The notes: generated from the letters alone by a model not told the origin. A stretch of DNA of 62,377 nucleotides, filler included, from 5 parts of 5 records of this genome joined end to end with filler, not necessarily neighbours in it, one strand, 5' to 3'; shown: positions 1-62,377, counted from the first letter of the whole stretch. Numbers and translations are program-made.

Positions 1-489
1 CTGGCTGATGCCTTCCATGAGGCAGCCGTCGCCGGCGATGACATAAGTATGGTGATCAACGAGATCGTCGCCGAAGCGGGCGTTCAGGTGACGCTCTGCC
101 ATGGCCATGCCGACAGCCGTCGCGATGCCCTGCCCCAGCGGGCCGGTCGTGGTCTCGACGCCGGCCGTGTGGAAGTTCTCGGGGTGGCCAGGGGTCGTTG
201 CGCCGAGCTGGCGGAAGTTACGGATATCGTCACGCGAAACAGACTTGTAGCCCGTCAGGTGCAACAGCGAATAGATCAGCATCGAGCCGTGGCCAGCCGA
301 CAGGACGAACCGGTCGCGGTCTGCCCAGGTCGGGTCCGCCGGGTCGAATTTCAGGAATTTGCGGAACAGCACAGTGGCTGCATCCGCCATGCCCAGCGGC
401 AGGCCGACATGGCCCGATTTCGCGGCTTCCACCGCATCCATGGATAGGGCACGAACGGCATTTGCCATGTCCCGGTTGGTTACAGCCAT
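1..489 (-). CDS. tkt: Transketolase, N-terminal part (runs off window start)
   Basis: Manual translation: [33 protein letters not shown]...[15 protein letters not shown]...TTGPLGQG...[11 protein letters not shown]; classic TK motifs. Not in the ORF track because truncated. Confidence 0.97.
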
Positions 490-593
490 TCTGCTGATCT
501 CCCTCAGTCGCTCCGGATGTGTGCTAGGCCAGACTCCCGAAGCTACGTCAAGCCGCTTGGCGTAGCTGCGTATTGAGTTTAAGCCTTTGAAAC

Positions 594-863
594 ATGAGCG
601 ACATCAACCGCGAATCACGCCGCCTCGATGCGGCCATCCGGCGCCTGGAGGGGGCCGTGGACGGCCTGCTGGCGCGCGCCGGTGATCCCGACGTCGTCGC
701 TGCAGAAATGGCTGCCCTGGTTTCCGACCGCGAAAGACTGGCCGAGGAACTGGACGCGTCCCTCGCCCGTGAGACCGAATTGCAGGCGCTGGCGGACGAA
801 GCCAGCTCCGCGCTCGGCGCTGCCATCGAGGAAGTGCGCGCCGCCCTCGGCAAGGAGGCCTGA
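594..863 (+). CDS. DUF4164 coiled-coil protein (ZauP/ZapB-like), upstream of zapA
   Basis: 89-aa coiled coil ([10 protein letters not shown]...[10 protein letters not shown]); tkt-divergent, zapA-adjacent synteny typical of Alphaproteobacteria. Confidence 0.8.
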
Positions 864-866
864 GGC

Positions 867-1175
867 ATGGCCAAGGCCGATATCGTCTTACGCGGCCGGA
901 ACTATTCCATCGCCTGTGCCCCCGGCCAGGAAGCGCGGATTGTCGCGCTCTCCCAGCAGCTGGATGCACGGGTGAAGCATATTGCGAGCGCGGTTGGCGA
1001 CATTGGCGAAGACCGTCTGCTGCTGATCACGGCGCTGGCCCTGCTGGATGAGCTGGATGCCGCCCGTCAGACGGGCGGGTCCTCCCCAGCCGCAGAACAG
1101 AAGGCCGCCGAGGCGATGGCCACCATGTCCGAGCGGATCGAGGCGCTGGCGGCACGGCTGGAATCCGGCGGCTGA
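867..1175 (+). CDS. zapA: Cell division protein ZapA
   Basis: GRNYSIACAPGQEARI...LDARV...RLLLITALALLDEL matches ZapA. Confidence 0.92.
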   Translation: MAKADIVLRGRNYSIACAPGQEARIVALSQQLDARVKHIASAVGDIGEDRLLLITALALLDELDAARQTGGSSPAAEQKAAEAMATMSERIEALAARLESGG

Positions 1176-1269
1176 CGTCTTTCAAGCAGGCCGCGACGCT
1201 TTCGCGCCTGTCACCGCTGCCTCGCCAGCCTATGTTAGAAGGGATACAAGGCCGGAAAGGCGACACGAC

Positions 1270-1476
1270 ATGCAAATGCTGATTACCATTCTCTTCTACG
1301 GCGCGATGGCCGCCCTTCTGGTCGTACTGGGCCTTGGCATCGCAAACCTTGCGCGCACCGACGAAAACCAGCCGAGCCGCTCCAACAAGCTGATGCGGAT
1401 GCGTATCTTCATTCAGGCCGTCGTGATTGCCCTTCTGGTGGTCATTGGCTTCATGGCCGGCGCCATTCATTTCTGA
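1270..1476 (+). CDS. Twin transmembrane helix small protein (HIG1-like)
   Basis: MQMLITILF...VLGLGIANL...SNKLMRMRIFIQ; ATG at 1270 after GGAAAGG; usual neighbour of PduO-type genes. Confidence 0.85.
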   Translation: MQMLITILFYGAMAALLVVLGLGIANLARTDENQPSRSNKLMRMRIFIQAVVIALLVVIGFMAGAIHF

Positions 1477-1494
1477 CCTTCCTGAGGAGACCCC

Positions 1495-2067
1495 ATGGTC
1501 AAACTCGACAAGATCTACACACGCACCGGCGACAAGGGGCAGACCCGTCTGTCGACCGGCGAACAGGTGGACAAATGGCATCCCCGCGTTGCCTCCTATG
1601 GCAGCGTTGACGAGGTGAATTCCGCGCTCGGCGTTGCTGCCTTGCATGCGGACAGCGAAATGCTGACCGCCATTCGCCGCATACAGAATGATCTGTTTGA
1701 CCTGGGCGCTGACCTTGCGACGCCCGACCGGGGGCGCGTGCTGGAATGGACGCCGCTGCGCATCGTCGAATCGCAGGTGAAGCGGCTGGAGGAAGAGATC
1801 GACGCGATGAATGCGCGCATTCCGCCGCTGGACAGTTTCATCCTGCCGGGCGGATCGCCTCTGGCCGCGCAGCTGCATGTCGCGCGTACCCTCTGCCGGA
1901 CGGCCGAGCGGAAGATCGCGGAACTTTCCGGCATGGAGAACGAGCCGGTGAGCCCCGAGGCGCTCGCCTTCATCAACCGCCTGTCCGACTGGCTGTTCGT
2001 CGCCGCCCGCGCCGCTAATTCGAATGGTGCCGACGACATCAAATGGGTGCCTGGCGCCAACCGGTAA
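1495..2067 (+). CDS. ATP:cob(I)alamin adenosyltransferase, PduO type
   Basis: KIYTRTGDKGQT, YGSVDEVNS, QNDLFDLGADL, FILPGG, RTLCRTAER, NRLSDWLF motifs. Confidence 0.95.
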   Translation: MVKLDKIYTRTGDKGQTRLSTGEQVDKWHPRVASYGSVDEVNSALGVAALHADSEMLTAIRRIQNDLFDLGADLATPDRGRVLEWTPLRIVESQVKRLEEEIDAMNARIPPLDSFILPGGSPLAAQLHVARTLCRTAERKIAELSGMENEPVSPEALAFINRLSDWLFVAARAANSNGADDIKWVPGANR

Positions 2068-2070
2068 GGC

Positions 2071-3030
2071 CTATTTCCGCATCGCATCCCGGGCTTCCGC
2101 CATCAGGGCGAACAGTTCGATCACCGGGGTGACCTGCCCGTCGCCGCGGTATTCTCGGTAGAGACTGTCGACATTGACCGCGATCCGTTCGGCATCGCCC
2201 CAATTGGCATAATCGCCGAGCGCGATGTCGAGCGCGGCCTCCCGCACGCTGAGGCCTGCGTCATAGCGCTTGCGCGCCTCGGCATCTATATAGGCAAGAT
2301 AGTCAGCAACGCGCTGAACGCCCGCCTTGTCCGTGACCGGACCATGCCCCGGTACGATGATTTCGGCGTCCATACCGATGATCCTGTCGCAGGCATTGAT
2401 CCAGTTCTTCACCGGCCCGGCCCACATGAGGGGCGTGCCATCGATGAAGAGGATATCGCCGGTAAAGACCGTCCGGTCTTGCGGCACATGGACGATCACA
2501 TCGCCGCCGGTATGCGCCGGGCCGACCTCGATCAGCTCGACGGTCTTGTCGCCGATGGTCAGGTCCATCCGGCCGGTGAATGTCTGGGTTGGCAGGCGTT
2601 CTTCCACAGCGTCAAAATCAAAAGGCGCAAAGATATCGGCGAAATAAGCGCCGCCCGGGCCGAGCTGGCCACCCATTTTCTTGAACGTCGCCAGGGCATC
2701 CGGCGGGATTTCAGACATTTCCTTTGCGCTGGCCTCAGAGGCGATGATCTCCGCATGCGGACAACAGCCATTGCCGTGACAGTGATCGCCATTGGCATGC
2801 GTGTTCACAATCGTGCCGATCTCTTCGGCGCGGACCCCCGACGCATCCGCCATGGCGTCCAGCATGTCGCGGGTCAGGTGCATGTCGAACAGCGTGTCGA
2901 CCAGCAGCGACTGGTCTCCGTCTACAATCAGGCCGGCATTCGACCAGCCCCATCCGCCGTCCGGCTGGAGCCATGCGTAAAGCCCGTTGCCGATATCCTT
3001 CAGCCCTTTGGTGTATTCCCAGCGTGGCAT
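2071..3030 (-). CDS. Metallo-beta-lactamase-fold hydrolase (cyclase-like subgroup)
   Basis: WGWSNAGLI, LLVDT, THANGDH, PAHTGGD, FTGDILF, VPGHG motifs. Confidence 0.88.
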   Translation of the reverse strand: MPRWEYTKGLKDIGNGLYAWLQPDGGWGWSNAGLIVDGDQSLLVDTLFDMHLTRDMLDAMADASGVRAEEIGTIVNTHANGDHCHGNGCCPHAEIIASEASAKEMSEIPPDALATFKKMGGQLGPGGAYFADIFAPFDFDAVEERLPTQTFTGRMDLTIGDKTVELIEVGPAHTGGDVIVHVPQDRTVFTGDILFIDGTPLMWAGPVKNWINACDRIIGMDAEIIVPGHGPVTDKAGVQRVADYLAYIDAEARKRYDAGLSVREAALDIALGDYANWGDAERIAVNVDSLYREYRGDGQVTPVIELFALMAEARDAMRK

Positions 3031-3088
3031 GAATGTCTCCCTGTTTTCACGCGCATCAAGGCAGACCCGCGGCCGGCGTGCAAGGGCG

Positions 3089-5635
3089 TTACTTGTGGAA
3101 TATCCGGGTCAGGCCGCCGCTCGTCAGGATGCCGACATCGGCGAGCGCGCCCGGCAGGGCCCGCGCATTCGGGGCTGCGAGGTAAAGCGGCTCCCAGACA
3201 GGATGGAATTTGTCCTTGTAGGCCCGCAGGCCCTCAAAGCCGTAAACGGCATTGGCATGCTCGAACAGGAAAGCGCCGAGGCGCGTCATCGTCGGGGCTA
3301 GCCGGTGCGCCTCCAGACCCGCCAGCGGCGCCATGCCCAGGTCGAAGCGCTGGTATTCCGCCTCCTTCGCCCAGAGCATGGTGGAGACGAAGAGATAATC
3401 CATCACCGCGCGCGGCGCTTCGGCCGAGAACCGCATGAGGTCGATCGCGATCTCCTGCTTGCCGGCCCCCGGCCAGAGATTGGCGAAGGCCACGATCTCT
3501 CCATTCAAGCGCGCCACAGCAATGGGAAAGTTCGCGATATAGTCCGGATCGAACCGGCCGAGCGAAAAGCCCTTCTCCGCACCGCCATGGGCATCCAGCC
3601 AGTCATCGGAAATCTTGTGCAGGCGGTCCATATGCGCAGGCACGTCTTCCGGGCCGAGAACCTCGAAGCTCAACCCGTCGCGGCCTGCGCGATTGTAGAC
3701 CTGCCGCATCCGCGACCTGTCAGACCCTTCCAGAGAGAATTCCGTAAGCGGCACAATCGCCGTCTCCCCGATCTTCTGGACCGACAGGCCAAGTTCGACC
3801 GCGAGCGGTAGGAAATCCCGCCCCACGCCATAAAACACGATGCCAGCCCCGGCGGCATCGGCGGCTTCCCGGAAGGACCAGACAAGTGACGGGATCTCTT
3901 CAGCGAGCCCAACCGGCTGCCCCATCGCGATCCAGTTCGATCCGCGCACGCCGAACATGATGAAAGACCGCCGCGACGGGCTGAAGTGGAACCGTTTGTC
4001 GCCGCTGAGGGCCAGCGCCGCATCAGGCCCGGCCGTGTCGGCGGCGGTAATGATGTCACGGATCTCGCTGAGCGGTGGCGCCTCCTCGGCCGGGGCGTGC
4101 AGCGGACGCAGCCAGTTCCAGGCGAGGAACAGGAAGGTGAGCACGCTGACGCCCGCAGCCGCCCGCAGGAAGCGCGATGTGCCGCCCAGCAGCGCCACCT
4201 GCCACCAGAGCTCGTTCCGGTAATCGACATGTTCGTAGGAGAAGAGGCCCAGCCAGATCACCGCGCCCAGTGTTGCGAGAATGGCGAGCGCCATGACGGG
4301 CGTCAGCCGCATCGCCGTCAGCGGCGTCGCGCGGTAAAAAGCCGGGCGCGACAGACTCAGCACGGCCAGCACGACGAGCAGCGGCGCGGCTTCGCCAAGG
4401 CCTGCGCCCTTGGTCAGGGTCAACGTGATCCCGGCGGCCAGCAACCCGATCGCCACCATCCAGGCATGGCTGAGCCGCCGCGCCAGGCCGTTCGCCACAA
4501 TCAGCAGGAACAGGCCGACGATCGACGCCAGGAAGTGCGACAGCTCGATCAGCGGCAAAGGCAGGTAATGCGCAGCCGCCCTCAGGGGTGCCGGCAGCGC
4601 GGGCGTCATCGCGGCGATCAGCATGTAGGCGCCGCTCGCGAAGGCCAGCAGGCCGAACACAACCGGCGCAAACAGGGTCGCGACATCCCCTGCCCCCCGG
4701 CCGACCCCCTGAAGGGCGGCTCCGTGGCGGCGCAACAGACGGCGGCTCATGCCTGCGGCAGCGATAACCAGCGGCACGAGGTAATAGATCGCACGGAACG
4801 CAATCAGGCTGGCGACGAGACCTTCGACAGGGCTTGCCGGGACGAGCAACAGGATCACCGCCTCGAAGACGCCGATGCCGCCCGGCAGGCCGCTCATCCC
4901 GCCCACCAGGCAGGCGAACGCGAAGACCGGCACGAAAGCGGCGAAGCCGATGGCCGTCTCCGCCGGCAGCAGGGCGAACAGGACAAGGCTCACAGCCATC
5001 CAGTCAACAAGGCTGACCCCGACACGCGCCAACACGCCAGACAGCCCACCTGACACCAGCAGACTAGCATTGCCGGTATGCCAGACAACCAGCGCCAACA
5101 GTGCGCATCCAATGGCAATGGCGGCACGGTCCGGAATGCCGAAATGGACCGGAAAAGCGGACGACTCGAACACAAGGCCGACCCCGCTGAGTAGGAGCGC
5201 GCCGACGGTCAGGCTGATCCGCGTCATGCGGGACACCGTCTGGCTCTCATCGTCCGACAGGCCAAGCCCGCCATAGATCCGGGAACGGACGGCCCCGCCA
5301 GTCAGTTCCATCTCACCAAAGGAATTGCCGACAGCCTGCGCTGTAAAGGAAATGAACGCCATGTCGCGCCACGGCCGCGCGAGGCCGAGATGGCGAAGCG
5401 TCAGACTATCGCGCAGCGTGGCGGCGGAATAACTCATCAGCATGCCGCCCAGCGCGACAAATACTGCCAACGGCGACAACGCGGAAAACCTGGCATAAAT
5501 CAGATGCATCGACAGATGATCGAGCCGCGCATGGATGGCAAAGATCGCCGTCGCGAATGCCGCCAGTGCGAACATGAGCGGCAGAGGATTTGCCTGGTTG
5601 CGCCGCTCCTGAGGCTTGCTTTTTTCGGCCTCCAT
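3089..5635 (-). CDS. mprF: Bifunctional aminoacyl-phosphatidylglycerol flippase/synthase MprF
   Basis: Multi-TM N-terminus with PGGIGVFE; C-terminal synthase domain with GDKRF, KIGETA, EKGFSLG, IDLMR, LGMAPL, YGFEGLRAYKDKFHPVWEP. Confidence 0.93.
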   Translation of the reverse strand: MEAEKSKPQERRNQANPLPLMFALAAFATAIFAIHARLDHLSMHLIYARFSALSPLAVFVALGGMLMSYSAATLRDSLTLRHLGLARPWRDMAFISFTAQAVGNSFGEMELTGGAVRSRIYGGLGLSDDESQTVSRMTRISLTVGALLLSGVGLVFESSAFPVHFGIPDRAAIAIGCALLALVVWHTGNASLLVSGGLSGVLARVGVSLVDWMAVSLVLFALLPAETAIGFAAFVPVFAFACLVGGMSGLPGGIGVFEAVILLLVPASPVEGLVASLIAFRAIYYLVPLVIAAAGMSRRLLRRHGAALQGVGRGAGDVATLFAPVVFGLLAFASGAYMLIAAMTPALPAPLRAAAHYLPLPLIELSHFLASIVGLFLLIVANGLARRLSHAWMVAIGLLAAGITLTLTKGAGLGEAAPLLVVLAVLSLSRPAFYRATPLTAMRLTPVMALAILATLGAVIWLGLFSYEHVDYRNELWWQVALLGGTSRFLRAAAGVSVLTFLFLAWNWLRPLHAPAEEAPPLSEIRDIITAADTAGPDAALALSGDKRFHFSPSRRSFIMFGVRGSNWIAMGQPVGLAEEIPSLVWSFREAADAAGAGIVFYGVGRDFLPLAVELGLSVQKIGETAIVPLTEFSLEGSDRSRMRQVYNRAGRDGLSFEVLGPEDVPAHMDRLHKISDDWLDAHGGAEKGFSLGRFDPDYIANFPIAVARLNGEIVAFANLWPGAGKQEIAIDLMRFSAEAPRAVMDYLFVSTMLWAKEAEYQRFDLGMAPLAGLEAHRLAPTMTRLGAFLFEHANAVYGFEGLRAYKDKFHPVWEPLYLAAPNARALPGALADVGILTSGGLTRIFHK

Positions 5636-5646
5636 CCTGCGACCCC

Positions 5647-8409
5647 CTAGAAGCGATCTAGCAGGCGGCGGAGATATTCGCGTTCTTCTTCGTCGTCGCT
5701 TTCATTGTACCGGCGGCGCAGTTCTTCCAGGATGTCCTTGGCCCGCTGGCGCTCGGCCTCCTCCGGCACGCGGACATTTTCGCCGCTATTGCCCATACCG
5801 CCTGTCTGGCGCCCGAACGGATCATTGGTGGCCTGCCCCTGATTTGTCCGCTCGCGCTGCATTTCGTCCAGCATGGCAGCGAGATTTCGGTTCAGCTCCG
5901 ACAGGCCTTGCGTCGCGCGCTCCTGGTCATTCGACGCGGCGCTTTCATTGCCGCGGGCAAGATTGCCTTCTGCCCCGCGCAGGGCTTCACGGATATCGGC
6001 GAGGGCTTGCGGATCGATCGCACCGCTCAGCGCATCTTCCTGACCCGTCCCTTCCCCGAGGCCGCGTTCGCGGGCGAATTGCTCCACCAGTTCCCCAAGG
6101 CGAGCCTGGCGTTCGGCCAGCGTGCCGCCGCCCTGCGGGGGCGCGCCTTCATCCGTGCCGGCAAAACTGTTCGTTCCCGGACGCTCGCCACCGGGGCGGT
6201 CACCGCCCTGCGCACCGTCCCCTTCGGACGGATTTCCAGCCTCGCCCTGGCCGCCCTGCCCGGGTTGTTGGCCTGGTTGCTGACCTTGTTGGCCGCCTTG
6301 CTGCTGGCCGGAGTCCTGTCCGGACTCCTGCCCTGACTGGCCCTGCTGGCCCGATGGCATCTCGCCGCGCTGCTGCGCCAAGGTGTCATCATTCAGCTGG
6401 CGTTGTTCGCGCAGGATCTCGGACAGGCGCCGCATGGCATCCGTCATCTCCTGCTCTTCCGGCGGCAGGTCTTCCTGTTCTTCGCCTTCCGACTGAGACC
6501 CCGGCATGCCGGCCATGCCGCTGCCGCCCTGTCCGCGCTGGAACTCAAGGTTCTGCAGCATGTTGGTGATGTCGGACAGCAATTGCCGCGCCTGTTCTGT
6601 CGCGCCGGTATCGGTCAGGTCCTGCAAGGCGTTCAGCATGTCCTCGAAATCCTGCCCGCCAAGGCTCTGACCGCCGCCCATGGCCATGCCATCCTGATTT
6701 GCGTCCGGCATCTCGCCGCCATTGGCGATGGCCTCTGCCATTTTTGCGGCGAGATATTCATTGGCTGCGTCGCGGAACGCTTCCATGCGGCGGCGGATTT
6801 CTTCCTCGGAGGCGCCATCCCGCAAAGCCTGCTCCAGCGCCCGGCGAGCTGCTTCAAGCCGGCGCAGCGCATCGGCGGCGCTGCCATATTCCGCCTTAAG
6901 CGCCAGCGACCAGAGCAGCGGGTCAACCGCCCCGGCTTCTTCCTTCGAGCCTGCGGTTTCCAGCATGCCTTCAGCTGTTTTGAAGGTCAGGTAATAGGCC
7001 TGGTTCGGAATATAGCGTTCGCCCATCATCGTGATGGAATCGAGCATCAGGGCCGCCTTCTGAATGTCCGGCGGAGCCATGTTCAGCCTGTTGGCGGCCT
7101 CTGTATTGATCGCGTCCTGTTTGAGAGCGAGCAGGTTCTTCTTCTGTGCCTGATAATCCCTCGGCTCCCGGAGCACGGTGACGCGCACTTCCTGTGCCAC
7201 ACGGGCGAAGGGATCGAGGAACAGCTTTTCCGGCAGGATGAAAGACACGGTCTCGCTCACCCCTTCCTGTCCGGAGGCATCCGTCACGACGAGATGGACC
7301 TCCACCGGAAGCCCGGCCCAGCGGTGGCGGGTCAGATCGATCTGGGTCGTGTCCTTGATTTCCTGCATGCTTGGCGCGGCCAGCGGAATCGCCACACGGT
7401 CTTCCTCGTCGGGGGCGGCCGGATGCGGATCCTTGAGGCGGATCGCGAGCTCCGCTTTCACGACGCCGTAATCGTCATTCGCAATCCAGGCGAACTCCGT
7501 CCGGTCGAGACGGCCATAGGTGGGAATGGACACAAATTCCACCGTGGGCGGATCGTCCGGCGATGCCAGCAGGCGCCAGGCGGCCCGCTCGCCCCACCAG
7601 CGCACGGAGACGCGGGCGTCTTCCTGCAGCGTTGCCTTGGCTTCCCATGCCCCGTCCGGCGTGGCGGCAAATTTCTTCGAACTGCTATGGCGCCCCTTCA
7701 GGATGAGACGCGGCGCGGTCGGTGCTTCAGTGCGCAGCGTGATCTCTGACCCGCGCGGGACACGGACATCGTTGAGGCCCGGCTTCAGAAACACCGGAGC
7801 GCGGCCCGTATGGTCCGGCGGGATGACCCAGGCTTCCACGATCATGTCGTCTGCCCCGACGAGCGCACCATAATCCGGGTTCAGCGCTCTCAGCAGGCGG
7901 CCCGGACCCTCCCCCGCCGCCAGGACAGCAATGCCGACCAGCGCAGCGGGCAGCAGATAGCGCAGGCGGAACGGGTCCAGCGCGCGCCACTCCGCCGACA
8001 GGTTTGGCAGTTTCAGCTCTTGCGCGGCGTTCAGCACCCGATGGCGGTGGCGCACCCAGAGCGCCTGTGCGCCGCGGGACGGGTCTGCCGGCCTGTCTGT
8101 GAGAGAAGAGACCGGTCGCAGTGGCGATTGCCGGTCCAGCAGGTGGACCGCCTCGGCTTCCGCTGGCGGCCTGTACCGGCGAACCCCGCGGAGCAGGAAG
8201 ATTGCGCCGCCAATAAGGAACAGCAATGCCAGCACCGCGCCCATGGCGGCGGGCAGCTGGTCGAACGCACCAGCCAGCGCCATGGACAGGAACAGGATGA
8301 GGAAAACGAACAGCGGCCAGAAGGCCCGGCTGAACGCGAGCAGGCCCAGTCGGCGGCGGGTAGCCGCGACTTTTGCCCCGATCGTCTTCAGTCCGTCCTT
8401 TTCAGCCAA
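5647..8409 (-). CDS. DUF4175 / TIGR02302-type large membrane-anchored protein
   Basis: 920 aa; N-terminal TMs, AWVIPPDHTGRAP, DDYGV, HRWAG, Q/G-rich linker, C-terminal DPFGR...YLRRLL; TTG start overlapping lysA end. Confidence 0.85.
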   Translation of the reverse strand: MAEKDGLKTIGAKVAATRRRLGLLAFSRAFWPLFVFLILFLSMALAGAFDQLPAAMGAVLALLFLIGGAIFLLRGVRRYRPPAEAEAVHLLDRQSPLRPVSSLTDRPADPSRGAQALWVRHRHRVLNAAQELKLPNLSAEWRALDPFRLRYLLPAALVGIAVLAAGEGPGRLLRALNPDYGALVGADDMIVEAWVIPPDHTGRAPVFLKPGLNDVRVPRGSEITLRTEAPTAPRLILKGRHSSSKKFAATPDGAWEAKATLQEDARVSVRWWGERAAWRLLASPDDPPTVEFVSIPTYGRLDRTEFAWIANDDYGVVKAELAIRLKDPHPAAPDEEDRVAIPLAAPSMQEIKDTTQIDLTRHRWAGLPVEVHLVVTDASGQEGVSETVSFILPEKLFLDPFARVAQEVRVTVLREPRDYQAQKKNLLALKQDAINTEAANRLNMAPPDIQKAALMLDSITMMGERYIPNQAYYLTFKTAEGMLETAGSKEEAGAVDPLLWSLALKAEYGSAADALRRLEAARRALEQALRDGASEEEIRRRMEAFRDAANEYLAAKMAEAIANGGEMPDANQDGMAMGGGQSLGGQDFEDMLNALQDLTDTGATEQARQLLSDITNMLQNLEFQRGQGGSGMAGMPGSQSEGEEQEDLPPEEQEMTDAMRRLSEILREQRQLNDDTLAQQRGEMPSGQQGQSGQESGQDSGQQQGGQQGQQPGQQPGQGGQGEAGNPSEGDGAQGGDRPGGERPGTNSFAGTDEGAPPQGGGTLAERQARLGELVEQFARERGLGEGTGQEDALSGAIDPQALADIREALRGAEGNLARGNESAASNDQERATQGLSELNRNLAAMLDEMQRERTNQGQATNDPFGRQTGGMGNSGENVRVPEEAERQRAKDILEELRRRYNESDDEEEREYLRRLLDRF

Positions 8410-9662
8410 TCCGGCACCTGTTCCAGTTGCAGCATTTCCTCGAGATCCGGCCTGCGGCGGACAATGTCGAACCGGTCGCCATTGACCAGAACTTCCGGCA
8501 CGAGGGGTCGTGTATTGTAGGCCGAAGACAGCACAGCGCCATAGGCCCCGGCTGACATGAAGGCGAGACGGTCGCCCGGTGCCACGGCAGGCATTTCGCG
8601 CCCGGCGGCAAACTTGTCGGTCGACTCGCAGATCGGACCGACCACGTCATAGGTCTTTTCCGGCGCATCCGTCGCGGCCTGTTTCAGCGGCCGGATATCG
8701 TGATGGGCGCCGTAGAGCGCCGGACGCATCAGATCGTTCATGCCGGCATCGACGATCAGGAAGGACCGGTCCGGCGCGGCTTTCTCATAGAGCGCCGTGG
8801 TCAGCATGACGCCAGCATTGCCCGCGATGACCCGGCCGGGCTCCAGGATCACCTGAACACCTAGACCCTCGCTGACCTCCGCGATCATGGCGGCATAGGC
8901 CGATGGCGGGGGTGGTTCGTCGCCCTGCTTATAGGGAATGCCAAGGCCGCCGCCGACATCAATACGCGCAATGTCGTGCCCGGCTGCGCGCAGGCGCTGG
9001 GCTAAGCCCACCACCTTCTCAAACGCGGCCCGCATCGGGACGAGGTCGCCTATCTGGCTGCCGATATGAACATCGACGCCAACGACCTTGATGCCGGGGA
9101 GCGTCGCCGCTTCGGCGTAGAGGTCTTCGGCTTCGGTCCACGGCACGCCGAACTTGTCACCCTTCTTGCCGGTAGAGATGTTCGGGTGGCCGCCCGCAGC
9201 AACATCCGGATTCACACGGATGGCGATGGGTGCCTCAAAGCCGATGCCGTTCGCGACATAGGACAGAAGGCGAAGTTCTGCCGCGCTTTCAACATTGAAC
9301 TGGTGGATGCCTTCGCGCAGGCCGAGTTCCATCTCGCGCGCCGTCTTGCCGACGCCGGAAAACACGATCTTCGACGCCGGGATCCCCGCCCGCAGGGCGC
9401 GCTGCAGCTCGCCGCCGCTGACCACATCGGCCCCGCAGCCTTCCGCCGCCAGCGTTGCCAGGACCGCAAGGTTCGAATTGGCCTTCACCGAAAAGGCGAT
9501 CAGGCAGTCCTGCCCCTCGAAGGCCGAGGCGATCACCCGGGCATGCCGTTGAAGCGTCGCGGTGGAATAAACGTAGCAAGGCGTGCCCACTTCGTCGGCC
9601 AGCTTCGCCAGATCGACGTCTTCGCAGTGCAGCCGTCCGTCCCGGTAATCGAAGTGGTGCAT
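8388..9662 (-). CDS. lysA: Diaminopimelate decarboxylase
   Basis: GTPCYVYS, FSVKANSN (PLP Lys), HIGSQI, EPGR, GPICESTD, AGAYG. Confidence 0.97.
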   Translation of the reverse strand: MHHFDYRDGRLHCEDVDLAKLADEVGTPCYVYSTATLQRHARVIASAFEGQDCLIAFSVKANSNLAVLATLAAEGCGADVVSGGELQRALRAGIPASKIVFSGVGKTAREMELGLREGIHQFNVESAAELRLLSYVANGIGFEAPIAIRVNPDVAAGGHPNISTGKKGDKFGVPWTEAEDLYAEAATLPGIKVVGVDVHIGSQIGDLVPMRAAFEKVVGLAQRLRAAGHDIARIDVGGGLGIPYKQGDEPPPPSAYAAMIAEVSEGLGVQVILEPGRVIAGNAGVMLTTALYEKAAPDRSFLIVDAGMNDLMRPALYGAHHDIRPLKQAATDAPEKTYDVVGPICESTDKFAAGREMPAVAPGDRLAFMSAGAYGAVLSSAYNTRPLVPEVLVNGDRFDIVRRRPDLEEMLQLEQVPDWLKRTD

Positions 9663-9671
9663 CGGCGCCGC

Positions 9672-9923
9672 CTAGCTGCCGACTTCGGCGAGCGCGCCGT
9701 CATCGACGGGCGTCACGGGCTTTGCGTCCGGCACGATACCGCCCCACTGGTTCACCTGCGGGCCGTCTTCGGGCTCGACCACGGCGGCCACAGCAAGGGG
9801 CTCGTAAGCGCCAGGCGCATTCACCGCACGGATCCCGTCGGCCGCGACACAGGCACCCAGCGCACCAAGAAGGGCAAGACCGGTGAGCCATTGCCCGGCC
9901 GGCCGCAAAACACGTCTGTTCAT
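9672..9923 (-). CDS. Small putative lipoprotein, 83 aa
   Basis: ATG at 9923 preceded by GGAGGA; lipobox LGAC; fills the gap in the argH-lysA operon. Confidence 0.65.
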   Translation of the reverse strand: MNRRVLRPAGQWLTGLALLGALGACVAADGIRAVNAPGAYEPLAVAAVVEPEDGPQVNQWGGIVPDAKPVTPVDDGALAEVGS

Positions 9924-9927
9924 GAAA

Positions 9928-10161
9928 TCAGTCCTCCGGGCCGCCCAGAAGTTCATCATCGCCACTGGTCTCGGCCTCTTCCGCATCCACGCGGGGTGGC
10001 AGCTTCGGCAGCGTCGACGTGTTCCCTTCTGGGAGTTCGGCCTCGACATCGTTCGGATCACCCCATAGAGGGCCCGGGCGCTTCAGATCACCTGTCAGGC
10101 CGCAGGCCGGCAGGGTCAGGGTCCCAAGGATCAGGGCGGCAATGGCCAGGGGGCGTTTCAT
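9928..10161 (-). CDS. Small lipoprotein, LptM/YifL/LppL-like, 77 aa
   Basis: MKRPLAIAALILGTLTLPA-CGLTGDL resembles the CGxKGxL lipoprotein motif; conserved position between argH and lysA. Confidence 0.75.
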   Translation of the reverse strand: MKRPLAIAALILGTLTLPACGLTGDLKRPGPLWGDPNDVEAELPEGNTSTLPKLPPRVDAEEAETSGDDELLGGPED

Positions 10162-10168
10162 GCGGCGG

Positions 10169-11572
10169 TTACTCCAGTCCAAGTCTCTGCTTCCACTGTG
10201 CCACCTGTTCGGCGACACGAACAGGGCTTGTGCCACCATAAGATGTCCGAGATGAGGCAGATGCTTCAACCGTCAGCACGTCGAAAACGGCGTCGGTAAT
10301 GTCCTTGTGAACGCTTTGCATGTCGGCAAGCGTCAGGTCGGCGAGGTCAACGCCCTTTCCTTCTGCGATGGCAACCAGCGATCCCGTGACGTGGTGCGCC
10401 TCACGGAACGGCAGGCCGAGCTCCCGCACCAGCCAATCGGCAAGGTCGGTCGCCGTCGAAAAGCCCTTGGCGGCGGCAGCTCGCATGTTGTCCGGCTTGA
10501 AGGTCATCGTCTCGATCATGCCCGTCATGGCGCGCACGCAGAGGTCAAACGTGTCAAAGGCTTCGAACGTCAGGCGCTTGTCGTCCTGCAGGTCCTTGGC
10601 ATAGGCGAGCGGCAGCGCCTTCACGGCGCCCTGCAGGCCGACATAGAAGCCGGTGATCAGCGCAGCCTTGGCCCGCACGAGCTCAGCCGCATCGGGGTTG
10701 CGCTTCTGCGGCATGATGGAAGATCCGGTCGACCATTCATCGGTCAGCTGCGCAAAGGCGAACTGGGCGCTGGTCCAAAGCACGATCTCTTCCGCCAGAC
10801 GCGACAGATGCGTTGCTGCGATGGAAAGCGCTGCCAGCGCTTCCAGCGCGAAGTCACGCGCAGACACGGCATCGAGGGAATTTGCCATCGGACGGGCGAA
10901 GCCAAGCGCCTCGGCAGTCATGTCCCGGTCGATCTGGAACCCCGTTCCAGCAAGCGCCGCGGCGCCCAGCGGGCATTCATTGAGGCGGTTGGCGCAGTCC
11001 GACAGGCGGGTCCAGTCGCGCGACGTCATCTCGACATAGGCCAGCAGGTGGTGGCCAAGCGTCACCGGCTGCGCAGTCTGAAGATGGGTGAAGCCCGGCA
11101 TGATGGTTCCGGCATGCTCTTCCGCGCGAAGGATCAGCGCGCCCTGCAGGCCGCCGATGAGGCGGGCGGAATGGTCCAGCGCCCGGCGCGTCCAGAGGCG
11201 GAAATCGGTCACCACCTGGTCGTTCCGGGACCGGGCCGTGTGCAGGCGCCCGGCCGGCTCGCCGACAATTTCCTTCAGCCGCGCCTCAACATTCATGTGG
11301 ATGTCTTCCAGCTCGCGCCGGAACGGGAACGTCCCGTCGCGCAGCTCGTCCAGCACCTGATCAAGCCCGGCCTGAATGGCTTCATTGTCATCGAACGAAA
11401 TAATGCCCATCTCCGCCAGCATGTCGGCATGGGCCCGGCTGCCGGCGATGTCTTCCTCAGCCATGCGCCGGTCAATATCGAGGGAGGCGTTGATTTCTTC
11501 CATGATGTCGGACGGGGTCGCGGCAAACCGTCCTCCCCACATCGTCTGGCCTTTGCCACTGGTCATTGGCAT
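10169..11572 (-). CDS. argH: Argininosuccinate lyase
   Basis: [37 protein letters not shown]. Confidence 0.98.
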
Positions 11573-11604
11573 ACCCCTTCAACAAACCTACGGAAGGCGC
11601 AAAC

Positions 11605-12189
11605 ATGAGGCGCTACGCCATTCCCGGCCTCTTCTTGGTCGGAGTGATCGCAATTGTCTACGTGCTGATCAGCGCAGGCATCGGAAAAACTGATGAAAAT
11701 CCGCTTGCGAAGTACGCAACGGGCGGGCTGGCAAAGCTCGATTTCACCCGTTCGGGAGAGCCGGCTGGCACCGCCCCCTTCTACCTGGCGGACGGGTCAG
11801 CCCACACGCTGGACGAGTTCAAGGGCAAGCTCATTCTGGTGAATTTCTGGGCGACGTGGTGTGCGCCCTGCGAGAAGGAAATGCCATCGCTCGGCGCCCT
11901 GCAGACGGCGCGTGGCGGGGATGATTTCGAGGTTGTGGCCATCAGCGTCGATGCCGCCGAAGACAAGGACTATGCCGAAAAACGCCTCGGCCAGCTCGGC
12001 GCGCCGAACATTCCGTTCCGCATCGTGACGCCGGAACAGTACGAACTCGTCTATGACAGCGGCGTCCAGGGCTTCCCGACCAGCATCCTCTATGGCCCCG
12101 ACGGCACGGAAATCGCCCGTCTCGCCGGCGAAGCGGACTGGGCGTCCTTCGAAGCGGTCGGCTTTATCGACGCCCTACTCGAACGTTGA
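11605..12189 (+). CDS. tlpA: TlpA-family thiol:disulfide oxidoreductase
   Basis: N-terminal anchor, LVNFWATWCAPCEKEMP, GFPT; divergent from argH as in other alphaproteobacteria. Confidence 0.9.
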   Translation: MRRYAIPGLFLVGVIAIVYVLISAGIGKTDENPLAKYATGGLAKLDFTRSGEPAGTAPFYLADGSAHTLDEFKGKLILVNFWATWCAPCEKEMPSLGALQTARGGDDFEVVAISVDAAEDKDYAEKRLGQLGAPNIPFRIVTPEQYELVYDSGVQGFPTSILYGPDGTEIARLAGEADWASFEAVGFIDALLER

Positions 12190-12981
12190 AAGCTCCAGCC
12201 CGATCCGGCTGACCTGTGACAGGAAAGTGGAAGGCGGGGCCGGAAGGTCACCTGCGATCGGCCCTGCAGATGGCCACATGAGGACCAGCATTTTCAGTTC
12301 CAGCTGAAGGCTGCTGGCATCGGCAGACTCAATCCGGCCGGCCGCTTCCTGCGCGACGACGGCGTAGCCATAGGATTTCTGGTAAAGGATCGGATCGTCG
12401 ATCTCGTTCGAAAAGGACACACCGGCCCGGTAGGCATTCTCGCAGCGCTTCATCAGGAAAACGACCAGTTCGACCGGGTCACCCCCGGCATTGGCCTGCA
12501 GTTCCGCAACATTCGCCTGAACTGCCGCAAGCTGTGCTTCGATGTCGTCCGGCGCGGCGCCGCTGGAAAGCGCCGCTTCAGCCGTTTCGATCAGGTCCGG
12601 ATCGAAGCCCTGCTCGACAAGACGGGTCAGGCCACCCGGCTTGATCTCGTCCATGGCGATGCGGAGGTGTTCAGCAGCATCGTCCAGCTGCCCTGCCCGG
12701 GCAAGCGCTGTGGCCACGGTGACCTCGCTGGAGATCATCGCCGCGCGCTGGTCGACCGGCAGCAACAGGGCCGGATCAAGCGCCGCAACGCCTTCCCCGC
12801 CTTCACCCCCTTCGCCTTCGCCCATTTCACCGCCTTCTCCGTAGGCTCCGGCTTCACCCGGCACGGTCATGGCGGCCTCACCGGCTTCGCCCCCTTCTCC
12901 GCCACAGGCAGCGAGGCCTGCCGTGCCAAGCAGGGCGGCGCCCAGTCCAAGCCGGATCCAGCGCTTCGGCGTGTAATTCAT
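12175..12981 (-). CDS. Hypothetical lipoprotein with GGEGGE-rich linker
   Basis: Lipobox LAAC followed by GGEGGE repeats and a helical acidic domain. Confidence 0.75.
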   Translation of the reverse strand: MNYTPKRWIRLGLGAALLGTAGLAACGGEGGEAGEAAMTVPGEAGAYGEGGEMGEGEGGEGGEGVAALDPALLLPVDQRAAMISSEVTVATALARAGQLDDAAEHLRIAMDEIKPGGLTRLVEQGFDPDLIETAEAALSSGAAPDDIEAQLAAVQANVAELQANAGGDPVELVVFLMKRCENAYRAGVSFSNEIDDPILYQKSYGYAVVAQEAAGRIESADASSLQLELKMLVLMWPSAGPIAGDLPAPPSTFLSQVSRIGLELSTFE

Positions 12982-13076
12982 CGGGAAAGCTCCGTCATAT
13001 CTGTTCCGGGCCGCAGCCTAGGGGCCCTGATGCCTGCCGGGCAAGCCATTTGGCCCTTCCAGGATTGCAATCAGGT

Positions 13077-13576
13077 TCAGGATCCGGTGACCGGGCCTTG
13101 TGTACGCCCCGTACACCATTCCGGCTTGGCGTCGCCGCCGTCATAATCTGAGGCCTTGTGGGTCCCACCCACGACGAGCAGGGCGGCAAGATCCTCTCCG
13201 TTCAGCGACAGGTCGGCCACCAGCCGGCCATGACGGTCCGGTCCGTAATCATGAGAAACGGTGAGCACCTGGTCGCGGGTCAGCTCGCGCACTGCGGCCT
13301 TTGCCTGATAGCCGAGTTCGCGTTCCCGCTCGCATTTTGCGCTGGAAACCCAATCAGCGGCCCGGTTTCAGGCGTGTCTACACCGTGCAGCCGGAATTTG
13401 GTGCCATCCGCAAGCCGTCCGGAATCGCCATCGGACCAGTAAACGGATGAGGTATCGAACGGGACCTCGCCTGCCGGTTCGACGGGTTCCCGGGCAACGA
13501 CCGCCACACCGAACGCGATGCCGGCAAGCACCACGAATGTGATCAACCATTCCTTGAGCCGGCCGCTTCGTCCCAT
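13077..13576 (-). pseudogene. Thermonuclease (SNase-like) gene split by a frameshift near 13340-13360
   Basis: One frame gives SDGDSG...RLHGVDTPETG; a shifted frame continues AKCERERELGYQAK...DRHGRLVADL...KPEWC. Confidence 0.8.
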
Positions 13577-13657
13577 TGGCCTCTCCCTGTGCGTTTGGAG
13601 GGAGGCTCTGCGCGACCACTTAAAGGAGGGTTAAACCCGGCAAGCACCGGTCAAACC

Positions 13658-13685
13658 AAAAACCCCGGCCTTGTGGGCCGGGGTT
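13658..13685 (-). terminator. Rho-independent terminator after rpmE
   Basis: Stem AACCCCGGCC/GGCCGGGGTT followed by a T-run on the minus strand. Confidence 0.85.
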
Positions 13686-13719
13686 ATTGGGGTTGCGTCC
13701 GTGAAATGGAGCGTCGGGC

Positions 13720-13773
13720 TTAGACGAAGCCTTTGAACTTGTCCTTGAAGCGGGACACGCGGCCGCCGCGGTC
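13720..13773 (-). CDS. rpmE: 50S ribosomal protein L31, C-terminal fragment
   Basis: DRGGRVSRFKDKFKGFV* is the L31 C-terminal motif; truncated by the linker. Confidence 0.85.
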   Translation of the reverse strand, partial: DRGGRVSRFKDKFKGFV

Positions 13774-13873
13774 NNNNNNNNNNNNNNNNNNNNNNNNNNN
13801 NNNNNNNNNNNNNNNNNTTAATTAATTAANNNNNNNNNNNNNNNNNNNNNNNNNNNNNNNNNNNNNNNNNNNN
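13774..13873. other. Artificial contig linker
   Basis: N44-TTAATTAATTAA-N44, stops in all six frames. Confidence 0.99.
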
Positions 13874-13874
13874 G

Positions 13875-14351
13875 GCGGTCAAAGACGAATGGGAAGTGGC
13901 CCGCCTTTATGCCGATCCGGCCTTCAAGGAAGGGCTGCAACAGACCTTCGATGGCGATCTCAAACTGACCTTCCATGTCGGCGCATGGCCCTTTGGCAAG
14001 ATGGATCAAGCCTCCGGCAGACCGATCAAAGGCGAAGTTGGCCCGTGGGTGTTGAAGGCCTTTGGTGTGATGTCCAAACTGCGCCGCTTGCGTGGCACCT
14101 TGCTTGACCCCTTCCGCAACAGCGCCGAGGCAAAACTTGCCCGCCGTTTGCTGGCTGAATACGAGGCTGACGTGGCCTTTGCGCTTGAGAACTGGTCAGA
14201 CGACAAATCAGGTGACATCACCGCCCTGCTGAACCTGCCGGAACAGATTCGGGGTTACGGGCATATCCGCGAACGTCACGCGGAGGCCGCCGCAGTTGCG
14301 CGTGCCGCGCTTCGCACAAAGATCACCGCACAGCCGGCGCAGGTCGCCTGA
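13875..14351 (+). CDS. Indolepyruvate:ferredoxin oxidoreductase family protein, C-terminal part (DUF6537-like)
   Basis: AVKDEWEVARLY...LRGTLLDPF...LPEQIRGYGHIR; 5' truncated. Confidence 0.85.
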   Translation, partial: AVKDEWEVARLYADPAFKEGLQQTFDGDLKLTFHVGAWPFGKMDQASGRPIKGEVGPWVLKAFGVMSKLRRLRGTLLDPFRNSAEAKLARRLLAEYEADVAFALENWSDDKSGDITALLNLPEQIRGYGHIRERHAEAAAVARAALRTKITAQPAQVA

Positions 14352-14476
14352 TCGAGAGAAATGCTGCCAAGGGTGAATTGACCATACACCCGCAAAGAGA
14401 TCTGAACTAAGATCGCACCAATCACAGATTGGGCTGCCAAATGCCGCAGCCCGTCGCGGCGATTGGAAGGATCAAC

Positions 14477-16075
14477 GTGCCAAAGAAAGAACCGACCGAC
14501 AAGATCCTGACCCGCGCTAAAAAAGCGGCCAACGCCGGTGATTTCCAAACCGCAGTTACGGCTTTTGGGCAGGTTCTGGCACGATTTCCATCAAACAAGC
14601 GGGCCTTGCAGGGGTTGGCGGCGCTCAGGGCCACGGCCCTGCCGCAATTGCAAGCCGCTGCGCAACAGGCGCAGGAAGAGCGGCGCTGGTCTGATGCAGA
14701 AGCGCAGCTTCGGGCGGCCTGCCTGCTGGCCCCCGATCACGCCGACATGGGACTTGCCCTTGCCGCCTGCCTCATGGAACAGCGCAAAGCGCCAGCTGCC
14801 CTTGCCGCTGTTCAGACCATTTTGAAGAAGATACCGGATCACCCGCAAGCCTTGAATATACAAGGCGCGGCCCAGCGTCTGATGGGACAGGGCGCGGCGG
14901 CAAAACAAAGCTTTACCGCCGCGCTTGGCGATCCGGTTTGGGATGTTCAAAGTCTCAACAACCTTGGCATTTCCGCCCGCGCCGAGGGCGCCCGCACGGA
15001 CGCGGCCGAGTATTACCGCCGCGCCATCGCGGCTGATCCGGCCAATCCGGCGCTGCATCTCAACCTGTCGCAGGAAACCACCTATTCCGCCGACACGCCG
15101 CACCTGCAACAGATGCGCGATCTGCTGGCCTCTAAGGACAGAAACAACCCGGCGCTGGCCCCGCTGCATTTTGCCCTCTTCAAGGTCTTTGACGATCTCG
15201 GTGAGGCAGATAAGGCCTTTGCCCATCTGGAAAAGGCCAACACGCTGGCCAAGGCCAACCTGCAATACGATTTCCAAAAGGATGCGATCCCCTGCGCCCT
15301 CAGCAAAGTTCTGCTGAAAGAGCCGATACATTCCGCCGAGGTTGCCACCACACAGCGGCCCATCTTTATCACCGGTCTGCCGCGCACCGGCACCACCTTG
15401 GCCGAACAGATCCTCGCTCGGTCAGAAGGCACGCGCCCCTGCGGTGAGCTGACGGTGGTGCAGCTGGCCGTGGTGCGTCTGATGCGCGAGGTGATGGACC
15501 GCCCTCAAAAGGCCCTGACCCAGAGCGACATTGTTGATCTGGGCGCAGAGCTGCGCAGCGGTCTGGCCGAATACGGCGATGGCGCTGCAGTTCTGATCGA
15601 CAAGATGCCGCTCAATTTCCGCTGGATCGGCTTTATCTGTGCTGCATTGCCAGAGGCGCGCATTGTGCATATGTCCCGTGACCCGATGGCCGTCGCATGG
15701 TCGCTGTACCGGCAATCCTTTGACAGTGCGGGCAACGGATTTGTCTATGATCCAAGCGACATTGCCCGGTTTATGGCCCTGCACCGCGATCTGATGGCGC
15801 ATTGGCGCAACTGCTACCCGGACCGTATTTTTGATCTGAGTTACGAGGCTTTGGTATCCGAGCCTGAGACCACAACCCGCGCTTTGGCCACCGCAACGGG
15901 TTTGGACTGGTCCGAGAGCTGGCTTTCGCCTGAAAAGGCCTCTCATCTGGTGCTAACGGCGAGCGCAAGGCAAATTCGCAAGCCGATCTACCGGGACAGC
16001 AATGACCAATGGGCGCGATATGAGGCGCAGCTGGCCCCGATGCGGGCAGTGTTGGTGGCTGCGGGTTTGATCTAA
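14477..16075 (+). CDS. TPR-repeat sulfotransferase
   Basis: TPR N-terminus; PAPS loop IFITGLPRTGTTLAEQIL, DKMPLN, TASARQIRKPIY; GTG start after GGAAGG. Confidence 0.9.
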   Translation: MPKKEPTDKILTRAKKAANAGDFQTAVTAFGQVLARFPSNKRALQGLAALRATALPQLQAAAQQAQEERRWSDAEAQLRAACLLAPDHADMGLALAACLMEQRKAPAALAAVQTILKKIPDHPQALNIQGAAQRLMGQGAAAKQSFTAALGDPVWDVQSLNNLGISARAEGARTDAAEYYRRAIAADPANPALHLNLSQETTYSADTPHLQQMRDLLASKDRNNPALAPLHFALFKVFDDLGEADKAFAHLEKANTLAKANLQYDFQKDAIPCALSKVLLKEPIHSAEVATTQRPIFITGLPRTGTTLAEQILARSEGTRPCGELTVVQLAVVRLMREVMDRPQKALTQSDIVDLGAELRSGLAEYGDGAAVLIDKMPLNFRWIGFICAALPEARIVHMSRDPMAVAWSLYRQSFDSAGNGFVYDPSDIARFMALHRDLMAHWRNCYPDRIFDLSYEALVSEPETTTRALATATGLDWSESWLSPEKASHLVLTASARQIRKPIYRDSNDQWARYEAQLAPMRAVLVAAGLI

Positions 16076-16117
16076 GGGCCAGTGATACCCGCGATTCTGG
16101 CTGAAGTTACGCCGCCA

Positions 16118-17401
16118 TCACCGCACGATAATCGCCCTGAAATCATTGACATTTGTACCCGTAGGACCGGGCGAGAACAGATCATCGCAGGCCTCAAACG
16201 CGCTGAAGGCATCATTCGCGTTCAAATCGGCCCTCGGATCGCGGCCATGCGCGCGCATCCTCTGGCAACTGGCCGCGTCTACAAAGGCACCTGCATTGTC
16301 TTCGGACCCGTCGATACCGTCAGTATCCGCGGCCAGCGCGGTGATCCCCGCGGCCCCCTCCAGATGCAACGCCAGTGACAGCAGAAACTCGGTGTTGCGA
16401 CCACCACGTCCCTTGTGGCGCAAGGTCACTGTTGTCTCCCCTCCCGACAAGATCACAACCGGTTTGCCGAAGGGGTGATCGCGGTCCTTGACCTGCCGCG
16501 CGATGGCCGCATGCATCTGCGCCACCTCCCGCGCTTCGCCTTCGATGGCATCCGACAAGATCACCGCATTCAGCCCGCGTGCCTTGGCCAGCGCCGCCGC
16601 CGCGTCAAGCGATTGGCGTGCGGAGGCAACAACGCGAACAGTATTGTTGGCAAAAACCGGATCATCCGCATGCGGCGCAGTCGCCTGCAGGCTGGCGATA
16701 TGGGCGCGAATGTGATCGGGCATATCAATATTGTAGTGGTCAATCATCGCAAGCGCATCTTGACGGGTCACCGCATCAGGAACCGTCGGGCCGGACGCCA
16801 CCTGCGCAGGATCATCACCGGGCACATCAGATACCACCAAAGACACAACCCGCGCCGGATACGCGGCGGCGGCCAACCTGCCCCCCTTGATCGCGCTCAC
16901 ATGTTTGCGGATCGCATTCATCGCCGATATCGGCGCACCGGAGCGCAGCAAGGCCTGGTTCAGCTCCTGTTCATCCTGCAAAGACATCCCCTCTGGCGGG
17001 GCAGGCAAAAGCGCAGATCCACCACCGCAGATCAATGCGATCACCAGATCCTCTGGCCCCAACCCCGACACAGCCCTGAGCAGTGCCGCCGCCGCATCCA
17101 GCCCCCCTCGATCCGGCACCGGATGCGCCGCCTCCATCACGGTGATCTGATTGCAGGGCACCCCAAATCCGTAGCGCGTGGCAACCACGCCCGTCAGCGG
17201 GCCGGGCCAAAGTTGTTCAAGTGCATTGGCCAATTGCGCGGCGCCCTTACCCGCGCCAACAACCACGGTTCTGCCTTGTGGCGGATCGGGCAAGGCATTT
17301 CGCAGCGCCGTCATCGGATCCGCCGCGCCAACAGCGGCGCCGAACAGCTCAACCAATAGCGCTCTGTCCTTGGCCGCAAGATCAGGCACCGGGGTTGTCA
17401 T
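16118..17401 (-). CDS. Glycerate kinase, MOFRL/TtuD type
   Basis: VVGAGKGA, EAAHPVPD, GGGSALL, IKGGRLA, SDVPGDD, SGGETTV, GGRNTE, DTDGIDG, TGTNVND. Confidence 0.93.
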   Translation of the reverse strand: MTTPVPDLAAKDRALLVELFGAAVGAADPMTALRNALPDPPQGRTVVVGAGKGAAQLANALEQLWPGPLTGVVATRYGFGVPCNQITVMEAAHPVPDRGGLDAAAALLRAVSGLGPEDLVIALICGGGSALLPAPPEGMSLQDEQELNQALLRSGAPISAMNAIRKHVSAIKGGRLAAAAYPARVVSLVVSDVPGDDPAQVASGPTVPDAVTRQDALAMIDHYNIDMPDHIRAHIASLQATAPHADDPVFANNTVRVVASARQSLDAAAALAKARGLNAVILSDAIEGEAREVAQMHAAIARQVKDRDHPFGKPVVILSGGETTVTLRHKGRGGRNTEFLLSLALHLEGAAGITALAADTDGIDGSEDNAGAFVDAASCQRMRAHGRDPRADLNANDAFSAFEACDDLFSPGPTGTNVNDFRAIIVR

Positions 17402-18158
17402 CCACGGTGCCTGCGACGAATTGGTCAAGGTCTATGATTGCGCCCGTCATCATGCAGGCATCCTTGGACGCCAGAAACGCAACCAAGGCCGCCGGATCTT
17501 CGGGCATCAACAGCCGGCCGAAGGGTTGGCTTGCCCCCACGGTTTCGCGCCAGTTATCGGGCAACCCGTGAACCTTGGTCTGGATTTCCTGCTCACCGGG
17601 GGTCCATGTCCAGCCCAGATTGATGCCCAGCACCCGCACCCGGTCCCGTTTCAGCGTATTTGCCGCGCTTTTGGTCATCGCCACCAGCGCCGCTTTGGTC
17701 GCGGAATAGGCCATCAGGAAGGGCGGGCCGCCATAGGCCAGCATTGATGTAACATTGATGATCACACCGCCTGCCCGCATTTTCGGCGCAACCTGCTGCA
17801 TCAGGAAAAACGGCGCACGCACGTTGATCGCAAACAGCAGATCGAAGGTTTCGGGCGTCGTATCGGCCAAGCCGCCCCGCAGGGTAGAGCCCGCGGTATT
17901 GGCCAGAATGTCGACAGGGCCAATGCCATCTAGCGCGGCGGGAAGATCGCGCATCAGCCCATCTATATCCGCCAGATCCAGCGTCAGCACATCTGCCACA
18001 ACGCCCCTGCCCTTGAGACGGTCCGCCAGATCGGCCATGCCCGCGCCGTTGCGATCAATCAGCAACATGCGCGTGACACCCTCTGCCGCCAAACGTTCCG
18101 CGATGGCCTCGCCCACGCCCTGCGCGGCACCAGTGATGATAGCTGTTTTTTGGGTCAT
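17382..18158 (-). CDS. Short-chain dehydrogenase/reductase
   Basis: TGAAQGVG, NTAG, YSATK catalytic motif. Confidence 0.92.
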   Translation of the reverse strand: MTQKTAIITGAAQGVGEAIAERLAAEGVTRMLLIDRNGAGMADLADRLKGRGVVADVLTLDLADIDGLMRDLPAALDGIGPVDILANTAGSTLRGGLADTTPETFDLLFAINVRAPFFLMQQVAPKMRAGGVIINVTSMLAYGGPPFLMAYSATKAALVAMTKSAANTLKRDRVRVLGINLGWTWTPGEQEIQTKVHGLPDNWRETVGASQPFGRLLMPEDPAALVAFLASKDACMMTGAIIDLDQFVAGTVDDNPGA

Positions 18159-18170
18159 GTCATTTTTCCT

Positions 18171-19046
18171 TTAACCGGCAAAGCGGGGTTCAGGCAGGCC
18201 CGTCACGCCCAACCCATCAATTCGAAAGGTTGCGCCGCGCAGCGGGCCATCGCCGGGATGCCGGGGCAGCGGCGGTTCTGCCATAGAGGTCACAAAAAGC
18301 GTGTCGAGCTGTGGGCCGCCAAAGGCAAGGCTGGTGATCTTGCACACCGGCATTTCAATCACGCGGTCGATGCTGCCATCTGGTGCAAAGCGGTGAATGC
18401 GGCCATCAAAGACGCAGGCCGACCAAACATATCCTTCACTGTCCACAGTTGCCCCATCCGGCGCACCGCCCCTGTCGTCAGGCAGGGCTGCAAAGGTCCG
18501 GCTGTTGCTGGGATCGCCCGTTTCAGGGTCATAATCATAGGCCCTGATCTTGCCCGTAAAACTGTCGGCAAAATACAGCGTGTGCCAATCGGGCGAAAAG
18601 CACGGGCCGTTTGAACAGATGATATTGTCCTCCAACCGGTGCAGCGACAAATCCGGGTCAAGCCGCCACAACGTGCCTGTTGGATCAGTTTCGCCCATGT
18701 CCATGGACCCGCACAGGAAACGGCCCGCGCCATCGACTTTGCCATCATTCAACCGGTTGCCCGGCCGGTCCGGTTCAGGATCAACGATATGGCGCAGCTC
18801 TCCGCTATCGAAATCAAGCGCATGAAACCCGTCTTGCAGGGCGACAATCGCCCCGCCTGCCCGGCGCAGCGCCATGGATCCAATCGCCGACGGAACCGTC
18901 CATGCCGCCATCTCGCCGCCCTGTTCGGTACAGCGAAAGATCCGGCGGCCAAGGCTGTCGATAAACCAAAGCCGCTGGCGCTCAACATCCCAAATCGGGC
19001 CTTCGCCAAGCAGAGGTTTGACATCACATAGAACCGAGATTTTCAT
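18171..19046 (-). CDS. SMP-30/gluconolactonase-family sugar lactonase
   Basis: LGEGPIWD, RLNDGKVD, SNGPCFSPD, PDGATVDSEG, FGGPQLDTLFVT. Confidence 0.93.
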   Translation of the reverse strand: MKISVLCDVKPLLGEGPIWDVERQRLWFIDSLGRRIFRCTEQGGEMAAWTVPSAIGSMALRRAGGAIVALQDGFHALDFDSGELRHIVDPEPDRPGNRLNDGKVDGAGRFLCGSMDMGETDPTGTLWRLDPDLSLHRLEDNIICSNGPCFSPDWHTLYFADSFTGKIRAYDYDPETGDPSNSRTFAALPDDRGGAPDGATVDSEGYVWSACVFDGRIHRFAPDGSIDRVIEMPVCKITSLAFGGPQLDTLFVTSMAEPPLPRHPGDGPLRGATFRIDGLGVTGLPEPRFAG

Positions 19047-19984
19047 CAGAAATTCACTTCGTTCGCGCCTTTGAGCCCAAGGATCGAACGGGCCTCATCC
19101 GGTGTTGCATGGCTCAGGCTAAGACCCGACAGGACATCTTTGACCTTTTCGATCTGCTGGGCACTGCTGGTGGCCAGTTGCCCCGGCCCCGCCCAAAGGG
19201 AATCCTCAAGCCCAACCCGCACATGGCCGCCCGTTGCCGCAGCAGTGGCCGCAATGCGCAACTGGTTGGAACCGGCCCCAAGAACCGACCATTCATAATC
19301 ATCCCCGAGCAATCTGTCAGCCGTGCGGCGCATCATCATCACATCCTCCGGGTGCCCACCAATACCGCCAAGCAGACCAAACACCGATTGCACAAACAAC
19401 GGGCCTGATACCTTGCCGCGCCCTTTCATGTGGGCCAGCGTATAAAGGTGACCAATATCATAACATTCAAACTCGAACCTTGTGCCATTTGGACCGCAAG
19501 TGTCGAGGATATGTTCGATATCTTTGAAAGTGTTGCGGAACACCACGTCGCGGGAGTTTTCCAGATGTTCGTTTTCCCAATCGCGTCCCAGATCGGGGAA
19601 ACGCGATTGCATCGGATAAAGCCCCATGTTCATCGACCCCATGTTCAGCGATGAAAGCTCTGGTGCGAAATGGGCGGAGGGGCCAACACGTTCGTCCACT
19701 TTCATGAAGGGGCTGCCGCCGGTGGTGATGTTGATCACCGCGCCGGTTTCTTTAAGCGCAGGCAGAATGCGGCCAAAGGCTTCGACCGTTTGGTCCGGTC
19801 TGCCGGTTTCGGGGTCACGGGCATGGACGTGCAGAATGGCCGCCCCTGCCTCGACCGCGCGGCGGCCTTCGGCGATGATTTCCTCTGGTGTCACTGGCAA
19901 ATAGGGCGACATCCCAGGGGTATGGATGGCCCCGGTCAGGGCGCAGGTCACAATCACGGTTCCGGTTTTTTGTCGAGCGGTCAT
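19046..19984 (-). CDS. Beta-keto acid cleavage enzyme (BKACE/Kce, DUF849)
   Basis: IVTCALTG, AGAAILHVHARD (Zn), SLNMGS, FEFECYD, HVRVGLED; start placed at ATG 19984. Confidence 0.93.
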   Translation of the reverse strand: MTARQKTGTVIVTCALTGAIHTPGMSPYLPVTPEEIIAEGRRAVEAGAAILHVHARDPETGRPDQTVEAFGRILPALKETGAVINITTGGSPFMKVDERVGPSAHFAPELSSLNMGSMNMGLYPMQSRFPDLGRDWENEHLENSRDVVFRNTFKDIEHILDTCGPNGTRFEFECYDIGHLYTLAHMKGRGKVSGPLFVQSVFGLLGGIGGHPEDVMMMRRTADRLLGDDYEWSVLGAGSNQLRIAATAAATGGHVRVGLEDSLWAGPGQLATSSAQQIEKVKDVLSGLSLSHATPDEARSILGLKGANEVNF

Positions 19985-19988
19985 AATC

Positions 19989-20918
19989 TTAACTTTCTTT
20001 TTCTTCTCCGACGAACTTGGCCAGTTTGGCCAGTCTGTCGTCGCGCCAGTTGCTACGCGTTTTTCTGTCATACCCCTGAAGCGCGTTGATCACGCTGTCA
20101 GATACCGGCCCGGACCAGTCCGTACGGCCAGGGCGATGCGCCCCGATCCGGTCATAGGCTGGTCCGTAACGGTCAATGAAATCCGCAACCCCGCCGGGGG
20201 CGTTGAGATCAATTGTTTCAAATGGCCCCATGAACACCCAGCGCCGCGCCAGCCCATCCCGCATTGCGGCGTCTACATCCTGCGGGCTGGCAAGACCCTG
20301 ATCCACAAGGGCAAAAGCTTCATCCAAAATCGCCCCCTGAAGGCGGTTCATGATGAAGCCTTCCACCTCACGCAGGGTGCGGATCGGTGTTTGCCGGATC
20401 GCTTGCATCAACCGGGTCGTGGTCTCCATTGTCTCAGAAGACGTCAATGGACCGGGTACCAATTCCACAGCCGGGATCAGATGCGGCGGGTTCAAAGGAT
20501 GCGCCACCAAACAGCGGTGCGCGCCCTCCAACCCTTCGGTGAACTGCGATGGCATCAACGCCGAGGTCGAGCTGGCGATCACCGCATCCCGAAGAGTGGC
20601 CCGATCCAGATCAGCAAAGATGCCGCGCTTTATCTCGACGTTTTCAGGTGTGTTTTCCTGCACATAGCAGACGCCGTCCACCGCATCCTCCATGGACGCT
20701 GCGCTGCGAATGCGGGCACAGACCTCTGCCCCGTTTTGCCCCGACAGCAGATCAAGCTCCTCAAGCGATCCGCACGAGCGGGCGATCTGGTCATGGGCGG
20801 CCTCCACCGCCCCGGCTTGGGTGTCGAACAATGCGGCATTGTACCCTGCGCGGGCAAAGGTAATGGCCCAGGATTGGCCAATCAAACCAGCCCCGATAAT
20901 GGCAATATTGCGGTTCAT
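19989..20918 (-). CDS. 3-hydroxyacyl-CoA dehydrogenase-like protein (lambda-crystallin/L-gulonate or carnitine 3-dehydrogenase subgroup)
   Basis: GAGLIGQSW, VQENTPE, ASSTS, VAHPLNPPHLIP, GFIMNRLQ, MGPFETIDLN. Confidence 0.9.
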   Translation of the reverse strand: MNRNIAIIGAGLIGQSWAITFARAGYNAALFDTQAGAVEAAHDQIARSCGSLEELDLLSGQNGAEVCARIRSAASMEDAVDGVCYVQENTPENVEIKRGIFADLDRATLRDAVIASSTSALMPSQFTEGLEGAHRCLVAHPLNPPHLIPAVELVPGPLTSSETMETTTRLMQAIRQTPIRTLREVEGFIMNRLQGAILDEAFALVDQGLASPQDVDAAMRDGLARRWVFMGPFETIDLNAPGGVADFIDRYGPAYDRIGAHRPGRTDWSGPVSDSVINALQGYDRKTRSNWRDDRLAKLAKFVGEEKES

Positions 20919-21961
20919 GCGTGCCGTACCCCGGTTGCAGGATCAAAAAGCAGCATGCCGCCCGGATCAACCGTGATCTCGACCTCGGCCCCCAGTCGCA
21001 GCGGGCTGTCGCCGTCGGTGATTGCGCGGACCTGCGCCCCGTCCCGCCCCGCCGTGACGATCGCAAAAGCGCCCAGCCGTTCAATGTCAGTCACAGGGGC
21101 CGAACAGGGGCCCTTGCCGCCGGGGGTCAGGCGCACCGCCTCAGGGCGCAGCGCCATCAGGCATTCGCCCTTGGCCTTTTCGCCCGCCAACCGGCCCAGT
21201 GCGAATTTCATTCCGTCGCTATCCCCAATGGCAGGCAGCACCGAAATCCGCGGTGCGCCAACCAATTCAGCAACGGCAAGTGTGGCCGGATCACCGTAGA
21301 CATCCTCGGGCCGCCCAACCTGTTCGAACCGCCCTTCATTGAGGATGGCCAGTTGATCGGCCACAGCCATCGCTTCATCGCAGTCATGAGTGACATAGAC
21401 AAAGGTCTTGCCCAGCTCCGATTGCAGGCGTTTGAGTTCCAGTCGCATGTCATCGCGCAACCGCGCGTCCAACGCGGCAATCGGTTCATCCATCAAATAA
21501 GCGCCCGCATCGCGCACCAAAGCACGGCCAATCGCAACCCTTTGCCGTTCACCGCCCGACAGCGCGGCCGGCTTTTTCGACAGGATGTGACCGATGTTCA
21601 AAACCCCAGTCAGGCCATCAATGCGTTTGTCGATCTCCGCCTGATCCGTGTTGCGGCGGCGCAGAGGAAAGGCAATGTTTTCATAGGCGGTCAGCTGGGG
21701 AAACAGTGCCAAATTTTGAAACACCATGCCCAAATTCCGCTCGCTTGGCAGGGCGCGGGTGACATCAACGCCGTCGATCAGGATCTGCCCTGCGTCCACC
21801 GTTTCAAGCCCCAGCAACAGCCGCAGCAGCACCGATTTGCCCGATCCCGGCGGGCCAAAGATTGAGGTGAACGACCCATCCTTCAGGGTCAGGGATACAT
21901 TGTCGAGGGCGGGCACGCCGCCATAGGCTTTTGACACGCCCAATATCTGAATTTCAGCCAT
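20915..21961 (-). CDS. Carbohydrate ABC transporter ATPase (MalK-like)
   Basis: GPPGSGKS, LSGGERQR, YLMDEP, TOBE-like C-terminus. Confidence 0.93.
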   Translation of the reverse strand: MAEIQILGVSKAYGGVPALDNVSLTLKDGSFTSIFGPPGSGKSVLLRLLLGLETVDAGQILIDGVDVTRALPSERNLGMVFQNLALFPQLTAYENIAFPLRRRNTDQAEIDKRIDGLTGVLNIGHILSKKPAALSGGERQRVAIGRALVRDAGAYLMDEPIAALDARLRDDMRLELKRLQSELGKTFVYVTHDCDEAMAVADQLAILNEGRFEQVGRPEDVYGDPATLAVAELVGAPRISVLPAIGDSDGMKFALGRLAGEKAKGECLMALRPEAVRLTPGGKGPCSAPVTDIERLGAFAIVTAGRDGAQVRAITDGDSPLRLGAEVEITVDPGGMLLFDPATGVRHA

Positions 21962-22510
21962 CTAGTCGTCCTCCCCCAGCCGCAATCGCAGCCCTGTGTC
22001 CGGGTCAAAAAGGTGACATTTCCCAAGATCAAACGAGACATTGGCCGCCTCGCCGGGCCGCAAGGAAACGGTGCGGTCAAAGCTGCCGACAAAACGGGTT
22101 TGTCCGGTTGAGAAATGAACAAGCTTGCGGCGGCCAACCAATTCGACCAGGACCACTTGCGCGGCCAAGGTGCCCGCGTCCGGCTGGTCTGAAATGCGCA
22201 GATGCTCTGGCCGGAAGCCAAAGGTCAGCGCCGCGCCGCCATGGGTCCGCGCCTGACTGGACAGGCGGTCATCCAGCGCAACCGCATCTGCCTCCCGTCC
22301 GGCCAGATCCGCGAACATCGCGCCATCGCGTTCTGCAATCCGCGCCCGCACCAAGTTCATCGAAGGTGCCCCGATGAACCCGGCAACAAAGGTGTTTTCA
22401 GGTCGCGAATAGATGTTCTCGGGCGTGTCGAACTGCTGCAACATCGCCTGATCCATCACCGCAATCCGGTCGGCCAGCCCCATCGCCTCGATCTGGTCGT
22501 GGGTGACGTA
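21962..22510 (-). CDS. Second MalK-like ABC ATPase, C-terminal part
   Basis: [19 protein letters not shown]...[12 protein letters not shown]; 5' truncated by the linker. Confidence 0.9.
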
Positions 22511-22610
22511 NNNNNNNNNNNNNNNNNNNNNNNNNNNNNNNNNNNNNNNNNNNNTTAATTAATTAANNNNNNNNNNNNNNNNNNNNNNNNNNNNNNNNNN
22601 NNNNNNNNNN
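22511..22610. other. Artificial contig linker
   Basis: N44-TTAATTAATTAA-N44. Confidence 0.99.
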
Positions 22611-22639
22611 AAAAAGCCTCTGCATGCAGAGGCTTTTTT
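22611..22639. terminator. Bidirectional intrinsic terminator after the MCP gene
   Basis: AAAAAGCCTCTGCATGCAGAGGCTTTTTT, a perfect palindrome with A/T tails. Confidence 0.9.
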
Positions 22640-22656
22640 GCGGGTTGGTGTTCCAC

Positions 22657-24726
22657 TTACATATTCTTGACCTGGAACTTTTTCAGGATGTTGGACAGGT
22701 CTGTTGCCACGCCTTTCAGGCCTGACACGGCATTGGCTGCACGGCGGGCCATGTCCAGATTGCCTTCCGACAATTGAGCCACAACTTCCACTTGTTGCCC
22801 AATACTTTCCGATGCCTGGTTTTGCTCAAGCAGGGCCGCATGAATGTTTTCAACCGAATGGGCCACGGCCGAGGAATCTGCCGTGATCTGGTTCATGGCC
22901 TGACCGGCGCGGTCTACAAGCTCAACACCTTTTTTCACGCTTTCCACTGCCATGTCCATATTATTGACTGCCACGCCAGAGCTGTTTTGAATGGCTTCAA
23001 TCATGCCGTGAATATCATCGGTCGACTTGCGGGTGCGTTCAGCCAGCTTGCGCACTTCATCCGCCACCACCGAGAAGCCTCGTCCCTGTTCCCCCGCGCG
23101 AGCCGCTTCGATGGCAGCATTCAAGGCCAGCAAGTTGGTTTGCTCTGCGATCCCTTTAATGATCAGGGCGATCTCTGAAATTTCTCTGGATTGTTCGCCC
23201 AACTGTTGAATAACGCTGGCGGTACCTTGTACATTTTCAGAAATTTTGTGCATTTGTTGTGTGGCGGAATTGATCGCACCCAAACCGTCGTCTGCCAGTT
23301 GACGCGCCTTATTGCTGACGTCCTTGGCTTCAGTGGCGGATTCACCCACGCTGGAAATCGAGGAAGACATTTCCTCAACCGCAGCGGCCATGCCTGAAGC
23401 AGCATCGCTGCCGGAAGCCGCACCCTTGCTGAGTTCCTCGCTGGTTTGTACCAGATCCTCTGAGGCCTCTTGAACCTGGTCGGTGCTGCGTTTTACAGCG
23501 CCCAAGGCTTGTTCCATGCTTTCGGCCATGCGGTTCATGCTGCGGGCCAGAAGGCTAATTTCGTTTTTGGTCGACACGTTGCCGTTGGTCACTTCATCAT
23601 CCGCACGTGCAGTCATGTCGCCGTTACCCAGTTTCAATGCCAAGGCTGTGAGAACCTTGGTTGAGCTGGTCAGGCGGCTGGTGACCCAGAACAAGGCAAA
23701 CGCGATCACGGCGGAAGCAATCAGACCCATGATCACCATCATGCCCGACATGGCGTAAATCGTGCTGAACATCTCCGAAGTAAGCGCCGGTGCAACAATG
23801 GCCGCACCGCCCCACTGAGGTACCTTGGTGAATGCAACAAACTCGGTGCGGTTTTCACCCGATATCGGATTGGTCCAGCTAATTTGGGTAATGCCGCTGT
23901 CTTCTTTGGTCATTTTGTCGAGCAGGCCCTGAAGGTCAGATTCTTTGGCGGCCAGCTCTTTGAACTCATCACCTTTGAATTGCGAGTGAATCATCACTTT
24001 GCCTGCATTGGCACCTGCGGTGTACAACACATAGGGAATGCCTGTTTCACCAATGCGTGTGCTCAACACCGCATTTTGAACGTCAGCAAACAGGTTGGTC
24101 ATGTCAAACCCAATGTAAAGCACCAGATCATGTTGGCCGTCAGTGCTTTTTATTGGCAAGTACTTCGACATATAACGCTTACCAAACAGCAGTGCCTCAC
24201 CTACGTAGGTTTCGCCTTTAATTATCTTGGCATAGCTTGGGTGGCTGCGATCGAGCTTGGTACCCACCGCACGTTCACCATTTTCTTTTTTCAGGCTGGT
24301 TGAAATTCGCAAATAATCATCACCTGTGCGAACAAACACGGTCGCGATACCACCGGTCATTTTTGTGAAATTGTCCACAACACCATAGTTGCCAGTAATG
24401 AAGGTCGAATCCAGCGTCACCATAGGCCCATCGATTTCCGGGGTAATCGAAATCATTTGCTCTGGGTCAACCAGTAACTCTCCGTTGAATTCAACTTCAA
24501 ACAACTCTGCAAGTTGGGTCACAGAACTTTCTGAGAGCTTGTAGGCGATATCCATGGTTTGTCGCAAACCTTCGGCCTGGGTTGATACAGCGCGTTCGGT
24601 TCGGGCTGTTGCTGCATTGAAAGTGTAAGCAGCCGTAATGCCGACCAAGCTCAATACAATCAAGGCCACCAAGGCAGCACTGGTAAAACTGATTTGTTTG
24701 GAAAGGGGCAGAGTCTTTAGGTTCAT
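22657..24726 (-). CDS. Methyl-accepting chemotaxis protein with Cache_3-Cache_2-type sensor
   Basis: [63 protein letters not shown]. Confidence 0.95.
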
Positions 24727-24859
24727 GGTGTGAAGCGATTGGGAAGGTTATGAACAGCTTCGATCATCGCATCGCCTACCCCTTGCTAATTGCCTAATTA
24801 GAGGGGTAAATAGCCTGTTTTACCAAGGTGTTCCTCCTTTTGCAGGGGGAGAGGTGGTG

Positions 24860-25672
24860 TTATTTCGATAGGGTTGCCACGGCAGGGGCATGGTCAGAAG
24901 GTTTTTCCCATTTACGGGGCGCACGGTCTATAAAGCTGGCTGTGCAACGTTCGGCCAAAGGCTTTGAAAGTAACACATGGTCAATTCGCAGCCCCTTGTT
25001 TTTTTGAAAACCCAGCATGCGGTAATCCCACCAGGAAAAGGTTTTCTCGGCTTGCTCGAACAGCCTGAAACTATCAACCAGACCTAAGCCCAGCAGTGTA
25101 TTGAAGCGAGTGCGCTCATCCTCCGAGCACAGCACTTGGCCAGCCCAAGCCTTGGGATCATGCACATCACGATCATCGGGCGCGATGTTGTAATCACCTA
25201 CCAGCGCTAGTTTGGGATATCGGGCCAACCAAGCCTCGCAGTCTTTCAGTAAGGCATCAAGCCAGGCTTTCTTGTACTCAAACTTGTCCGAGCCCACCTC
25301 CGAGCCGTTCACCACATAAGCGCTAATGAAACGCAGATCTCCGAACGAAGCGGCAATTACGCGCTTTTGCTCATCAGGGAAGCTTGGCAGGTTAACCTGA
25401 ACATCAACCGGTTCCGGCATGGTGGCTTTTTTGTACAGAATGGCCACACCGTTGTAGGTTTTCTGTCCGGCAAATACAGCGCCGTAACCCGCAGCCTCCA
25501 GTTCAGCCACGGGAAAATTGTCGTCGGTCAGTTTCAGTTCTTGCAGACCTAGAAGGTCGACCGGATTGCTCTCAAGCCATTGAAGCAAATGTGGCAGGCG
25601 CACCTTGAGCGAGTTCACGTTCCAGGTGGCCAATCGAATACTGGCAGCCTTGTCAAACAATTGATCAACCAT
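24860..25672 (-). CDS. xth: Exodeoxyribonuclease III
   Basis: ATWNVNSL, LQELK, GDYNIAP, FSWWDYR, GLRIDH, SDHAP; ATG overlaps the prlC stop (TGATG). Confidence 0.95.
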   Translation of the reverse strand: MVDQLFDKAASIRLATWNVNSLKVRLPHLLQWLESNPVDLLGLQELKLTDDNFPVAELEAAGYGAVFAGQKTYNGVAILYKKATMPEPVDVQVNLPSFPDEQKRVIAASFGDLRFISAYVVNGSEVGSDKFEYKKAWLDALLKDCEAWLARYPKLALVGDYNIAPDDRDVHDPKAWAGQVLCSEDERTRFNTLLGLGLVDSFRLFEQAEKTFSWWDYRMLGFQKNKGLRIDHVLLSKPLAERCTASFIDRAPRKWEKPSDHAPAVATLSK

Positions 25673-27735
25673 CAAGCGGCCTGCCTTTGATCGACCATGC
25701 CTGTGTGGCGAAGCAGGGCGTCGATGCTTGGCTCTCGGCCTCGGAAAGCCTTGAACGATTCAGCAGCAGGGCGGCTACCGCCCACCGACAAAATTTCTTC
25801 CAGAAATTTTTTGCCGGTTTCAGGGCTGACCACACCGTTTTCTTCGAACATGGCAAACGCATCCGCAGACAATACTTCCGCCCACTTGTAGCTGTAGTAA
25901 CCAGCTGCGTAACCACCAGCAAAGATATGGCTGAACGAATTCGGGAAGCGGTTGTAGGCTGGCGGAACCAGCACAGCCACTTCTTTGCGCACCTGGCCTA
26001 AAAGGTCAAGAATGTTTGCTTCACCATGTGGGTCAAATTCAGTGTGAACAAGCATGTCAAACAGCGAGAACTCGATTTGACGTAGTGTTTGCAGACCGCT
26101 CTGGAAATTCTTTGCGGCTACCATTTTGTCAAACAGGGCCTTGGGCATGGGTTCGCCTGTGGTTTCATGTGCGGTGAGCGATTCAACCACACTCCATTCC
26201 CAGGCAAAGTTTTCCATGAATTGAGAGGGCAATTCCACCGCATCCCATTCCACGCCGTTGATGCCGGCTACGTCCAGTTCATCCACGCGGGTCAGCATGT
26301 GGTGAATGCCGTGTCCGAATTCATGGAACAGGGTTTGCACATCATCATGTGACAATTGCGCTGCTTTTCCGGCCGCCGGTTTGGTGTAGTTACAGGTGAG
26401 ATAGGCCACGGGTGTTTGCACACCTTGCTCGGTGCGCTTGCGGCCTCGGGCATCGTCCATCCAAGCGCCAGAGCGTTTGCTGGCCCTTGCGTAGGGGTCC
26501 AGATAGAAATGCGCAATGGCTTTGCCTTCCTTCTGCACTTCGAAGAAGCGCACATCAGGATGCCAGGTGTCGGCATGGGCTTTGACGATTTGGACACTGA
26601 ACAATTTTTCTGTCAGCTTGAACAGGCCGTCCAACACACGGTCCTCCTGAAAGTATTGGCGCACCTCCAGATCACTGAAAGCGTATTTCTTTTCTTTCAG
26701 TTTTTCAGAGGCATAGCTCATGTCCCAGCTTTGAAGATCGTCCAGCCCAAGTTCTGTTTTGGCGAACTCCTTGATCTCTTCCAGGTCGCGTACCGCGAAT
26801 GGTTTCGCTTTGGTGGCCAGTTCACGCAGGAAGTTGACCACTTCATCGGGCGTGTTTGCCATTTTTGGGACCAGGCTCAGTTCACCGAAATTACGGTAAC
26901 CCAACATTTGGGCTTCCTCAAGGCGAAGTTGTAGCAGTTCGCGAATCAGGGCAGTGTTGTCAAGTTCGGTTGGGCCAAATTCGGATGCGCGTTTGGCATA
27001 GGCCTCATAAAGCGTCTCACGCAACTCGCGTTTCTCGGCGTATTGCAGCACAGGAAAGTAAGATGGAAATTGAAGGGTAAATTTATAGCCTGTTTTGCCT
27101 TCCGATTTTGCAAGTTCCTCGGCCGCGTGCACTGCATATTCAGGAATGCCTGCCAAATCAGCTTTGTCGGTCACGATCAACTCAAAGGCATTGGTGGCGT
27201 CCAGCACATTCTCGGAAAACTTTGCCGTTATGGCGGCCTGACGATCCTGAATTTCCGCGTAACGTGGTTTTTGGTCAGCGGGCAGCTCAGCCCCGCCCAG
27301 TTTGAAACCACGAATGGAATTGGCCAGCACCTTCAGGCGTGCCGGCGTGAATTGTTGGGCCGCATCACTCTGTTCAATGGCTTTGTAAATGGCGTACAGG
27401 CGCTCATCTTGCCCAACCATGGTCCAGAACTCGGTGGTTTTAGGCAGGCAGGCATTGTAGGCTGCGCGAAGTTCTTCCGTGTCAGCCACCGAATGCAAGT
27501 GCCCCACCACACCCCAAGCGCGGCTCAGTTGTTCGCAGGCGATGTCGAGTGGCAGCAAAGTTTCGTCCCAAGTGGCTTTCTCTGGCGAGGTGTTGGCTGT
27601 AATCTCCAGCTGCTTTTTCGCAGCGGCGAGCAAGGTGTCAATGGCGGGTTCCACGTGCTCAGTCTTGATGTCCGAAAAACGGGGCAGTCCGGAAAAGTCG
27701 AGTAAGGGATTGTTCGTGTCCATTTTCATGCTCAT
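25672..27735 (-). CDS. prlC: Oligopeptidase A (M3 metallopeptidase)
   Basis: NPLL start, FHEFGHGIHH, WDAVELPSQ, HIFAGGYAAGYYSYKWAE. Confidence 0.95.
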   Translation of the reverse strand: MSMKMDTNNPLLDFSGLPRFSDIKTEHVEPAIDTLLAAAKKQLEITANTSPEKATWDETLLPLDIACEQLSRAWGVVGHLHSVADTEELRAAYNACLPKTTEFWTMVGQDERLYAIYKAIEQSDAAQQFTPARLKVLANSIRGFKLGGAELPADQKPRYAEIQDRQAAITAKFSENVLDATNAFELIVTDKADLAGIPEYAVHAAEELAKSEGKTGYKFTLQFPSYFPVLQYAEKRELRETLYEAYAKRASEFGPTELDNTALIRELLQLRLEEAQMLGYRNFGELSLVPKMANTPDEVVNFLRELATKAKPFAVRDLEEIKEFAKTELGLDDLQSWDMSYASEKLKEKKYAFSDLEVRQYFQEDRVLDGLFKLTEKLFSVQIVKAHADTWHPDVRFFEVQKEGKAIAHFYLDPYARASKRSGAWMDDARGRKRTEQGVQTPVAYLTCNYTKPAAGKAAQLSHDDVQTLFHEFGHGIHHMLTRVDELDVAGINGVEWDAVELPSQFMENFAWEWSVVESLTAHETTGEPMPKALFDKMVAAKNFQSGLQTLRQIEFSLFDMLVHTEFDPHGEANILDLLGQVRKEVAVLVPPAYNRFPNSFSHIFAGGYAAGYYSYKWAEVLSADAFAMFEENGVVSPETGKKFLEEILSVGGSRPAAESFKAFRGREPSIDALLRHTGMVDQRQAA

Positions 27736-27773
27736 GGTCTTGGGGTCCTACAAAAAATACTTGAACGTCGCTG

Positions 27774-28622
27774 TTAAATGCTGCGTTCTACCGCTTCAAT
27801 TGTGTTTTGCAACAGCATGGTGATGGTCATGGGGCCAACACCCCCGGGCACTGGCGTAATCCAGCCAGCCACTTCCTTGGCCGAATCAAAATCAACATCG
27901 CCGCACAGTTTGCCATCCGGCAAACGGTTGATGCCGACATCGATCACGACAGCACCCGGTTTGATCATGTCGCCGGTAATCATATTGGGGCGACCCACCG
28001 CAACGACAAGGACGTCCGCGCGTTGGCAATGGGATTTCAGGTCCTTGGTTTTGCTGTTGCACAAGGTTACAGTGGCGCCTTGCTGAAGCAACAACATCGC
28101 CTGTGGTTTACCCACGATATTGCTGGCACCGATTACAACCGCCTCCGCACCTCGCAATTCGATTCCTGTCAGCTCAAGCATCTTCATGACACCATAGGGT
28201 GTACAGGGGCGAAACAGTGGTTTGCCAGTCATCAACAAACCAGCATTGCTGACGTGAAAACCATCGACATCTTTCTCTGCACTGATGGATTCAATGACCA
28301 GATGGGAGTCCAGGTGTTTTGGCAAGGGCAATTGCACCAAAATACCGTGAATGGTGGGGTCATCATTCAGTTGTTCGACCAGACCGACCAGCGCGTCCTG
28401 GCTGGTGTTTTCCGGCATGCGGTGCATCACCGATTTGAAGCCGGCTTTTTCACAGGCTGATACCTTGTTGCGCACGTAAACCTGCGATGCCGGGTCTTCG
28501 CCCACGAGCACTACCGCCAAACCGGGCTGGTGGCCAAGGGCTGTCAATTCAGCAGCGCGCTGGGCAATGGTTTCTCGAATGGAGGCGGCCAATTCGGTTC
28601 CGCTGATGATTTGTGCAGACAT
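27774..28622 (-). CDS. folD: Methylenetetrahydrofolate dehydrogenase/cyclohydrolase
   Basis: [37 protein letters not shown]. Confidence 0.97.
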
Positions 28623-28680
28623 GATTAAATGAGTTCGAAAATTTGAAATGGTTCAATTGAACGAGGCCCAGCAAAGGTAT

Positions 28681-28780
28681 NNNNNNNNNNNNNNNNNNNN
28701 NNNNNNNNNNNNNNNNNNNNNNNNTTAATTAATTAANNNNNNNNNNNNNNNNNNNNNNNNNNNNNNNNNNNNNNNNNNNN
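28681..28780. other. Artificial contig linker
   Basis: N44-TTAATTAATTAA-N44. Confidence 0.99.
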
Positions 28781-28791
28781 TTGGGGTTCCA

Positions 28792-28855
28792 CGCAGGAAT
28801 TGCCAACGCATCTTGCGGCTGGATCTAAAAATGCCTAATTTTAGGCGCACGTTAT
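28792..28855 (+). repeat. GC-rich hairpin plus conserved promoter-like tail (copy 1)
   Basis: Hairpin CGCAGGA..TGC-CAAC-GCA-TCTTGCG, then TAAAAATGCCTAATTTTAGGCGCACGTTAT (28826-28855). Confidence 0.55.
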
Positions 28856-29318
28856 GAGAACCTATCTGCTAAAATTTTCAGATCACCGAAAAATCACAAA
28901 GCTTTCAATAATTGCCGGGATGTGTGCTTTAAGTTTCTTCATAATTGCCCTACTTTCAATTGATGATTTAAAATCTCCCGAAACACTTCCGAAAATTCTG
29001 TTATTACTATTAGGATTAGTTATTGGGCTTCCAATTTTGATCATTGTAATCTTTAAAACAGCAAGTAAAAGAATGGAAGTAAAAATTAATTCTGACGGAA
29101 TAGACACAATTAAACTAGGTTTTATTCGGTTTGAAGAAATAAAAGAAACGCAACTTCCAATAAATCATAAAGGATACAACTCACTGTTAATACTTAAACT
29201 TGAAAACGGACGGAAAATCTCATTTTCACCTGCATCAGATATACGAAGTTCTGAAGACCCAATCTACAACTCATTCGTCACGGAGTTGAGAAGTAAACTG
29301 AAAACAATAAATGGATAA
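28854..29318 (+). CDS. Hypothetical 2-TM protein with soluble C-terminal domain
   Basis: 154-aa ORF, two hydrophobic helices; paralog of the next gene. Confidence 0.8.
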   Translation: MRTYLLKFSDHRKITKLSIIAGMCALSFFIIALLSIDDLKSPETLPKILLLLLGLVIGLPILIIVIFKTASKRMEVKINSDGIDTIKLGFIRFEEIKETQLPINHKGYNSLLILKLENGRKISFSPASDIRSSEDPIYNSFVTELRSKLKTING

Positions 29319-29772
29319 TAAATTCGAATTATCAGTTTCTCCAGACTACAGAAAAGTGATCAGAAGCGTCATAATATTAATGCTGACTTGTGTAATTTTA
29401 CCTCCGGCTTTGTTTGGTATTTCATTAGAATATAAATGGCTAAACCCAGCGAATATTAGATTTGACTTAGTACTTCCAATTTATATTGGAGCAGTAGCTT
29501 TAATTACCCTTCTTGTAATAAGCAAAACTTCTTTCAAAGACACCATTACTCTAACTGAAAAATCTCTTATTATTCCAAAACTGAGAGCAATTGACTATTC
29601 TGAAATATCAATTAACAAACAATTTACCGCAAAGGGTTATTCTTCATACATAGTTACCCTAAAGGATGGAAAAAAATTGGCTTTTGCTCCTAGAAGTAAC
29701 TTCTCTAATTCAGCAGAAAAAGCCTTTAGAGACTTTGTTCTGGCTCTTGAAAAAAAGTTAGATAAAAGTTGA
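29311..29772 (+). CDS. Hypothetical 2-TM protein, tandem paralog of 28854-29318
   Basis: Shared motifs KGYxS..L.LxxGxKxxFxP and FVxxLxxKL. Confidence 0.8.
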   Translation: MDNKFELSVSPDYRKVIRSVIILMLTCVILPPALFGISLEYKWLNPANIRFDLVLPIYIGAVALITLLVISKTSFKDTITLTEKSLIIPKLRAIDYSEISINKQFTAKGYSSYIVTLKDGKKLAFAPRSNFSNSAEKAFRDFVLALEKKLDKS

Positions 29773-29811
29773 AGGGTCTCTTTTGATTGAATCGTGGGCT
29801 GGCTTATGTAA

Positions 29812-30063
29812 TTATTCCGCACCTATCACCTCAAAACTGTTAGCTTCAGTCCATCCTGAAGTATCGTAAGTTACCGTGTCAAGATTTTTATTCAGTTCAT
29901 AATTTTCTTTGAAACCGTCTTCAACTTCCTTAGTCAAAGAATCAATTTTTTCTAAATTATTATCAATTGTATTGAAATTATCTTCTATTTCTTCATTATA
30001 GATACAGCCTGAAAGCATTGACAATATTAAAGGATATAAAAAGACGAGAACTACATTTTTCAT
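29812..30063 (-). CDS. Small acidic lipoprotein
   Basis: MKNVVLVFLYPLILSMLSG-C lipobox. Confidence 0.65.
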   Translation of the reverse strand: MKNVVLVFLYPLILSMLSGCIYNEEIEDNFNTIDNNLEKIDSLTKEVEDGFKENYELNKNLDTVTYDTSGWTEANSFEVIGAE

Positions 30064-30121
30064 CTTGTAAATTTAATGATGTTTGTAGAATATCATTTTT
30101 TAACTAATCACCTACTCAACA

Positions 30122-30197
30122 CGTCTGCGATACAATCGCTGGACGGCCTGCGGACAAGGTTGCAAATAAAAATTGTCTAATTTTATACGAACGTTAT
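30122..30197 (+). repeat. GC-rich hairpin plus conserved promoter-like tail (copy 2)
   Basis: Hairpin CGTCT-GCGAT-ACA-ATCGC-T-GGACG, then TAAAAATTGTCTAATTTTATACGAACGTTAT (30167-30197). Confidence 0.55.
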
Positions 30198-30211
30198 TAC
30201 CCATTAACCAT

Positions 30212-30742
30212 ATGAAAGAAAGGCTTTTAAACTTTGCAAGTTATATTTTTATAGGACTGACTATATTAGGTTACACAATGTTTCGAGCAGGTTTAGAAAG
30301 TGAAAACTGGCTATTTTTCTTGATAGGTGTCGTCTTATTGGCGTTTGGAGGAATCTTACTTTTAATAAAAATTATTGCTAACCGGAGGGCGATCAAGTTG
30401 GCCACTACTGAATTAAAAAATGCCCGAGAAAATTTCAAGAATGATTCGAATAAGTTTTTAATTAACCTAAATGAAATTAAGATTCGAACTCCTCTTAGAT
30501 CTGAGGTGATCGGAAATGACGAATACACTTATTTAGAATCTAATGGTTTAGAAAGCTCCGAAAACTTAAATGCCTACATATTAGAATTCAAGTTAGATGA
30601 ACAGGTCATTGAGTACCCAATAAAAACAAGACGAGATTCGGCAACTTTAACCATGCTCTTTTCAAATCAGAAAGAAACAACACTACATGTAGGAAAAACA
30701 GTAAGTAGCATAAGATATTTGGATTTAGAGTTTTTGGATTAA
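30212..30742 (+). CDS. Hypothetical 2-TM protein
   Basis: ATG at 30212; two TM helices; ends RYLDLEFLD. Confidence 0.75.
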   Translation: MKERLLNFASYIFIGLTILGYTMFRAGLESENWLFFLIGVVLLAFGGILLLIKIIANRRAIKLATTELKNARENFKNDSNKFLINLNEIKIRTPLRSEVIGNDEYTYLESNGLESSENLNAYILEFKLDEQVIEYPIKTRRDSATLTMLFSNQKETTLHVGKTVSSIRYLDLEFLD

Positions 30743-30833
30743 ATATCGAGTGCTATTATATTAAGAAATCATTTCTTAGGAATTATGATAGAACGCAACT
30801 ATCTGAATAATATATTATTAACACTTAAATCAA

Positions 30834-31460
30834 TTGAATAAAAGTAAAGGATATATAGAAGACAGAACTTCAGAACAAATTGAGTTATTCAATGGGTTTC
30901 TCCATGCATTATCCTCAAAATATAAGGTTTCGAAAAGCAAATTCACGTCAATTAAAAATTTTCATCTTTTTAAAAGTAAAAATGATCCGAAAATTGTAGA
31001 TGGATACACCATTGTTTCTAATGATAATAGCACAATTGACATAGTTTTAGTTGAATATGATTTCACTTTTGATACTGCAACTGAGTATGGCCCACACAGA
31101 ATAACTGACAGAAGTTATTACCTATTTAGCCGAATTAATCTTAAAAGAAACTTTGGATATGCGTTGATAAGACCTGAGACAATCAAAGACAAAATAACGG
31201 AGTATTTTATTAAGTCAGAACTTGACTTTAAAACTCACAAAAAATTTAGCTTTAAATATTATGTGTTAGCCGAGGATAAAAAATCATTTGAATCATTAAT
31301 ACCGAAGAAGTTGTTAAGCTATCTATCTCCTACTAGTGGAATTTCTTTAGAGTTTCGAAATACCAATTGTCTGTTAAGATTAAAAAAATCATTTTCTATT
31401 AAGCAAGGAGAGGAACTTGTTGAACTAAGTTTCGATATTTCGGAAATATTAAATGAATAA
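30834..31460 (+). CDS. Hypothetical protein
   Basis: 208-aa ORF in AT-rich DNA; start uncertain (TTG). Confidence 0.7.
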   Translation: MNKSKGYIEDRTSEQIELFNGFLHALSSKYKVSKSKFTSIKNFHLFKSKNDPKIVDGYTIVSNDNSTIDIVLVEYDFTFDTATEYGPHRITDRSYYLFSRINLKRNFGYALIRPETIKDKITEYFIKSELDFKTHKKFSFKYYVLAEDKKSFESLIPKKLLSYLSPTSGISLEFRNTNCLLRLKKSFSIKQGEELVELSFDISEILNE

Positions 31461-31474
31461 CTCGTTTTCATAAC

Positions 31475-31972
31475 ATGCCAAAATTCTACACTAAACAACA
31501 GGTCACTTTTGAGTTCTTCTACGTTGGGGCATTTGTATTAATAATTGGACTTGGAATACTGTTCTACTCATTGGTTTATGGGATAATGGTCATAACACTC
31601 GGGCTATTCGTATTGTTATCTATTAGAGGATTTATAATTGATAATAGCAATAAAAGAATCAAAACCTACCATAACATGCTTTTCTTTAAACTAGGCTCTT
31701 GGACTCCAATATCTGTATACACGCATGTGGTAATAGGCCCCAATAGCAGCAGTCAGTCGATTGGAAGGTTAAGTACAACTTTTCGAACTAATTCGTATTC
31801 TGTTTCTTTATTGGACAAGAAAGGAAAAACAATAGAACTTCAAGAGTTTACGGATTACGCAAAGGCCCTTTCCTACTTTGATTTAATATCTAAAGAAAGT
31901 GGATTGCCTAAAATCAACAAACAAGAAATAATTAAGGAAAAAGCTGCGGCGAGGAGGCGGTTTAGGAAGTAA
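31475..31972 (+). CDS. Hypothetical 2-TM protein
   Basis: 165-aa ORF with an N-terminal TM hairpin. Confidence 0.75.
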   Translation: MPKFYTKQQVTFEFFYVGAFVLIIGLGILFYSLVYGIMVITLGLFVLLSIRGFIIDNSNKRIKTYHNMLFFKLGSWTPISVYTHVVIGPNSSSQSIGRLSTTFRTNSYSVSLLDKKGKTIELQEFTDYAKALSYFDLISKESGLPKINKQEIIKEKAAARRRFRK

Positions 31973-32026
31973 GGAATTCTAAAATGTCTATATTTATTAA
32001 AACCTTAGGTTTCATAGGCACCTGTA

Positions 32027-32551
32027 ATGATTGAGACACTTGAAATTATCGAACAACCAATTTCTGGTGAATTTGAAGAACTAATTTTCAATAATGAAAG
32101 TTCGTGGAATTCGGATTTTTGGACATGGGTTGAATTCACAAATTCTGATGGCAAAATTTGGTGTGGTCAATTTAGAGGAAAACCAAAAAATGTTGCGATT
32201 TCCAAGCATCACGGAATAGCTCTCGTGCTAACTTCTAATTGTCTCTACCAATTAAACATCCATACAGAAACTGTTGAAAAACAAGAGGATACCCCTATTT
32301 ACACAAAATTAACGGTGAGTCCTAAAGGAAACTTCATTTTAGCAGATAATTATCAAATTCATAAAATAGAGTCAAACATCAGCTCAGTCCAAATTATTGA
32401 AAGTCCAATCAAAATGGATTTCATTGAATTTATAAAATGGAATGATAAAAAACTGGAATTTAAATGTGACGAATTTCTCAATTGGGAACGACATTTAGAG
32501 ATGGAGTTCGACAGTGAGTCAGAAACAATCAGAGTAAAAAAGGAAATATAG
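32027..32551 (+). CDS. Hypothetical soluble protein
   Basis: 174-aa ORF, WCGQFRG motif. Confidence 0.75.
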   Translation: MIETLEIIEQPISGEFEELIFNNESSWNSDFWTWVEFTNSDGKIWCGQFRGKPKNVAISKHHGIALVLTSNCLYQLNIHTETVEKQEDTPIYTKLTVSPKGNFILADNYQIHKIESNISSVQIIESPIKMDFIEFIKWNDKKLEFKCDEFLNWERHLEMEFDSESETIRVKKEI

Positions 32552-32569
32552 AATCGTAAACCCCACCCC

Positions 32570-33109
32570 ATGCAAGACTACACTGATTTTGCCGAAAAAA
32601 ACGGCGTCATTTTAAAGGACACAGGTCCTTGTCAATTTTGTGCTGCGCAGACATCAAGGGGTATTCATGAATGCCTTGAAATCTTCAATTTTGGCTTTTC
32701 TAGTGTGGATTATAACAGCCCTGAAAATCTTCAATATAAATTCTTTGTAGTTGATACGCATACGCTGCAGCATCCAGAAATTCACGGCCCTTGGAATAAC
32801 CATTTTCATTTGACGCGTTTAACCTTGACATTGAAAAAAAACATTCAATGGACCTATCAAGACTCTCCAAGGCTCAGTGACATTTTGAAAGCTTATAAAC
32901 AAAGTCATCCTCATGAAGTGCTCAGTCCACCAGCAATTGGTGCAAGAGGTGGTGTTACAACTAGTGATGTACTTGCTGTGCAAGATGACTCTGAAGCCTG
33001 TAAAAAGAAGATTGTAAATTGGGCTGAAACAGTTTACGAATCTTGGCGGGTACATCATCAGACGGTGGATGTGATTGCGGAGCTATTTTTGAAGGGAGTC
33101 AGGAAATGA
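32570..33109 (+). CDS. DUF5946-like protein
   Basis: CxxCxA, VDTHTLQHP, HLTRL and WAETVYESW pattern. Confidence 0.7.
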   Translation: MQDYTDFAEKNGVILKDTGPCQFCAAQTSRGIHECLEIFNFGFSSVDYNSPENLQYKFFVVDTHTLQHPEIHGPWNNHFHLTRLTLTLKKNIQWTYQDSPRLSDILKAYKQSHPHEVLSPPAIGARGGVTTSDVLAVQDDSEACKKKIVNWAETVYESWRVHHQTVDVIAELFLKGVRK

Positions 33110-33185
33110 GGAATTATGGCAAAGTTATCAGCCTTGCCTCTATCTGAAAATTGTATTAAATTAAACGTTTATTATAAATCTTTTC

Positions 33186-33208
33186 AACCATAACGTTCCA
33201 AATTGCGT
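33186..33208 (+). promoter_or_regulatory. Putative ECF-sigma promoter (AAC-N17-CGT)
   Basis: AAC CATAACGTTCCAAATTG CGT about 20 bp before the lipoprotein start. Confidence 0.4.
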
Positions 33209-33227
33209 AAACTATTAAAAACCCAAA

Positions 33228-34364
33228 GTGATCAATCGAATTCTATTACTTTTCCCTCTATTTTTGATGCTTTCTTGTAAGAAAGAAGATAAAACTGACC
33301 CAAACGATAACCCTAATGACTTTTCTGGGGGTGGAATTGTTTATTTTTCAGGTAAAGTCATTAATGGTACGACAATGCAACCAATGGAAGGTGAGACTGT
33401 CAGAATATATCCAACGAGCCCTTTATCTTTGCCAGTAACCAGTAATACTGAAGGGATTTACTTAACCAGTTACGCATACTCAGGTACAAATGTCTCAATT
33501 AATGATACCTATCCGGGAAATATTGAAATTTATGTCTTGACAGACTCAACCTGGGGTTCGGCATTTACCTCTGATGATCCTTTTCCTAAAAACGGAGATA
33601 CCATATTTACTGATATCTTGGTTTATCCTGAAGCTGAAATTGTACATGATCTAGAAATCTCCTTGAATCCTTCAACAATTAACACATGGTCTACCAACTC
33701 AACACTTACGGTCAACGGATCAATTTCAAGTGGTGGTGTCACAATTCCTGTAAATAGTTATTCTTTTAATGGAGAAGACCGATTTGGAAATACTTATGGA
33801 CTGCCAGGACCTTCAACACTTTGGACAACAAATGTTTCTGGAATTCACGATATCCATCTTCGTGCTGACTTCAAAGTTAGAGAAGGCATAACAGGTCCTA
33901 AGACAATTGTAATTGACACTTTGTTTTATGTAACACAAATGTATCCATGGGTTTATGGCCTCAGTTCTTCAGAGCACAAAATTTTAAGGGATAAATTTGT
34001 CGGTAATTGGGACGCAAATTGTATTTCAACTTGGGGAAGTGAATGGAACGCTACTTTCGCTTTTGATTCAGTTCTTCATTACACAGGAGAAGTTACAGAA
34101 CAAATCGCAGGTTTAACCCCTGTTTCTTCTGTTTTTGATTACGGACATGATTATATTAACTTTCCAGAACGAAGATTTTTCATTGATTCAATGGATGCTG
34201 GTGGAGATGCTTTTGGCTACGCAAGTGTTGGCAAAGAAGGTAATTCAACCGTGAAGAATTGGAATTTTGGTAATTTGTACTTTACGAATAATGATGATTC
34301 CCTTTATTTCACAATTTTTAGGTCTAGCAATACCTATATTAATTACGCTCTTAAGAGAAACTGA
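33228..34364 (+). CDS. Surface lipoprotein with Ig/carboxypeptidase-regulatory-like N-terminal domain
   Basis: LMLS-CKKED Bacteroidota lipoprotein signal; SGKVING...PMEG. Confidence 0.75.
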   Translation: MINRILLLFPLFLMLSCKKEDKTDPNDNPNDFSGGGIVYFSGKVINGTTMQPMEGETVRIYPTSPLSLPVTSNTEGIYLTSYAYSGTNVSINDTYPGNIEIYVLTDSTWGSAFTSDDPFPKNGDTIFTDILVYPEAEIVHDLEISLNPSTINTWSTNSTLTVNGSISSGGVTIPVNSYSFNGEDRFGNTYGLPGPSTLWTTNVSGIHDIHLRADFKVREGITGPKTIVIDTLFYVTQMYPWVYGLSSSEHKILRDKFVGNWDANCISTWGSEWNATFAFDSVLHYTGEVTEQIAGLTPVSSVFDYGHDYINFPERRFFIDSMDAGGDAFGYASVGKEGNSTVKNWNFGNLYFTNNDDSLYFTIFRSSNTYINYALKRN

Positions 34365-34459
34365 TTTTAAATTGAAATAAATCCGTTTATAGTTCATAAA
34401 GAACTGGTATACCCTCAGGGGAAAATAAAATTCCTATCTTTCATCAAACCCAAAAATCA

Positions 34460-35149
34460 ATGAGAATTCTATTTCTAACCTTCTTCTTGTCGTGTTTTTC
34501 ATTCTGCTTTAGCCAAGATGAAGCCAAAGGCCTTTCAATTGGAGTATCACTCTACCCTAATATCTCGAATGGATTCGCCGACAAAAATGACACTGATTCA
34601 GAATACTATGTCGGCCTTGAATCAATCAAGTTTTCTTACTCTGCGGGCATCTCATTGGTTTATCAATTTGAGAATCAACTCGGAATTTCGAGTGGTATCA
34701 ATTTCATGGAAACTGGTGACAAAAGCTTAAACTATGAACCAGATGCAATGCGAGGCTTTCTTTATGAGAGACATTATCATTTCAAAGAACTATTTATCGA
34801 GCTGCCGATTAATGTTTCTAAAACTTTTGGTGAGCATTGGCAGATTAAAGCTGGGTCAAGTTTGCTCTTCAATTTAATGCATAAAAGGCGAATTGATATT
34901 CCAGCAGCCGAAGGGAGTTACAATTATGCTCCTGATGCAATTGAAAATTCTAAATTCGGTGTTACATGCAACCTAGGATTTGCATACTTGATTAATATTT
35001 CAGAATCTCAAAAGATAGAAGTTGGGCCTTTTGCTCAATATAATTTCATTAGTCCATTTGAATCTCATTGGTATATTGATCATTATCCAGCGAGAAGCAT
35101 TGGTTCTGTTGGTCTTCAGGTTAATTGGTTATTTGGGATGAAAAGATAA
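34460..35149 (+). CDS. Outer-membrane beta-barrel protein (PorT-like)
   Basis: Signal peptide, alternating beta strands, FIELPI, terminal GLQVNWLF. Confidence 0.75.
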   Translation: MRILFLTFFLSCFSFCFSQDEAKGLSIGVSLYPNISNGFADKNDTDSEYYVGLESIKFSYSAGISLVYQFENQLGISSGINFMETGDKSLNYEPDAMRGFLYERHYHFKELFIELPINVSKTFGEHWQIKAGSSLLFNLMHKRRIDIPAAEGSYNYAPDAIENSKFGVTCNLGFAYLINISESQKIEVGPFAQYNFISPFESHWYIDHYPARSIGSVGLQVNWLFGMKR

Positions 35150-35157
35150 AGTGTAGC

Positions 35158-35757
35158 ATGTCTAAGCAATTTCTTCGAGCAGCACAAACAATAATTTTCA
35201 TCAATCTAATTTCTCAGATGTTTTGGGTAGCTCATTTAAACTTCCCGAAAGCAATTAGACTTAATTTCGAACAACTGGAAATAGTTTTGGCCACCATTAT
35301 GATAGTGTATCTATTGTCGGGGATATTTGTTGGTATTTACTTTTATTTATCACGTTTTAAATTTTCTTTCATCTGTCTTATCCTAAATAGCTTGTCATAC
35401 CTTGTATTACTTACTATCTGGTATCAAGTCATTCAATTTAAATTTACAATTGAATCCTACTCGATATTTTACCTCGCCCACTTAGCCGTCTCATCTCTTT
35501 TTGGGATTTCTTTAATCGTCAGTAATTCACGCCATAAACCATGGTTAAATAGATTAGGAATACTCATAGTAATACTTTGCTTAATTAACTTTATATATCA
35601 TATTTATCCTGAGTTTAATAAATCTCCGTTTTTAAAAAACTCCAGAGTTATTCTAGGGTTTTTAGGGGGATTAATTTCGGTGTTCTGGATATTAAACTTT
35701 CAAAACGAAATAGATTCTCAACCCTTAAAAAATGATTCATTAGTTGATTCACCGTAA
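35158..35757 (+). CDS. Hypothetical multi-TM membrane protein
   Basis: About six hydrophobic segments. Confidence 0.7.
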   Translation: MSKQFLRAAQTIIFINLISQMFWVAHLNFPKAIRLNFEQLEIVLATIMIVYLLSGIFVGIYFYLSRFKFSFICLILNSLSYLVLLTIWYQVIQFKFTIESYSIFYLAHLAVSSLFGISLIVSNSRHKPWLNRLGILIVILCLINFIYHIYPEFNKSPFLKNSRVILGFLGGLISVFWILNFQNEIDSQPLKNDSLVDSP

Positions 35758-35838
35758 TACCTAGAAAAATTCTAATATAAATCCCCATTCCATAAAATAT
35801 CCTATCTTACTAAACGTCTTATAAATTAAAAACAAACT

Positions 35839-36168
35839 ATGACTATACAATTCAATACCGACAAAACAATTAGCGGCGAACAACGACAAGAAGAATACTT
35901 TAAATCACAAATAGCGCTAGGCTTAGAACGTTATAATGATCACATTACACGAATTGAAGTTTATTTGAAAGATGAAAATGGTAAAAAAGAAGGATTCAAC
36001 GATATTTCGTGCCTTTTAGAAGCGCGAATGGAAGGCAAGAAACCAATTGCAGTCAACAGCAAAGGTGACAATGTAGAAAAAGCCATTTCAAGTGCTATCG
36101 AAAAAATGTCTAATGCATTGTATAAGATCGTAGACAAAATGCAAGATAAGGCGCGTTCAGTGTCGTAG
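35839..36168 (+). CDS. HPF/RaiA-family ribosome-associated protein
   Basis: MTIQFNTD, ITRIEVYLKDENG, CLLEAR. Confidence 0.85.
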   Translation: MTIQFNTDKTISGEQRQEEYFKSQIALGLERYNDHITRIEVYLKDENGKKEGFNDISCLLEARMEGKKPIAVNSKGDNVEKAISSAIEKMSNALYKIVDKMQDKARSVS

Positions 36169-36183
36169 GTAGATTTTATTGAA

Positions 36184-36732
36184 ATGAGAGTTGCCTTTCT
36201 ACTTCCTATATTGCTCGTGGCATGCAAGAGCTCGAATGAAAATGGGGCGTTAATTGAGGAAGGGACTGCAACGGAACTTTCATTTTCAGATTTTGTGTCT
36301 GAAATTCCAGCATATGAATTTCCAGTGAAAATGACCTGTGAATTTGATTTACCGGCATTGAACATGGATTTTTCAGAATATGTCGAATATTTCCCAAATG
36401 GAGGTCGAGTAGTTTCAAAACTCAATACAGACGGAGAATACAACTTGATTATATTTGATTTTGCTTGCGACTACTCCTGCCCTACTTTGTACTCTTTTGA
36501 TGCCAAAGGAAATCGAGTAGACTCATTAAGTTTAACTCCAGGTCAGTGCGGTGAAGATCAGTTTATGACAAGTAGGCAATGGTTCTTAATTGATGAAAAC
36601 ATCAACATTGATTTGATTGATACTACACGTTATTATACGGATACAATTGGCATACAAAGGCTAGATTCTACTGTAGTTAGAAATCAAAAATTTGAGTTCA
36701 ATAAAACTGGTAAATTTGATTTAAAGTACTAA
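36184..36732 (+). CDS. Hypothetical lipoprotein
   Basis: LLVA-CKS lipobox. Confidence 0.75.
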   Translation: MRVAFLLPILLVACKSSNENGALIEEGTATELSFSDFVSEIPAYEFPVKMTCEFDLPALNMDFSEYVEYFPNGGRVVSKLNTDGEYNLIIFDFACDYSCPTLYSFDAKGNRVDSLSLTPGQCGEDQFMTSRQWFLIDENINIDLIDTTRYYTDTIGIQRLDSTVVRNQKFEFNKTGKFDLKY

Positions 36733-36740
36733 TCGTCCAA

Positions 36741-37316
36741 ATGAATCAACACCAAGAATTCTGTCCTAAATCTCAAGCTGACTGGAGAAAATGGCTCAAA
36801 AAACATCATCAAAGTGAAGATGCGGTTTGGCTAATATTTTATAAGAAAAAATCTCCCCAATTCAATTTAAGTTGGAGTGATGCCGTAGATGAAGCACTTT
36901 GCTATGGCTGGATAGACAGCACCAAGCGATCAATTGATGATGAAAAATACAAACAGTATTTCACCAAGCGAAAAGCAAAAAGCAATTGGTCAAAAATAAA
37001 CAAGGACAAGATTAAAGCACTCATTGACAATAACTTGATAGCTGAAGCTGGCCTTAAAAGCATTGAAATAGCTAAAGAAAATGGATCTTGGACGGTACTA
37101 GATGATATCGAAAATCTTGTTCTACCTAAAGATTTAAAAAAGGCTTTAGACAACATTGAAGGTGCATTGGCATTTTACGAAGGCTTAAGCAATTCTTTCA
37201 AAAAACAATTTCTGTATTGGGTGAATTCTGCCAAAAGACCAGCTACCCGAGACAAAAGAATTCAAGAAATAGCAAAAAATGCCGGCAAGGGATTGAAGCC
37301 TGAGCAGTTGAGGTAA
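36741..37316 (+). CDS. YdeI/OmpD-associated family protein
   Basis: WRKWL, AVDEALCYGWIDS, SNWSKINK, SAKRPATR. Confidence 0.9.
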   Translation: MNQHQEFCPKSQADWRKWLKKHHQSEDAVWLIFYKKKSPQFNLSWSDAVDEALCYGWIDSTKRSIDDEKYKQYFTKRKAKSNWSKINKDKIKALIDNNLIAEAGLKSIEIAKENGSWTVLDDIENLVLPKDLKKALDNIEGALAFYEGLSNSFKKQFLYWVNSAKRPATRDKRIQEIAKNAGKGLKPEQLR

Positions 37317-37338
37317 AAGCCGGAAGTCTGTTGCTCGT

Positions 37339-38814
37339 TTAAGCAACATCTTCAAAAGCCCCCTTCAGCTTCTCCACCAATTCCCTCATTTCTTCTTCAT
37401 CATTAGTCGCAAATCCAATTCTAATTGAATTGTGGCCAACTTTGGCTGTATCATATCGTTCAAAATCTCCAATGACTAGACCTTGCGTTAGGGCGGACTC
37501 AGCTACTTGCGCCCAAGAATACTTATCATTCAATTTGACCCAAACCGCCATTCCACCCTTCGGCACTTCAAAAGATAGAAAATCACTCAATTCTCGATTT
37601 AGCAAGTTACAAAAGAGATCGCGCCTGTTTTGATAGACCTTCATTACCTTGCGAATATGGCGGTCAAGGTCGCCGGACTTTATGAAATCAGCAAAAGTCA
37701 ATTCTAGCAAGGCATCTCCTTGACGGTCAACAAATCCTCTCAATTTGGCAGCTTCATCAACAAAGGCTTTGGGAGCAATCATATAGCCAATTCTGAAAAC
37801 GGGCGCCACAGTTTTACATACAGATCCGATATAAATCACATTGCCATTGGTATCGTGGCTCGCCAAAGGCAAAATGGGCGCGTGGTCGTAATTGAAATCG
37901 TAATCGTAATCATCCTCAATTATGGCAAAATTATATGCCCTGGCTAAATTCAATAAATGGATTCTCCGTTCGGCAGAAAGGGTTACTGTTGTTGGATGGT
38001 GATGGTGTGAGGTCACATAAACAGCTTTAATCTGCTTCAACTTGCAAATGCTCTCAATTTCATCTGTTACCAATCCGTTTTCATCCACTGACACGAACTC
38101 AACCCTTGATTTTTGATGAACGAATGTTGCGTTTGCAGAACCGTAATTGGTATTCCCTACCACCACAGTATCACCTTTCTTTATCAACAACTGGGATGCC
38201 AACCAAATTCCCATTTGGCTCCCTCGTGTAATCAATAAGTTATCCTTAGCGATTTGAAGGCCCCTACTTTTATTTAAATAATCCACCAAAACCTCTCGCA
38301 ACTTTTCATTTCCGTAAGTTGAACCATAAGACAAATGCTCGTGGATATTCTTTTTTGCCGCTATCCTTCTGTAGGTCCTCGCTATCTCGTCAAGCGGTGT
38401 CAGACGACCGTCTGAAATGCCATCATTCAAATACATCAAATTGGAGTCCTTTTCAGCAGTCTTGTTATACAATACCTCATTTTGATAAAAGGAAAAACCT
38501 GGGTTTTCGGCGAGTTCAACCGGGTCAATGTCCTCAAAATTTTGCTGTCGTAGAATGGGCAAATTCGGATTGACAAAGGTTCCTTTTTTCGGAATACTTT
38601 CTACCCAACCTTGCAGCAACAACTCTTCATAAGCTGCAACTACGGTTTTTCTGTGAACGGCTAACTGTTCTGCCATAATTCTACTTCCTGGCAGCTTCAC
38701 GTTTGGCTTTAACACTTGTTGCTTTATGAGCTGGATAATTTGATTAGCCAATTGTAAATAAAGGGCTTGGCCGCTTTCTCTATCAAATTCAATACTTGTT
38801 TTATATGGAAACAT
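37339..38814 (-). CDS. MocR/GabR-family PLP-dependent transcriptional regulator
   Basis: wHTH (LPGSRIMA...VHRKTVVAAYEEL), IIEDDYD, YIGSVCK, RIGY. Confidence 0.95.
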   Translation of the reverse strand: MFPYKTSIEFDRESGQALYLQLANQIIQLIKQQVLKPNVKLPGSRIMAEQLAVHRKTVVAAYEELLLQGWVESIPKKGTFVNPNLPILRQQNFEDIDPVELAENPGFSFYQNEVLYNKTAEKDSNLMYLNDGISDGRLTPLDEIARTYRRIAAKKNIHEHLSYGSTYGNEKLREVLVDYLNKSRGLQIAKDNLLITRGSQMGIWLASQLLIKKGDTVVVGNTNYGSANATFVHQKSRVEFVSVDENGLVTDEIESICKLKQIKAVYVTSHHHHPTTVTLSAERRIHLLNLARAYNFAIIEDDYDYDFNYDHAPILPLASHDTNGNVIYIGSVCKTVAPVFRIGYMIAPKAFVDEAAKLRGFVDRQGDALLELTFADFIKSGDLDRHIRKVMKVYQNRRDLFCNLLNRELSDFLSFEVPKGGMAVWVKLNDKYSWAQVAESALTQGLVIGDFERYDTAKVGHNSIRIGFATNDEEEMRELVEKLKGAFEDVA

Positions 38815-38859
38815 CTGGACTACTAATTATATCAATTCTGGACTATTACAATCGTCCAG
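38814..38859. promoter_or_regulatory. MocR operator: two direct repeats plus one inverted repeat
   Basis: TCTGGACTA at 38814 and 38837 (23-bp period); inverted GTCCAG at 38854-38859. Confidence 0.75.
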
Positions 38860-38867
38860 CAATGTAC

Positions 38868-38875
38868 TAAATTTG
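38868..38875 (+). promoter_or_regulatory. Bacteroidota primary-sigma -7 element
   Basis: TAAATTTG matches TAnnTTTG. Confidence 0.7.
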
Positions 38876-38901
38876 AGATGAACAACAATAGAATTGACGA
38901 A

Positions 38902-39192
38902 ATGCTAGAATTAAGACCCAGTTGCGAACATTGCAATATGCCATTGCCTAATACATCTTCAGAAGCCATGATTTGTTCGTTTGAATGTACCTATTGCAAA
39001 ACATGTGCGCTCGAAATTTTCGAAAATGTTTGCCCGAGTTGTTCAGGGAATTTTGTTGAGCGGCCAATTCGTCCAAGAGAGGCCATCCAAAAATATCCAG
39101 CATCATCAACGGTAATATTTAAACCCAAAGATCTGGCAGCAACAAAAGCAAACAGTCTACAGTTCAGATCAATTCTGCCAGAAAAAAGATAA
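38902..39192 (+). CDS. DUF1272 Cys-rich (zinc-ribbon) protein
   Basis: MLELRPSCEHC...ICSFECTYC...CPSCSG...RPIRP. Confidence 0.9.
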   Translation: MLELRPSCEHCNMPLPNTSSEAMICSFECTYCKTCALEIFENVCPSCSGNFVERPIRPREAIQKYPASSTVIFKPKDLAATKANSLQFRSILPEKR

Positions 39193-39194
39193 AC

Positions 39195-39428
39195 ATGAGC
39201 GCGTTGTCAATAGATATTATCGGCTATTGTGGAATTGTGATTAACCTCTACTCTATGTCTTCAAAAGGAGAATACAAGTTGAGAATGATTTCATTCATAG
39301 CCAATATGATTTTTATGATTTACGGATTTCTATTGGCGGCCGCTCCTGTTATTGCTGGTTCTTGCATTGCTTTAATCCTTCATGGTTATCGACTTTCAAA
39401 AATTCGAAAAACGGCATTGCATGATTAA
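39195..39428 (+). CDS. Small 3-TM membrane protein (YgjV-like)
   Basis: DIIGY...KLRMIS...FMIYGFL. Confidence 0.7.
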   Translation: MSALSIDIIGYCGIVINLYSMSSKGEYKLRMISFIANMIFMIYGFLLAAAPVIAGSCIALILHGYRLSKIRKTALHD

Positions 39429-39936
39429 AATAAAAAAAGCCAATTTAAAAGATGTCGAAGTGCTGTCCCTACTGGGGAGAATTACTTACACAGAGTCGCA
39501 TAGAAAGTTCATTAACAATGAAGTAGACTTAATGAAATATTGTGAAGAGGCTTTTTCTGTAGCCAAGATTTCAGCTGATTTAACCAATACTGAATTCCTG
39601 TTTTATTTGATGTACTTGAATGATTTACCGGTAGGATACGGCAAACTTATTTTGAGAAGCAGTCACGAATGTATTGCATCTGTCAACAACTGTAGACTTG
39701 ATAAAATCTATATTTTGAATGATTTTATTGGATTAAATCTAGGTCAAAAATTGTTTGATTTTATGGAGTTGCAAGCACAACAAGCGAAGCTAAACACAAT
39801 CTGGTTGGTGGTGTACCACAAAAACCATAAGGCTATCAAATTCTATGAAAAAAATGATTTTATCAAAGTTGGCGAAACATTATTTCCTGTGAACGGAACC
39901 CACTACAATAATATCATATTATCAAAAAGTATTTAA
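39421..39936 (+). CDS. GNAT acetyltransferase (PaiA-like)
   Basis: PVGYGK, LDKIYI, IWLVVYHKNHKAIKFYEKNDF. Confidence 0.88.
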   Translation: MIKIKKANLKDVEVLSLLGRITYTESHRKFINNEVDLMKYCEEAFSVAKISADLTNTEFLFYLMYLNDLPVGYGKLILRSSHECIASVNNCRLDKIYILNDFIGLNLGQKLFDFMELQAQQAKLNTIWLVVYHKNHKAIKFYEKNDFIKVGETLFPVNGTHYNNIILSKSI

Positions 39937-39946
39937 AATTTAAACT

Positions 39947-40384
39947 ATGAAAGATGTACATTTTAAGAGCATTTCTCCAATTAATTACCTGGATCGGACA
40001 TTGGATCTCCTCCAAGAACTCAACCCCAAAATGAATCGTTCTCAATTACAAAAACTGCAATTAGAGATGGCTGAATTACCCAATTATATCTGCTTTGGAT
40101 TGTTTTTAAATGATGCACTTATTGGCATTTCAAGTGGTTGGACGACCGTTAGAATTTATTGTGGAAAGCAGTTGGAACTAGACAATGTGATTATTGACCC
40201 GAACATACAATCGCAAGGATTTGGCAAGTTCTTCATGGAATCAATTGAAGAATGGTCGGTTAAAAATGGCTACGAGTCATTAGGCTTAAACACTTACGTT
40301 CAAAATTCTAGGTCACACAAATTCTATTTCAAAGAAGGATTCAAAATACTGGGATTCCATTTCGAAAAAAGTATCCATTCATAA
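39947..40384 (+). CDS. GNAT acetyltransferase
   Basis: ELDNVIIDPNIQSQGFGK, SHKFYFKEGF. Confidence 0.88.
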   Translation: MKDVHFKSISPINYLDRTLDLLQELNPKMNRSQLQKLQLEMAELPNYICFGLFLNDALIGISSGWTTVRIYCGKQLELDNVIIDPNIQSQGFGKFFMESIEEWSVKNGYESLGLNTYVQNSRSHKFYFKEGFKILGFHFEKSIHS

Positions 40385-40393
40385 AGTAAAATC

Positions 40394-41056
40394 ATGAAAG
40401 AATATCCAAAATCAAAACTAAACACTGTTAAACGCGGTCAAAACAGAGCAAGCTATGATGTTGAAAAGATCAATGGAATTCTTGATGCCGGTTTTATTGG
40501 TTATGTAAGTTATGTTTATGAGGGGCGAGCAATTACTTTACCCATGGCTTATGGCAGAAGGGGGAACAAAATCTACCTTCATGGTTCTCAAGGTAATCGG
40601 ATGTTGAAAGCACTTTTATCTGCCAAGGAATTGAGCATGACTGTAATGCATCTGGATGCGCTAGTATTGGCTCGATCGGGCTTGCATCATTCTGTAAATT
40701 ACCGTTCGGTGACATTATTCGGAACCCCCAAAAACATAGAAGATGATCGGCAAAAATCAGAAGCTTTGAAATGTTTTATGGATCACATGATGCCGGGACG
40801 TTGGGATGCCGTACGACCTATGCATCAAAAAGAACTTGACCGAACATTAGTTGTTGAAATGACAATTGAAACTGCCTCGGCCAAAGTAAGAGATGTTGGT
40901 GTAGCTGACGAACCTGAAGATTACAATTTAGATATTTGGGCAGGTTTAATACCTTTAAAACAAGTTGCCGAATATCCCGTTGCTGATGAAGGAAAACCTC
41001 AGCGCATGGATATTCCTAATCATGTTTTAGCTTATTACGAGAAAAATTATCATTGA
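40394..41056 (+). CDS. Pyridoxamine-5'-phosphate oxidase-like flavin-binding protein
   Basis: RASYD, IYLHGS, LVLARSGLHHSVNYRSV, SAKVR, WAGLIP. Confidence 0.9.
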   Translation: MKEYPKSKLNTVKRGQNRASYDVEKINGILDAGFIGYVSYVYEGRAITLPMAYGRRGNKIYLHGSQGNRMLKALLSAKELSMTVMHLDALVLARSGLHHSVNYRSVTLFGTPKNIEDDRQKSEALKCFMDHMMPGRWDAVRPMHQKELDRTLVVEMTIETASAKVRDVGVADEPEDYNLDIWAGLIPLKQVAEYPVADEGKPQRMDIPNHVLAYYEKNYH

Positions 41057-41568
41057 TGAGAATTGAAAATAGCACCTTGAATGATATTGAAAGCATTTTT
41101 GAACTCTACAGAATTGCTACAGATTATATGAAATCAAAAGGCCAAGTCTATTGGCCTGTATTTGAGCGTGATTTAGTTTTATCTGAAATCGTTGAACTCA
41201 GGCAATGGAAGTTGCTGATTGAGGATGAAATAGCTTGCATATGGGCAACAACCTTTAATGATGAATTGATTTGGGAAGATAAATCGAATGATCCAGCTTT
41301 ATATATTCACCGAATTGCAACAAATCCGGCTTTCAGAGGACAAAAACTAACGCAGAGATTGATGACCTGGGCCCTTGATTATGCCGAAGAACATCAACTT
41401 GATTTTATCCGCTTAGATACGGTAGGTTTAAATCAAGGGCTCATTAAACACTACGAACAATTGGGCTTTACTTTATTGGGGGCTGAGGAGCTTCAATCTA
41501 CTAACGGGCTACCTGATCATTATAAGAAAGGACCGGTGTGTTATTTTGAAAAGGCCATTATAGATTAA
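41056..41568 (+). CDS. GNAT acetyltransferase
   Basis: LYIHRIATNPAFRGQ, IRLDT, YEQLGF; TGATG coupling. Confidence 0.88.
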   Translation: MRIENSTLNDIESIFELYRIATDYMKSKGQVYWPVFERDLVLSEIVELRQWKLLIEDEIACIWATTFNDELIWEDKSNDPALYIHRIATNPAFRGQKLTQRLMTWALDYAEEHQLDFIRLDTVGLNQGLIKHYEQLGFTLLGAEELQSTNGLPDHYKKGPVCYFEKAIID

Positions 41569-41629
41569 TTCCCTATATTTATCCTAACAGATAATTTTAT
41601 TTGCTCAACACCTATTTTGCCCTCATCTC

Positions 41630-43450
41630 ATGAAAAATTTCACCGTCTTTATTGGCCTAATCTTATTCACTTTTACTGCGAATGCCCAAGCCGATATTTT
41701 TACAAATAATTCTACTCGATTAATTGATGACTCCAGTCAATGCGGCTTTATTGCAACGCCCACTCAACTCAATACTTTAGAAAATAATCGAGATTATCAG
41801 GATAGAAAAAACAAGTTTATTGCGGAGTATGATTTCCGGGCTTTAACACCAATTGATTGGGTCCCAATCAAAGCGCATATTGCACGTACAGATGCAGGTA
41901 CTGGTGGTTTAACTACTACCGAATTGAATGATGCGATTGATGATATGAATCTTTTTTACATCAATGCAAATATGCAATTCTATCTGTGTGATGGTATCAA
42001 CTATATTGATGATGATGATTACTACAATTTTAATGCTTCTGACGAATCTGCAATGCATGCAGCACACGGTGTTACGAATCTCATCAACATTTATTTTTGC
42101 AATACAGTTACTTCTTCTGGCGGCTCTTCACTCTGCGGATATGCTTATTATCCAGGAGGACCGGATATCATTTTGATGAAAAATAGTTGCGCCGTTAATG
42201 GCAGTACACTTGCACATGAAATGGGACACTTCTATTCATGTCGACACACTCATGGTAGCCCCAATGGTACGTTGACAAGTGAATTGGTAGATGGATCAAA
42301 TTGTGCTACCACTGGAGATTATGTATGCGATACTCCGGCAGATCCTCAATTGGGGAATTCCAATGTGAATACTTCTTGCATTTATGACGGAACGGCACCA
42401 TACACTTCAGGTGGAGGACTTGATGCTAATGGTCAACAATTTGTTCCGAATCCTCACAATGTGATGTCATATTCGCGTAAATCATGCCGAAACTTTTTCT
42501 CTGTTGGACAATACGCACGTATTCACTCGGCTCACTCTACCGTCAGAAATTATTTTACTTGCCCAACATTTGATGTCGATTACTCTGCTACACCAACTTC
42601 AGCATGTAGCCTACCAGCAACAGTTAACTTCACAGATAATAGCGTTGGTGCAACTTCTTGGCAATGGGATGTTGACGGTGATGATATTGTTGACTACACG
42701 ACACAAAACCCAAGCCACGTGTACTCTGTTGCTGGCGATTATGATGTTCGATTGACCATTTCTGATGGAACGACATCCATATCAAAAACAGAGATAAGTT
42801 TCATTTCGGTGGGCGATTTCACAAGTGCTCCATCTACTGAAACTCAAGTTGCTTGCAACAGTTATACATGGCCGCTAAACGGCACCACCTATACGAGCTC
42901 AACAACTGCACCTTCAGTTACTTTAACGAATGTTGCTGGATGCGACTCTGTAGTGAATTTAGACTTAACAATAAATAATGTTTCAGACGTTTCTACCTCT
43001 ATTTCAGGCTTTACGATTCAAGCTAACAACTCGGCTGCGAGCTATGTTTGGTTAGATTGTGACAACAACTATGCAGTAATTCCTGGTGAAACAAGTCAAT
43101 CATTTACTCCTGCTGATGAAGGCAATTATGCTGTTGAACTGACGGAGAATGGATGTGTTGATACCTCAGCTTGTACCACAAACTCAAGTACTGGTGTTAT
43201 CGAAAGTAATTTTGGTGAAGGTTTAGTGGTTTTTCCTAATCCGTCTAATGGTCATTTTTCAATTGATCTTGGCAACACTTATGAAACAATCATGCTATCG
43301 ATTTCGGATGTAAATGGAAAAATTGTTAGCACCGAAAATTATACGCAAAAACAGTTCATTAATTTCACAATTGAAGAGGCAATCGGTATTTACTTCTTAA
43401 CTTTAAGTTCGGGAGATAAAAAAGCTGTTATTCAATTAATTAAGAATTAA
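41630..43450 (+). CDS. Secreted metzincin metalloprotease (M43/pappalysin-like) with PKD and T9SS C-terminal domain
   Basis: Signal peptide, QCG cysteine switch, HEMGHFYSCRH, NVMSY Met-turn, PKD (WDVDGD..NPSHVY), FPNPS...GIYFL...LIK. Confidence 0.88.
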   Translation: MKNFTVFIGLILFTFTANAQADIFTNNSTRLIDDSSQCGFIATPTQLNTLENNRDYQDRKNKFIAEYDFRALTPIDWVPIKAHIARTDAGTGGLTTTELNDAIDDMNLFYINANMQFYLCDGINYIDDDDYYNFNASDESAMHAAHGVTNLINIYFCNTVTSSGGSSLCGYAYYPGGPDIILMKNSCAVNGSTLAHEMGHFYSCRHTHGSPNGTLTSELVDGSNCATTGDYVCDTPADPQLGNSNVNTSCIYDGTAPYTSGGGLDANGQQFVPNPHNVMSYSRKSCRNFFSVGQYARIHSAHSTVRNYFTCPTFDVDYSATPTSACSLPATVNFTDNSVGATSWQWDVDGDDIVDYTTQNPSHVYSVAGDYDVRLTISDGTTSISKTEISFISVGDFTSAPSTETQVACNSYTWPLNGTTYTSSTTAPSVTLTNVAGCDSVVNLDLTINNVSDVSTSISGFTIQANNSAASYVWLDCDNNYAVIPGETSQSFTPADEGNYAVELTENGCVDTSACTTNSSTGVIESNFGEGLVVFPNPSNGHFSIDLGNTYETIMLSISDVNGKIVSTENYTQKQFINFTIEEAIGIYFLTLSSGDKKAVIQLIKN

Positions 43451-43483
43451 ATGAACTTATTTAAAAGTTCTTCAAAACTTGCT

Positions 43484-44278
43484 TTAAATAACTGAAATCA
43501 ACTCCTCAAAGTTTTTCTTGAGCACCTCACGCATTGTATATGCTCGAGATTCATCAAATTGACGCTCTGCATCATCCATATATAAGTTTTTGTTGCGTTC
43601 TAACTGCAAGCCGTGAATACTCTTACCAGGATTACCGAAGTACCGCGTAATATGACCTCCTTTGAAAGGATTATTATGATTCACCTGATATTTTGATGAC
43701 AGGTTCTTTAAAGTAATATCAATGAACTCCTGATCAGCAGATTGCTCATCATTATCCCCTAGTATCATTTGCGGAAAAGGTTCTTTTCGGATAGTGGGCA
43801 CTAATTCTCTGATAGAATGAGCATCCCACAAAATGACTTTACCAAATTGCTGGATTCGCTCATCTAACAAGCTTTGTAGCTGCTGATAATAGGGCCAATA
43901 ATACTTATCCAGTCTTCGATTCACCTCTTGCACATCAGGCTCGCAACCTTCTTTATAAATCGGGTTACCTAAAAAATCAGTTGTGGTCGTTAAGCCTGTG
44001 ATGATACGTCCGTCATTATACAAAGGAGCACTTTCAGGATCTCGATTTAAATCAATTACCCATCTGCTGTATTTTGCATAAACAGTTGTGATTCCTAATT
44101 CCGGAGCAAAATTGTACAAGTCTTGCAAAAACCAATCGGTATCATCTACTGATTCCATTTGTTCAGGCAGATAATCCCCTTTCACTTCATCTGGAAAATC
44201 TGTACCGCAGTGAGGAATAGATAGAATTACCGGGACTACCGGTGCTGTTGCTTCTCTGATATAAAAAGGATTTGCCAT
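43484..44278 (-). CDS. hutG: N-formylglutamate amidohydrolase
   Basis: SIPHCGT, DDTDW, SRWVIDLNR, YYWPYY, WDAHSI, PFKGGHITR, LQLE. Confidence 0.9.
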   Translation of the reverse strand: MANPFYIREATAPVVPVILSIPHCGTDFPDEVKGDYLPEQMESVDDTDWFLQDLYNFAPELGITTVYAKYSRWVIDLNRDPESAPLYNDGRIITGLTTTTDFLGNPIYKEGCEPDVQEVNRRLDKYYWPYYQQLQSLLDERIQQFGKVILWDAHSIRELVPTIRKEPFPQMILGDNDEQSADQEFIDITLKNLSSKYQVNHNNPFKGGHITRYFGNPGKSIHGLQLERNKNLYMDDAERQFDESRAYTMREVLKKNFEELISVI

Positions 44279-44378
44279 GATTCGGTTTTTGATCATACAA
44301 AGATGTAAAATAAAATAGTGTGCTTTCAACTAAATCTTCAGTTTAAGTACGTATATTAGCTTAAACCAACATCCATTT

Positions 44379-44831
44379 ATGAAAAAGATTACTCTATTTT
44401 TTGCATTGTTTTTTACGCTCAACTTATCATTTGCAGGTTCAATTCCAATTCCTGTTTGTTTTCCTTGTGAATACATTGCTGAAGTTAAAAGCCTTCCTGC
44501 AGATTCGACCTTTTTGGGTGAATGGAATGATCCGTTAGATGTTGGATATAGACACAAACAAATCAGTATCCTTTGGGTTCCTATTTGGAATTATGAAGGT
44601 GAATATTGCTTAACCAATAAAGCTCGAGACACCTATTATGATATTCTGCCGGATGAGAAAAAATTTCTAGCCGCTAAACACGACATTGATTTTGATGCAA
44701 ATCCATTGTCTTTTTGGGACAAAATTGGCGGAAAATTAGTTTTGGGCTTACTCATACTATTGGCTCTATATGGCACTTTTGGAAGAAGTAAAGATGAGCC
44801 TGAAGCAACTGAACCTGAAGCAGAAGCTTAA
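44379..44831 (+). CDS. Hypothetical exported membrane-anchored protein
   Basis: Signal peptide, VPIWNY, C-terminal TM FWDKIGGKL. Confidence 0.8.
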   Translation: MKKITLFFALFFTLNLSFAGSIPIPVCFPCEYIAEVKSLPADSTFLGEWNDPLDVGYRHKQISILWVPIWNYEGEYCLTNKARDTYYDILPDEKKFLAAKHDIDFDANPLSFWDKIGGKLVLGLLILLALYGTFGRSKDEPEATEPEAEA

Positions 44832-45691
44832 TTCCTTTTCCAAATTAATTCAGGAATTTCTTGATTTTCTCCTATGATTTCAGCCGTTCTTAGGTGATAA
44901 ATGACGTTTTCAATCATCTTATCAGATACCCAACCGTGAATCGCCCACTCAGTTGAGTTGTACCAACGTTCGCAATCTTTCATTTGCAGGCCATAACGGT
45001 TTGCAGCAATTGCTATGGCGTCCGGGTTCTCCATAAAACGATCACATTGGTCATGAATGATTCTTAGCATACGAATAATATGCTCAGGATGCTTCTGCAA
45101 AATCTCGTCTCTTGCCGCAATAACAAAGCAAGGCCAAGGTGTACGGTATTCGCCAATTCGCTTTAACTGACCCGAATCAACATAAGGTTTTGTGGTGTAT
45201 TTCTCCCAATAAAAAACATCCGTCTCATTATCTCTCAATGAAGGTAAAGCACCATTGATATCCTTAATAATCGTAAACTGTTCTTTATTTAATTTGTGAC
45301 CTGCGCTCTCTGCGTCTACAATAGCCATTAGATGGGACCCCGAACCAAATCGAGAAATAGCGTATTGTTTATTGTAAATATCTCTGTAATCTTTTAGTTC
45401 ATTATTGATACCTGTATGCACACCCCAAGTAAGCGGAGTCAATACATATTCGGAGATAATTTTACAGGGATTTCCGTTAATCATATCCGCAATAACTCCT
45501 TCGGTCAATAGAATACAAATATCAACTTCATCATCTCTTAAGGCTTTGGTCATTTGACCAGTCCCTCCTCCAAAATCAGTCCATTCGAGTTCAATTCCCC
45601 TTTTAGAAAAAGCGCCTTGTTCCTGTGCCAAGTGAATTGGCAAATTAAAGTGCTCGGGAACTCCTCCAATCCTAATCTTTACTGTATCCAT
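44828..45691 (-). CDS. Type-2 periplasmic-binding-fold protein (NMT1/SsuA-like)
   Basis: GGVPEHFNLP, GGTGQM, SRFGSGSHLM, WEKYTTKP, TPWPCF. Confidence 0.85.
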   Translation of the reverse strand: MDTVKIRIGGVPEHFNLPIHLAQEQGAFSKRGIELEWTDFGGGTGQMTKALRDDEVDICILLTEGVIADMINGNPCKIISEYVLTPLTWGVHTGINNELKDYRDIYNKQYAISRFGSGSHLMAIVDAESAGHKLNKEQFTIIKDINGALPSLRDNETDVFYWEKYTTKPYVDSGQLKRIGEYRTPWPCFVIAARDEILQKHPEHIIRMLRIIHDQCDRFMENPDAIAIAANRYGLQMKDCERWYNSTEWAIHGWVSDKMIENVIYHLRTAEIIGENQEIPELIWKRN

Positions 45692-45745
45692 AAAGCGAAG
45701 GTAAATATTTGCAATAAAATGGCGTGCAGCAATTGTTAAAAGATT

Positions 45746-45785
45746 GAACCTTTTATGGCGATAAGCGTAAAAGACTGTAACTTTG
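45746..45785 (+). promoter_or_regulatory. Tandem putative ECF (AAC-N16-CGT) and primary-sigma (TAACTTTG) promoter elements
   Basis: GAACC..CGTAA at 45746-45770; TAACTTTG at 45778-45785. Confidence 0.45.
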
Positions 45786-45823
45786 TTGTGTTACTTTTAA
45801 TAGCGTAATCGTTATAAGCAAAA

Positions 45824-46915
45824 ATGAAAACCTTAACTGTCATATTACTGCTTGTTCCGACTTTAATTTTTGCCAATAAAATTGAGGTTGATACTTTCCT
45901 CGTTGCGCAAGAGGCAAAAATCGGTCAAATAATCAAAGAGTTACGCTCAGCTGAGGATGACGGTGAAAAAGAATCTATCAATATTGATTTGCAAGCTGCT
46001 TTTGAGGACATGTTAGAATATCCTGGTGTGGTTGAATACCCGTTTGCGTCTTGGAATACTATTTCAACCATTACATCACCAGATGGTGCTTTCAGAATTT
46101 TTAATTGGAACATTGAAGACAAAGATTTGAATCATTCTCATTTTTGCTATGTAGTTAAGCCTTCGTATGGAAACAAACCAAACAAGGTGTATAAATTCAA
46201 AGAAGATAAAATCACTTTACCCCCTCGACCTGATATGGGCTTGACGCCTGACCGTTGGTACGGAGCTTTGTATTACAAAATTATTCCTGTCCAAAAAGGA
46301 AGTAAGACTTACTACACGGTTTTGGGATATAGCGGTAAAGATCGCAGCACCAATATGAAGCTATTGGAAGTATTTTATTTTAAAGGAAAAACATTGCGTT
46401 TAGGTTACCCGCTATTTCAAGAATCAGCTGGCTCTAAAAAATTATTACGTAGAGTTTTCTTTCAGTATTCTGAGAAAGCCATTATGTCTGTAAATGTAAA
46501 CGAAAAGTTGGGCGGAATTGTATTTGACCATTTAGTGCCAGAGCAAAAGAACTTAGAAGGCATGTACAGCTTTTACATCCCGGATATGACTTATGACGCG
46601 TACCGATTAGACGGAGGTGTTTGGATGTACAACGAAGATGTAATTGCATACAATGACGAAAATAAAAAAGTAAAGCAATGGCGACCGTCAGAAGGCGGAA
46701 ACAGCAGCGAATATCAGGAGGTGAAAGATTTTTGGATTAATCCTGTAGATCCTAATAACCCTACGGGCGGAGGAACAGACGCAACAGCACCAATTGAAGA
46801 CCTTTCAGAAGATGCGAAAAAGAAAAACGCGCGAAAAGCCAAGAAAGAAAAACGAAGAAAATTCAAACTCTTTAAGAAGAAAAAGAAGAATCGATCGGCC
46901 ATTGGCGCGGATTAG
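45824..46915 (+). CDS. Exported hypothetical protein with Lys-rich tail
   Basis: Signal peptide; SPDGAFRIFNWN, WYGALYY, IVFDHL. Confidence 0.85.
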   Translation: MKTLTVILLLVPTLIFANKIEVDTFLVAQEAKIGQIIKELRSAEDDGEKESINIDLQAAFEDMLEYPGVVEYPFASWNTISTITSPDGAFRIFNWNIEDKDLNHSHFCYVVKPSYGNKPNKVYKFKEDKITLPPRPDMGLTPDRWYGALYYKIIPVQKGSKTYYTVLGYSGKDRSTNMKLLEVFYFKGKTLRLGYPLFQESAGSKKLLRRVFFQYSEKAIMSVNVNEKLGGIVFDHLVPEQKNLEGMYSFYIPDMTYDAYRLDGGVWMYNEDVIAYNDENKKVKQWRPSEGGNSSEYQEVKDFWINPVDPNNPTGGGTDATAPIEDLSEDAKKKNARKAKKEKRRKFKLFKKKKKNRSAIGAD

Positions 46916-46920
46916 TTTTA

Positions 46921-46976
46921 TTTCGATTTTCGATTACCGATTCTCGATTTTCGATTACCGATTTTCGAGTTTCGAG
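46921..46976. repeat. Degenerate heptamer tandem repeat (TTTCGAT-type) x8
   Basis: tttcgat tttcgat taccgat tctcgat tttcgat taccgat tttcgag tttcgag. Confidence 0.95.
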
Positions 46977-47018
46977 TTCTATATTAAGTTCTTGAAACCA
47001 TTAAGAAGCAAGACCAAA

Positions 47019-47088
47019 TCTAAATTCTAGATTCTAGACTCTAGACTCTAGACTCTTGATTCTTGACTCTTGGTTCTTGGTTCTAAGT
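47019..47088. repeat. Degenerate heptamer tandem repeat (TCTAGAC-type) x10
   Basis: tctaaat tctagat tctagac x3 tcttgat tcttgac tcttggt x2 tctaagt. Confidence 0.95.
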
Positions 47089-47089
47089 T

Positions 47090-47189
47090 NNNNNNNNNNN
47101 NNNNNNNNNNNNNNNNNNNNNNNNNNNNNNNNNTTAATTAATTAANNNNNNNNNNNNNNNNNNNNNNNNNNNNNNNNNNNNNNNNNNNN
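47090..47189. other. Artificial contig linker
   Basis: N44-TTAATTAATTAA-N44. Confidence 0.99.
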
Positions 47190-47221
47190 CAAGCCAGAAG
47201 CATCAAGCCGGATCAGAAGCA

Positions 47222-47340
47222 TTGCTTAGGCAAGGTGGCACAGTACCCAAGTCTCGACCACACCAACGCCGCGCCACAATCAAAAGACTTGCTTAAGGCT
47301 TGGTGACGTAGCACCCAAGCCTCGCCATAACCCAACTCCG
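47222..47340. repeat. Two degenerate ~50-bp REP-like direct repeats
   Basis: TTGCTTA-GGC..GGTG..ACCCAAG.CTCG..CCAAC.CCG at 47222 and 47289; copy 2 folds AGGCTTGGTG/CACCCAAGCCT. Confidence 0.65.
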
Positions 47341-47351
47341 AAGCAAGCAAC

Positions 47352-47384
47352 AAAAAAGCCGTTGGTCGCGAAACCAACGGCTTT
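47352..47384 (-). terminator. Intrinsic terminator of ftsH
   Basis: AAAGCCGTTGGT/ACCAACGGCTTT stem with T-run on the minus strand. Confidence 0.9.
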
Positions 47385-47409
47385 CAGGTTATAACAAATC
47401 CAGCAGGGT

Positions 47410-49338
47410 TTACTCTGCTTTCACACTCATCGCAGCAGGTGCAGGCTGAGGCGAAGGAGCAACCTTCTCGCCACCGCCACCACTGGAACTAGGGCTGCCA
47501 CCCGTGGGAGGTGTGCTACCACCCGTTGAAGGCGGGCGTGGATCTTTTCCTTCCATGATGTCGTTGATTTGGTCCGCATCAATGGTTTCCCATTCCAGCA
47601 AGGCCTTGGCCATGGTGTGAACCTTGTCACGGTTCTGATCCAGAATATCCCAAGCCACCTTGTACTGCGAATCGATGATCTTGCGGATTTCCGCATCCAC
47701 CATCTGCATGGTCTGCTCGCTCATGTGCGTGGTCTTGGTCACTGAGCGGCCGAGGAACACCTCGCCTTCGTTCTCGGCATACACCATGGGGCCAAGAGCC
47801 TCGGTCATGCCGTAACGGGTCACCATGTCACGGGCAATGGCTGTTGCACGTTCAAAGTCATTCGATGCACCAGTGGTCATCTGGTTCATGAAAATTTCTT
47901 CAGCAATGCGGCCACCAAACAGCACGGCAATGGTACACAACATGCGTTCCTTGTCCATGCTGTAACGGTCACCTTCCGGCAACTGCATGGTCACGCCCAA
48001 AGCACGACCACGAGGAATAATCGTCACCTTGTGCACCGGGTCGGTTTTGGTCATCAATTTGGCGACCACAGCGTGGCCCGATTCGTGGTAAGCCGTGTTG
48101 CGGCGTTCCTCTTCGGGCATCACCATGCTACGGCGCTCAGCACCCATGATGATCTTGTCTTTGGCTTTTTCAAAGTCGTTCATTTCAACCACACGGCCAT
48201 TTCGACGTGCGGCAAACAAAGCAGCTTCGTTCACCAGGTTGGCCAAATCTGCGCCCGAGAAACCGGGGCAACCACGGGCCAGTACAGATGCGTCCACGTC
48301 TGGCGACATAGGGATTTTGCGCATGTGCACTTTCAGAATCTGTTCACGGCCACGAATGTCAGGCAGGCTGACCACCACCTGTCGGTCGAAACGACCAGGA
48401 CGCAACAAGGCCGGGTCGAGTACATCGGGACGGTTAGTCGCCGCAATCACAATGATGGCCTGGTCTGTCGAAAAACCATCCATTTCCACCAGCATCTGGT
48501 TCAGGGTTTGCTCGCGCTCGTCATTTCCGCCGCCCAAACCAGCGCCACGCTGACGACCCACCGCATCAATTTCGTCGATAAAAATAATGCAAGGCGCCTG
48601 CTTCTTGGCCTGTTCAAACATGTCACGAACACGCGCTGCACCCACACCGACAAACATTTCGACGAAGTCGGAGCCAGAGATTGCAAAGAACGGAACCTTG
48701 GCTTCGCCAGCAATGGCTTTGGCCAGCAGGGTTTTACCAGTGCCTGGCGACCCTACCATCAATACACCACGGGGAATACGGCCACCCAGCTTTTGGAACT
48801 TGGAAGGATCTTTCAGGAAATCAACCATTTCCTGTACGTCTTCCTTGGCCTCGTCACAGCCAGCCACGTCCGCAAAGGTCACTGGATTTGTGTTCTCATC
48901 CAGCAACTTGGCACGGCTTTTACCGAAACTGAACGCACCACCTTTGCCTCCACCCTGCATTTGACGCATGAAGAAAATCCACACGCCGATCAGGAGAATC
49001 ATGGGGAACCAGCTCACGAACAGGCTCATCAGCAAGGATGGCTCTTCTTCAGGCTTGGCACGTACTTGCACGCCGTATTTCAGCAGATCACCCACCATCC
49101 AGATATCGCCAGGCGAATACACCACCCGCTCACGGTCATCAGTGGTGAGAGCGCGCACAGTGCGGCCCTCGACGATCACGCTCTTGATGCGTCCATTCTG
49201 CGCATCCTGCATGAACTCGGAATAGGTCATTTCGTTGGAGCGCGTTTGCTGCCCTTCAAACTGTTTGAACACAGTAAAGAGCACCAGCGCCACAACCAAC
49301 CAGACTGCTGCTTTGGAAAACGAATTATTCAATGCCAC
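47410..49338 (-). CDS. ftsH: ATP-dependent zinc metalloprotease FtsH
   Basis: [27 protein letters not shown]. Confidence 0.98.
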
Positions 49339-49482
49339 TTCTCCTCGAGGACTCTGCCACCACCCTAGGGAAATGGGGACAGGATGTCCATTTTAAACCC
49401 AAGCGAATGAAATACGCCATCACACTATTTCATGGTGTGGATTAACAATCGCAATCACCTGGATCATGATGCTGCAAAATAC

Positions 49483-50118
49483 CTATTTGAGACCCTTGCA
49501 AAGCAAAAAGGTTTCACGAGAACGATCGCGAGAAGCCTTGGGTTTGCGCGGCGATACGCTTTTAAATACCTGCTTCATCTGGTGCACGATGTTGCTGTAA
49601 GACGACCCGTGAAAAATCTTCACAATCAATGCCCCGTTGGGCTTTAGATGGTTCACCGCAAAATCAATGGCCAGCTCGCACACATGTTCAATTCGGGCTG
49701 AGTCAGCCGCAGCAACGCCGGACAGGTTAGGCGCCATGTCAGACACCACCAAGTCCAGTTTCTCTCCGCCCAAGCGCTGATTCAGGTCTTCAAGCACCGC
49801 TTCGTCGCGAAAATCCCCCTGAATGAACTCAACACCCGCAATTGGTTCCATTGGAAGCAGATCCAGTGCGATAATACGGCCATTGATGACACCGCCGGGC
49901 CCGACCAAGGCTTCCCGAAGCACCTGCGACCAACTTCCTGGCGCACTGCCCAGGTCGACGACTTTGATGCCTGGCTTCAACAACCCTTCCGGCTCTGCGA
50001 TTTCCTTCAATTTGAAGGCTGCACGGGCTCGATAACCCGCATTCGTGGCCATTTTCACGTAAGGGTCGTTGATGTGGTCATGCAACCAGTTTTTATTGAG
50101 TTTCTTCTTTTTAGCCAC
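49483..50118 (-). CDS. rlmE: 23S rRNA Um2552 methyltransferase
   Basis: [31 protein letters not shown]. Confidence 0.97.
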
Positions 50119-50146
50119 CGATTACCCAACCGAGTGAAAAATTAAT

Positions 50147-50518
50147 ATGACGGACACCACTGCTGTAACCCTGACACCCGCCGAGAAAAAGGCACTTAAA
50201 GCACAGGCCCATGCGTTGGATCCGGTGGTTCTGATTGGCGACAAGGGCTTAACACCCAATGTAGTCAAAGAAATCGACATGAACCTGAACGCGCACGGCC
50301 TGATCAAGGTACGCGTGGCTGGTGACGACCGGGAAGCCCGACTTGAGTATGCACAAACCATTTGCGATGAAACTGGTGCTGCACTGGTTCAACATATTGG
50401 CAAATTGCTGGTACTGTTCCGCCCCAAAGCGGAGGATTCAGAAAAGGCAAAAGCCAAAAGTCGCCCCAAGCCCAAAGGTCCACGCCAAACCAAACGTCAG
50501 TTTGTATCCAAAGACTAA
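50147..50518 (+). CDS. yhbY: CRM-domain RNA-binding protein YhbY
   Basis: AHALDPVVLIG, HGLIKVRV, VQHIGKLLVLFR. Confidence 0.93.
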   Translation: MTDTTAVTLTPAEKKALKAQAHALDPVVLIGDKGLTPNVVKEIDMNLNAHGLIKVRVAGDDREARLEYAQTICDETGAALVQHIGKLLVLFRPKAEDSEKAKAKSRPKPKGPRQTKRQFVSKD

Positions 50519-50519
50519 A

Positions 50520-51011
50520 TCAAGCCTTTGAGGCCAAGGCCGGCTTACTGTCTTTTGTGACACCAAACCGGCTCAGGCCCCACACCAGCGCCCCAATCAT
50601 TTTGACGGAATACAACACGCTTGAAATGGCATGCATGTTACCGAACTGGCTCCGCATTGCGGCCAGCTCGTCGCCTTGCAAACCAGCCATGGCTGCGCGC
50701 AGGGTATTCATGTAGGGCTGAAGCCACGCCAACTCAACCACGCTGACCGCCAAAATTACTGCCATCAGTATGTTGATACGCAGCCCAGCCCGCAATTCTC
50801 CGGCCAAATTCGACAGCACCAACAGCGCAGCGCTACTGACCAGAGAATACAAGGCCAGCATGTAAAACAAACGGCCAGCCACCAAACCCGCTTCGGGGCG
50901 CGGCAACCATTTGAACAAGCCCGGTGCAACCAGAATAGCCATGAACCACAAAGCCCCGAGCCAAATCGCCCAGAACGCCAGTTCCGCACTCCGAAAACCG
51001 CGCCAAGTCAT
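50520..51011 (-). CDS. DUF4149 membrane protein
   Basis: VAPGLF, AGLVAGRLF, FGNMHAISS; usual greA neighbour. Confidence 0.85.
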   Translation of the reverse strand: MTWRGFRSAELAFWAIWLGALWFMAILVAPGLFKWLPRPEAGLVAGRLFYMLALYSLVSSAALLVLSNLAGELRAGLRINILMAVILAVSVVELAWLQPYMNTLRAAMAGLQGDELAAMRSQFGNMHAISSVLYSVKMIGALVWGLSRFGVTKDSKPALASKA

Positions 51012-51039
51012 TGTGATTGCACCCCTTTTACAAAAACCA

Positions 51040-51516
51040 TCAGATGTATTTTACTTCCAGTACCTCGTATTCACGCAAACCGCCTGGCGCTTGAACATGA
51101 GCTACATCACCTTCGTACTTGCCAATCAGGGCACGTGCAATCGGGCTGGAAATCGAAATCAGACCAGCTTTGATATCAGCCTCGTCATCACCCACGATTT
51201 GATATTCCACACTGGCACCGGCTTCAATGTCTTCCAGTTTCACCGTGGCCCCAAACACCACACGGCCTTCCGCATCCACATTCGTGGGGTCAATAATCTG
51301 GGCGTTGCTCAGTTTGCCTTCAATTTCCTTGATCCGCCCTTCGATAAAACCCTGCTTTTCTTTTGCGGCGTCATATTCCGCATTCTCGGACAAATCGCCC
51401 TGTGCACGCGCCTCAGAAATGGCATTGATCACTGCGGGGCGATCAATGGTTTTCAAGCGATGCAATTCTTGTTTCAGCTTTTCAGCACCCTTAACGGTCA
51501 ATGGGATAGTGGCCAT
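51040..51516 (-). CDS. greA: Transcription elongation factor GreA
   Basis: [27 protein letters not shown]; start placed at ATG 51516. Confidence 0.97.
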
Positions 51517-51541
51517 AAATTCAGTTGTTCCTGCAAATGGA

Positions 51542-51578
51542 AAGCCGCCTGATAGCAAACATTGCTATGAGACGGCTT
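51542..51578 (-). terminator. Long hairpin between carB and greA (terminator or attenuator)
   Basis: Minus strand AAGCCGTCT-C-ATAGCAA-TGT-TTGCTAT-C-AGGCGGCTT followed by T. Confidence 0.6.
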
Positions 51579-51597
51579 AAAGGTTCAGACAGGCAGA

Positions 51598-54500
51598 TTA
51601 AGCAGAGAGTTCCGCATGCAGGCTTTGAACGCTGTAAACGTCCATTGCGCCGAGGTGTTTCATCCCCTCGACTGAAGCCAGTGCACCTGCCATGGTTGTA
51701 AAGATCGTAACACGAGAACTCAATGAAGTGGTTCGAATGTATCGGCTGTCGTTAATCGCGCTTCGGCGCTCCTCAACCGTATTTACCACCAACTGCACTT
51801 CACCGTTTTTCAGCATATCGACAATGTTCGGGCGACCTTCAAGCACCTTGTTCACCACGGTGCATTCAATACCGCCTTCTGCGATGGCTGCAGCCGTACC
51901 GCGTGTTGCGATGATCTTGAAACCCAGATCAACCAGACCTTTGGCCAGCTTCACAGTGTGCTTCTTGTCTTCGGTTTTCACGCTGATGAAGGCAGTGCCC
52001 CCCTCAGGCAACTTGACTGATGCAGCCAGCTGCGACTTCACAAACGCCTCACCGAAAGTGCGGCCAACGCCCATGACTTCGCCCGTGGACTTCATTTCTG
52101 GGCCCAAAATAGTGTCAACCCCGGGGAATTTCACAAAGGGAAACACGGCTTCCTTGACCGAGAAATATTTCGGTACAGGGATTTCAGTCACGCCTTGAGC
52201 AGCGAAGGTTTGACCAGCCATGCAGCGTGCAGCAATCTTGGCCAACTGCTTGCCTGTGGCCTTGGATACATACGGCACTGTGCGAGATGCGCGGGGATTC
52301 ACTTCCAGCACATACACGGTGTCGTTTTGAATCGCGAACTGAACATTCATCAAACCAATCACATTCAGGGCTTTGGCCATGAGTTCGGACTGACGTTTCA
52401 ATTCATTGACCATGTCGGCCGACAGGCTATACGGGGGCAAGCAGCAAGCAGAGTCGCCACTGTGCACACCCGCTTGTTCAATGTGCTCCATCACGCCACC
52501 GATCATCACGGTTTGGCCATCACACAGGGCATCTACGTCCACTTCAATCGCGTCGTTCAGGAAGCGGTCCAGCAGCACAGGGCTGTCGTTGCTCACCTTC
52601 ACGGCTTCGCGCATGTAGCGCTCGAGGTCTTTCTGCTCATGCACAATTTCCATGGCGCGGCCACCCAGCACGTAGCTTGGGCGCACCACCAATGGATAAC
52701 CAATTTCCTGGGCATGGGCTATCGCTTCGGCTTCAGTGCGCGCAGTGCGGTTCGGCGGCTGACGCAGGTTCAGCTTGGTCAGCAGCTTTTGGAAACGCTC
52801 CCGGTCTTCAGCGATGTCAATGCTTTCAGGGCTGGTGCCGATGATAGGCACACCGTTGGCTTCCAGTGATTTCGCCAGTTTCAGCGGGGTTTGACCACCG
52901 TACTGAACAATCACACCAACCGGCTTTTCAATGGCAACAATTTCAAGCACGTCTTCAAGTGTCAATGGCTCAAAGTACAGGCGATCGGAGGTGTCGTAAT
53001 CGGTAGACACGGTTTCAGGGTTGCAGTTGACCATGATGGTTTCATAGCCATCTTCGCGCAGTGCCATGGCGGCATGCACGCAGCAGTAATCAAACTCAAT
53101 ACCCTGACCGATTCGGTTCGGACCACCGCCCAGCACCATGATCTTTTTCTTGTCAGTGGGCGCAGCCTCACATTCCTCCTCATAGGTGGAATACATGTAA
53201 GCGGTGCCTGTCTTGAATTCGGCTGCACAAGTGTCTACGCGCTTGTACACGGGACGTACATTGTGCTGGTGACGCAGCTTGCGGATTTCAGCTTCCGACA
53301 CATCCAGCAAATACGCCAGGCGACGATCGGAGAAGCCCTTGCGCTTGAGCAAACGCAGCACAGGTTCGGACAGATCCGCCAGCGTTTTGGTTTCCAGCTC
53401 AAGTTCTGTGTCAACGATGTCTTGAATTTGAACCAGGAACCAACGATCAATTTTGGTCAACTGATGTACTTCTTCCAGGCTAAAGCCTTGGGCAAAGGCA
53501 TCACCTACATAAAAAATTCGCTCTGGGCCAGGCTCGCCCAATTCGCGTTCGATCACTTCACGATCGGTTGTTTTCTGGTTCAAACCATCCACGCCAACTT
53601 CGAGACCGCGCAGGGCTTTCTGGAAGCTTTCCTGGAAGGTGCGGCCCATGGCCATCACCTCACCCACACTCTTCATCTGTGTGGTCAGGCGATCGTCGGC
53701 GGTGGGGAATTTTTCGAATGCAAACCGCGGAATCTTGGTGACCACGTAGTCGATGGAAGGCTCGAACGACGCAGGGGTCAAGCCACCAGTGATGTCGTTT
53801 TTCAATTCATCGAGGGTGTAACCCACAGACAGCTTGGCCGCCACCTTGGCAATCGGGAAGCCGGTTGCCTTGGACGCAAGGGCAGACGAACGTGACACAC
53901 GCGGATTCATTTCGATCACGATCATGCGGCCATTGGCCGGGTTGATCGAGAACTGAACGTTAGAACCACCGGTATCCACGCCAATTTCGCGCAGAATGGC
54001 AATGGAAGCATTGCGCATCAACTGGTATTCGCGGTCGGTCAGGGTTTGTGCAGGCGCCACGGTAATGCTGTCGCCGGTATGCACGCCCATGGGGTCGAGG
54101 TTTTCGATTGAACACACGATAATGCAGTTATCGGCGCTGTCACGCACCACTTCCATTTCGTATTCTTTCCAGCCGATCAGGCTTTCTTCAATCAGCAATT
54201 CATTCGTGGGGGACGCCTCCAGACCGCGGCGGCAAATGGTTTCGAACTCTTCGGCGTTGTAGGCAATTCCGCCACCGGTTCCACCCAGGGTAAAGCTGGG
54301 GCGAATAATGACCGGGAAGCCGTTGCTGCCTACTTCTTTGGCAATTTTCGCCTGCACTTCCAGTGCTTCTTCCATGGAGTGCGCTACACCGCTCTTCGCA
54401 GAATCCAACCCGATGCTGGTCATGGCGTTCTTGAACTTCAAGCGGTCTTCAGCTTTCTCAATCGCTTCTTCTTTCGCGCCAATCAATTCGACATTGTACT

Positions 54501-54828
54501 TGGCCAGCACGCCATGCTTGGCCAAATCAAGCGCGCAGTTCAGCGCAGTTTGACCACCCATGGTGGGCAGCACGGCATCAGGACGCTCTTTCTCGATGAT
54601 TCGTTCAACAACCTGCCAGGTGATGGGTTCGATGTAGGTCACATCAGCCATTTCCGGGTCGGTCATGATGGTGGCAGGGTTGCTGTTGACCAGCACCACT
54701 TTGTAGCCTTCCTCGCGAAGTGCTTTACAGGCTTGGGCACCTGAGTAGTCAAATTCGCAGGCCTGACCAATCACAATGGGGCCAGCGCCGATGATCAGGA
54801 TTGTTTTTAGATCGTTACGCTTTGGCAT
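51598..54828 (-). CDS. carB: Carbamoyl-phosphate synthase large subunit
   Basis: [17 protein letters not shown], duplicated ATP-grasp, MGS domain. Confidence 0.99.
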
Positions 54829-54887
54829 AACTTCCCTTTAATTTTAAAAATTTCAATACGGTTCAGACAGGTTTGCACAAATGCAGA

Positions 54888-56063
54888 TTAGGCTTTGGCT
54901 GCCTTGATGTCTGAAATAAAACGGTCGAACAGTTCTGCCAAATCGTGCGGACCTGGACTGGCTTCAGGGTGTCCCTGGAAGCAGAAGGCTGCACGGTCGG
55001 TGCGCTCTAGACCCTGAATGGACCCATCGAACAACGACACGTGGGTTACACGCAAATTGGCGGGCAATGAATCGGCGTCCACCGCAAAGCCATGGTTTTG
55101 GCTGGTAATGGCCACACGCTTGGTTTTCAAGTCTTGCACAGGGTGGTTAGCCCCGTGGTGACCGAACTTCATCTTCATGGTTTTGGCACCACTGGCCAAG
55201 GCCATCAACTGGTGCCCCAAGCAAATGCCAAAGACGGGCAGTTTGGTGTTGTCCAAAATATGCTTGATGGCAGAAATTGCATAGTCGCAGGGCTCGGGAT
55301 CACCAGGGCCGTTGCTCAAGAACACGCCATCGGGGTTCAAGGCCAACACTTTCTCCACCGGAGTTTGTGCGGGCACCACTGTGACTCGACAACCACGCTG
55401 AGCCAGCATGCGCAAAATGTTGCGCTTGGCACCATAGTCGAATGCCACCACGTGGTGAGGGCGCTCGCCAGTCTGAAAATGTGGTTCTTCGGACGCAACA
55501 CCCAAAGCCCATTCGCCTTCAACCCACTCATGTGCTTCCTTGCAGGAGACCACCTTGGCCAAGTCCATGCCAGCCAAGCCTGGAAAGCCTTTGGCCAGTT
55601 CGATGGCGCGCTCGGCGCTAAAGGTTTCGCCACTGCCTTCAGTCAGCAGGCAGCCATTCTGGGCGCCCTTTTCACGAAGAATACGCGTCAACTTTCGGGT
55701 GTCGATACCGGCAATGCCTGGCACGCCGTGCTTTTTCAGGTAATCCGCCAAAGGCATTGTTGAACGGAAGTTGGACACCAGTTCAGGCAGGTCTTTAATG
55801 ACCAGGCCAGACAGATGCAACCCGGCGGATTCTTCGTCCTGAGGGTTGGTACCAACGTTGCCGATGTGAGGATAAGTGAGGGTGACAATTTGGCGGCAGT
55901 AGGATGGGTCGGTGGCGATTTCTTGATAACCCGTAAGCGATGTATTGAACACCACTTCACCCACTTGCGTGGTAGGGGCGCCAAAAGAAATGCCCTCGAA
56001 TACTGTGCCGTCTGCGAGCGCGAGCAAGGCGCGCGGGTGGGCGCTTGCGACTAATTTCGACAA
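54888..56063 (-). CDS. carA: Carbamoyl-phosphate synthase small subunit
   Basis: [34 protein letters not shown] start after GGAG. Confidence 0.98.
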
Positions 56064-56151
56064 GGGAAACTCCAATAGATGCGACAAAACACCCGGGGAC
56101 AAATAACACCCGCGCAGGCTTTTTGCCTAAGAATCATTCAGCTAGCCGAGA

Positions 56152-56195
56152 ATTATACCCGTAACGGCCGGGTTCGGCCACACCGAAGTGTGGCC
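56152..56195 (-). promoter_or_regulatory. carA -10 box (TATAAT) with upstream UUCG hairpin
   Basis: TATAAT on the minus strand at 56152-56157; GGCCACAC-TTCG-GTGTGGCC at 56176-56195. Confidence 0.5.
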
Positions 56196-56225
56196 TTGGG
56201 TGAACTTTGGCGTACTTTAAGAAAT

Positions 56226-57095
56226 TTACGCGCTTGACTGGCTTGAGATACGACGACCATACCAGCACAGCAAAGCAACTGTGACATACATCAACAAACC
56301 ATAAACAACAACCGGAACAGCAATTTCGGCATTGCCCAACAAAGACAGAGCAATGGTTAAACCCAAAGTTGAGTTTTTGACACACATCTCAATCGACACA
56401 GTCAAACTGTCCTGAGCGTTCAAACCGCTGAGTTTGCCACCCAGCAAACCCAAAGCAATTGCGGCCAAGTTCAGGGCAACCACCGGCATCCAGGCCTGCG
56501 CAAACCAGGCAGGCATGTTCTCGGATTCGCTCACACCGATCAACACAATGATGGCAACCAGCACAAACACTGCGAACTTGTTGATGGCAGGCTCGAACTT
56601 CTTGGACAACTCCGGCTTCTTGGCGCGAATGAACATGCCAATACACACCGGAATGATCACGATCACCATCATGGTAATGAGGGTTTGCAGAAAAGGCAGT
56701 TGCAACTCGGTATTGGCCCCCACAAACATGGGAAGTGCGTACGACATGTAAAAGGGTATGGTGAGCACAGTGAGCAGGCTGGCAATCACAGTCAGCGTGA
56801 TCGACAATGCAAGGTTGGCCTTGGCCATGTAAGTCAGCACGTTAGAGGTAGTACCGCCAGGCATGACCGCAGACAACACCAGGCCTGCCGCCATTACCCC
56901 ACCGCCAAAAAGACCACCAATGGCAAAGCCCAGCATGGGCACACCAACCAGTTGCAGCACCGTTCCCACGATGACGCCTTTGGGCTGCTCTTTGATACGT
57001 CGAAAATCTTCCACGGTCAGGCTTAAACCCATACCGATCATGATGATAAATAGGGAAACCGGTAAACCGATCGTGATGTAGGTGTTGCCGAGCAT
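56226..57095 (-). CDS. Bile acid:sodium symporter (BASS) family transporter
   Basis: IMIGMGLSL, PGGTTSN, ANLALS, EMCVKN. Confidence 0.92.
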   Translation of the reverse strand: MLGNTYITIGLPVSLFIIMIGMGLSLTVEDFRRIKEQPKGVIVGTVLQLVGVPMLGFAIGGLFGGGVMAAGLVLSAVMPGGTTSNVLTYMAKANLALSITLTVIASLLTVLTIPFYMSYALPMFVGANTELQLPFLQTLITMMVIVIIPVCIGMFIRAKKPELSKKFEPAINKFAVFVLVAIIVLIGVSESENMPAWFAQAWMPVVALNLAAIALGLLGGKLSGLNAQDSLTVSIEMCVKNSTLGLTIALSLLGNAEIAVPVVVYGLLMYVTVALLCWYGRRISSQSSA

Positions 57096-57173
57096 TGTGT
57101 CTCCGTAGGGTATTTTTTGTTGTTCAGCTAATGTAGCCCAAGCCAGAAAGTTTCGCTGTCAGCAAATTGACGT

Positions 57174-58121
57174 TTAATCTGCCTTTTTGAATTCTGTACG
57201 AACTATTTGCTCCAGAAAGTCGGCAACCACCCTGGTTTTCAATGACAACTGGCTGCTTAGGCCCGGTGGAAACACCAGATACATGGGCAAACCACCGGTG
57301 GCCGGATTGTCGCAATACCAATCTGAAAGAATTTCGACAAGTTCGCCGCGTGCCAACGCCCCATGCAGCATCCAGTCTGCACTTCGACCCAAACCCAAAC
57401 CCGCCTGAATGGCTCGCACCACCATCATGGGGCTGGAACAGGTGAGCCATGACATGACCCGGTGCTTTTGGCTGGGTTGCGCACCATTTTTCGGCCAGAA
57501 TTCCCATTCCTTTTGATCTCCCCGTTGAGAAAATGCAATGCACTGATGGTGAACCAGGTCAGCCGGCGTTTGCGGCACACCATGCTTTTCCAGATACGCA
57601 GGCGCGGCATACAACTTTCGCCAGATGGTCGCCACCTTGCGGGCCCGCAAGGTGGAGTCTTGCAGCACGCCCACTCGCAAAGCAATGTCAAAGCCTTCCT
57701 CCACGATCATGGCGTTTCGATTGGACAAATCGACCTGCAATTGCACATCGGGATATTTGGCGTGAAATTCGGGCAATCGGGGTGCCAGTATTTTTTCACC
57801 CACGATCACCGGAAGGCTGATACGAACGGTTCCGTGGGGTTGCCCGCTTTGCAGCTGCGTAATCGCATCGCGGGCCTCTTGCTGGCTTTCCAGCATGCGC
57901 TGGGCGTGAATTTTATAAATTTCGCCCGCCTCAGTAATTTTGACCTGCCGCGTGGTGCGGTTCAAAAGACGAATGTTTAAGTGAGCCTCTAACTGTGCAA
58001 TGGCCCGGCTGATACTGGACGGGTTTTCTCCCTTCAACTTGGCCGCAGCCGCAAAGCTGCCGGTGTTGACGACCATCAGGAAGGTTTCGGCCGCTTGAAG
58101 TTCATTAAAATTATTGCTCAT
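57174..58121 (-). CDS. LysR-family regulator (CrgA-like)
   Basis: GSFAAAA..ISRAIAQLE..LLNRTTR; EEGFDIALRVG. Confidence 0.95.
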   Translation of the reverse strand: MSNNFNELQAAETFLMVVNTGSFAAAAKLKGENPSSISRAIAQLEAHLNIRLLNRTTRQVKITEAGEIYKIHAQRMLESQQEARDAITQLQSGQPHGTVRISLPVIVGEKILAPRLPEFHAKYPDVQLQVDLSNRNAMIVEEGFDIALRVGVLQDSTLRARKVATIWRKLYAAPAYLEKHGVPQTPADLVHHQCIAFSQRGDQKEWEFWPKNGAQPSQKHRVMSWLTCSSPMMVVRAIQAGLGLGRSADWMLHGALARGELVEILSDWYCDNPATGGLPMYLVFPPGLSSQLSLKTRVVADFLEQIVRTEFKKAD

Positions 58122-58129
58122 GGTGCAAT
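58113..58129. promoter_or_regulatory. LysR recognition box
   Basis: ATTGC-N7-GCAAT dyad (T-N11-A) overlapping the LysR start codon. Confidence 0.7.
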
Positions 58130-58211
58130 GGTGTAATTCGATATCGGTAGTTTATTTGCACAATGTACATCAATACCATGACTTCACACCATCTCAAAAG
58201 GAGTGTGAATC

Positions 58212-58460
58212 ATGAATGAATGGCCCGAAAACCTCACTGGCCTGGACCTGAACTGGAACCTGTTTGAAACCGCAAACAAGGCACTCAGGACAACATTAAT
58301 TTTGCTCATTATTTTGGCTGGCATTGGCCTGGCTCAAGCGACCGAGTTACCCACCGTGCTGGTGACCGAAACCACTGAATGGCCAGACTTCTCAGGCTGG
58401 TTTTCCGATGGCGCTGTTGGCGGATTTGACGCTGCAGGTGCCGGCATTGGAGGTTGGTAA
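58212..58460 (+). CDS. Small exported peptide divergent from LysR
   Basis: AGGAG RBS; hydrophobic core with AQA cleavage site; 82 aa. Confidence 0.65.
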   Translation: MNEWPENLTGLDLNWNLFETANKALRTTLILLIILAGIGLAQATELPTVLVTETTEWPDFSGWFSDGAVGGFDAAGAGIGGW

Positions 58461-58462
58461 TG

Positions 58463-58852
58463 CTACTTGAACTGTTGTGGCGGCCAGCGCCACCAAGCTG
58501 CCACAACAACGAGGGCAAACAGGGTGTAGGCCAAGGCAAACACCCAGCCCGGCGCCTCATAGAACATGACCCCATGAACCCAGTGTTGAATGAAGCTGCC
58601 TTGATAAACACCCTGCCCCGCCTGAAGGCGCAACCAGTTTTCAAGCGTGGTGAGCGGGCATTCAATGCCCAGCCAGCTTTCAAAAACAACCACTGAGATT
58701 GCGAGAAGGTGCAAGACCCTGAACCACCAGTGGTTTACCCAAGGCCAACGTAACAGGTTGCCAAACACAATCAGCAGCAAACCTCCCACCACAAACAGCA
58801 CAATCGCAAAGTGGATCAAGAGTACGAAGTCGGCAACATGTGAATAGTTCAT
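58463..58852 (-). CDS. DUF2784 membrane protein
   Basis: ADFVLLIHFA..LFVVGG, HL, CPLTTLENWLR, FIQHW. Confidence 0.9.
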   Translation of the reverse strand: MNYSHVADFVLLIHFAIVLFVVGGLLLIVFGNLLRWPWVNHWWFRVLHLLAISVVVFESWLGIECPLTTLENWLRLQAGQGVYQGSFIQHWVHGVMFYEAPGWVFALAYTLFALVVVAAWWRWPPQQFK

Positions 58853-58867
58853 GCTGGCAGCATAAAC

Positions 58868-58895
58868 AAAAAGCCCCTCGATGTGAGGGGCTTTT
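58868..58895 (-). terminator. Intrinsic terminator after acyl-CoA dehydrogenase
   Basis: AAAAGCCCCTC/GAGGGGCTTTT. Confidence 0.88.
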
Positions 58896-58919
58896 CAATG
58901 GTTGAACTACTTGGGCTAT

Positions 58920-60725
58920 TTAGAAATTGGCAACGGCCATTTCTGTGATGCCTTGGTAACCATTCACAATGCTGTCGCGCAAACCAGGCACGGTGTTCAA
59001 CACGTGATCGGCAAAGAAACGGGAAGTCAGAATCTTGTCGCTGTAGAAACTGTCTGTTTCGCCAGCCTTGATCTTGGCTTCCGCGGCCAACAGCGCGCGC
59101 GCCATTTGCCAACCAGCCACTGTGGTACCTGCCAGCTTCAGGTAAGGTACCGAACCAGCGAACACAGCATTCGGATTGCTCTTCATGTTGTCAACTACAA
59201 ATTGCGCTGCATCGAGGAAGGAAGCGCGAGCCGCATCCAGACGAGCTGCCACTGCTTTGGCGTGCGCAGAACCGGATTCATTGAGCTGAACCACAGTGCG
59301 TGCAATTTCAGCACACAACGCTTTGACCATGGCACCACCGTCTCGCGATGTTTTGCGACCCACCAGGTCGTTGGCTTGAATCGCTGTTGTGCCCTCGTAA
59401 ATGGTCAGGATTTTTGCATCGCGGTAATACTGCGCTGCGCCTGTTTCTTCAATGAAACCCATGCCGCCATGCACCTGTACACCCGTGGATGTCACATCGA
59501 TGCTCATTTCTGTGGACCAGCCTTTGACCAGCGGCACCATGAATTCATACACAGCCATGTTCTGTTTGCGCGTGGCCTCATCAGGGTGGAAATGCGCGGC
59601 ATCATAAGCAGCGCCTGCAACACAAGCCATGGCGCGTGCGGCTTCAACTTGAGAGCGCATACTCATCAACATGCGCTTCACATCGGGGTGGTTGATAATG
59701 GCCACGGCTTCGTTGGAAGAACCATCGACTGGACGGGATTGCACACGGTCGTTCGCATACTGCACGGCTTTTTGATAGGCACGCTCGGCCAAACCGATGC
59801 CCTGAACACCCACCTGAAAACGGGCGGCGTTCATCATCACGAACATATATTGCAAGCCCTTGTTTTCTTCACCAACCAAATAACCGATTGCGCCCTGGCC
59901 TACTTCACCTTTGTTGTCGCCATACAGCAGCACCGCAGTTGGAGAGGCCTTGATGCCCAGCTTGTGTTCGATGGATGCGCAGTACACATCGTTGCGCTTG
60001 CCCAGGCTTCCATCTTCATTCACCAGGAACTTGGGCACGACAAACAGGCTGATACCCTTCACGCCTTCAGGCGCATCGGGGGTGCGGGCCAGCACCAGGT
60101 GCACGATGTTCTTGGCCATGTCGTGTTCACCGTAGGTGATGTAAATTTTCTGGCCAGAAATGCGGTAAGTGCCGTCGCCTTGCGGCACGGCCTTGGAACG
60201 CACCAGCGCCAGGTCTGAACCAGCCTGTGGCTCGGTCAGGTTCATGGTGCCGGTCCATTCGCCGGAAATCATTTTGGGAATGTAAGTTTCTTTCAGTTGC
60301 TGGCTACCTGCTACCAACAACGCCTCAATGGCACCATCGGTCAGCAGTGGGCACAGCGCAAAGCTGAGGTTGGAGCCGTTGACCATTTCCATGCAGGGGG
60401 TTGCCACCACTTTGGGCAAACCTTGACCACCGAACTCGGTGGGGTGCTGAAGGCCTTGCCAGCCTTGCTCGCCGAAGGCTTTGAATGCCTCCTTGAAGCC
60501 TTTGGCTGTGGTTACAACGCCGTCCTTCCAGTTGGCGGCCTCTACGTCGCCCGACCAGTTCAGTGGCGCGACCACTTCGCTGGTGAACTTCGCATTTTCA
60601 TTCAGAACCGCATCCACGGTTTCCTCGGTTGCATCCTCACAACCTGGCAACTGGGATACCTGATCCAAGCCGGCCAATTCTTTCAAGACAAACATCATGT
60701 CTTTGACTGGGGCGTTGTAACTCAT
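58920..60725 (-). CDS. Acyl-CoA dehydrogenase (long, DmdC-like family)
   Basis: GTMNLTEPQAGSDL, EHKLGIKASPT, QVHGGMGF, IYEGTTAIQ. Confidence 0.95.
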   Translation of the reverse strand: MSYNAPVKDMMFVLKELAGLDQVSQLPGCEDATEETVDAVLNENAKFTSEVVAPLNWSGDVEAANWKDGVVTTAKGFKEAFKAFGEQGWQGLQHPTEFGGQGLPKVVATPCMEMVNGSNLSFALCPLLTDGAIEALLVAGSQQLKETYIPKMISGEWTGTMNLTEPQAGSDLALVRSKAVPQGDGTYRISGQKIYITYGEHDMAKNIVHLVLARTPDAPEGVKGISLFVVPKFLVNEDGSLGKRNDVYCASIEHKLGIKASPTAVLLYGDNKGEVGQGAIGYLVGEENKGLQYMFVMMNAARFQVGVQGIGLAERAYQKAVQYANDRVQSRPVDGSSNEAVAIINHPDVKRMLMSMRSQVEAARAMACVAGAAYDAAHFHPDEATRKQNMAVYEFMVPLVKGWSTEMSIDVTSTGVQVHGGMGFIEETGAAQYYRDAKILTIYEGTTAIQANDLVGRKTSRDGGAMVKALCAEIARTVVQLNESGSAHAKAVAARLDAARASFLDAAQFVVDNMKSNPNAVFAGSVPYLKLAGTTVAGWQMARALLAAEAKIKAGETDSFYSDKILTSRFFADHVLNTVPGLRDSIVNGYQGITEMAVANF

Positions 60726-60761
60726 TGTCGTCTCCTGATACAGCTTTGCGTTTTGTGTCGT

Positions 60762-61691
60762 TTACAGTTTTTCGGTCAGTTGGGGCACCACATCAAACAA
60801 ATCACCCACCAAGCCATAATCAGCCACACCGAAAATCGGTGCTTCAGGGTCTTTGTTCACGGCCACAATCACCTTGCTGTCTTTCATGCCAGCCAAGTGC
60901 TGAATGGCGCCAGAAATACCGAAGGCCATGTACAACTGGGGCGCCACGATTTTGCCGGTTTGACCAACCTGCCAGTCGTTGGGTGCGTAACCTGCATCCA
61001 CCGCAGCACGTGAAGCGCCGATTGCTGCATTCAACTTGTCGGCCAACGGATTCAGGATGCTGAAGTTCTCGGCTGAACCCACACCACGACCACCAGAAAT
61101 AATGGTGCCTGCTGCAGTCAGTTCCGGACGATCGCTCTTGGCCACTTCGCGGCTGACAAATGTGGATTTGCCAGAATCGGCAGTAGCGCTCAGATTTTCA
61201 ATGGCAGCAGAACCGCCTTCGGCCGCGACTGGGTCAAATGCGGTGGTGCGCACAGTGATTACTTTGGTCGCGTCAGAAGACTGAACCGTGGCGATCACGT
61301 TGCCCGCATAAATCGGGCGTGTGAAGGTGTCCGCACTTTCAACACTGATGATGTCGGAAATTTGTGCAACGTCCAGCTTGGCCGCCACTCGTGGCAATAC
61401 GTTTTTGCCCACGCTAGTTGCAGGTGCCAAAATGTGGCCATAGCTGCCAGCGATTGCAAGAATTTGCGCGCCTAAGTTTTCTGCCAACTGGTCGCCCAGC
61501 GCGTCCGAATCAGCGACCAACACCTTGGCCACGCCCGCAGCCTTGGCGGCCTGTTCAGCGGCAGCGCCACAACCCTTGCCGGAAACCAGCACATGGATGT
61601 CGCCACCAATTTTCTGGGCCGCAGCAATGGTGTTCAATGTGGCGGGCTTGATACTTTGATTGTCGTGTTCTGCAATGACGAGTACTGACAT
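60762..61691 (-). CDS. etfA: Electron transfer flavoprotein alpha subunit
   Basis: RPIYAGN, SGGRG, ASRAAVDAG, QVGQTGK, GISGAIQH. Confidence 0.97.
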   Translation of the reverse strand: MSVLVIAEHDNQSIKPATLNTIAAAQKIGGDIHVLVSGKGCGAAAEQAAKAAGVAKVLVADSDALGDQLAENLGAQILAIAGSYGHILAPATSVGKNVLPRVAAKLDVAQISDIISVESADTFTRPIYAGNVIATVQSSDATKVITVRTTAFDPVAAEGGSAAIENLSATADSGKSTFVSREVAKSDRPELTAAGTIISGGRGVGSAENFSILNPLADKLNAAIGASRAAVDAGYAPNDWQVGQTGKIVAPQLYMAFGISGAIQHLAGMKDSKVIVAVNKDPEAPIFGVADYGLVGDLFDVVPQLTEKL

Positions 61692-61716
61692 GATTTGTGC
61701 TCCTTTTGTCCCTGAT

Positions 61717-62377
61717 TTAGATCACTTTGGCTTCGTTCTTCAACTTGTCGATCAACGTCGCCACATCGGGCACGGTGATACCGGCTGAACGCACGGGTGG
61801 ATCACTTACTTTCAGGGTTTTGATGCGAGGATCAACATTCACGCCCAGGTCAGCGGGCTTGATGGTGTCGATCTGTTTTTTCTTGGCCTTCATGATGTTG
61901 GGCAAAGTCACATAACGTGGCTCATTCAGGCGCAGGTCTGTGGTCACCACAGCGGGCAGACTCAGGCTGACTGTTTCCAGACCACCATCAACCTCACGGG
62001 TCACATTGACCTTGCCACCTTCAACAACGACCTTGGAAGCGAATGTGCCCTGTGGCATGTCGCCCAAAGCAGCCAACATCTGACCAGTCTGGTTGCAATC
62101 GTCGTCAATGGCCTGCTTGCCCATAATGACCAGGTCAATGCCTTCTTTCTCAACAATTGCTTTCAGGATTTTGGCGACAGCCAAGGGTTGCAGCTCAACA
62201 TCGGTTTCAACCAAAATACCGCGATCAGCACCAATGGCGGCGGCTGTACGCAGGGTTTCAACACACTGGGCAACGCCACAGCTGACAGCAATCACTTCAG
62301 TGGCCACGCCAGCTTCTTTCAGGCGGGTGGCTTCTTCAACAGCGATTTCGTCGAAGGGGTTCATCGACATCTTCACG
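61717..62377 (-). CDS. etfB: Electron transfer flavoprotein beta subunit (5' truncated)
   Basis: [33 protein letters not shown]. Confidence 0.97.

Follow-up and report, generated by a model that had tools for sequence, protein, structure and literature searches.

A seven-gene operon truncated by a contig end

The window (the whole stretch of DNA that was analyzed, 62,377 nucleotides) consists of five contigs joined by artificial linkers of N and TTAATTAATTAA, a pattern that occurs four times against 0.01 occurrences expected by chance. One of these contigs (13874-22510, 8.6 kb) carries seven ORFs, all on the minus strand between 16118 and 22510, which are given here in gene order together with the linkers on either side:

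22511-22610, no strand: artificial, non-biological linker (N run, TTAATTAATTAA, N run) that ends the operon contig
21962..22510, minus strand: second MalK-type ABC ATPase (ATP2), C-terminal half of 182 codons that runs off the contig end (OB_MalK 33 bits, TOBE_2 36 bits)
20915..21961, minus strand: MalK/UgpC-type ABC ATPase (ATP1), complete (ABC_tran 110 bits, TOBE_2 31 bits)
19989..20918, minus strand: lambda-crystallin-like 3-hydroxyacid dehydrogenase (HCDH) (3HCDH_N and 3HCDH; NF004783 411 > 347)
19046..19984, minus strand: BKACE (PF05853 327 bits)
18171..19046, minus strand: SMP-30/gluconolactonase-family lactonase (SGL 281 bits)
17382..18158, minus strand: SDR oxidoreductase, PRK06198 type (adh_short; NF004847 272 > 240)
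16118..17401 (or 17428), minus strand: MOFRL/DUF4147 glycerate-kinase-like protein, last gene (DUF4147 270 bits, MOFRL 128 bits)
13774-13873, no strand: artificial linker at the opposite end of the operon contig

The genes are tightly coupled, as the initial annotation had proposed. Successive junctions show a gap of 0 nt (ATP2/ATP1), an overlap of 4 nt (ATP1/HCDH), a gap of 4 nt (HCDH/BKACE), an overlap of 1 nt (BKACE/lactonase), a gap of 12 nt (lactonase/SDR), and an overlap of 20 or 47 nt (SDR/kinase), the last depending on whether the kinase, whose reading frame overlaps the SDR stop, begins at 17401 (ATG) or at 17428 (TTG). Pfam bore out the enzyme families named in that annotation; of its two MalK-type ATPases, one is complete and the other is a C-terminal fragment ended by the contig end.

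The operon contig is 94.7% identical in nucleotide sequence to Sulfitobacter mediterraneus DSM 12244 over 6,637 nt and, judged by this similarity, the host is a marine Sulfitobacter resembling S. mediterraneus. The earlier assignment to a Rhodobacteraceae-like host was therefore correct, but the contig it spoke of extends over 13874-22510 only. What interrupts the operon is the contig end, not a biological event; the genes for the permeases and binding protein were simply left out of the assembly at this point. An IS element interrupts the operon in DSM 12244, the type strain.

Properties of the four core enzymes

The BKACE is full-length (326.8 bits to PF05853, cut-off 24.8, model positions 2-274 of 274), and its start is likely the ATG at 19984 rather than 20071 because the NCBIfam model alignment begins at residue 35 of the long ORF. 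It aligns over its full length with the solved structures 3e49 (2e-129) and BKACE15 (8rio/8rip, 7e-124), and its HxH (LHVHARD) and GLED stretches, which we take to be the zinc-site residues, are identical in the alignment to those of 8rip and 3e49. Zinc binding and catalysis of the cleavage have been demonstrated for BKACE15 (PMC11961710). In a 139-row tree, BKACEs of the operon type form a clade of their own (SH-aLRT 97-99). Members of the same subfamily elsewhere adjoin TTT, HAAT, and CUT2 transporters, so the subfamily is not isofunctional. The enzyme passes the equivalog model NF053538, named for "triacetate" lyase (TAL), with a score of 482.9 (> 430). This label does not discriminate, because all nine other BKACEs tested also pass: seven from other clades, with TTT, HAAT, CUT2, or unknown neighbors, score 504-559, and two from the operon clade score 474 and 509. 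A lysine-type Kce, the 3-keto-5-aminohexanoate enzyme, was considered and rejected (Kce equivalog 202.3 < 382; Kce structure 2y7d 1e-37, against 2e-129 for 3e49).

The best solved relatives of the HCDH are lambda-crystallins (3ado, 2e-70; 3f3s, 1e-63), whereas 3-hydroxybutyryl-CoA dehydrogenases match at 5e-26 or weaker. By sequence it belongs to the group of L-gulonate 3-dehydrogenase, an enzyme whose substrate is a free acid, and not to the CoA-ester dehydrogenases. Both carnitine dehydrogenase models fail (178.3 < 592 and 168.6 < 414), and we rejected that assignment for this partner of the BKACE. The HCDH directly adjoins the BKACE, and an HCDH lies near the BKACE in 59 of the 136 distinct BKACE loci scored, an adjacency that fits a role as a 3-dehydrogenase; we propose that this enzyme makes the beta-keto acid. 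The carnitine pathway likewise pairs an HCDH with a BKACE. So does the phloroglucinol pathway, with an HCDH-like enzyme (PMC10470551).

Among solved structures, the lactonase matches regucalcin (4gn7, 2e-42) and the Smp-30/Cgr1 protein (7plb, 5e-42), placing it nearest, by sequence, to the sugar-lactonases. The SDR, whose best solved relative is 4nim (2e-59), is a candidate sugar 1-dehydrogenase. Its orthologs at 65% identity or above occur only beside operon-clade BKACEs (4 of 80 related loci, plus loci L129-L131 of related genomes); the SDR type usual beside this BKACE subfamily is absent from the operon, whose SDR is only 26-31% identical to it.

Conservation of the locus and recruitment of a glycerate kinase

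Operon conservation was borne out in relatives: the order ATP2-ATP1-HCDH-BKACE-lactonase-SDR is kept in loci L129, L130, L131, and L002, and the four enzymes from HCDH to SDR are also found in L003 and L004. ATP1 scores 319 bits against the UgpC subfamily model (below its cut-off of 432) and has orthologs at the same position in four relatives (59-78% identity). The matches of the fragmentary ATP2 are limited to UgpC model positions 199-355, and it has full-length orthologs in L129, L130, L131, and L002 (51-70% identity). Of the putative CUT1-type importer, the window has one whole and one half ATPase, while an SBP_bac_1 binding protein and two BPD_transp_1 permeases, together with a LacI regulator, are seen in the relatives only; these genes point to a sugar-like substrate, and the gene neighbors in relatives are of sugar type. 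The relatives' binding protein has 536 residues, and CUT1 importers with a binding protein of this size serve glycosides or oligomers more often than a pentose. In L129, L002, and L004, the gene after the SDR encodes a xylF-like pentose binding protein.

S. mediterraneus encodes two MOFRL kinases, the operon copy being an extra paralog 64% identical to the other; relatives have a single copy, unlinked to the operon. The operon kinase falls short of the NCBIfam glycerate 2-kinase cut-offs (218 against 550 and 172 against 670), and a search of four genomes turned up no GarK-type kinase. Recruitment of a second MOFRL copy supports glycerate as an end product. However, the kinase is linked to the operon in only 1 of 80 related loci, that of S. 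mediterraneus, and in none of L129-L131, and so cannot serve to define the route across the clade.

A hydratase-like/Gfo pair accompanies the operon in relatives

The full locus in relatives comprises a hydratase-like/Gfo gene pair divergent from the CUT1 binding protein gene, followed by two permeases, two ATPases, HCDH, BKACE, lactonase, and SDR. The pair adjoins the operon in four of six related loci: in L129, L131, and L002 it diverges from the gene for the binding protein, and in L004 it lies beside the HCDH. Its TIM-barrel protein closely matches the 2-hydroxy-3-keto-glucal hydratase 8ro4 (3e-140), and its Gfo protein matches 3v5n (4e-149). Among 401 Rhodobacteraceae genomes sampled, the operon-specific hydratase copy (85-100% identity) occurs only in G369, G440, and G364, and a BKACE of at least 76% identity occurs only in these three and in S. 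mediterraneus (G302) itself; 199 further genomes have only a hydratase copy of 57-63% identity. Relatives with the operon also retain the generic copy, making the pair a distinct paralog. When a Sulfitobacter-like genome is compared with a Hyphomicrobiales MAG, the hydratase, the Gfo protein, the permeases, and the binding protein each show 81-89% identity. No hydratase homolog was detected in DSM 12244 at E <= 1e-5 or in 21 kb of L003, and the pair is not on the operon contig; the enzyme core therefore exists without it. We saw no eliminase gene in the annotated related loci and no eliminase or glycoside 3-dehydrogenase beside the pair. Free deoxyribose does not explain the presence of this pair.

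A predicted oxidative route and its alternatives

Gene order, families, and coupling are established, as are the conservation of the four core enzymes and the additional kinase copy; from these we infer the following reactions. A CUT1-type importer, with its two different MalK-like ATPases and with binding protein and permeases beyond the contig end, would take up a 2-deoxy-aldose, most simply 2-deoxy-D-ribose. The SDR would oxidize C1 to the lactone, the SMP-30 lactonase would open this to a 2-deoxy-aldonate, and the lambda-crystallin-like dehydrogenase would oxidize the 3-hydroxyl. The zinc-dependent BKACE would then move the C1-C2 unit onto acetyl-CoA, giving acetoacetate and glyceryl-CoA. 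Loss of CoA from glyceryl-CoA would fall to an enzyme not encoded here, and the dedicated MOFRL kinase would phosphorylate the glycerate. BKACE chemistry requires an unsubstituted C2 and, given this, a C3 acyl-CoA product points to a 2-deoxy-pentonate. The initial annotation had mapped five enzymes onto these steps; all the families are present, and the sequence from aldose through lactone, aldonate, and 3-keto acid to acetoacetate plus acyl-CoA and then phosphorylated glycerate is chemically coherent, but no finding links the operon to deoxyribose in particular. Our preferred reading, which we hold tentatively, is that the seven genes make up the distal two-thirds of an operon with which an S. 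mediterraneus-like bacterium takes up and breaks down a sugar, most likely burning a 2-deoxy sugar, for example DNA-derived deoxyribose, by oxidation and CoA-dependent splitting. Deoxyribose would be the chemically simplest assignment, offered with a little less than even confidence, as the link to the hydratase-like/Gfo pair makes another sugar-derived substrate possible. Weighing against the deoxyribose reading are, besides this pair, the SDR type that replaces the usual one, the linkage of the kinase in S. mediterraneus alone, the 536-residue binding protein, the varied transporters beside the BKACE subfamily, and the IS element in the type strain's operon.

Such a substrate is the main alternative, somewhat unlikely in our estimate: the same four enzymes would act on a compound supplied by the pair, either an anhydro-sugar or the 3-keto-glycal or 3-keto-sugar that remains when a glycoside or deoxynucleoside undergoes oxidative beta-eliminative cleavage, and the CUT1 system would import a glycoside or glycal. 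The close matches of both proteins to 8ro4 and 3v5n, their position beside the binding-protein gene or the HCDH, the confinement of the operon-specific hydratase to three genomes that all have an operon-clade BKACE, and the high identity of transporter and pair between Sulfitobacter-like genome and MAG all argue for it, as does an Agrobacterium pair of this type that converts an elimination product to glucose (PMC10628242). However, DSM 12244 and L003 keep the enzyme core without the pair, no eliminase was seen in the annotated loci, reduction of a 3-keto sugar followed by re-oxidation at C3 looks wasteful, and the co-occurrence may merely reflect transfer of one island. A fuller form of this idea, which we consider unlikely, is that the relatives' locus specifies an undescribed route in which the remnant of a sugar released by oxidative beta-elimination, starting from a 2-deoxy-glycoside and possibly a deoxynucleoside, is hydrated, reduced, re-oxidized at C1 and C3, and split with CoA. 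If true, marine Roseobacter-group bacteria would be able to turn DNA-derived sugar into acetoacetate and glycerate with neither a kinase nor an aldolase.

The kinship of the lactonase and HCDH with regucalcin/SMP-30 and lambda-crystallin, and the xylF-like protein after the SDR in three loci, are also consistent with a route resembling the uronate cycle, in which these two enzymes would make a 2-hydroxy-3-keto aldonate from an ordinary aldonate or lactone and the BKACE would act non-canonically. We regard this as improbable: the expected BKACE product from a 2-hydroxyl substrate is 2-hydroxyacetoacetate, for which we know of no precedent and for which no enzyme is encoded, and no decarboxylase is present. 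Still less probable is a phloroglucinol or triacetate-type pathway (SDR as phloroglucinol reductase, HCDH as 3-hydroxy-5-oxohexanoate dehydrogenase, BKACE as triacetate lyase), even though the published pathway combines an SDR, an HCDH-like enzyme, and a BKACE and has reported homologous clusters in marine Alphaproteobacteria (PMC10470551). The NF053538 cut-off whose passing favors it (483 > 430) is also passed by the nine other BKACEs, seven of them from other clades; the cyclase-family ring-opening enzyme (dihydrophloroglucinol cyclohydrolase) was absent from the contig's proteins and from the 10 annotated L129 neighbors; and a sugar-type transporter, LacI regulator, lactonase, and kinase are ill-suited to an aromatic substrate. 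For the classical BKACE pathways, carnitine or betaine breakdown and lysine fermentation, the BKACE and HCDH offer family membership only, against the failed Kce (202 < 382) and carnitine dehydrogenase (178 < 592, 169 < 414) models, the distance from Kce, and the lack of a betaine-type transporter (both the ATPases and the binding protein found in relatives have CUT1 sugar character); we give these pathways almost no weight.

Comparison with known systems

The 2-deoxy sugar route that we favor would be a plausible variant of a pathway already known in soil bacteria. Oxidation of deoxyribose and deoxyribonate has been reported in Pseudomonas simiae WCS417, Paraburkholderia bryophila, and Burkholderia phytofirmans, where fitness data from mutants support a logic of SDR, BKACE, lactonase, and glycerate kinase (Price et al. 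2019, PMC6365646). Common to that pathway and, by predicted role, to the operon are a lactonase, a dehydrogenase forming the 3-keto-2-deoxy acid, a BKACE yielding acetoacetate and glyceryl-CoA, and a glycerate kinase; in neither system is a gene known for the hydrolysis of glyceryl-CoA. The parts differ (PMC6365646): uptake would be by CUT1 ABC import rather than MFS transporters, the lambda-crystallin-like enzyme probably takes the place of the published SDR as 3-dehydrogenase, the kinase is of MOFRL rather than GarK type, and the operon has no molybdenum sugar dehydrogenase, leaving the PRK06198-type SDR as the sole candidate for the first step. The gene order published by Price et al. was absent from the 33 genomes of a genus search around a Paraburkholderia MAG. 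The suggestion that the operon is independently assembled is doubtful: HCDH (37 of 80 related loci) and lactonase (20 of 80) form a widespread module with the BKACE, and the Paraburkholderia deoxyribonate cluster, like the operon, already has an HCDH-family gene (PMC6365646). The Klebsiella michiganensis deoxyribonate cluster (PMC6365646) also combines a glycerate kinase with a lactonase and an HCDH-family dehydrogenase and ends in glycerate, but its intermediates are CoA thioesters and its enzymes include a CoA synthetase and a thiolase but no BKACE, whereas the operon has no CoA synthetase or thiolase genes.

The PGR-DPGC-TfD-TAL cluster of Clostridium scatologenes (PMC10470551) resembles the operon in that an HCDH-like dehydrogenase of a free 3-hydroxy acid adjoins a BKACE, with an SDR nearby, and the operon BKACE, like nine others, passes the model named for TAL; the operon differs in its sugar-type transporter and regulator, lactonase, and kinase and in having no cyclase-family hydrolase. 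The relatives' hydratase/Gfo pair is closely paralogous to AtHYD and Gfo of the Agrobacterium tumefaciens 3-keto-glucoside salvage system, which also includes AtOGE (PMC10628242; 8ro4), but no eliminase or glycoside 3-dehydrogenase was seen next to it.

The best solved relatives of the operon's lactonase and HCDH, mammalian SMP-30/regucalcin and lambda-crystallin, likewise act as lactonase and then 3-dehydrogenase on a free sugar acid. SMP-30 is the lactonase of the mammalian glucuronate pathway. Lambda-crystallin is its L-gulonate 3-dehydrogenase (PMC12435205). The animal pathway decarboxylates the resulting 3-keto acid via C11orf54, whereas the operon is predicted to use a CoA-dependent cleavage enzyme instead.

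Results

We found the same artificial linker four times in the window, compared with 0.01 copies expected by chance; at 22511-22610, it reads as an N run, TTAATTAATTAA, and a further N run.

Identical linkers (N run, TTAATTAATTAA, N run)
13774-13873
22511-22610
about 28681-28780
about 47090-47190

The window is thus a composite: five contigs, from at least three organisms, have been joined in a row. The GC content is 0.60-0.66 in contigs 1 and 2, 0.51-0.53 in contig 3, 0.32-0.39 in contig 4, and 0.51-0.55 in contig 5. Contig 2 (13874-22510), which carries the operon, matches Sulfitobacter mediterraneus DSM 12244 at 94.7% identity over 6,637 nt, bearing out its initial description as Rhodobacteraceae-like. 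Contig 5 (47200-62377) is 100% identical to G001, the "nearest genome" in our family search, which lacks a BKACE (PF05853 beta-keto acid cleavage enzyme) and matches contigs of the window other than that of the operon. As that search had been centred on an organism other than the operon's, it served solely to supply distant BKACE loci. Contig 1 reaches only 67-71% identity with S. mediterraneus, and the 35%-GC contig 4 has no match to S. mediterraneus or G001; contigs 1 and 4 are close to neither genome. Contig 3 (~52% GC) encodes, at 22657-28622 (-), a Cache_3-Cache_2 chemoreceptor (Pfam) and, from translations judged by eye, putative exonuclease III-like, oligopeptidase A-like, and FolD-like proteins, genes without relation to the operon.

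The initial annotation of 16118-22510 as a seven-gene minus-strand operon was largely right, though the operon is truncated by an assembly artefact: seven open reading frames lie on this strand with their ends overlapping or almost touching, and Pfam and NCBIfam assign their families.

Operon genes, 16118-22510 (-), listed from the kinase end (scores are given as score > cutoff)
Glycerate-kinase-like protein: DUF4147 and MOFRL (Pfam)
SDR: NF004847, 272 > 240 (NCBIfam)
Lactonase: SMP-30/SGL (Pfam)
BKACE: 327 bits (Pfam)
3HCDH-family dehydrogenase (HCDH): NF004783, 411 > 347 (NCBIfam)
First ATPase (ATP1): MalK/UgpC-type, complete (Pfam/NCBIfam)
Second ATPase (ATP2): C-terminal half, OB_MalK/TOBE (Pfam/NCBIfam)

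Thus, of the two MalK-type ATPases proposed initially, one stands as complete and the other is a fragment. Because the contig ends at the linker, both the cut in the second ATPase and the missing binding protein reflect assembly rather than biology. For the BKACE, the most probable start codon is the ATG at 19984, since the NCBIfam model alignment begins at residue 35 of the longer reading frame. Convergent with the kinase gene, and 42 nt from its stop, is a gene (14429-16075 (+)) whose 548-aa product joins TPR repeats to a sulfotransferase domain (Sulfotransfer_3, 143 bits).

Among solved structures, the BKACE is close to 3e49 (2e-129) and BKACE15 (7e-124), with which its metal-site motifs align, and distant from Kce (1e-37). 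The Kce model failed for the BKACE and both carnitine dehydrogenase models failed for its partner HCDH, which speaks against the lysine Kce type and carnitine dehydrogenase, respectively. The alternative that it is a triacetate lyase draws on NF053538, the NCBIfam equivalog for this phloroglucinol-pathway enzyme, which the window BKACE passes (483 > 430). We judge this label over-broad and reject it as evidence because all nine other BKACEs used as controls (from loci L079, L172, L175, L033, L013, L017, L054, L129, and L004) also pass, at 474-559 bits; seven of the nine belong to other clades, some of them at loci with TTT, HAAT, and CUT2 transporters. The cyclase-family enzyme that defines the phloroglucinol pathway (PMC10470551) has no counterpart beside the window BKACE, being absent from the proteins of the operon's contig and from the 10 annotated neighbours in L129, a relative's locus. 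All 310-aa BKACEs tested score above the cutoff of NF053538 ("3,5-dioxohexanoate:acetyl-CoA acetone transferase"), irrespective of their gene neighbourhood, and automatic annotation will probably over-call triacetate lyase.

The best 120 matches listed in a protein search were all generically named, and a BKACE was present in just one of 14 named control genomes, that of Deinococcus. Named homologues in the plasmid search were at most 67% identical, and none was a published deoxyribonate or triacetate gene. In a genus search around a Paraburkholderia MAG, 6 of 33 genomes matched, with the published BKACE-transporter-HCDH-SDR order in none of the stored flanks.

HCDH directly adjoins BKACE in the window and lies near it in 59 of the 136 distinct BKACE loci scored, 61 of which carry no label, many having short flanks; no HCDH was found in twenty 13-kb regions around distant BKACEs. 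Among solved relatives of HCDH, lambda-crystallin, which is an L-gulonate 3-dehydrogenase acting on the free acid, is far closer than the CoA-ester dehydrogenases. The closest solved relatives of the lactonase are regucalcin and an Smp-30/Cgr1 protein. The SDR type usual beside other BKACEs of the subfamily is swapped here for one 26-31% identical. The same four enzyme families occur in a widespread cluster, for which we found no experimental description in the literature, exemplified by Mesorhizobium sp. STM 4661 (L079 2477-11850: GntR regulator, CUT2 sugar ABC system, a different SDR, HCDH, BKACE, and SMP-30 lactonase) and by loci L053, L060, L064, L067, L069, L077, and L078.

The operon proposed initially recurs in relatives. 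A BKACE of at least 76% identity is present in 4 of 401 sampled family genomes (G302, which is DSM 12244, and G369, G364, and G440), and gene maps built from tblastn and Pfam show the order ATP2-ATP1-HCDH-BKACE-SGL-SDR, SGL being the lactonase, in the last three and in a Hyphomicrobiales MAG (L002). Upstream of ATP2, the relatives carry genes for two BPD_transp_1 permeases and for an SBP_bac_1 binding protein of 536 aa. Neither solved structures (E <= 0.001) nor NCBIfam gave this protein a match, and it therefore offers no ligand clue; the CUT1 protein (L129 13666-15276 (-)) is 82% identical between a Sulfitobacter-like genome and the Hyphomicrobiales MAG. In relatives, the SDR is followed by another ABC system, which is xylF-like, with a LacI regulator close by, and loci L003 and L004 combine the same four enzymes with different transporters. 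The BKACEs of these loci form one clade (SH-aLRT 97-99, 139-row tree). Literature searches gave no account of an operon of this kind in Rhodobacteraceae.

In the type strain DSM 12244, a 187-nt sequence (L001 1-187, G302:C15) interrupts the HCDH gene near codon 137. It is probably an IS end because the genome holds eight copies, five or more of which lie at contig ends. That assembly also lacks window 20509-22510, the upstream part of the operon, and the operon thus looks decayed there.

Four loci of relatives have a paralogous gene pair adjoining the operon, one member hydratase-like (8ro4, a solved 2-hydroxy-3-keto-glucal hydratase, 3e-140) and the other a Gfo oxidoreductase (3v5n, 4e-149).

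Hydratase-like/Gfo pairs
L129 15606-17854
L131 6036-8280
L002 782-3015
L004 6504-8745

Among the Rhodobacteraceae sampled, the operon-linked hydratase copy (85-100% identity) is confined to the three operon-bearing genomes; in another 199 sampled genomes, the only copy is 57-63% identical. No hydratase homologue occurs in S. mediterraneus DSM 12244 (E <= 1e-5), and therefore the four-enzyme core can stand alone.

Only in S. mediterraneus does the kinase adjoin the SDR; this linkage occurs in 1 of 80 related loci and is absent from L129-L131. This species has two MOFRL copies, that in the operon and a 64% identical one elsewhere; three relatives have one copy each, unlinked to the operon, and no GarK-type kinase was found in these four genomes. 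That an extra, dedicated kinase has joined the operon is the strongest single argument for glycerate being a product.

Discussion

The simplest chain that the gene families allow would begin with C1 oxidation of a sugar by the SDR, followed by the lactonase; HCDH would then oxidize the sugar acid at C3, BKACE would cleave the resulting keto acid, and the kinase would act last. BKACE chemistry needs a CH2 at C2, and this requirement, together with a C3 acyl-CoA product, points to a 2-deoxy-pentose as the substrate. We consider deoxyribose-type catabolism the most economical reading, held tentatively at a little under an even chance; it is a context-based prediction from a truncated contig in a mixed assembly. 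The hydratase/Gfo pair beside the operon suggests that relatives may actually feed a glycal-like or 3-keto sugar remnant into the pathway and not free deoxyribose; in Agrobacterium, such a pair turns a 3-keto-glycoside elimination product into glucose (PMC10628242).

If the deoxyribose-type reading holds, oxidative BKACE-dependent deoxyribose use reaches beyond plant-associated Pseudomonas and Burkholderia into marine Alphaproteobacteria, bearing on the recycling of dissolved DNA sugar at sea. Bacterial lambda-crystallin/SMP-30 pairs, and one large BKACE clade that would be named "triacetate lyase" by NCBI's rules, would also gain a testable natural role.

Under this deoxyribose-type reading, the operon would be a variant of a known pathway, not a new kind of system. 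The proposed chain resembles the pathway of Price et al. 2019 (PMC6365646), which has genetic support; no glyceryl-CoA hydrolase is known there either, and its Paraburkholderia cluster already holds an HCDH-family gene, like the window operon. Relative to the Pseudomonas/Burkholderia route, the window operon would be a rebuilt version in which uptake runs through an ABC importer, the dehydrogenase is of lambda-crystallin type, and the kinase belongs to another family.
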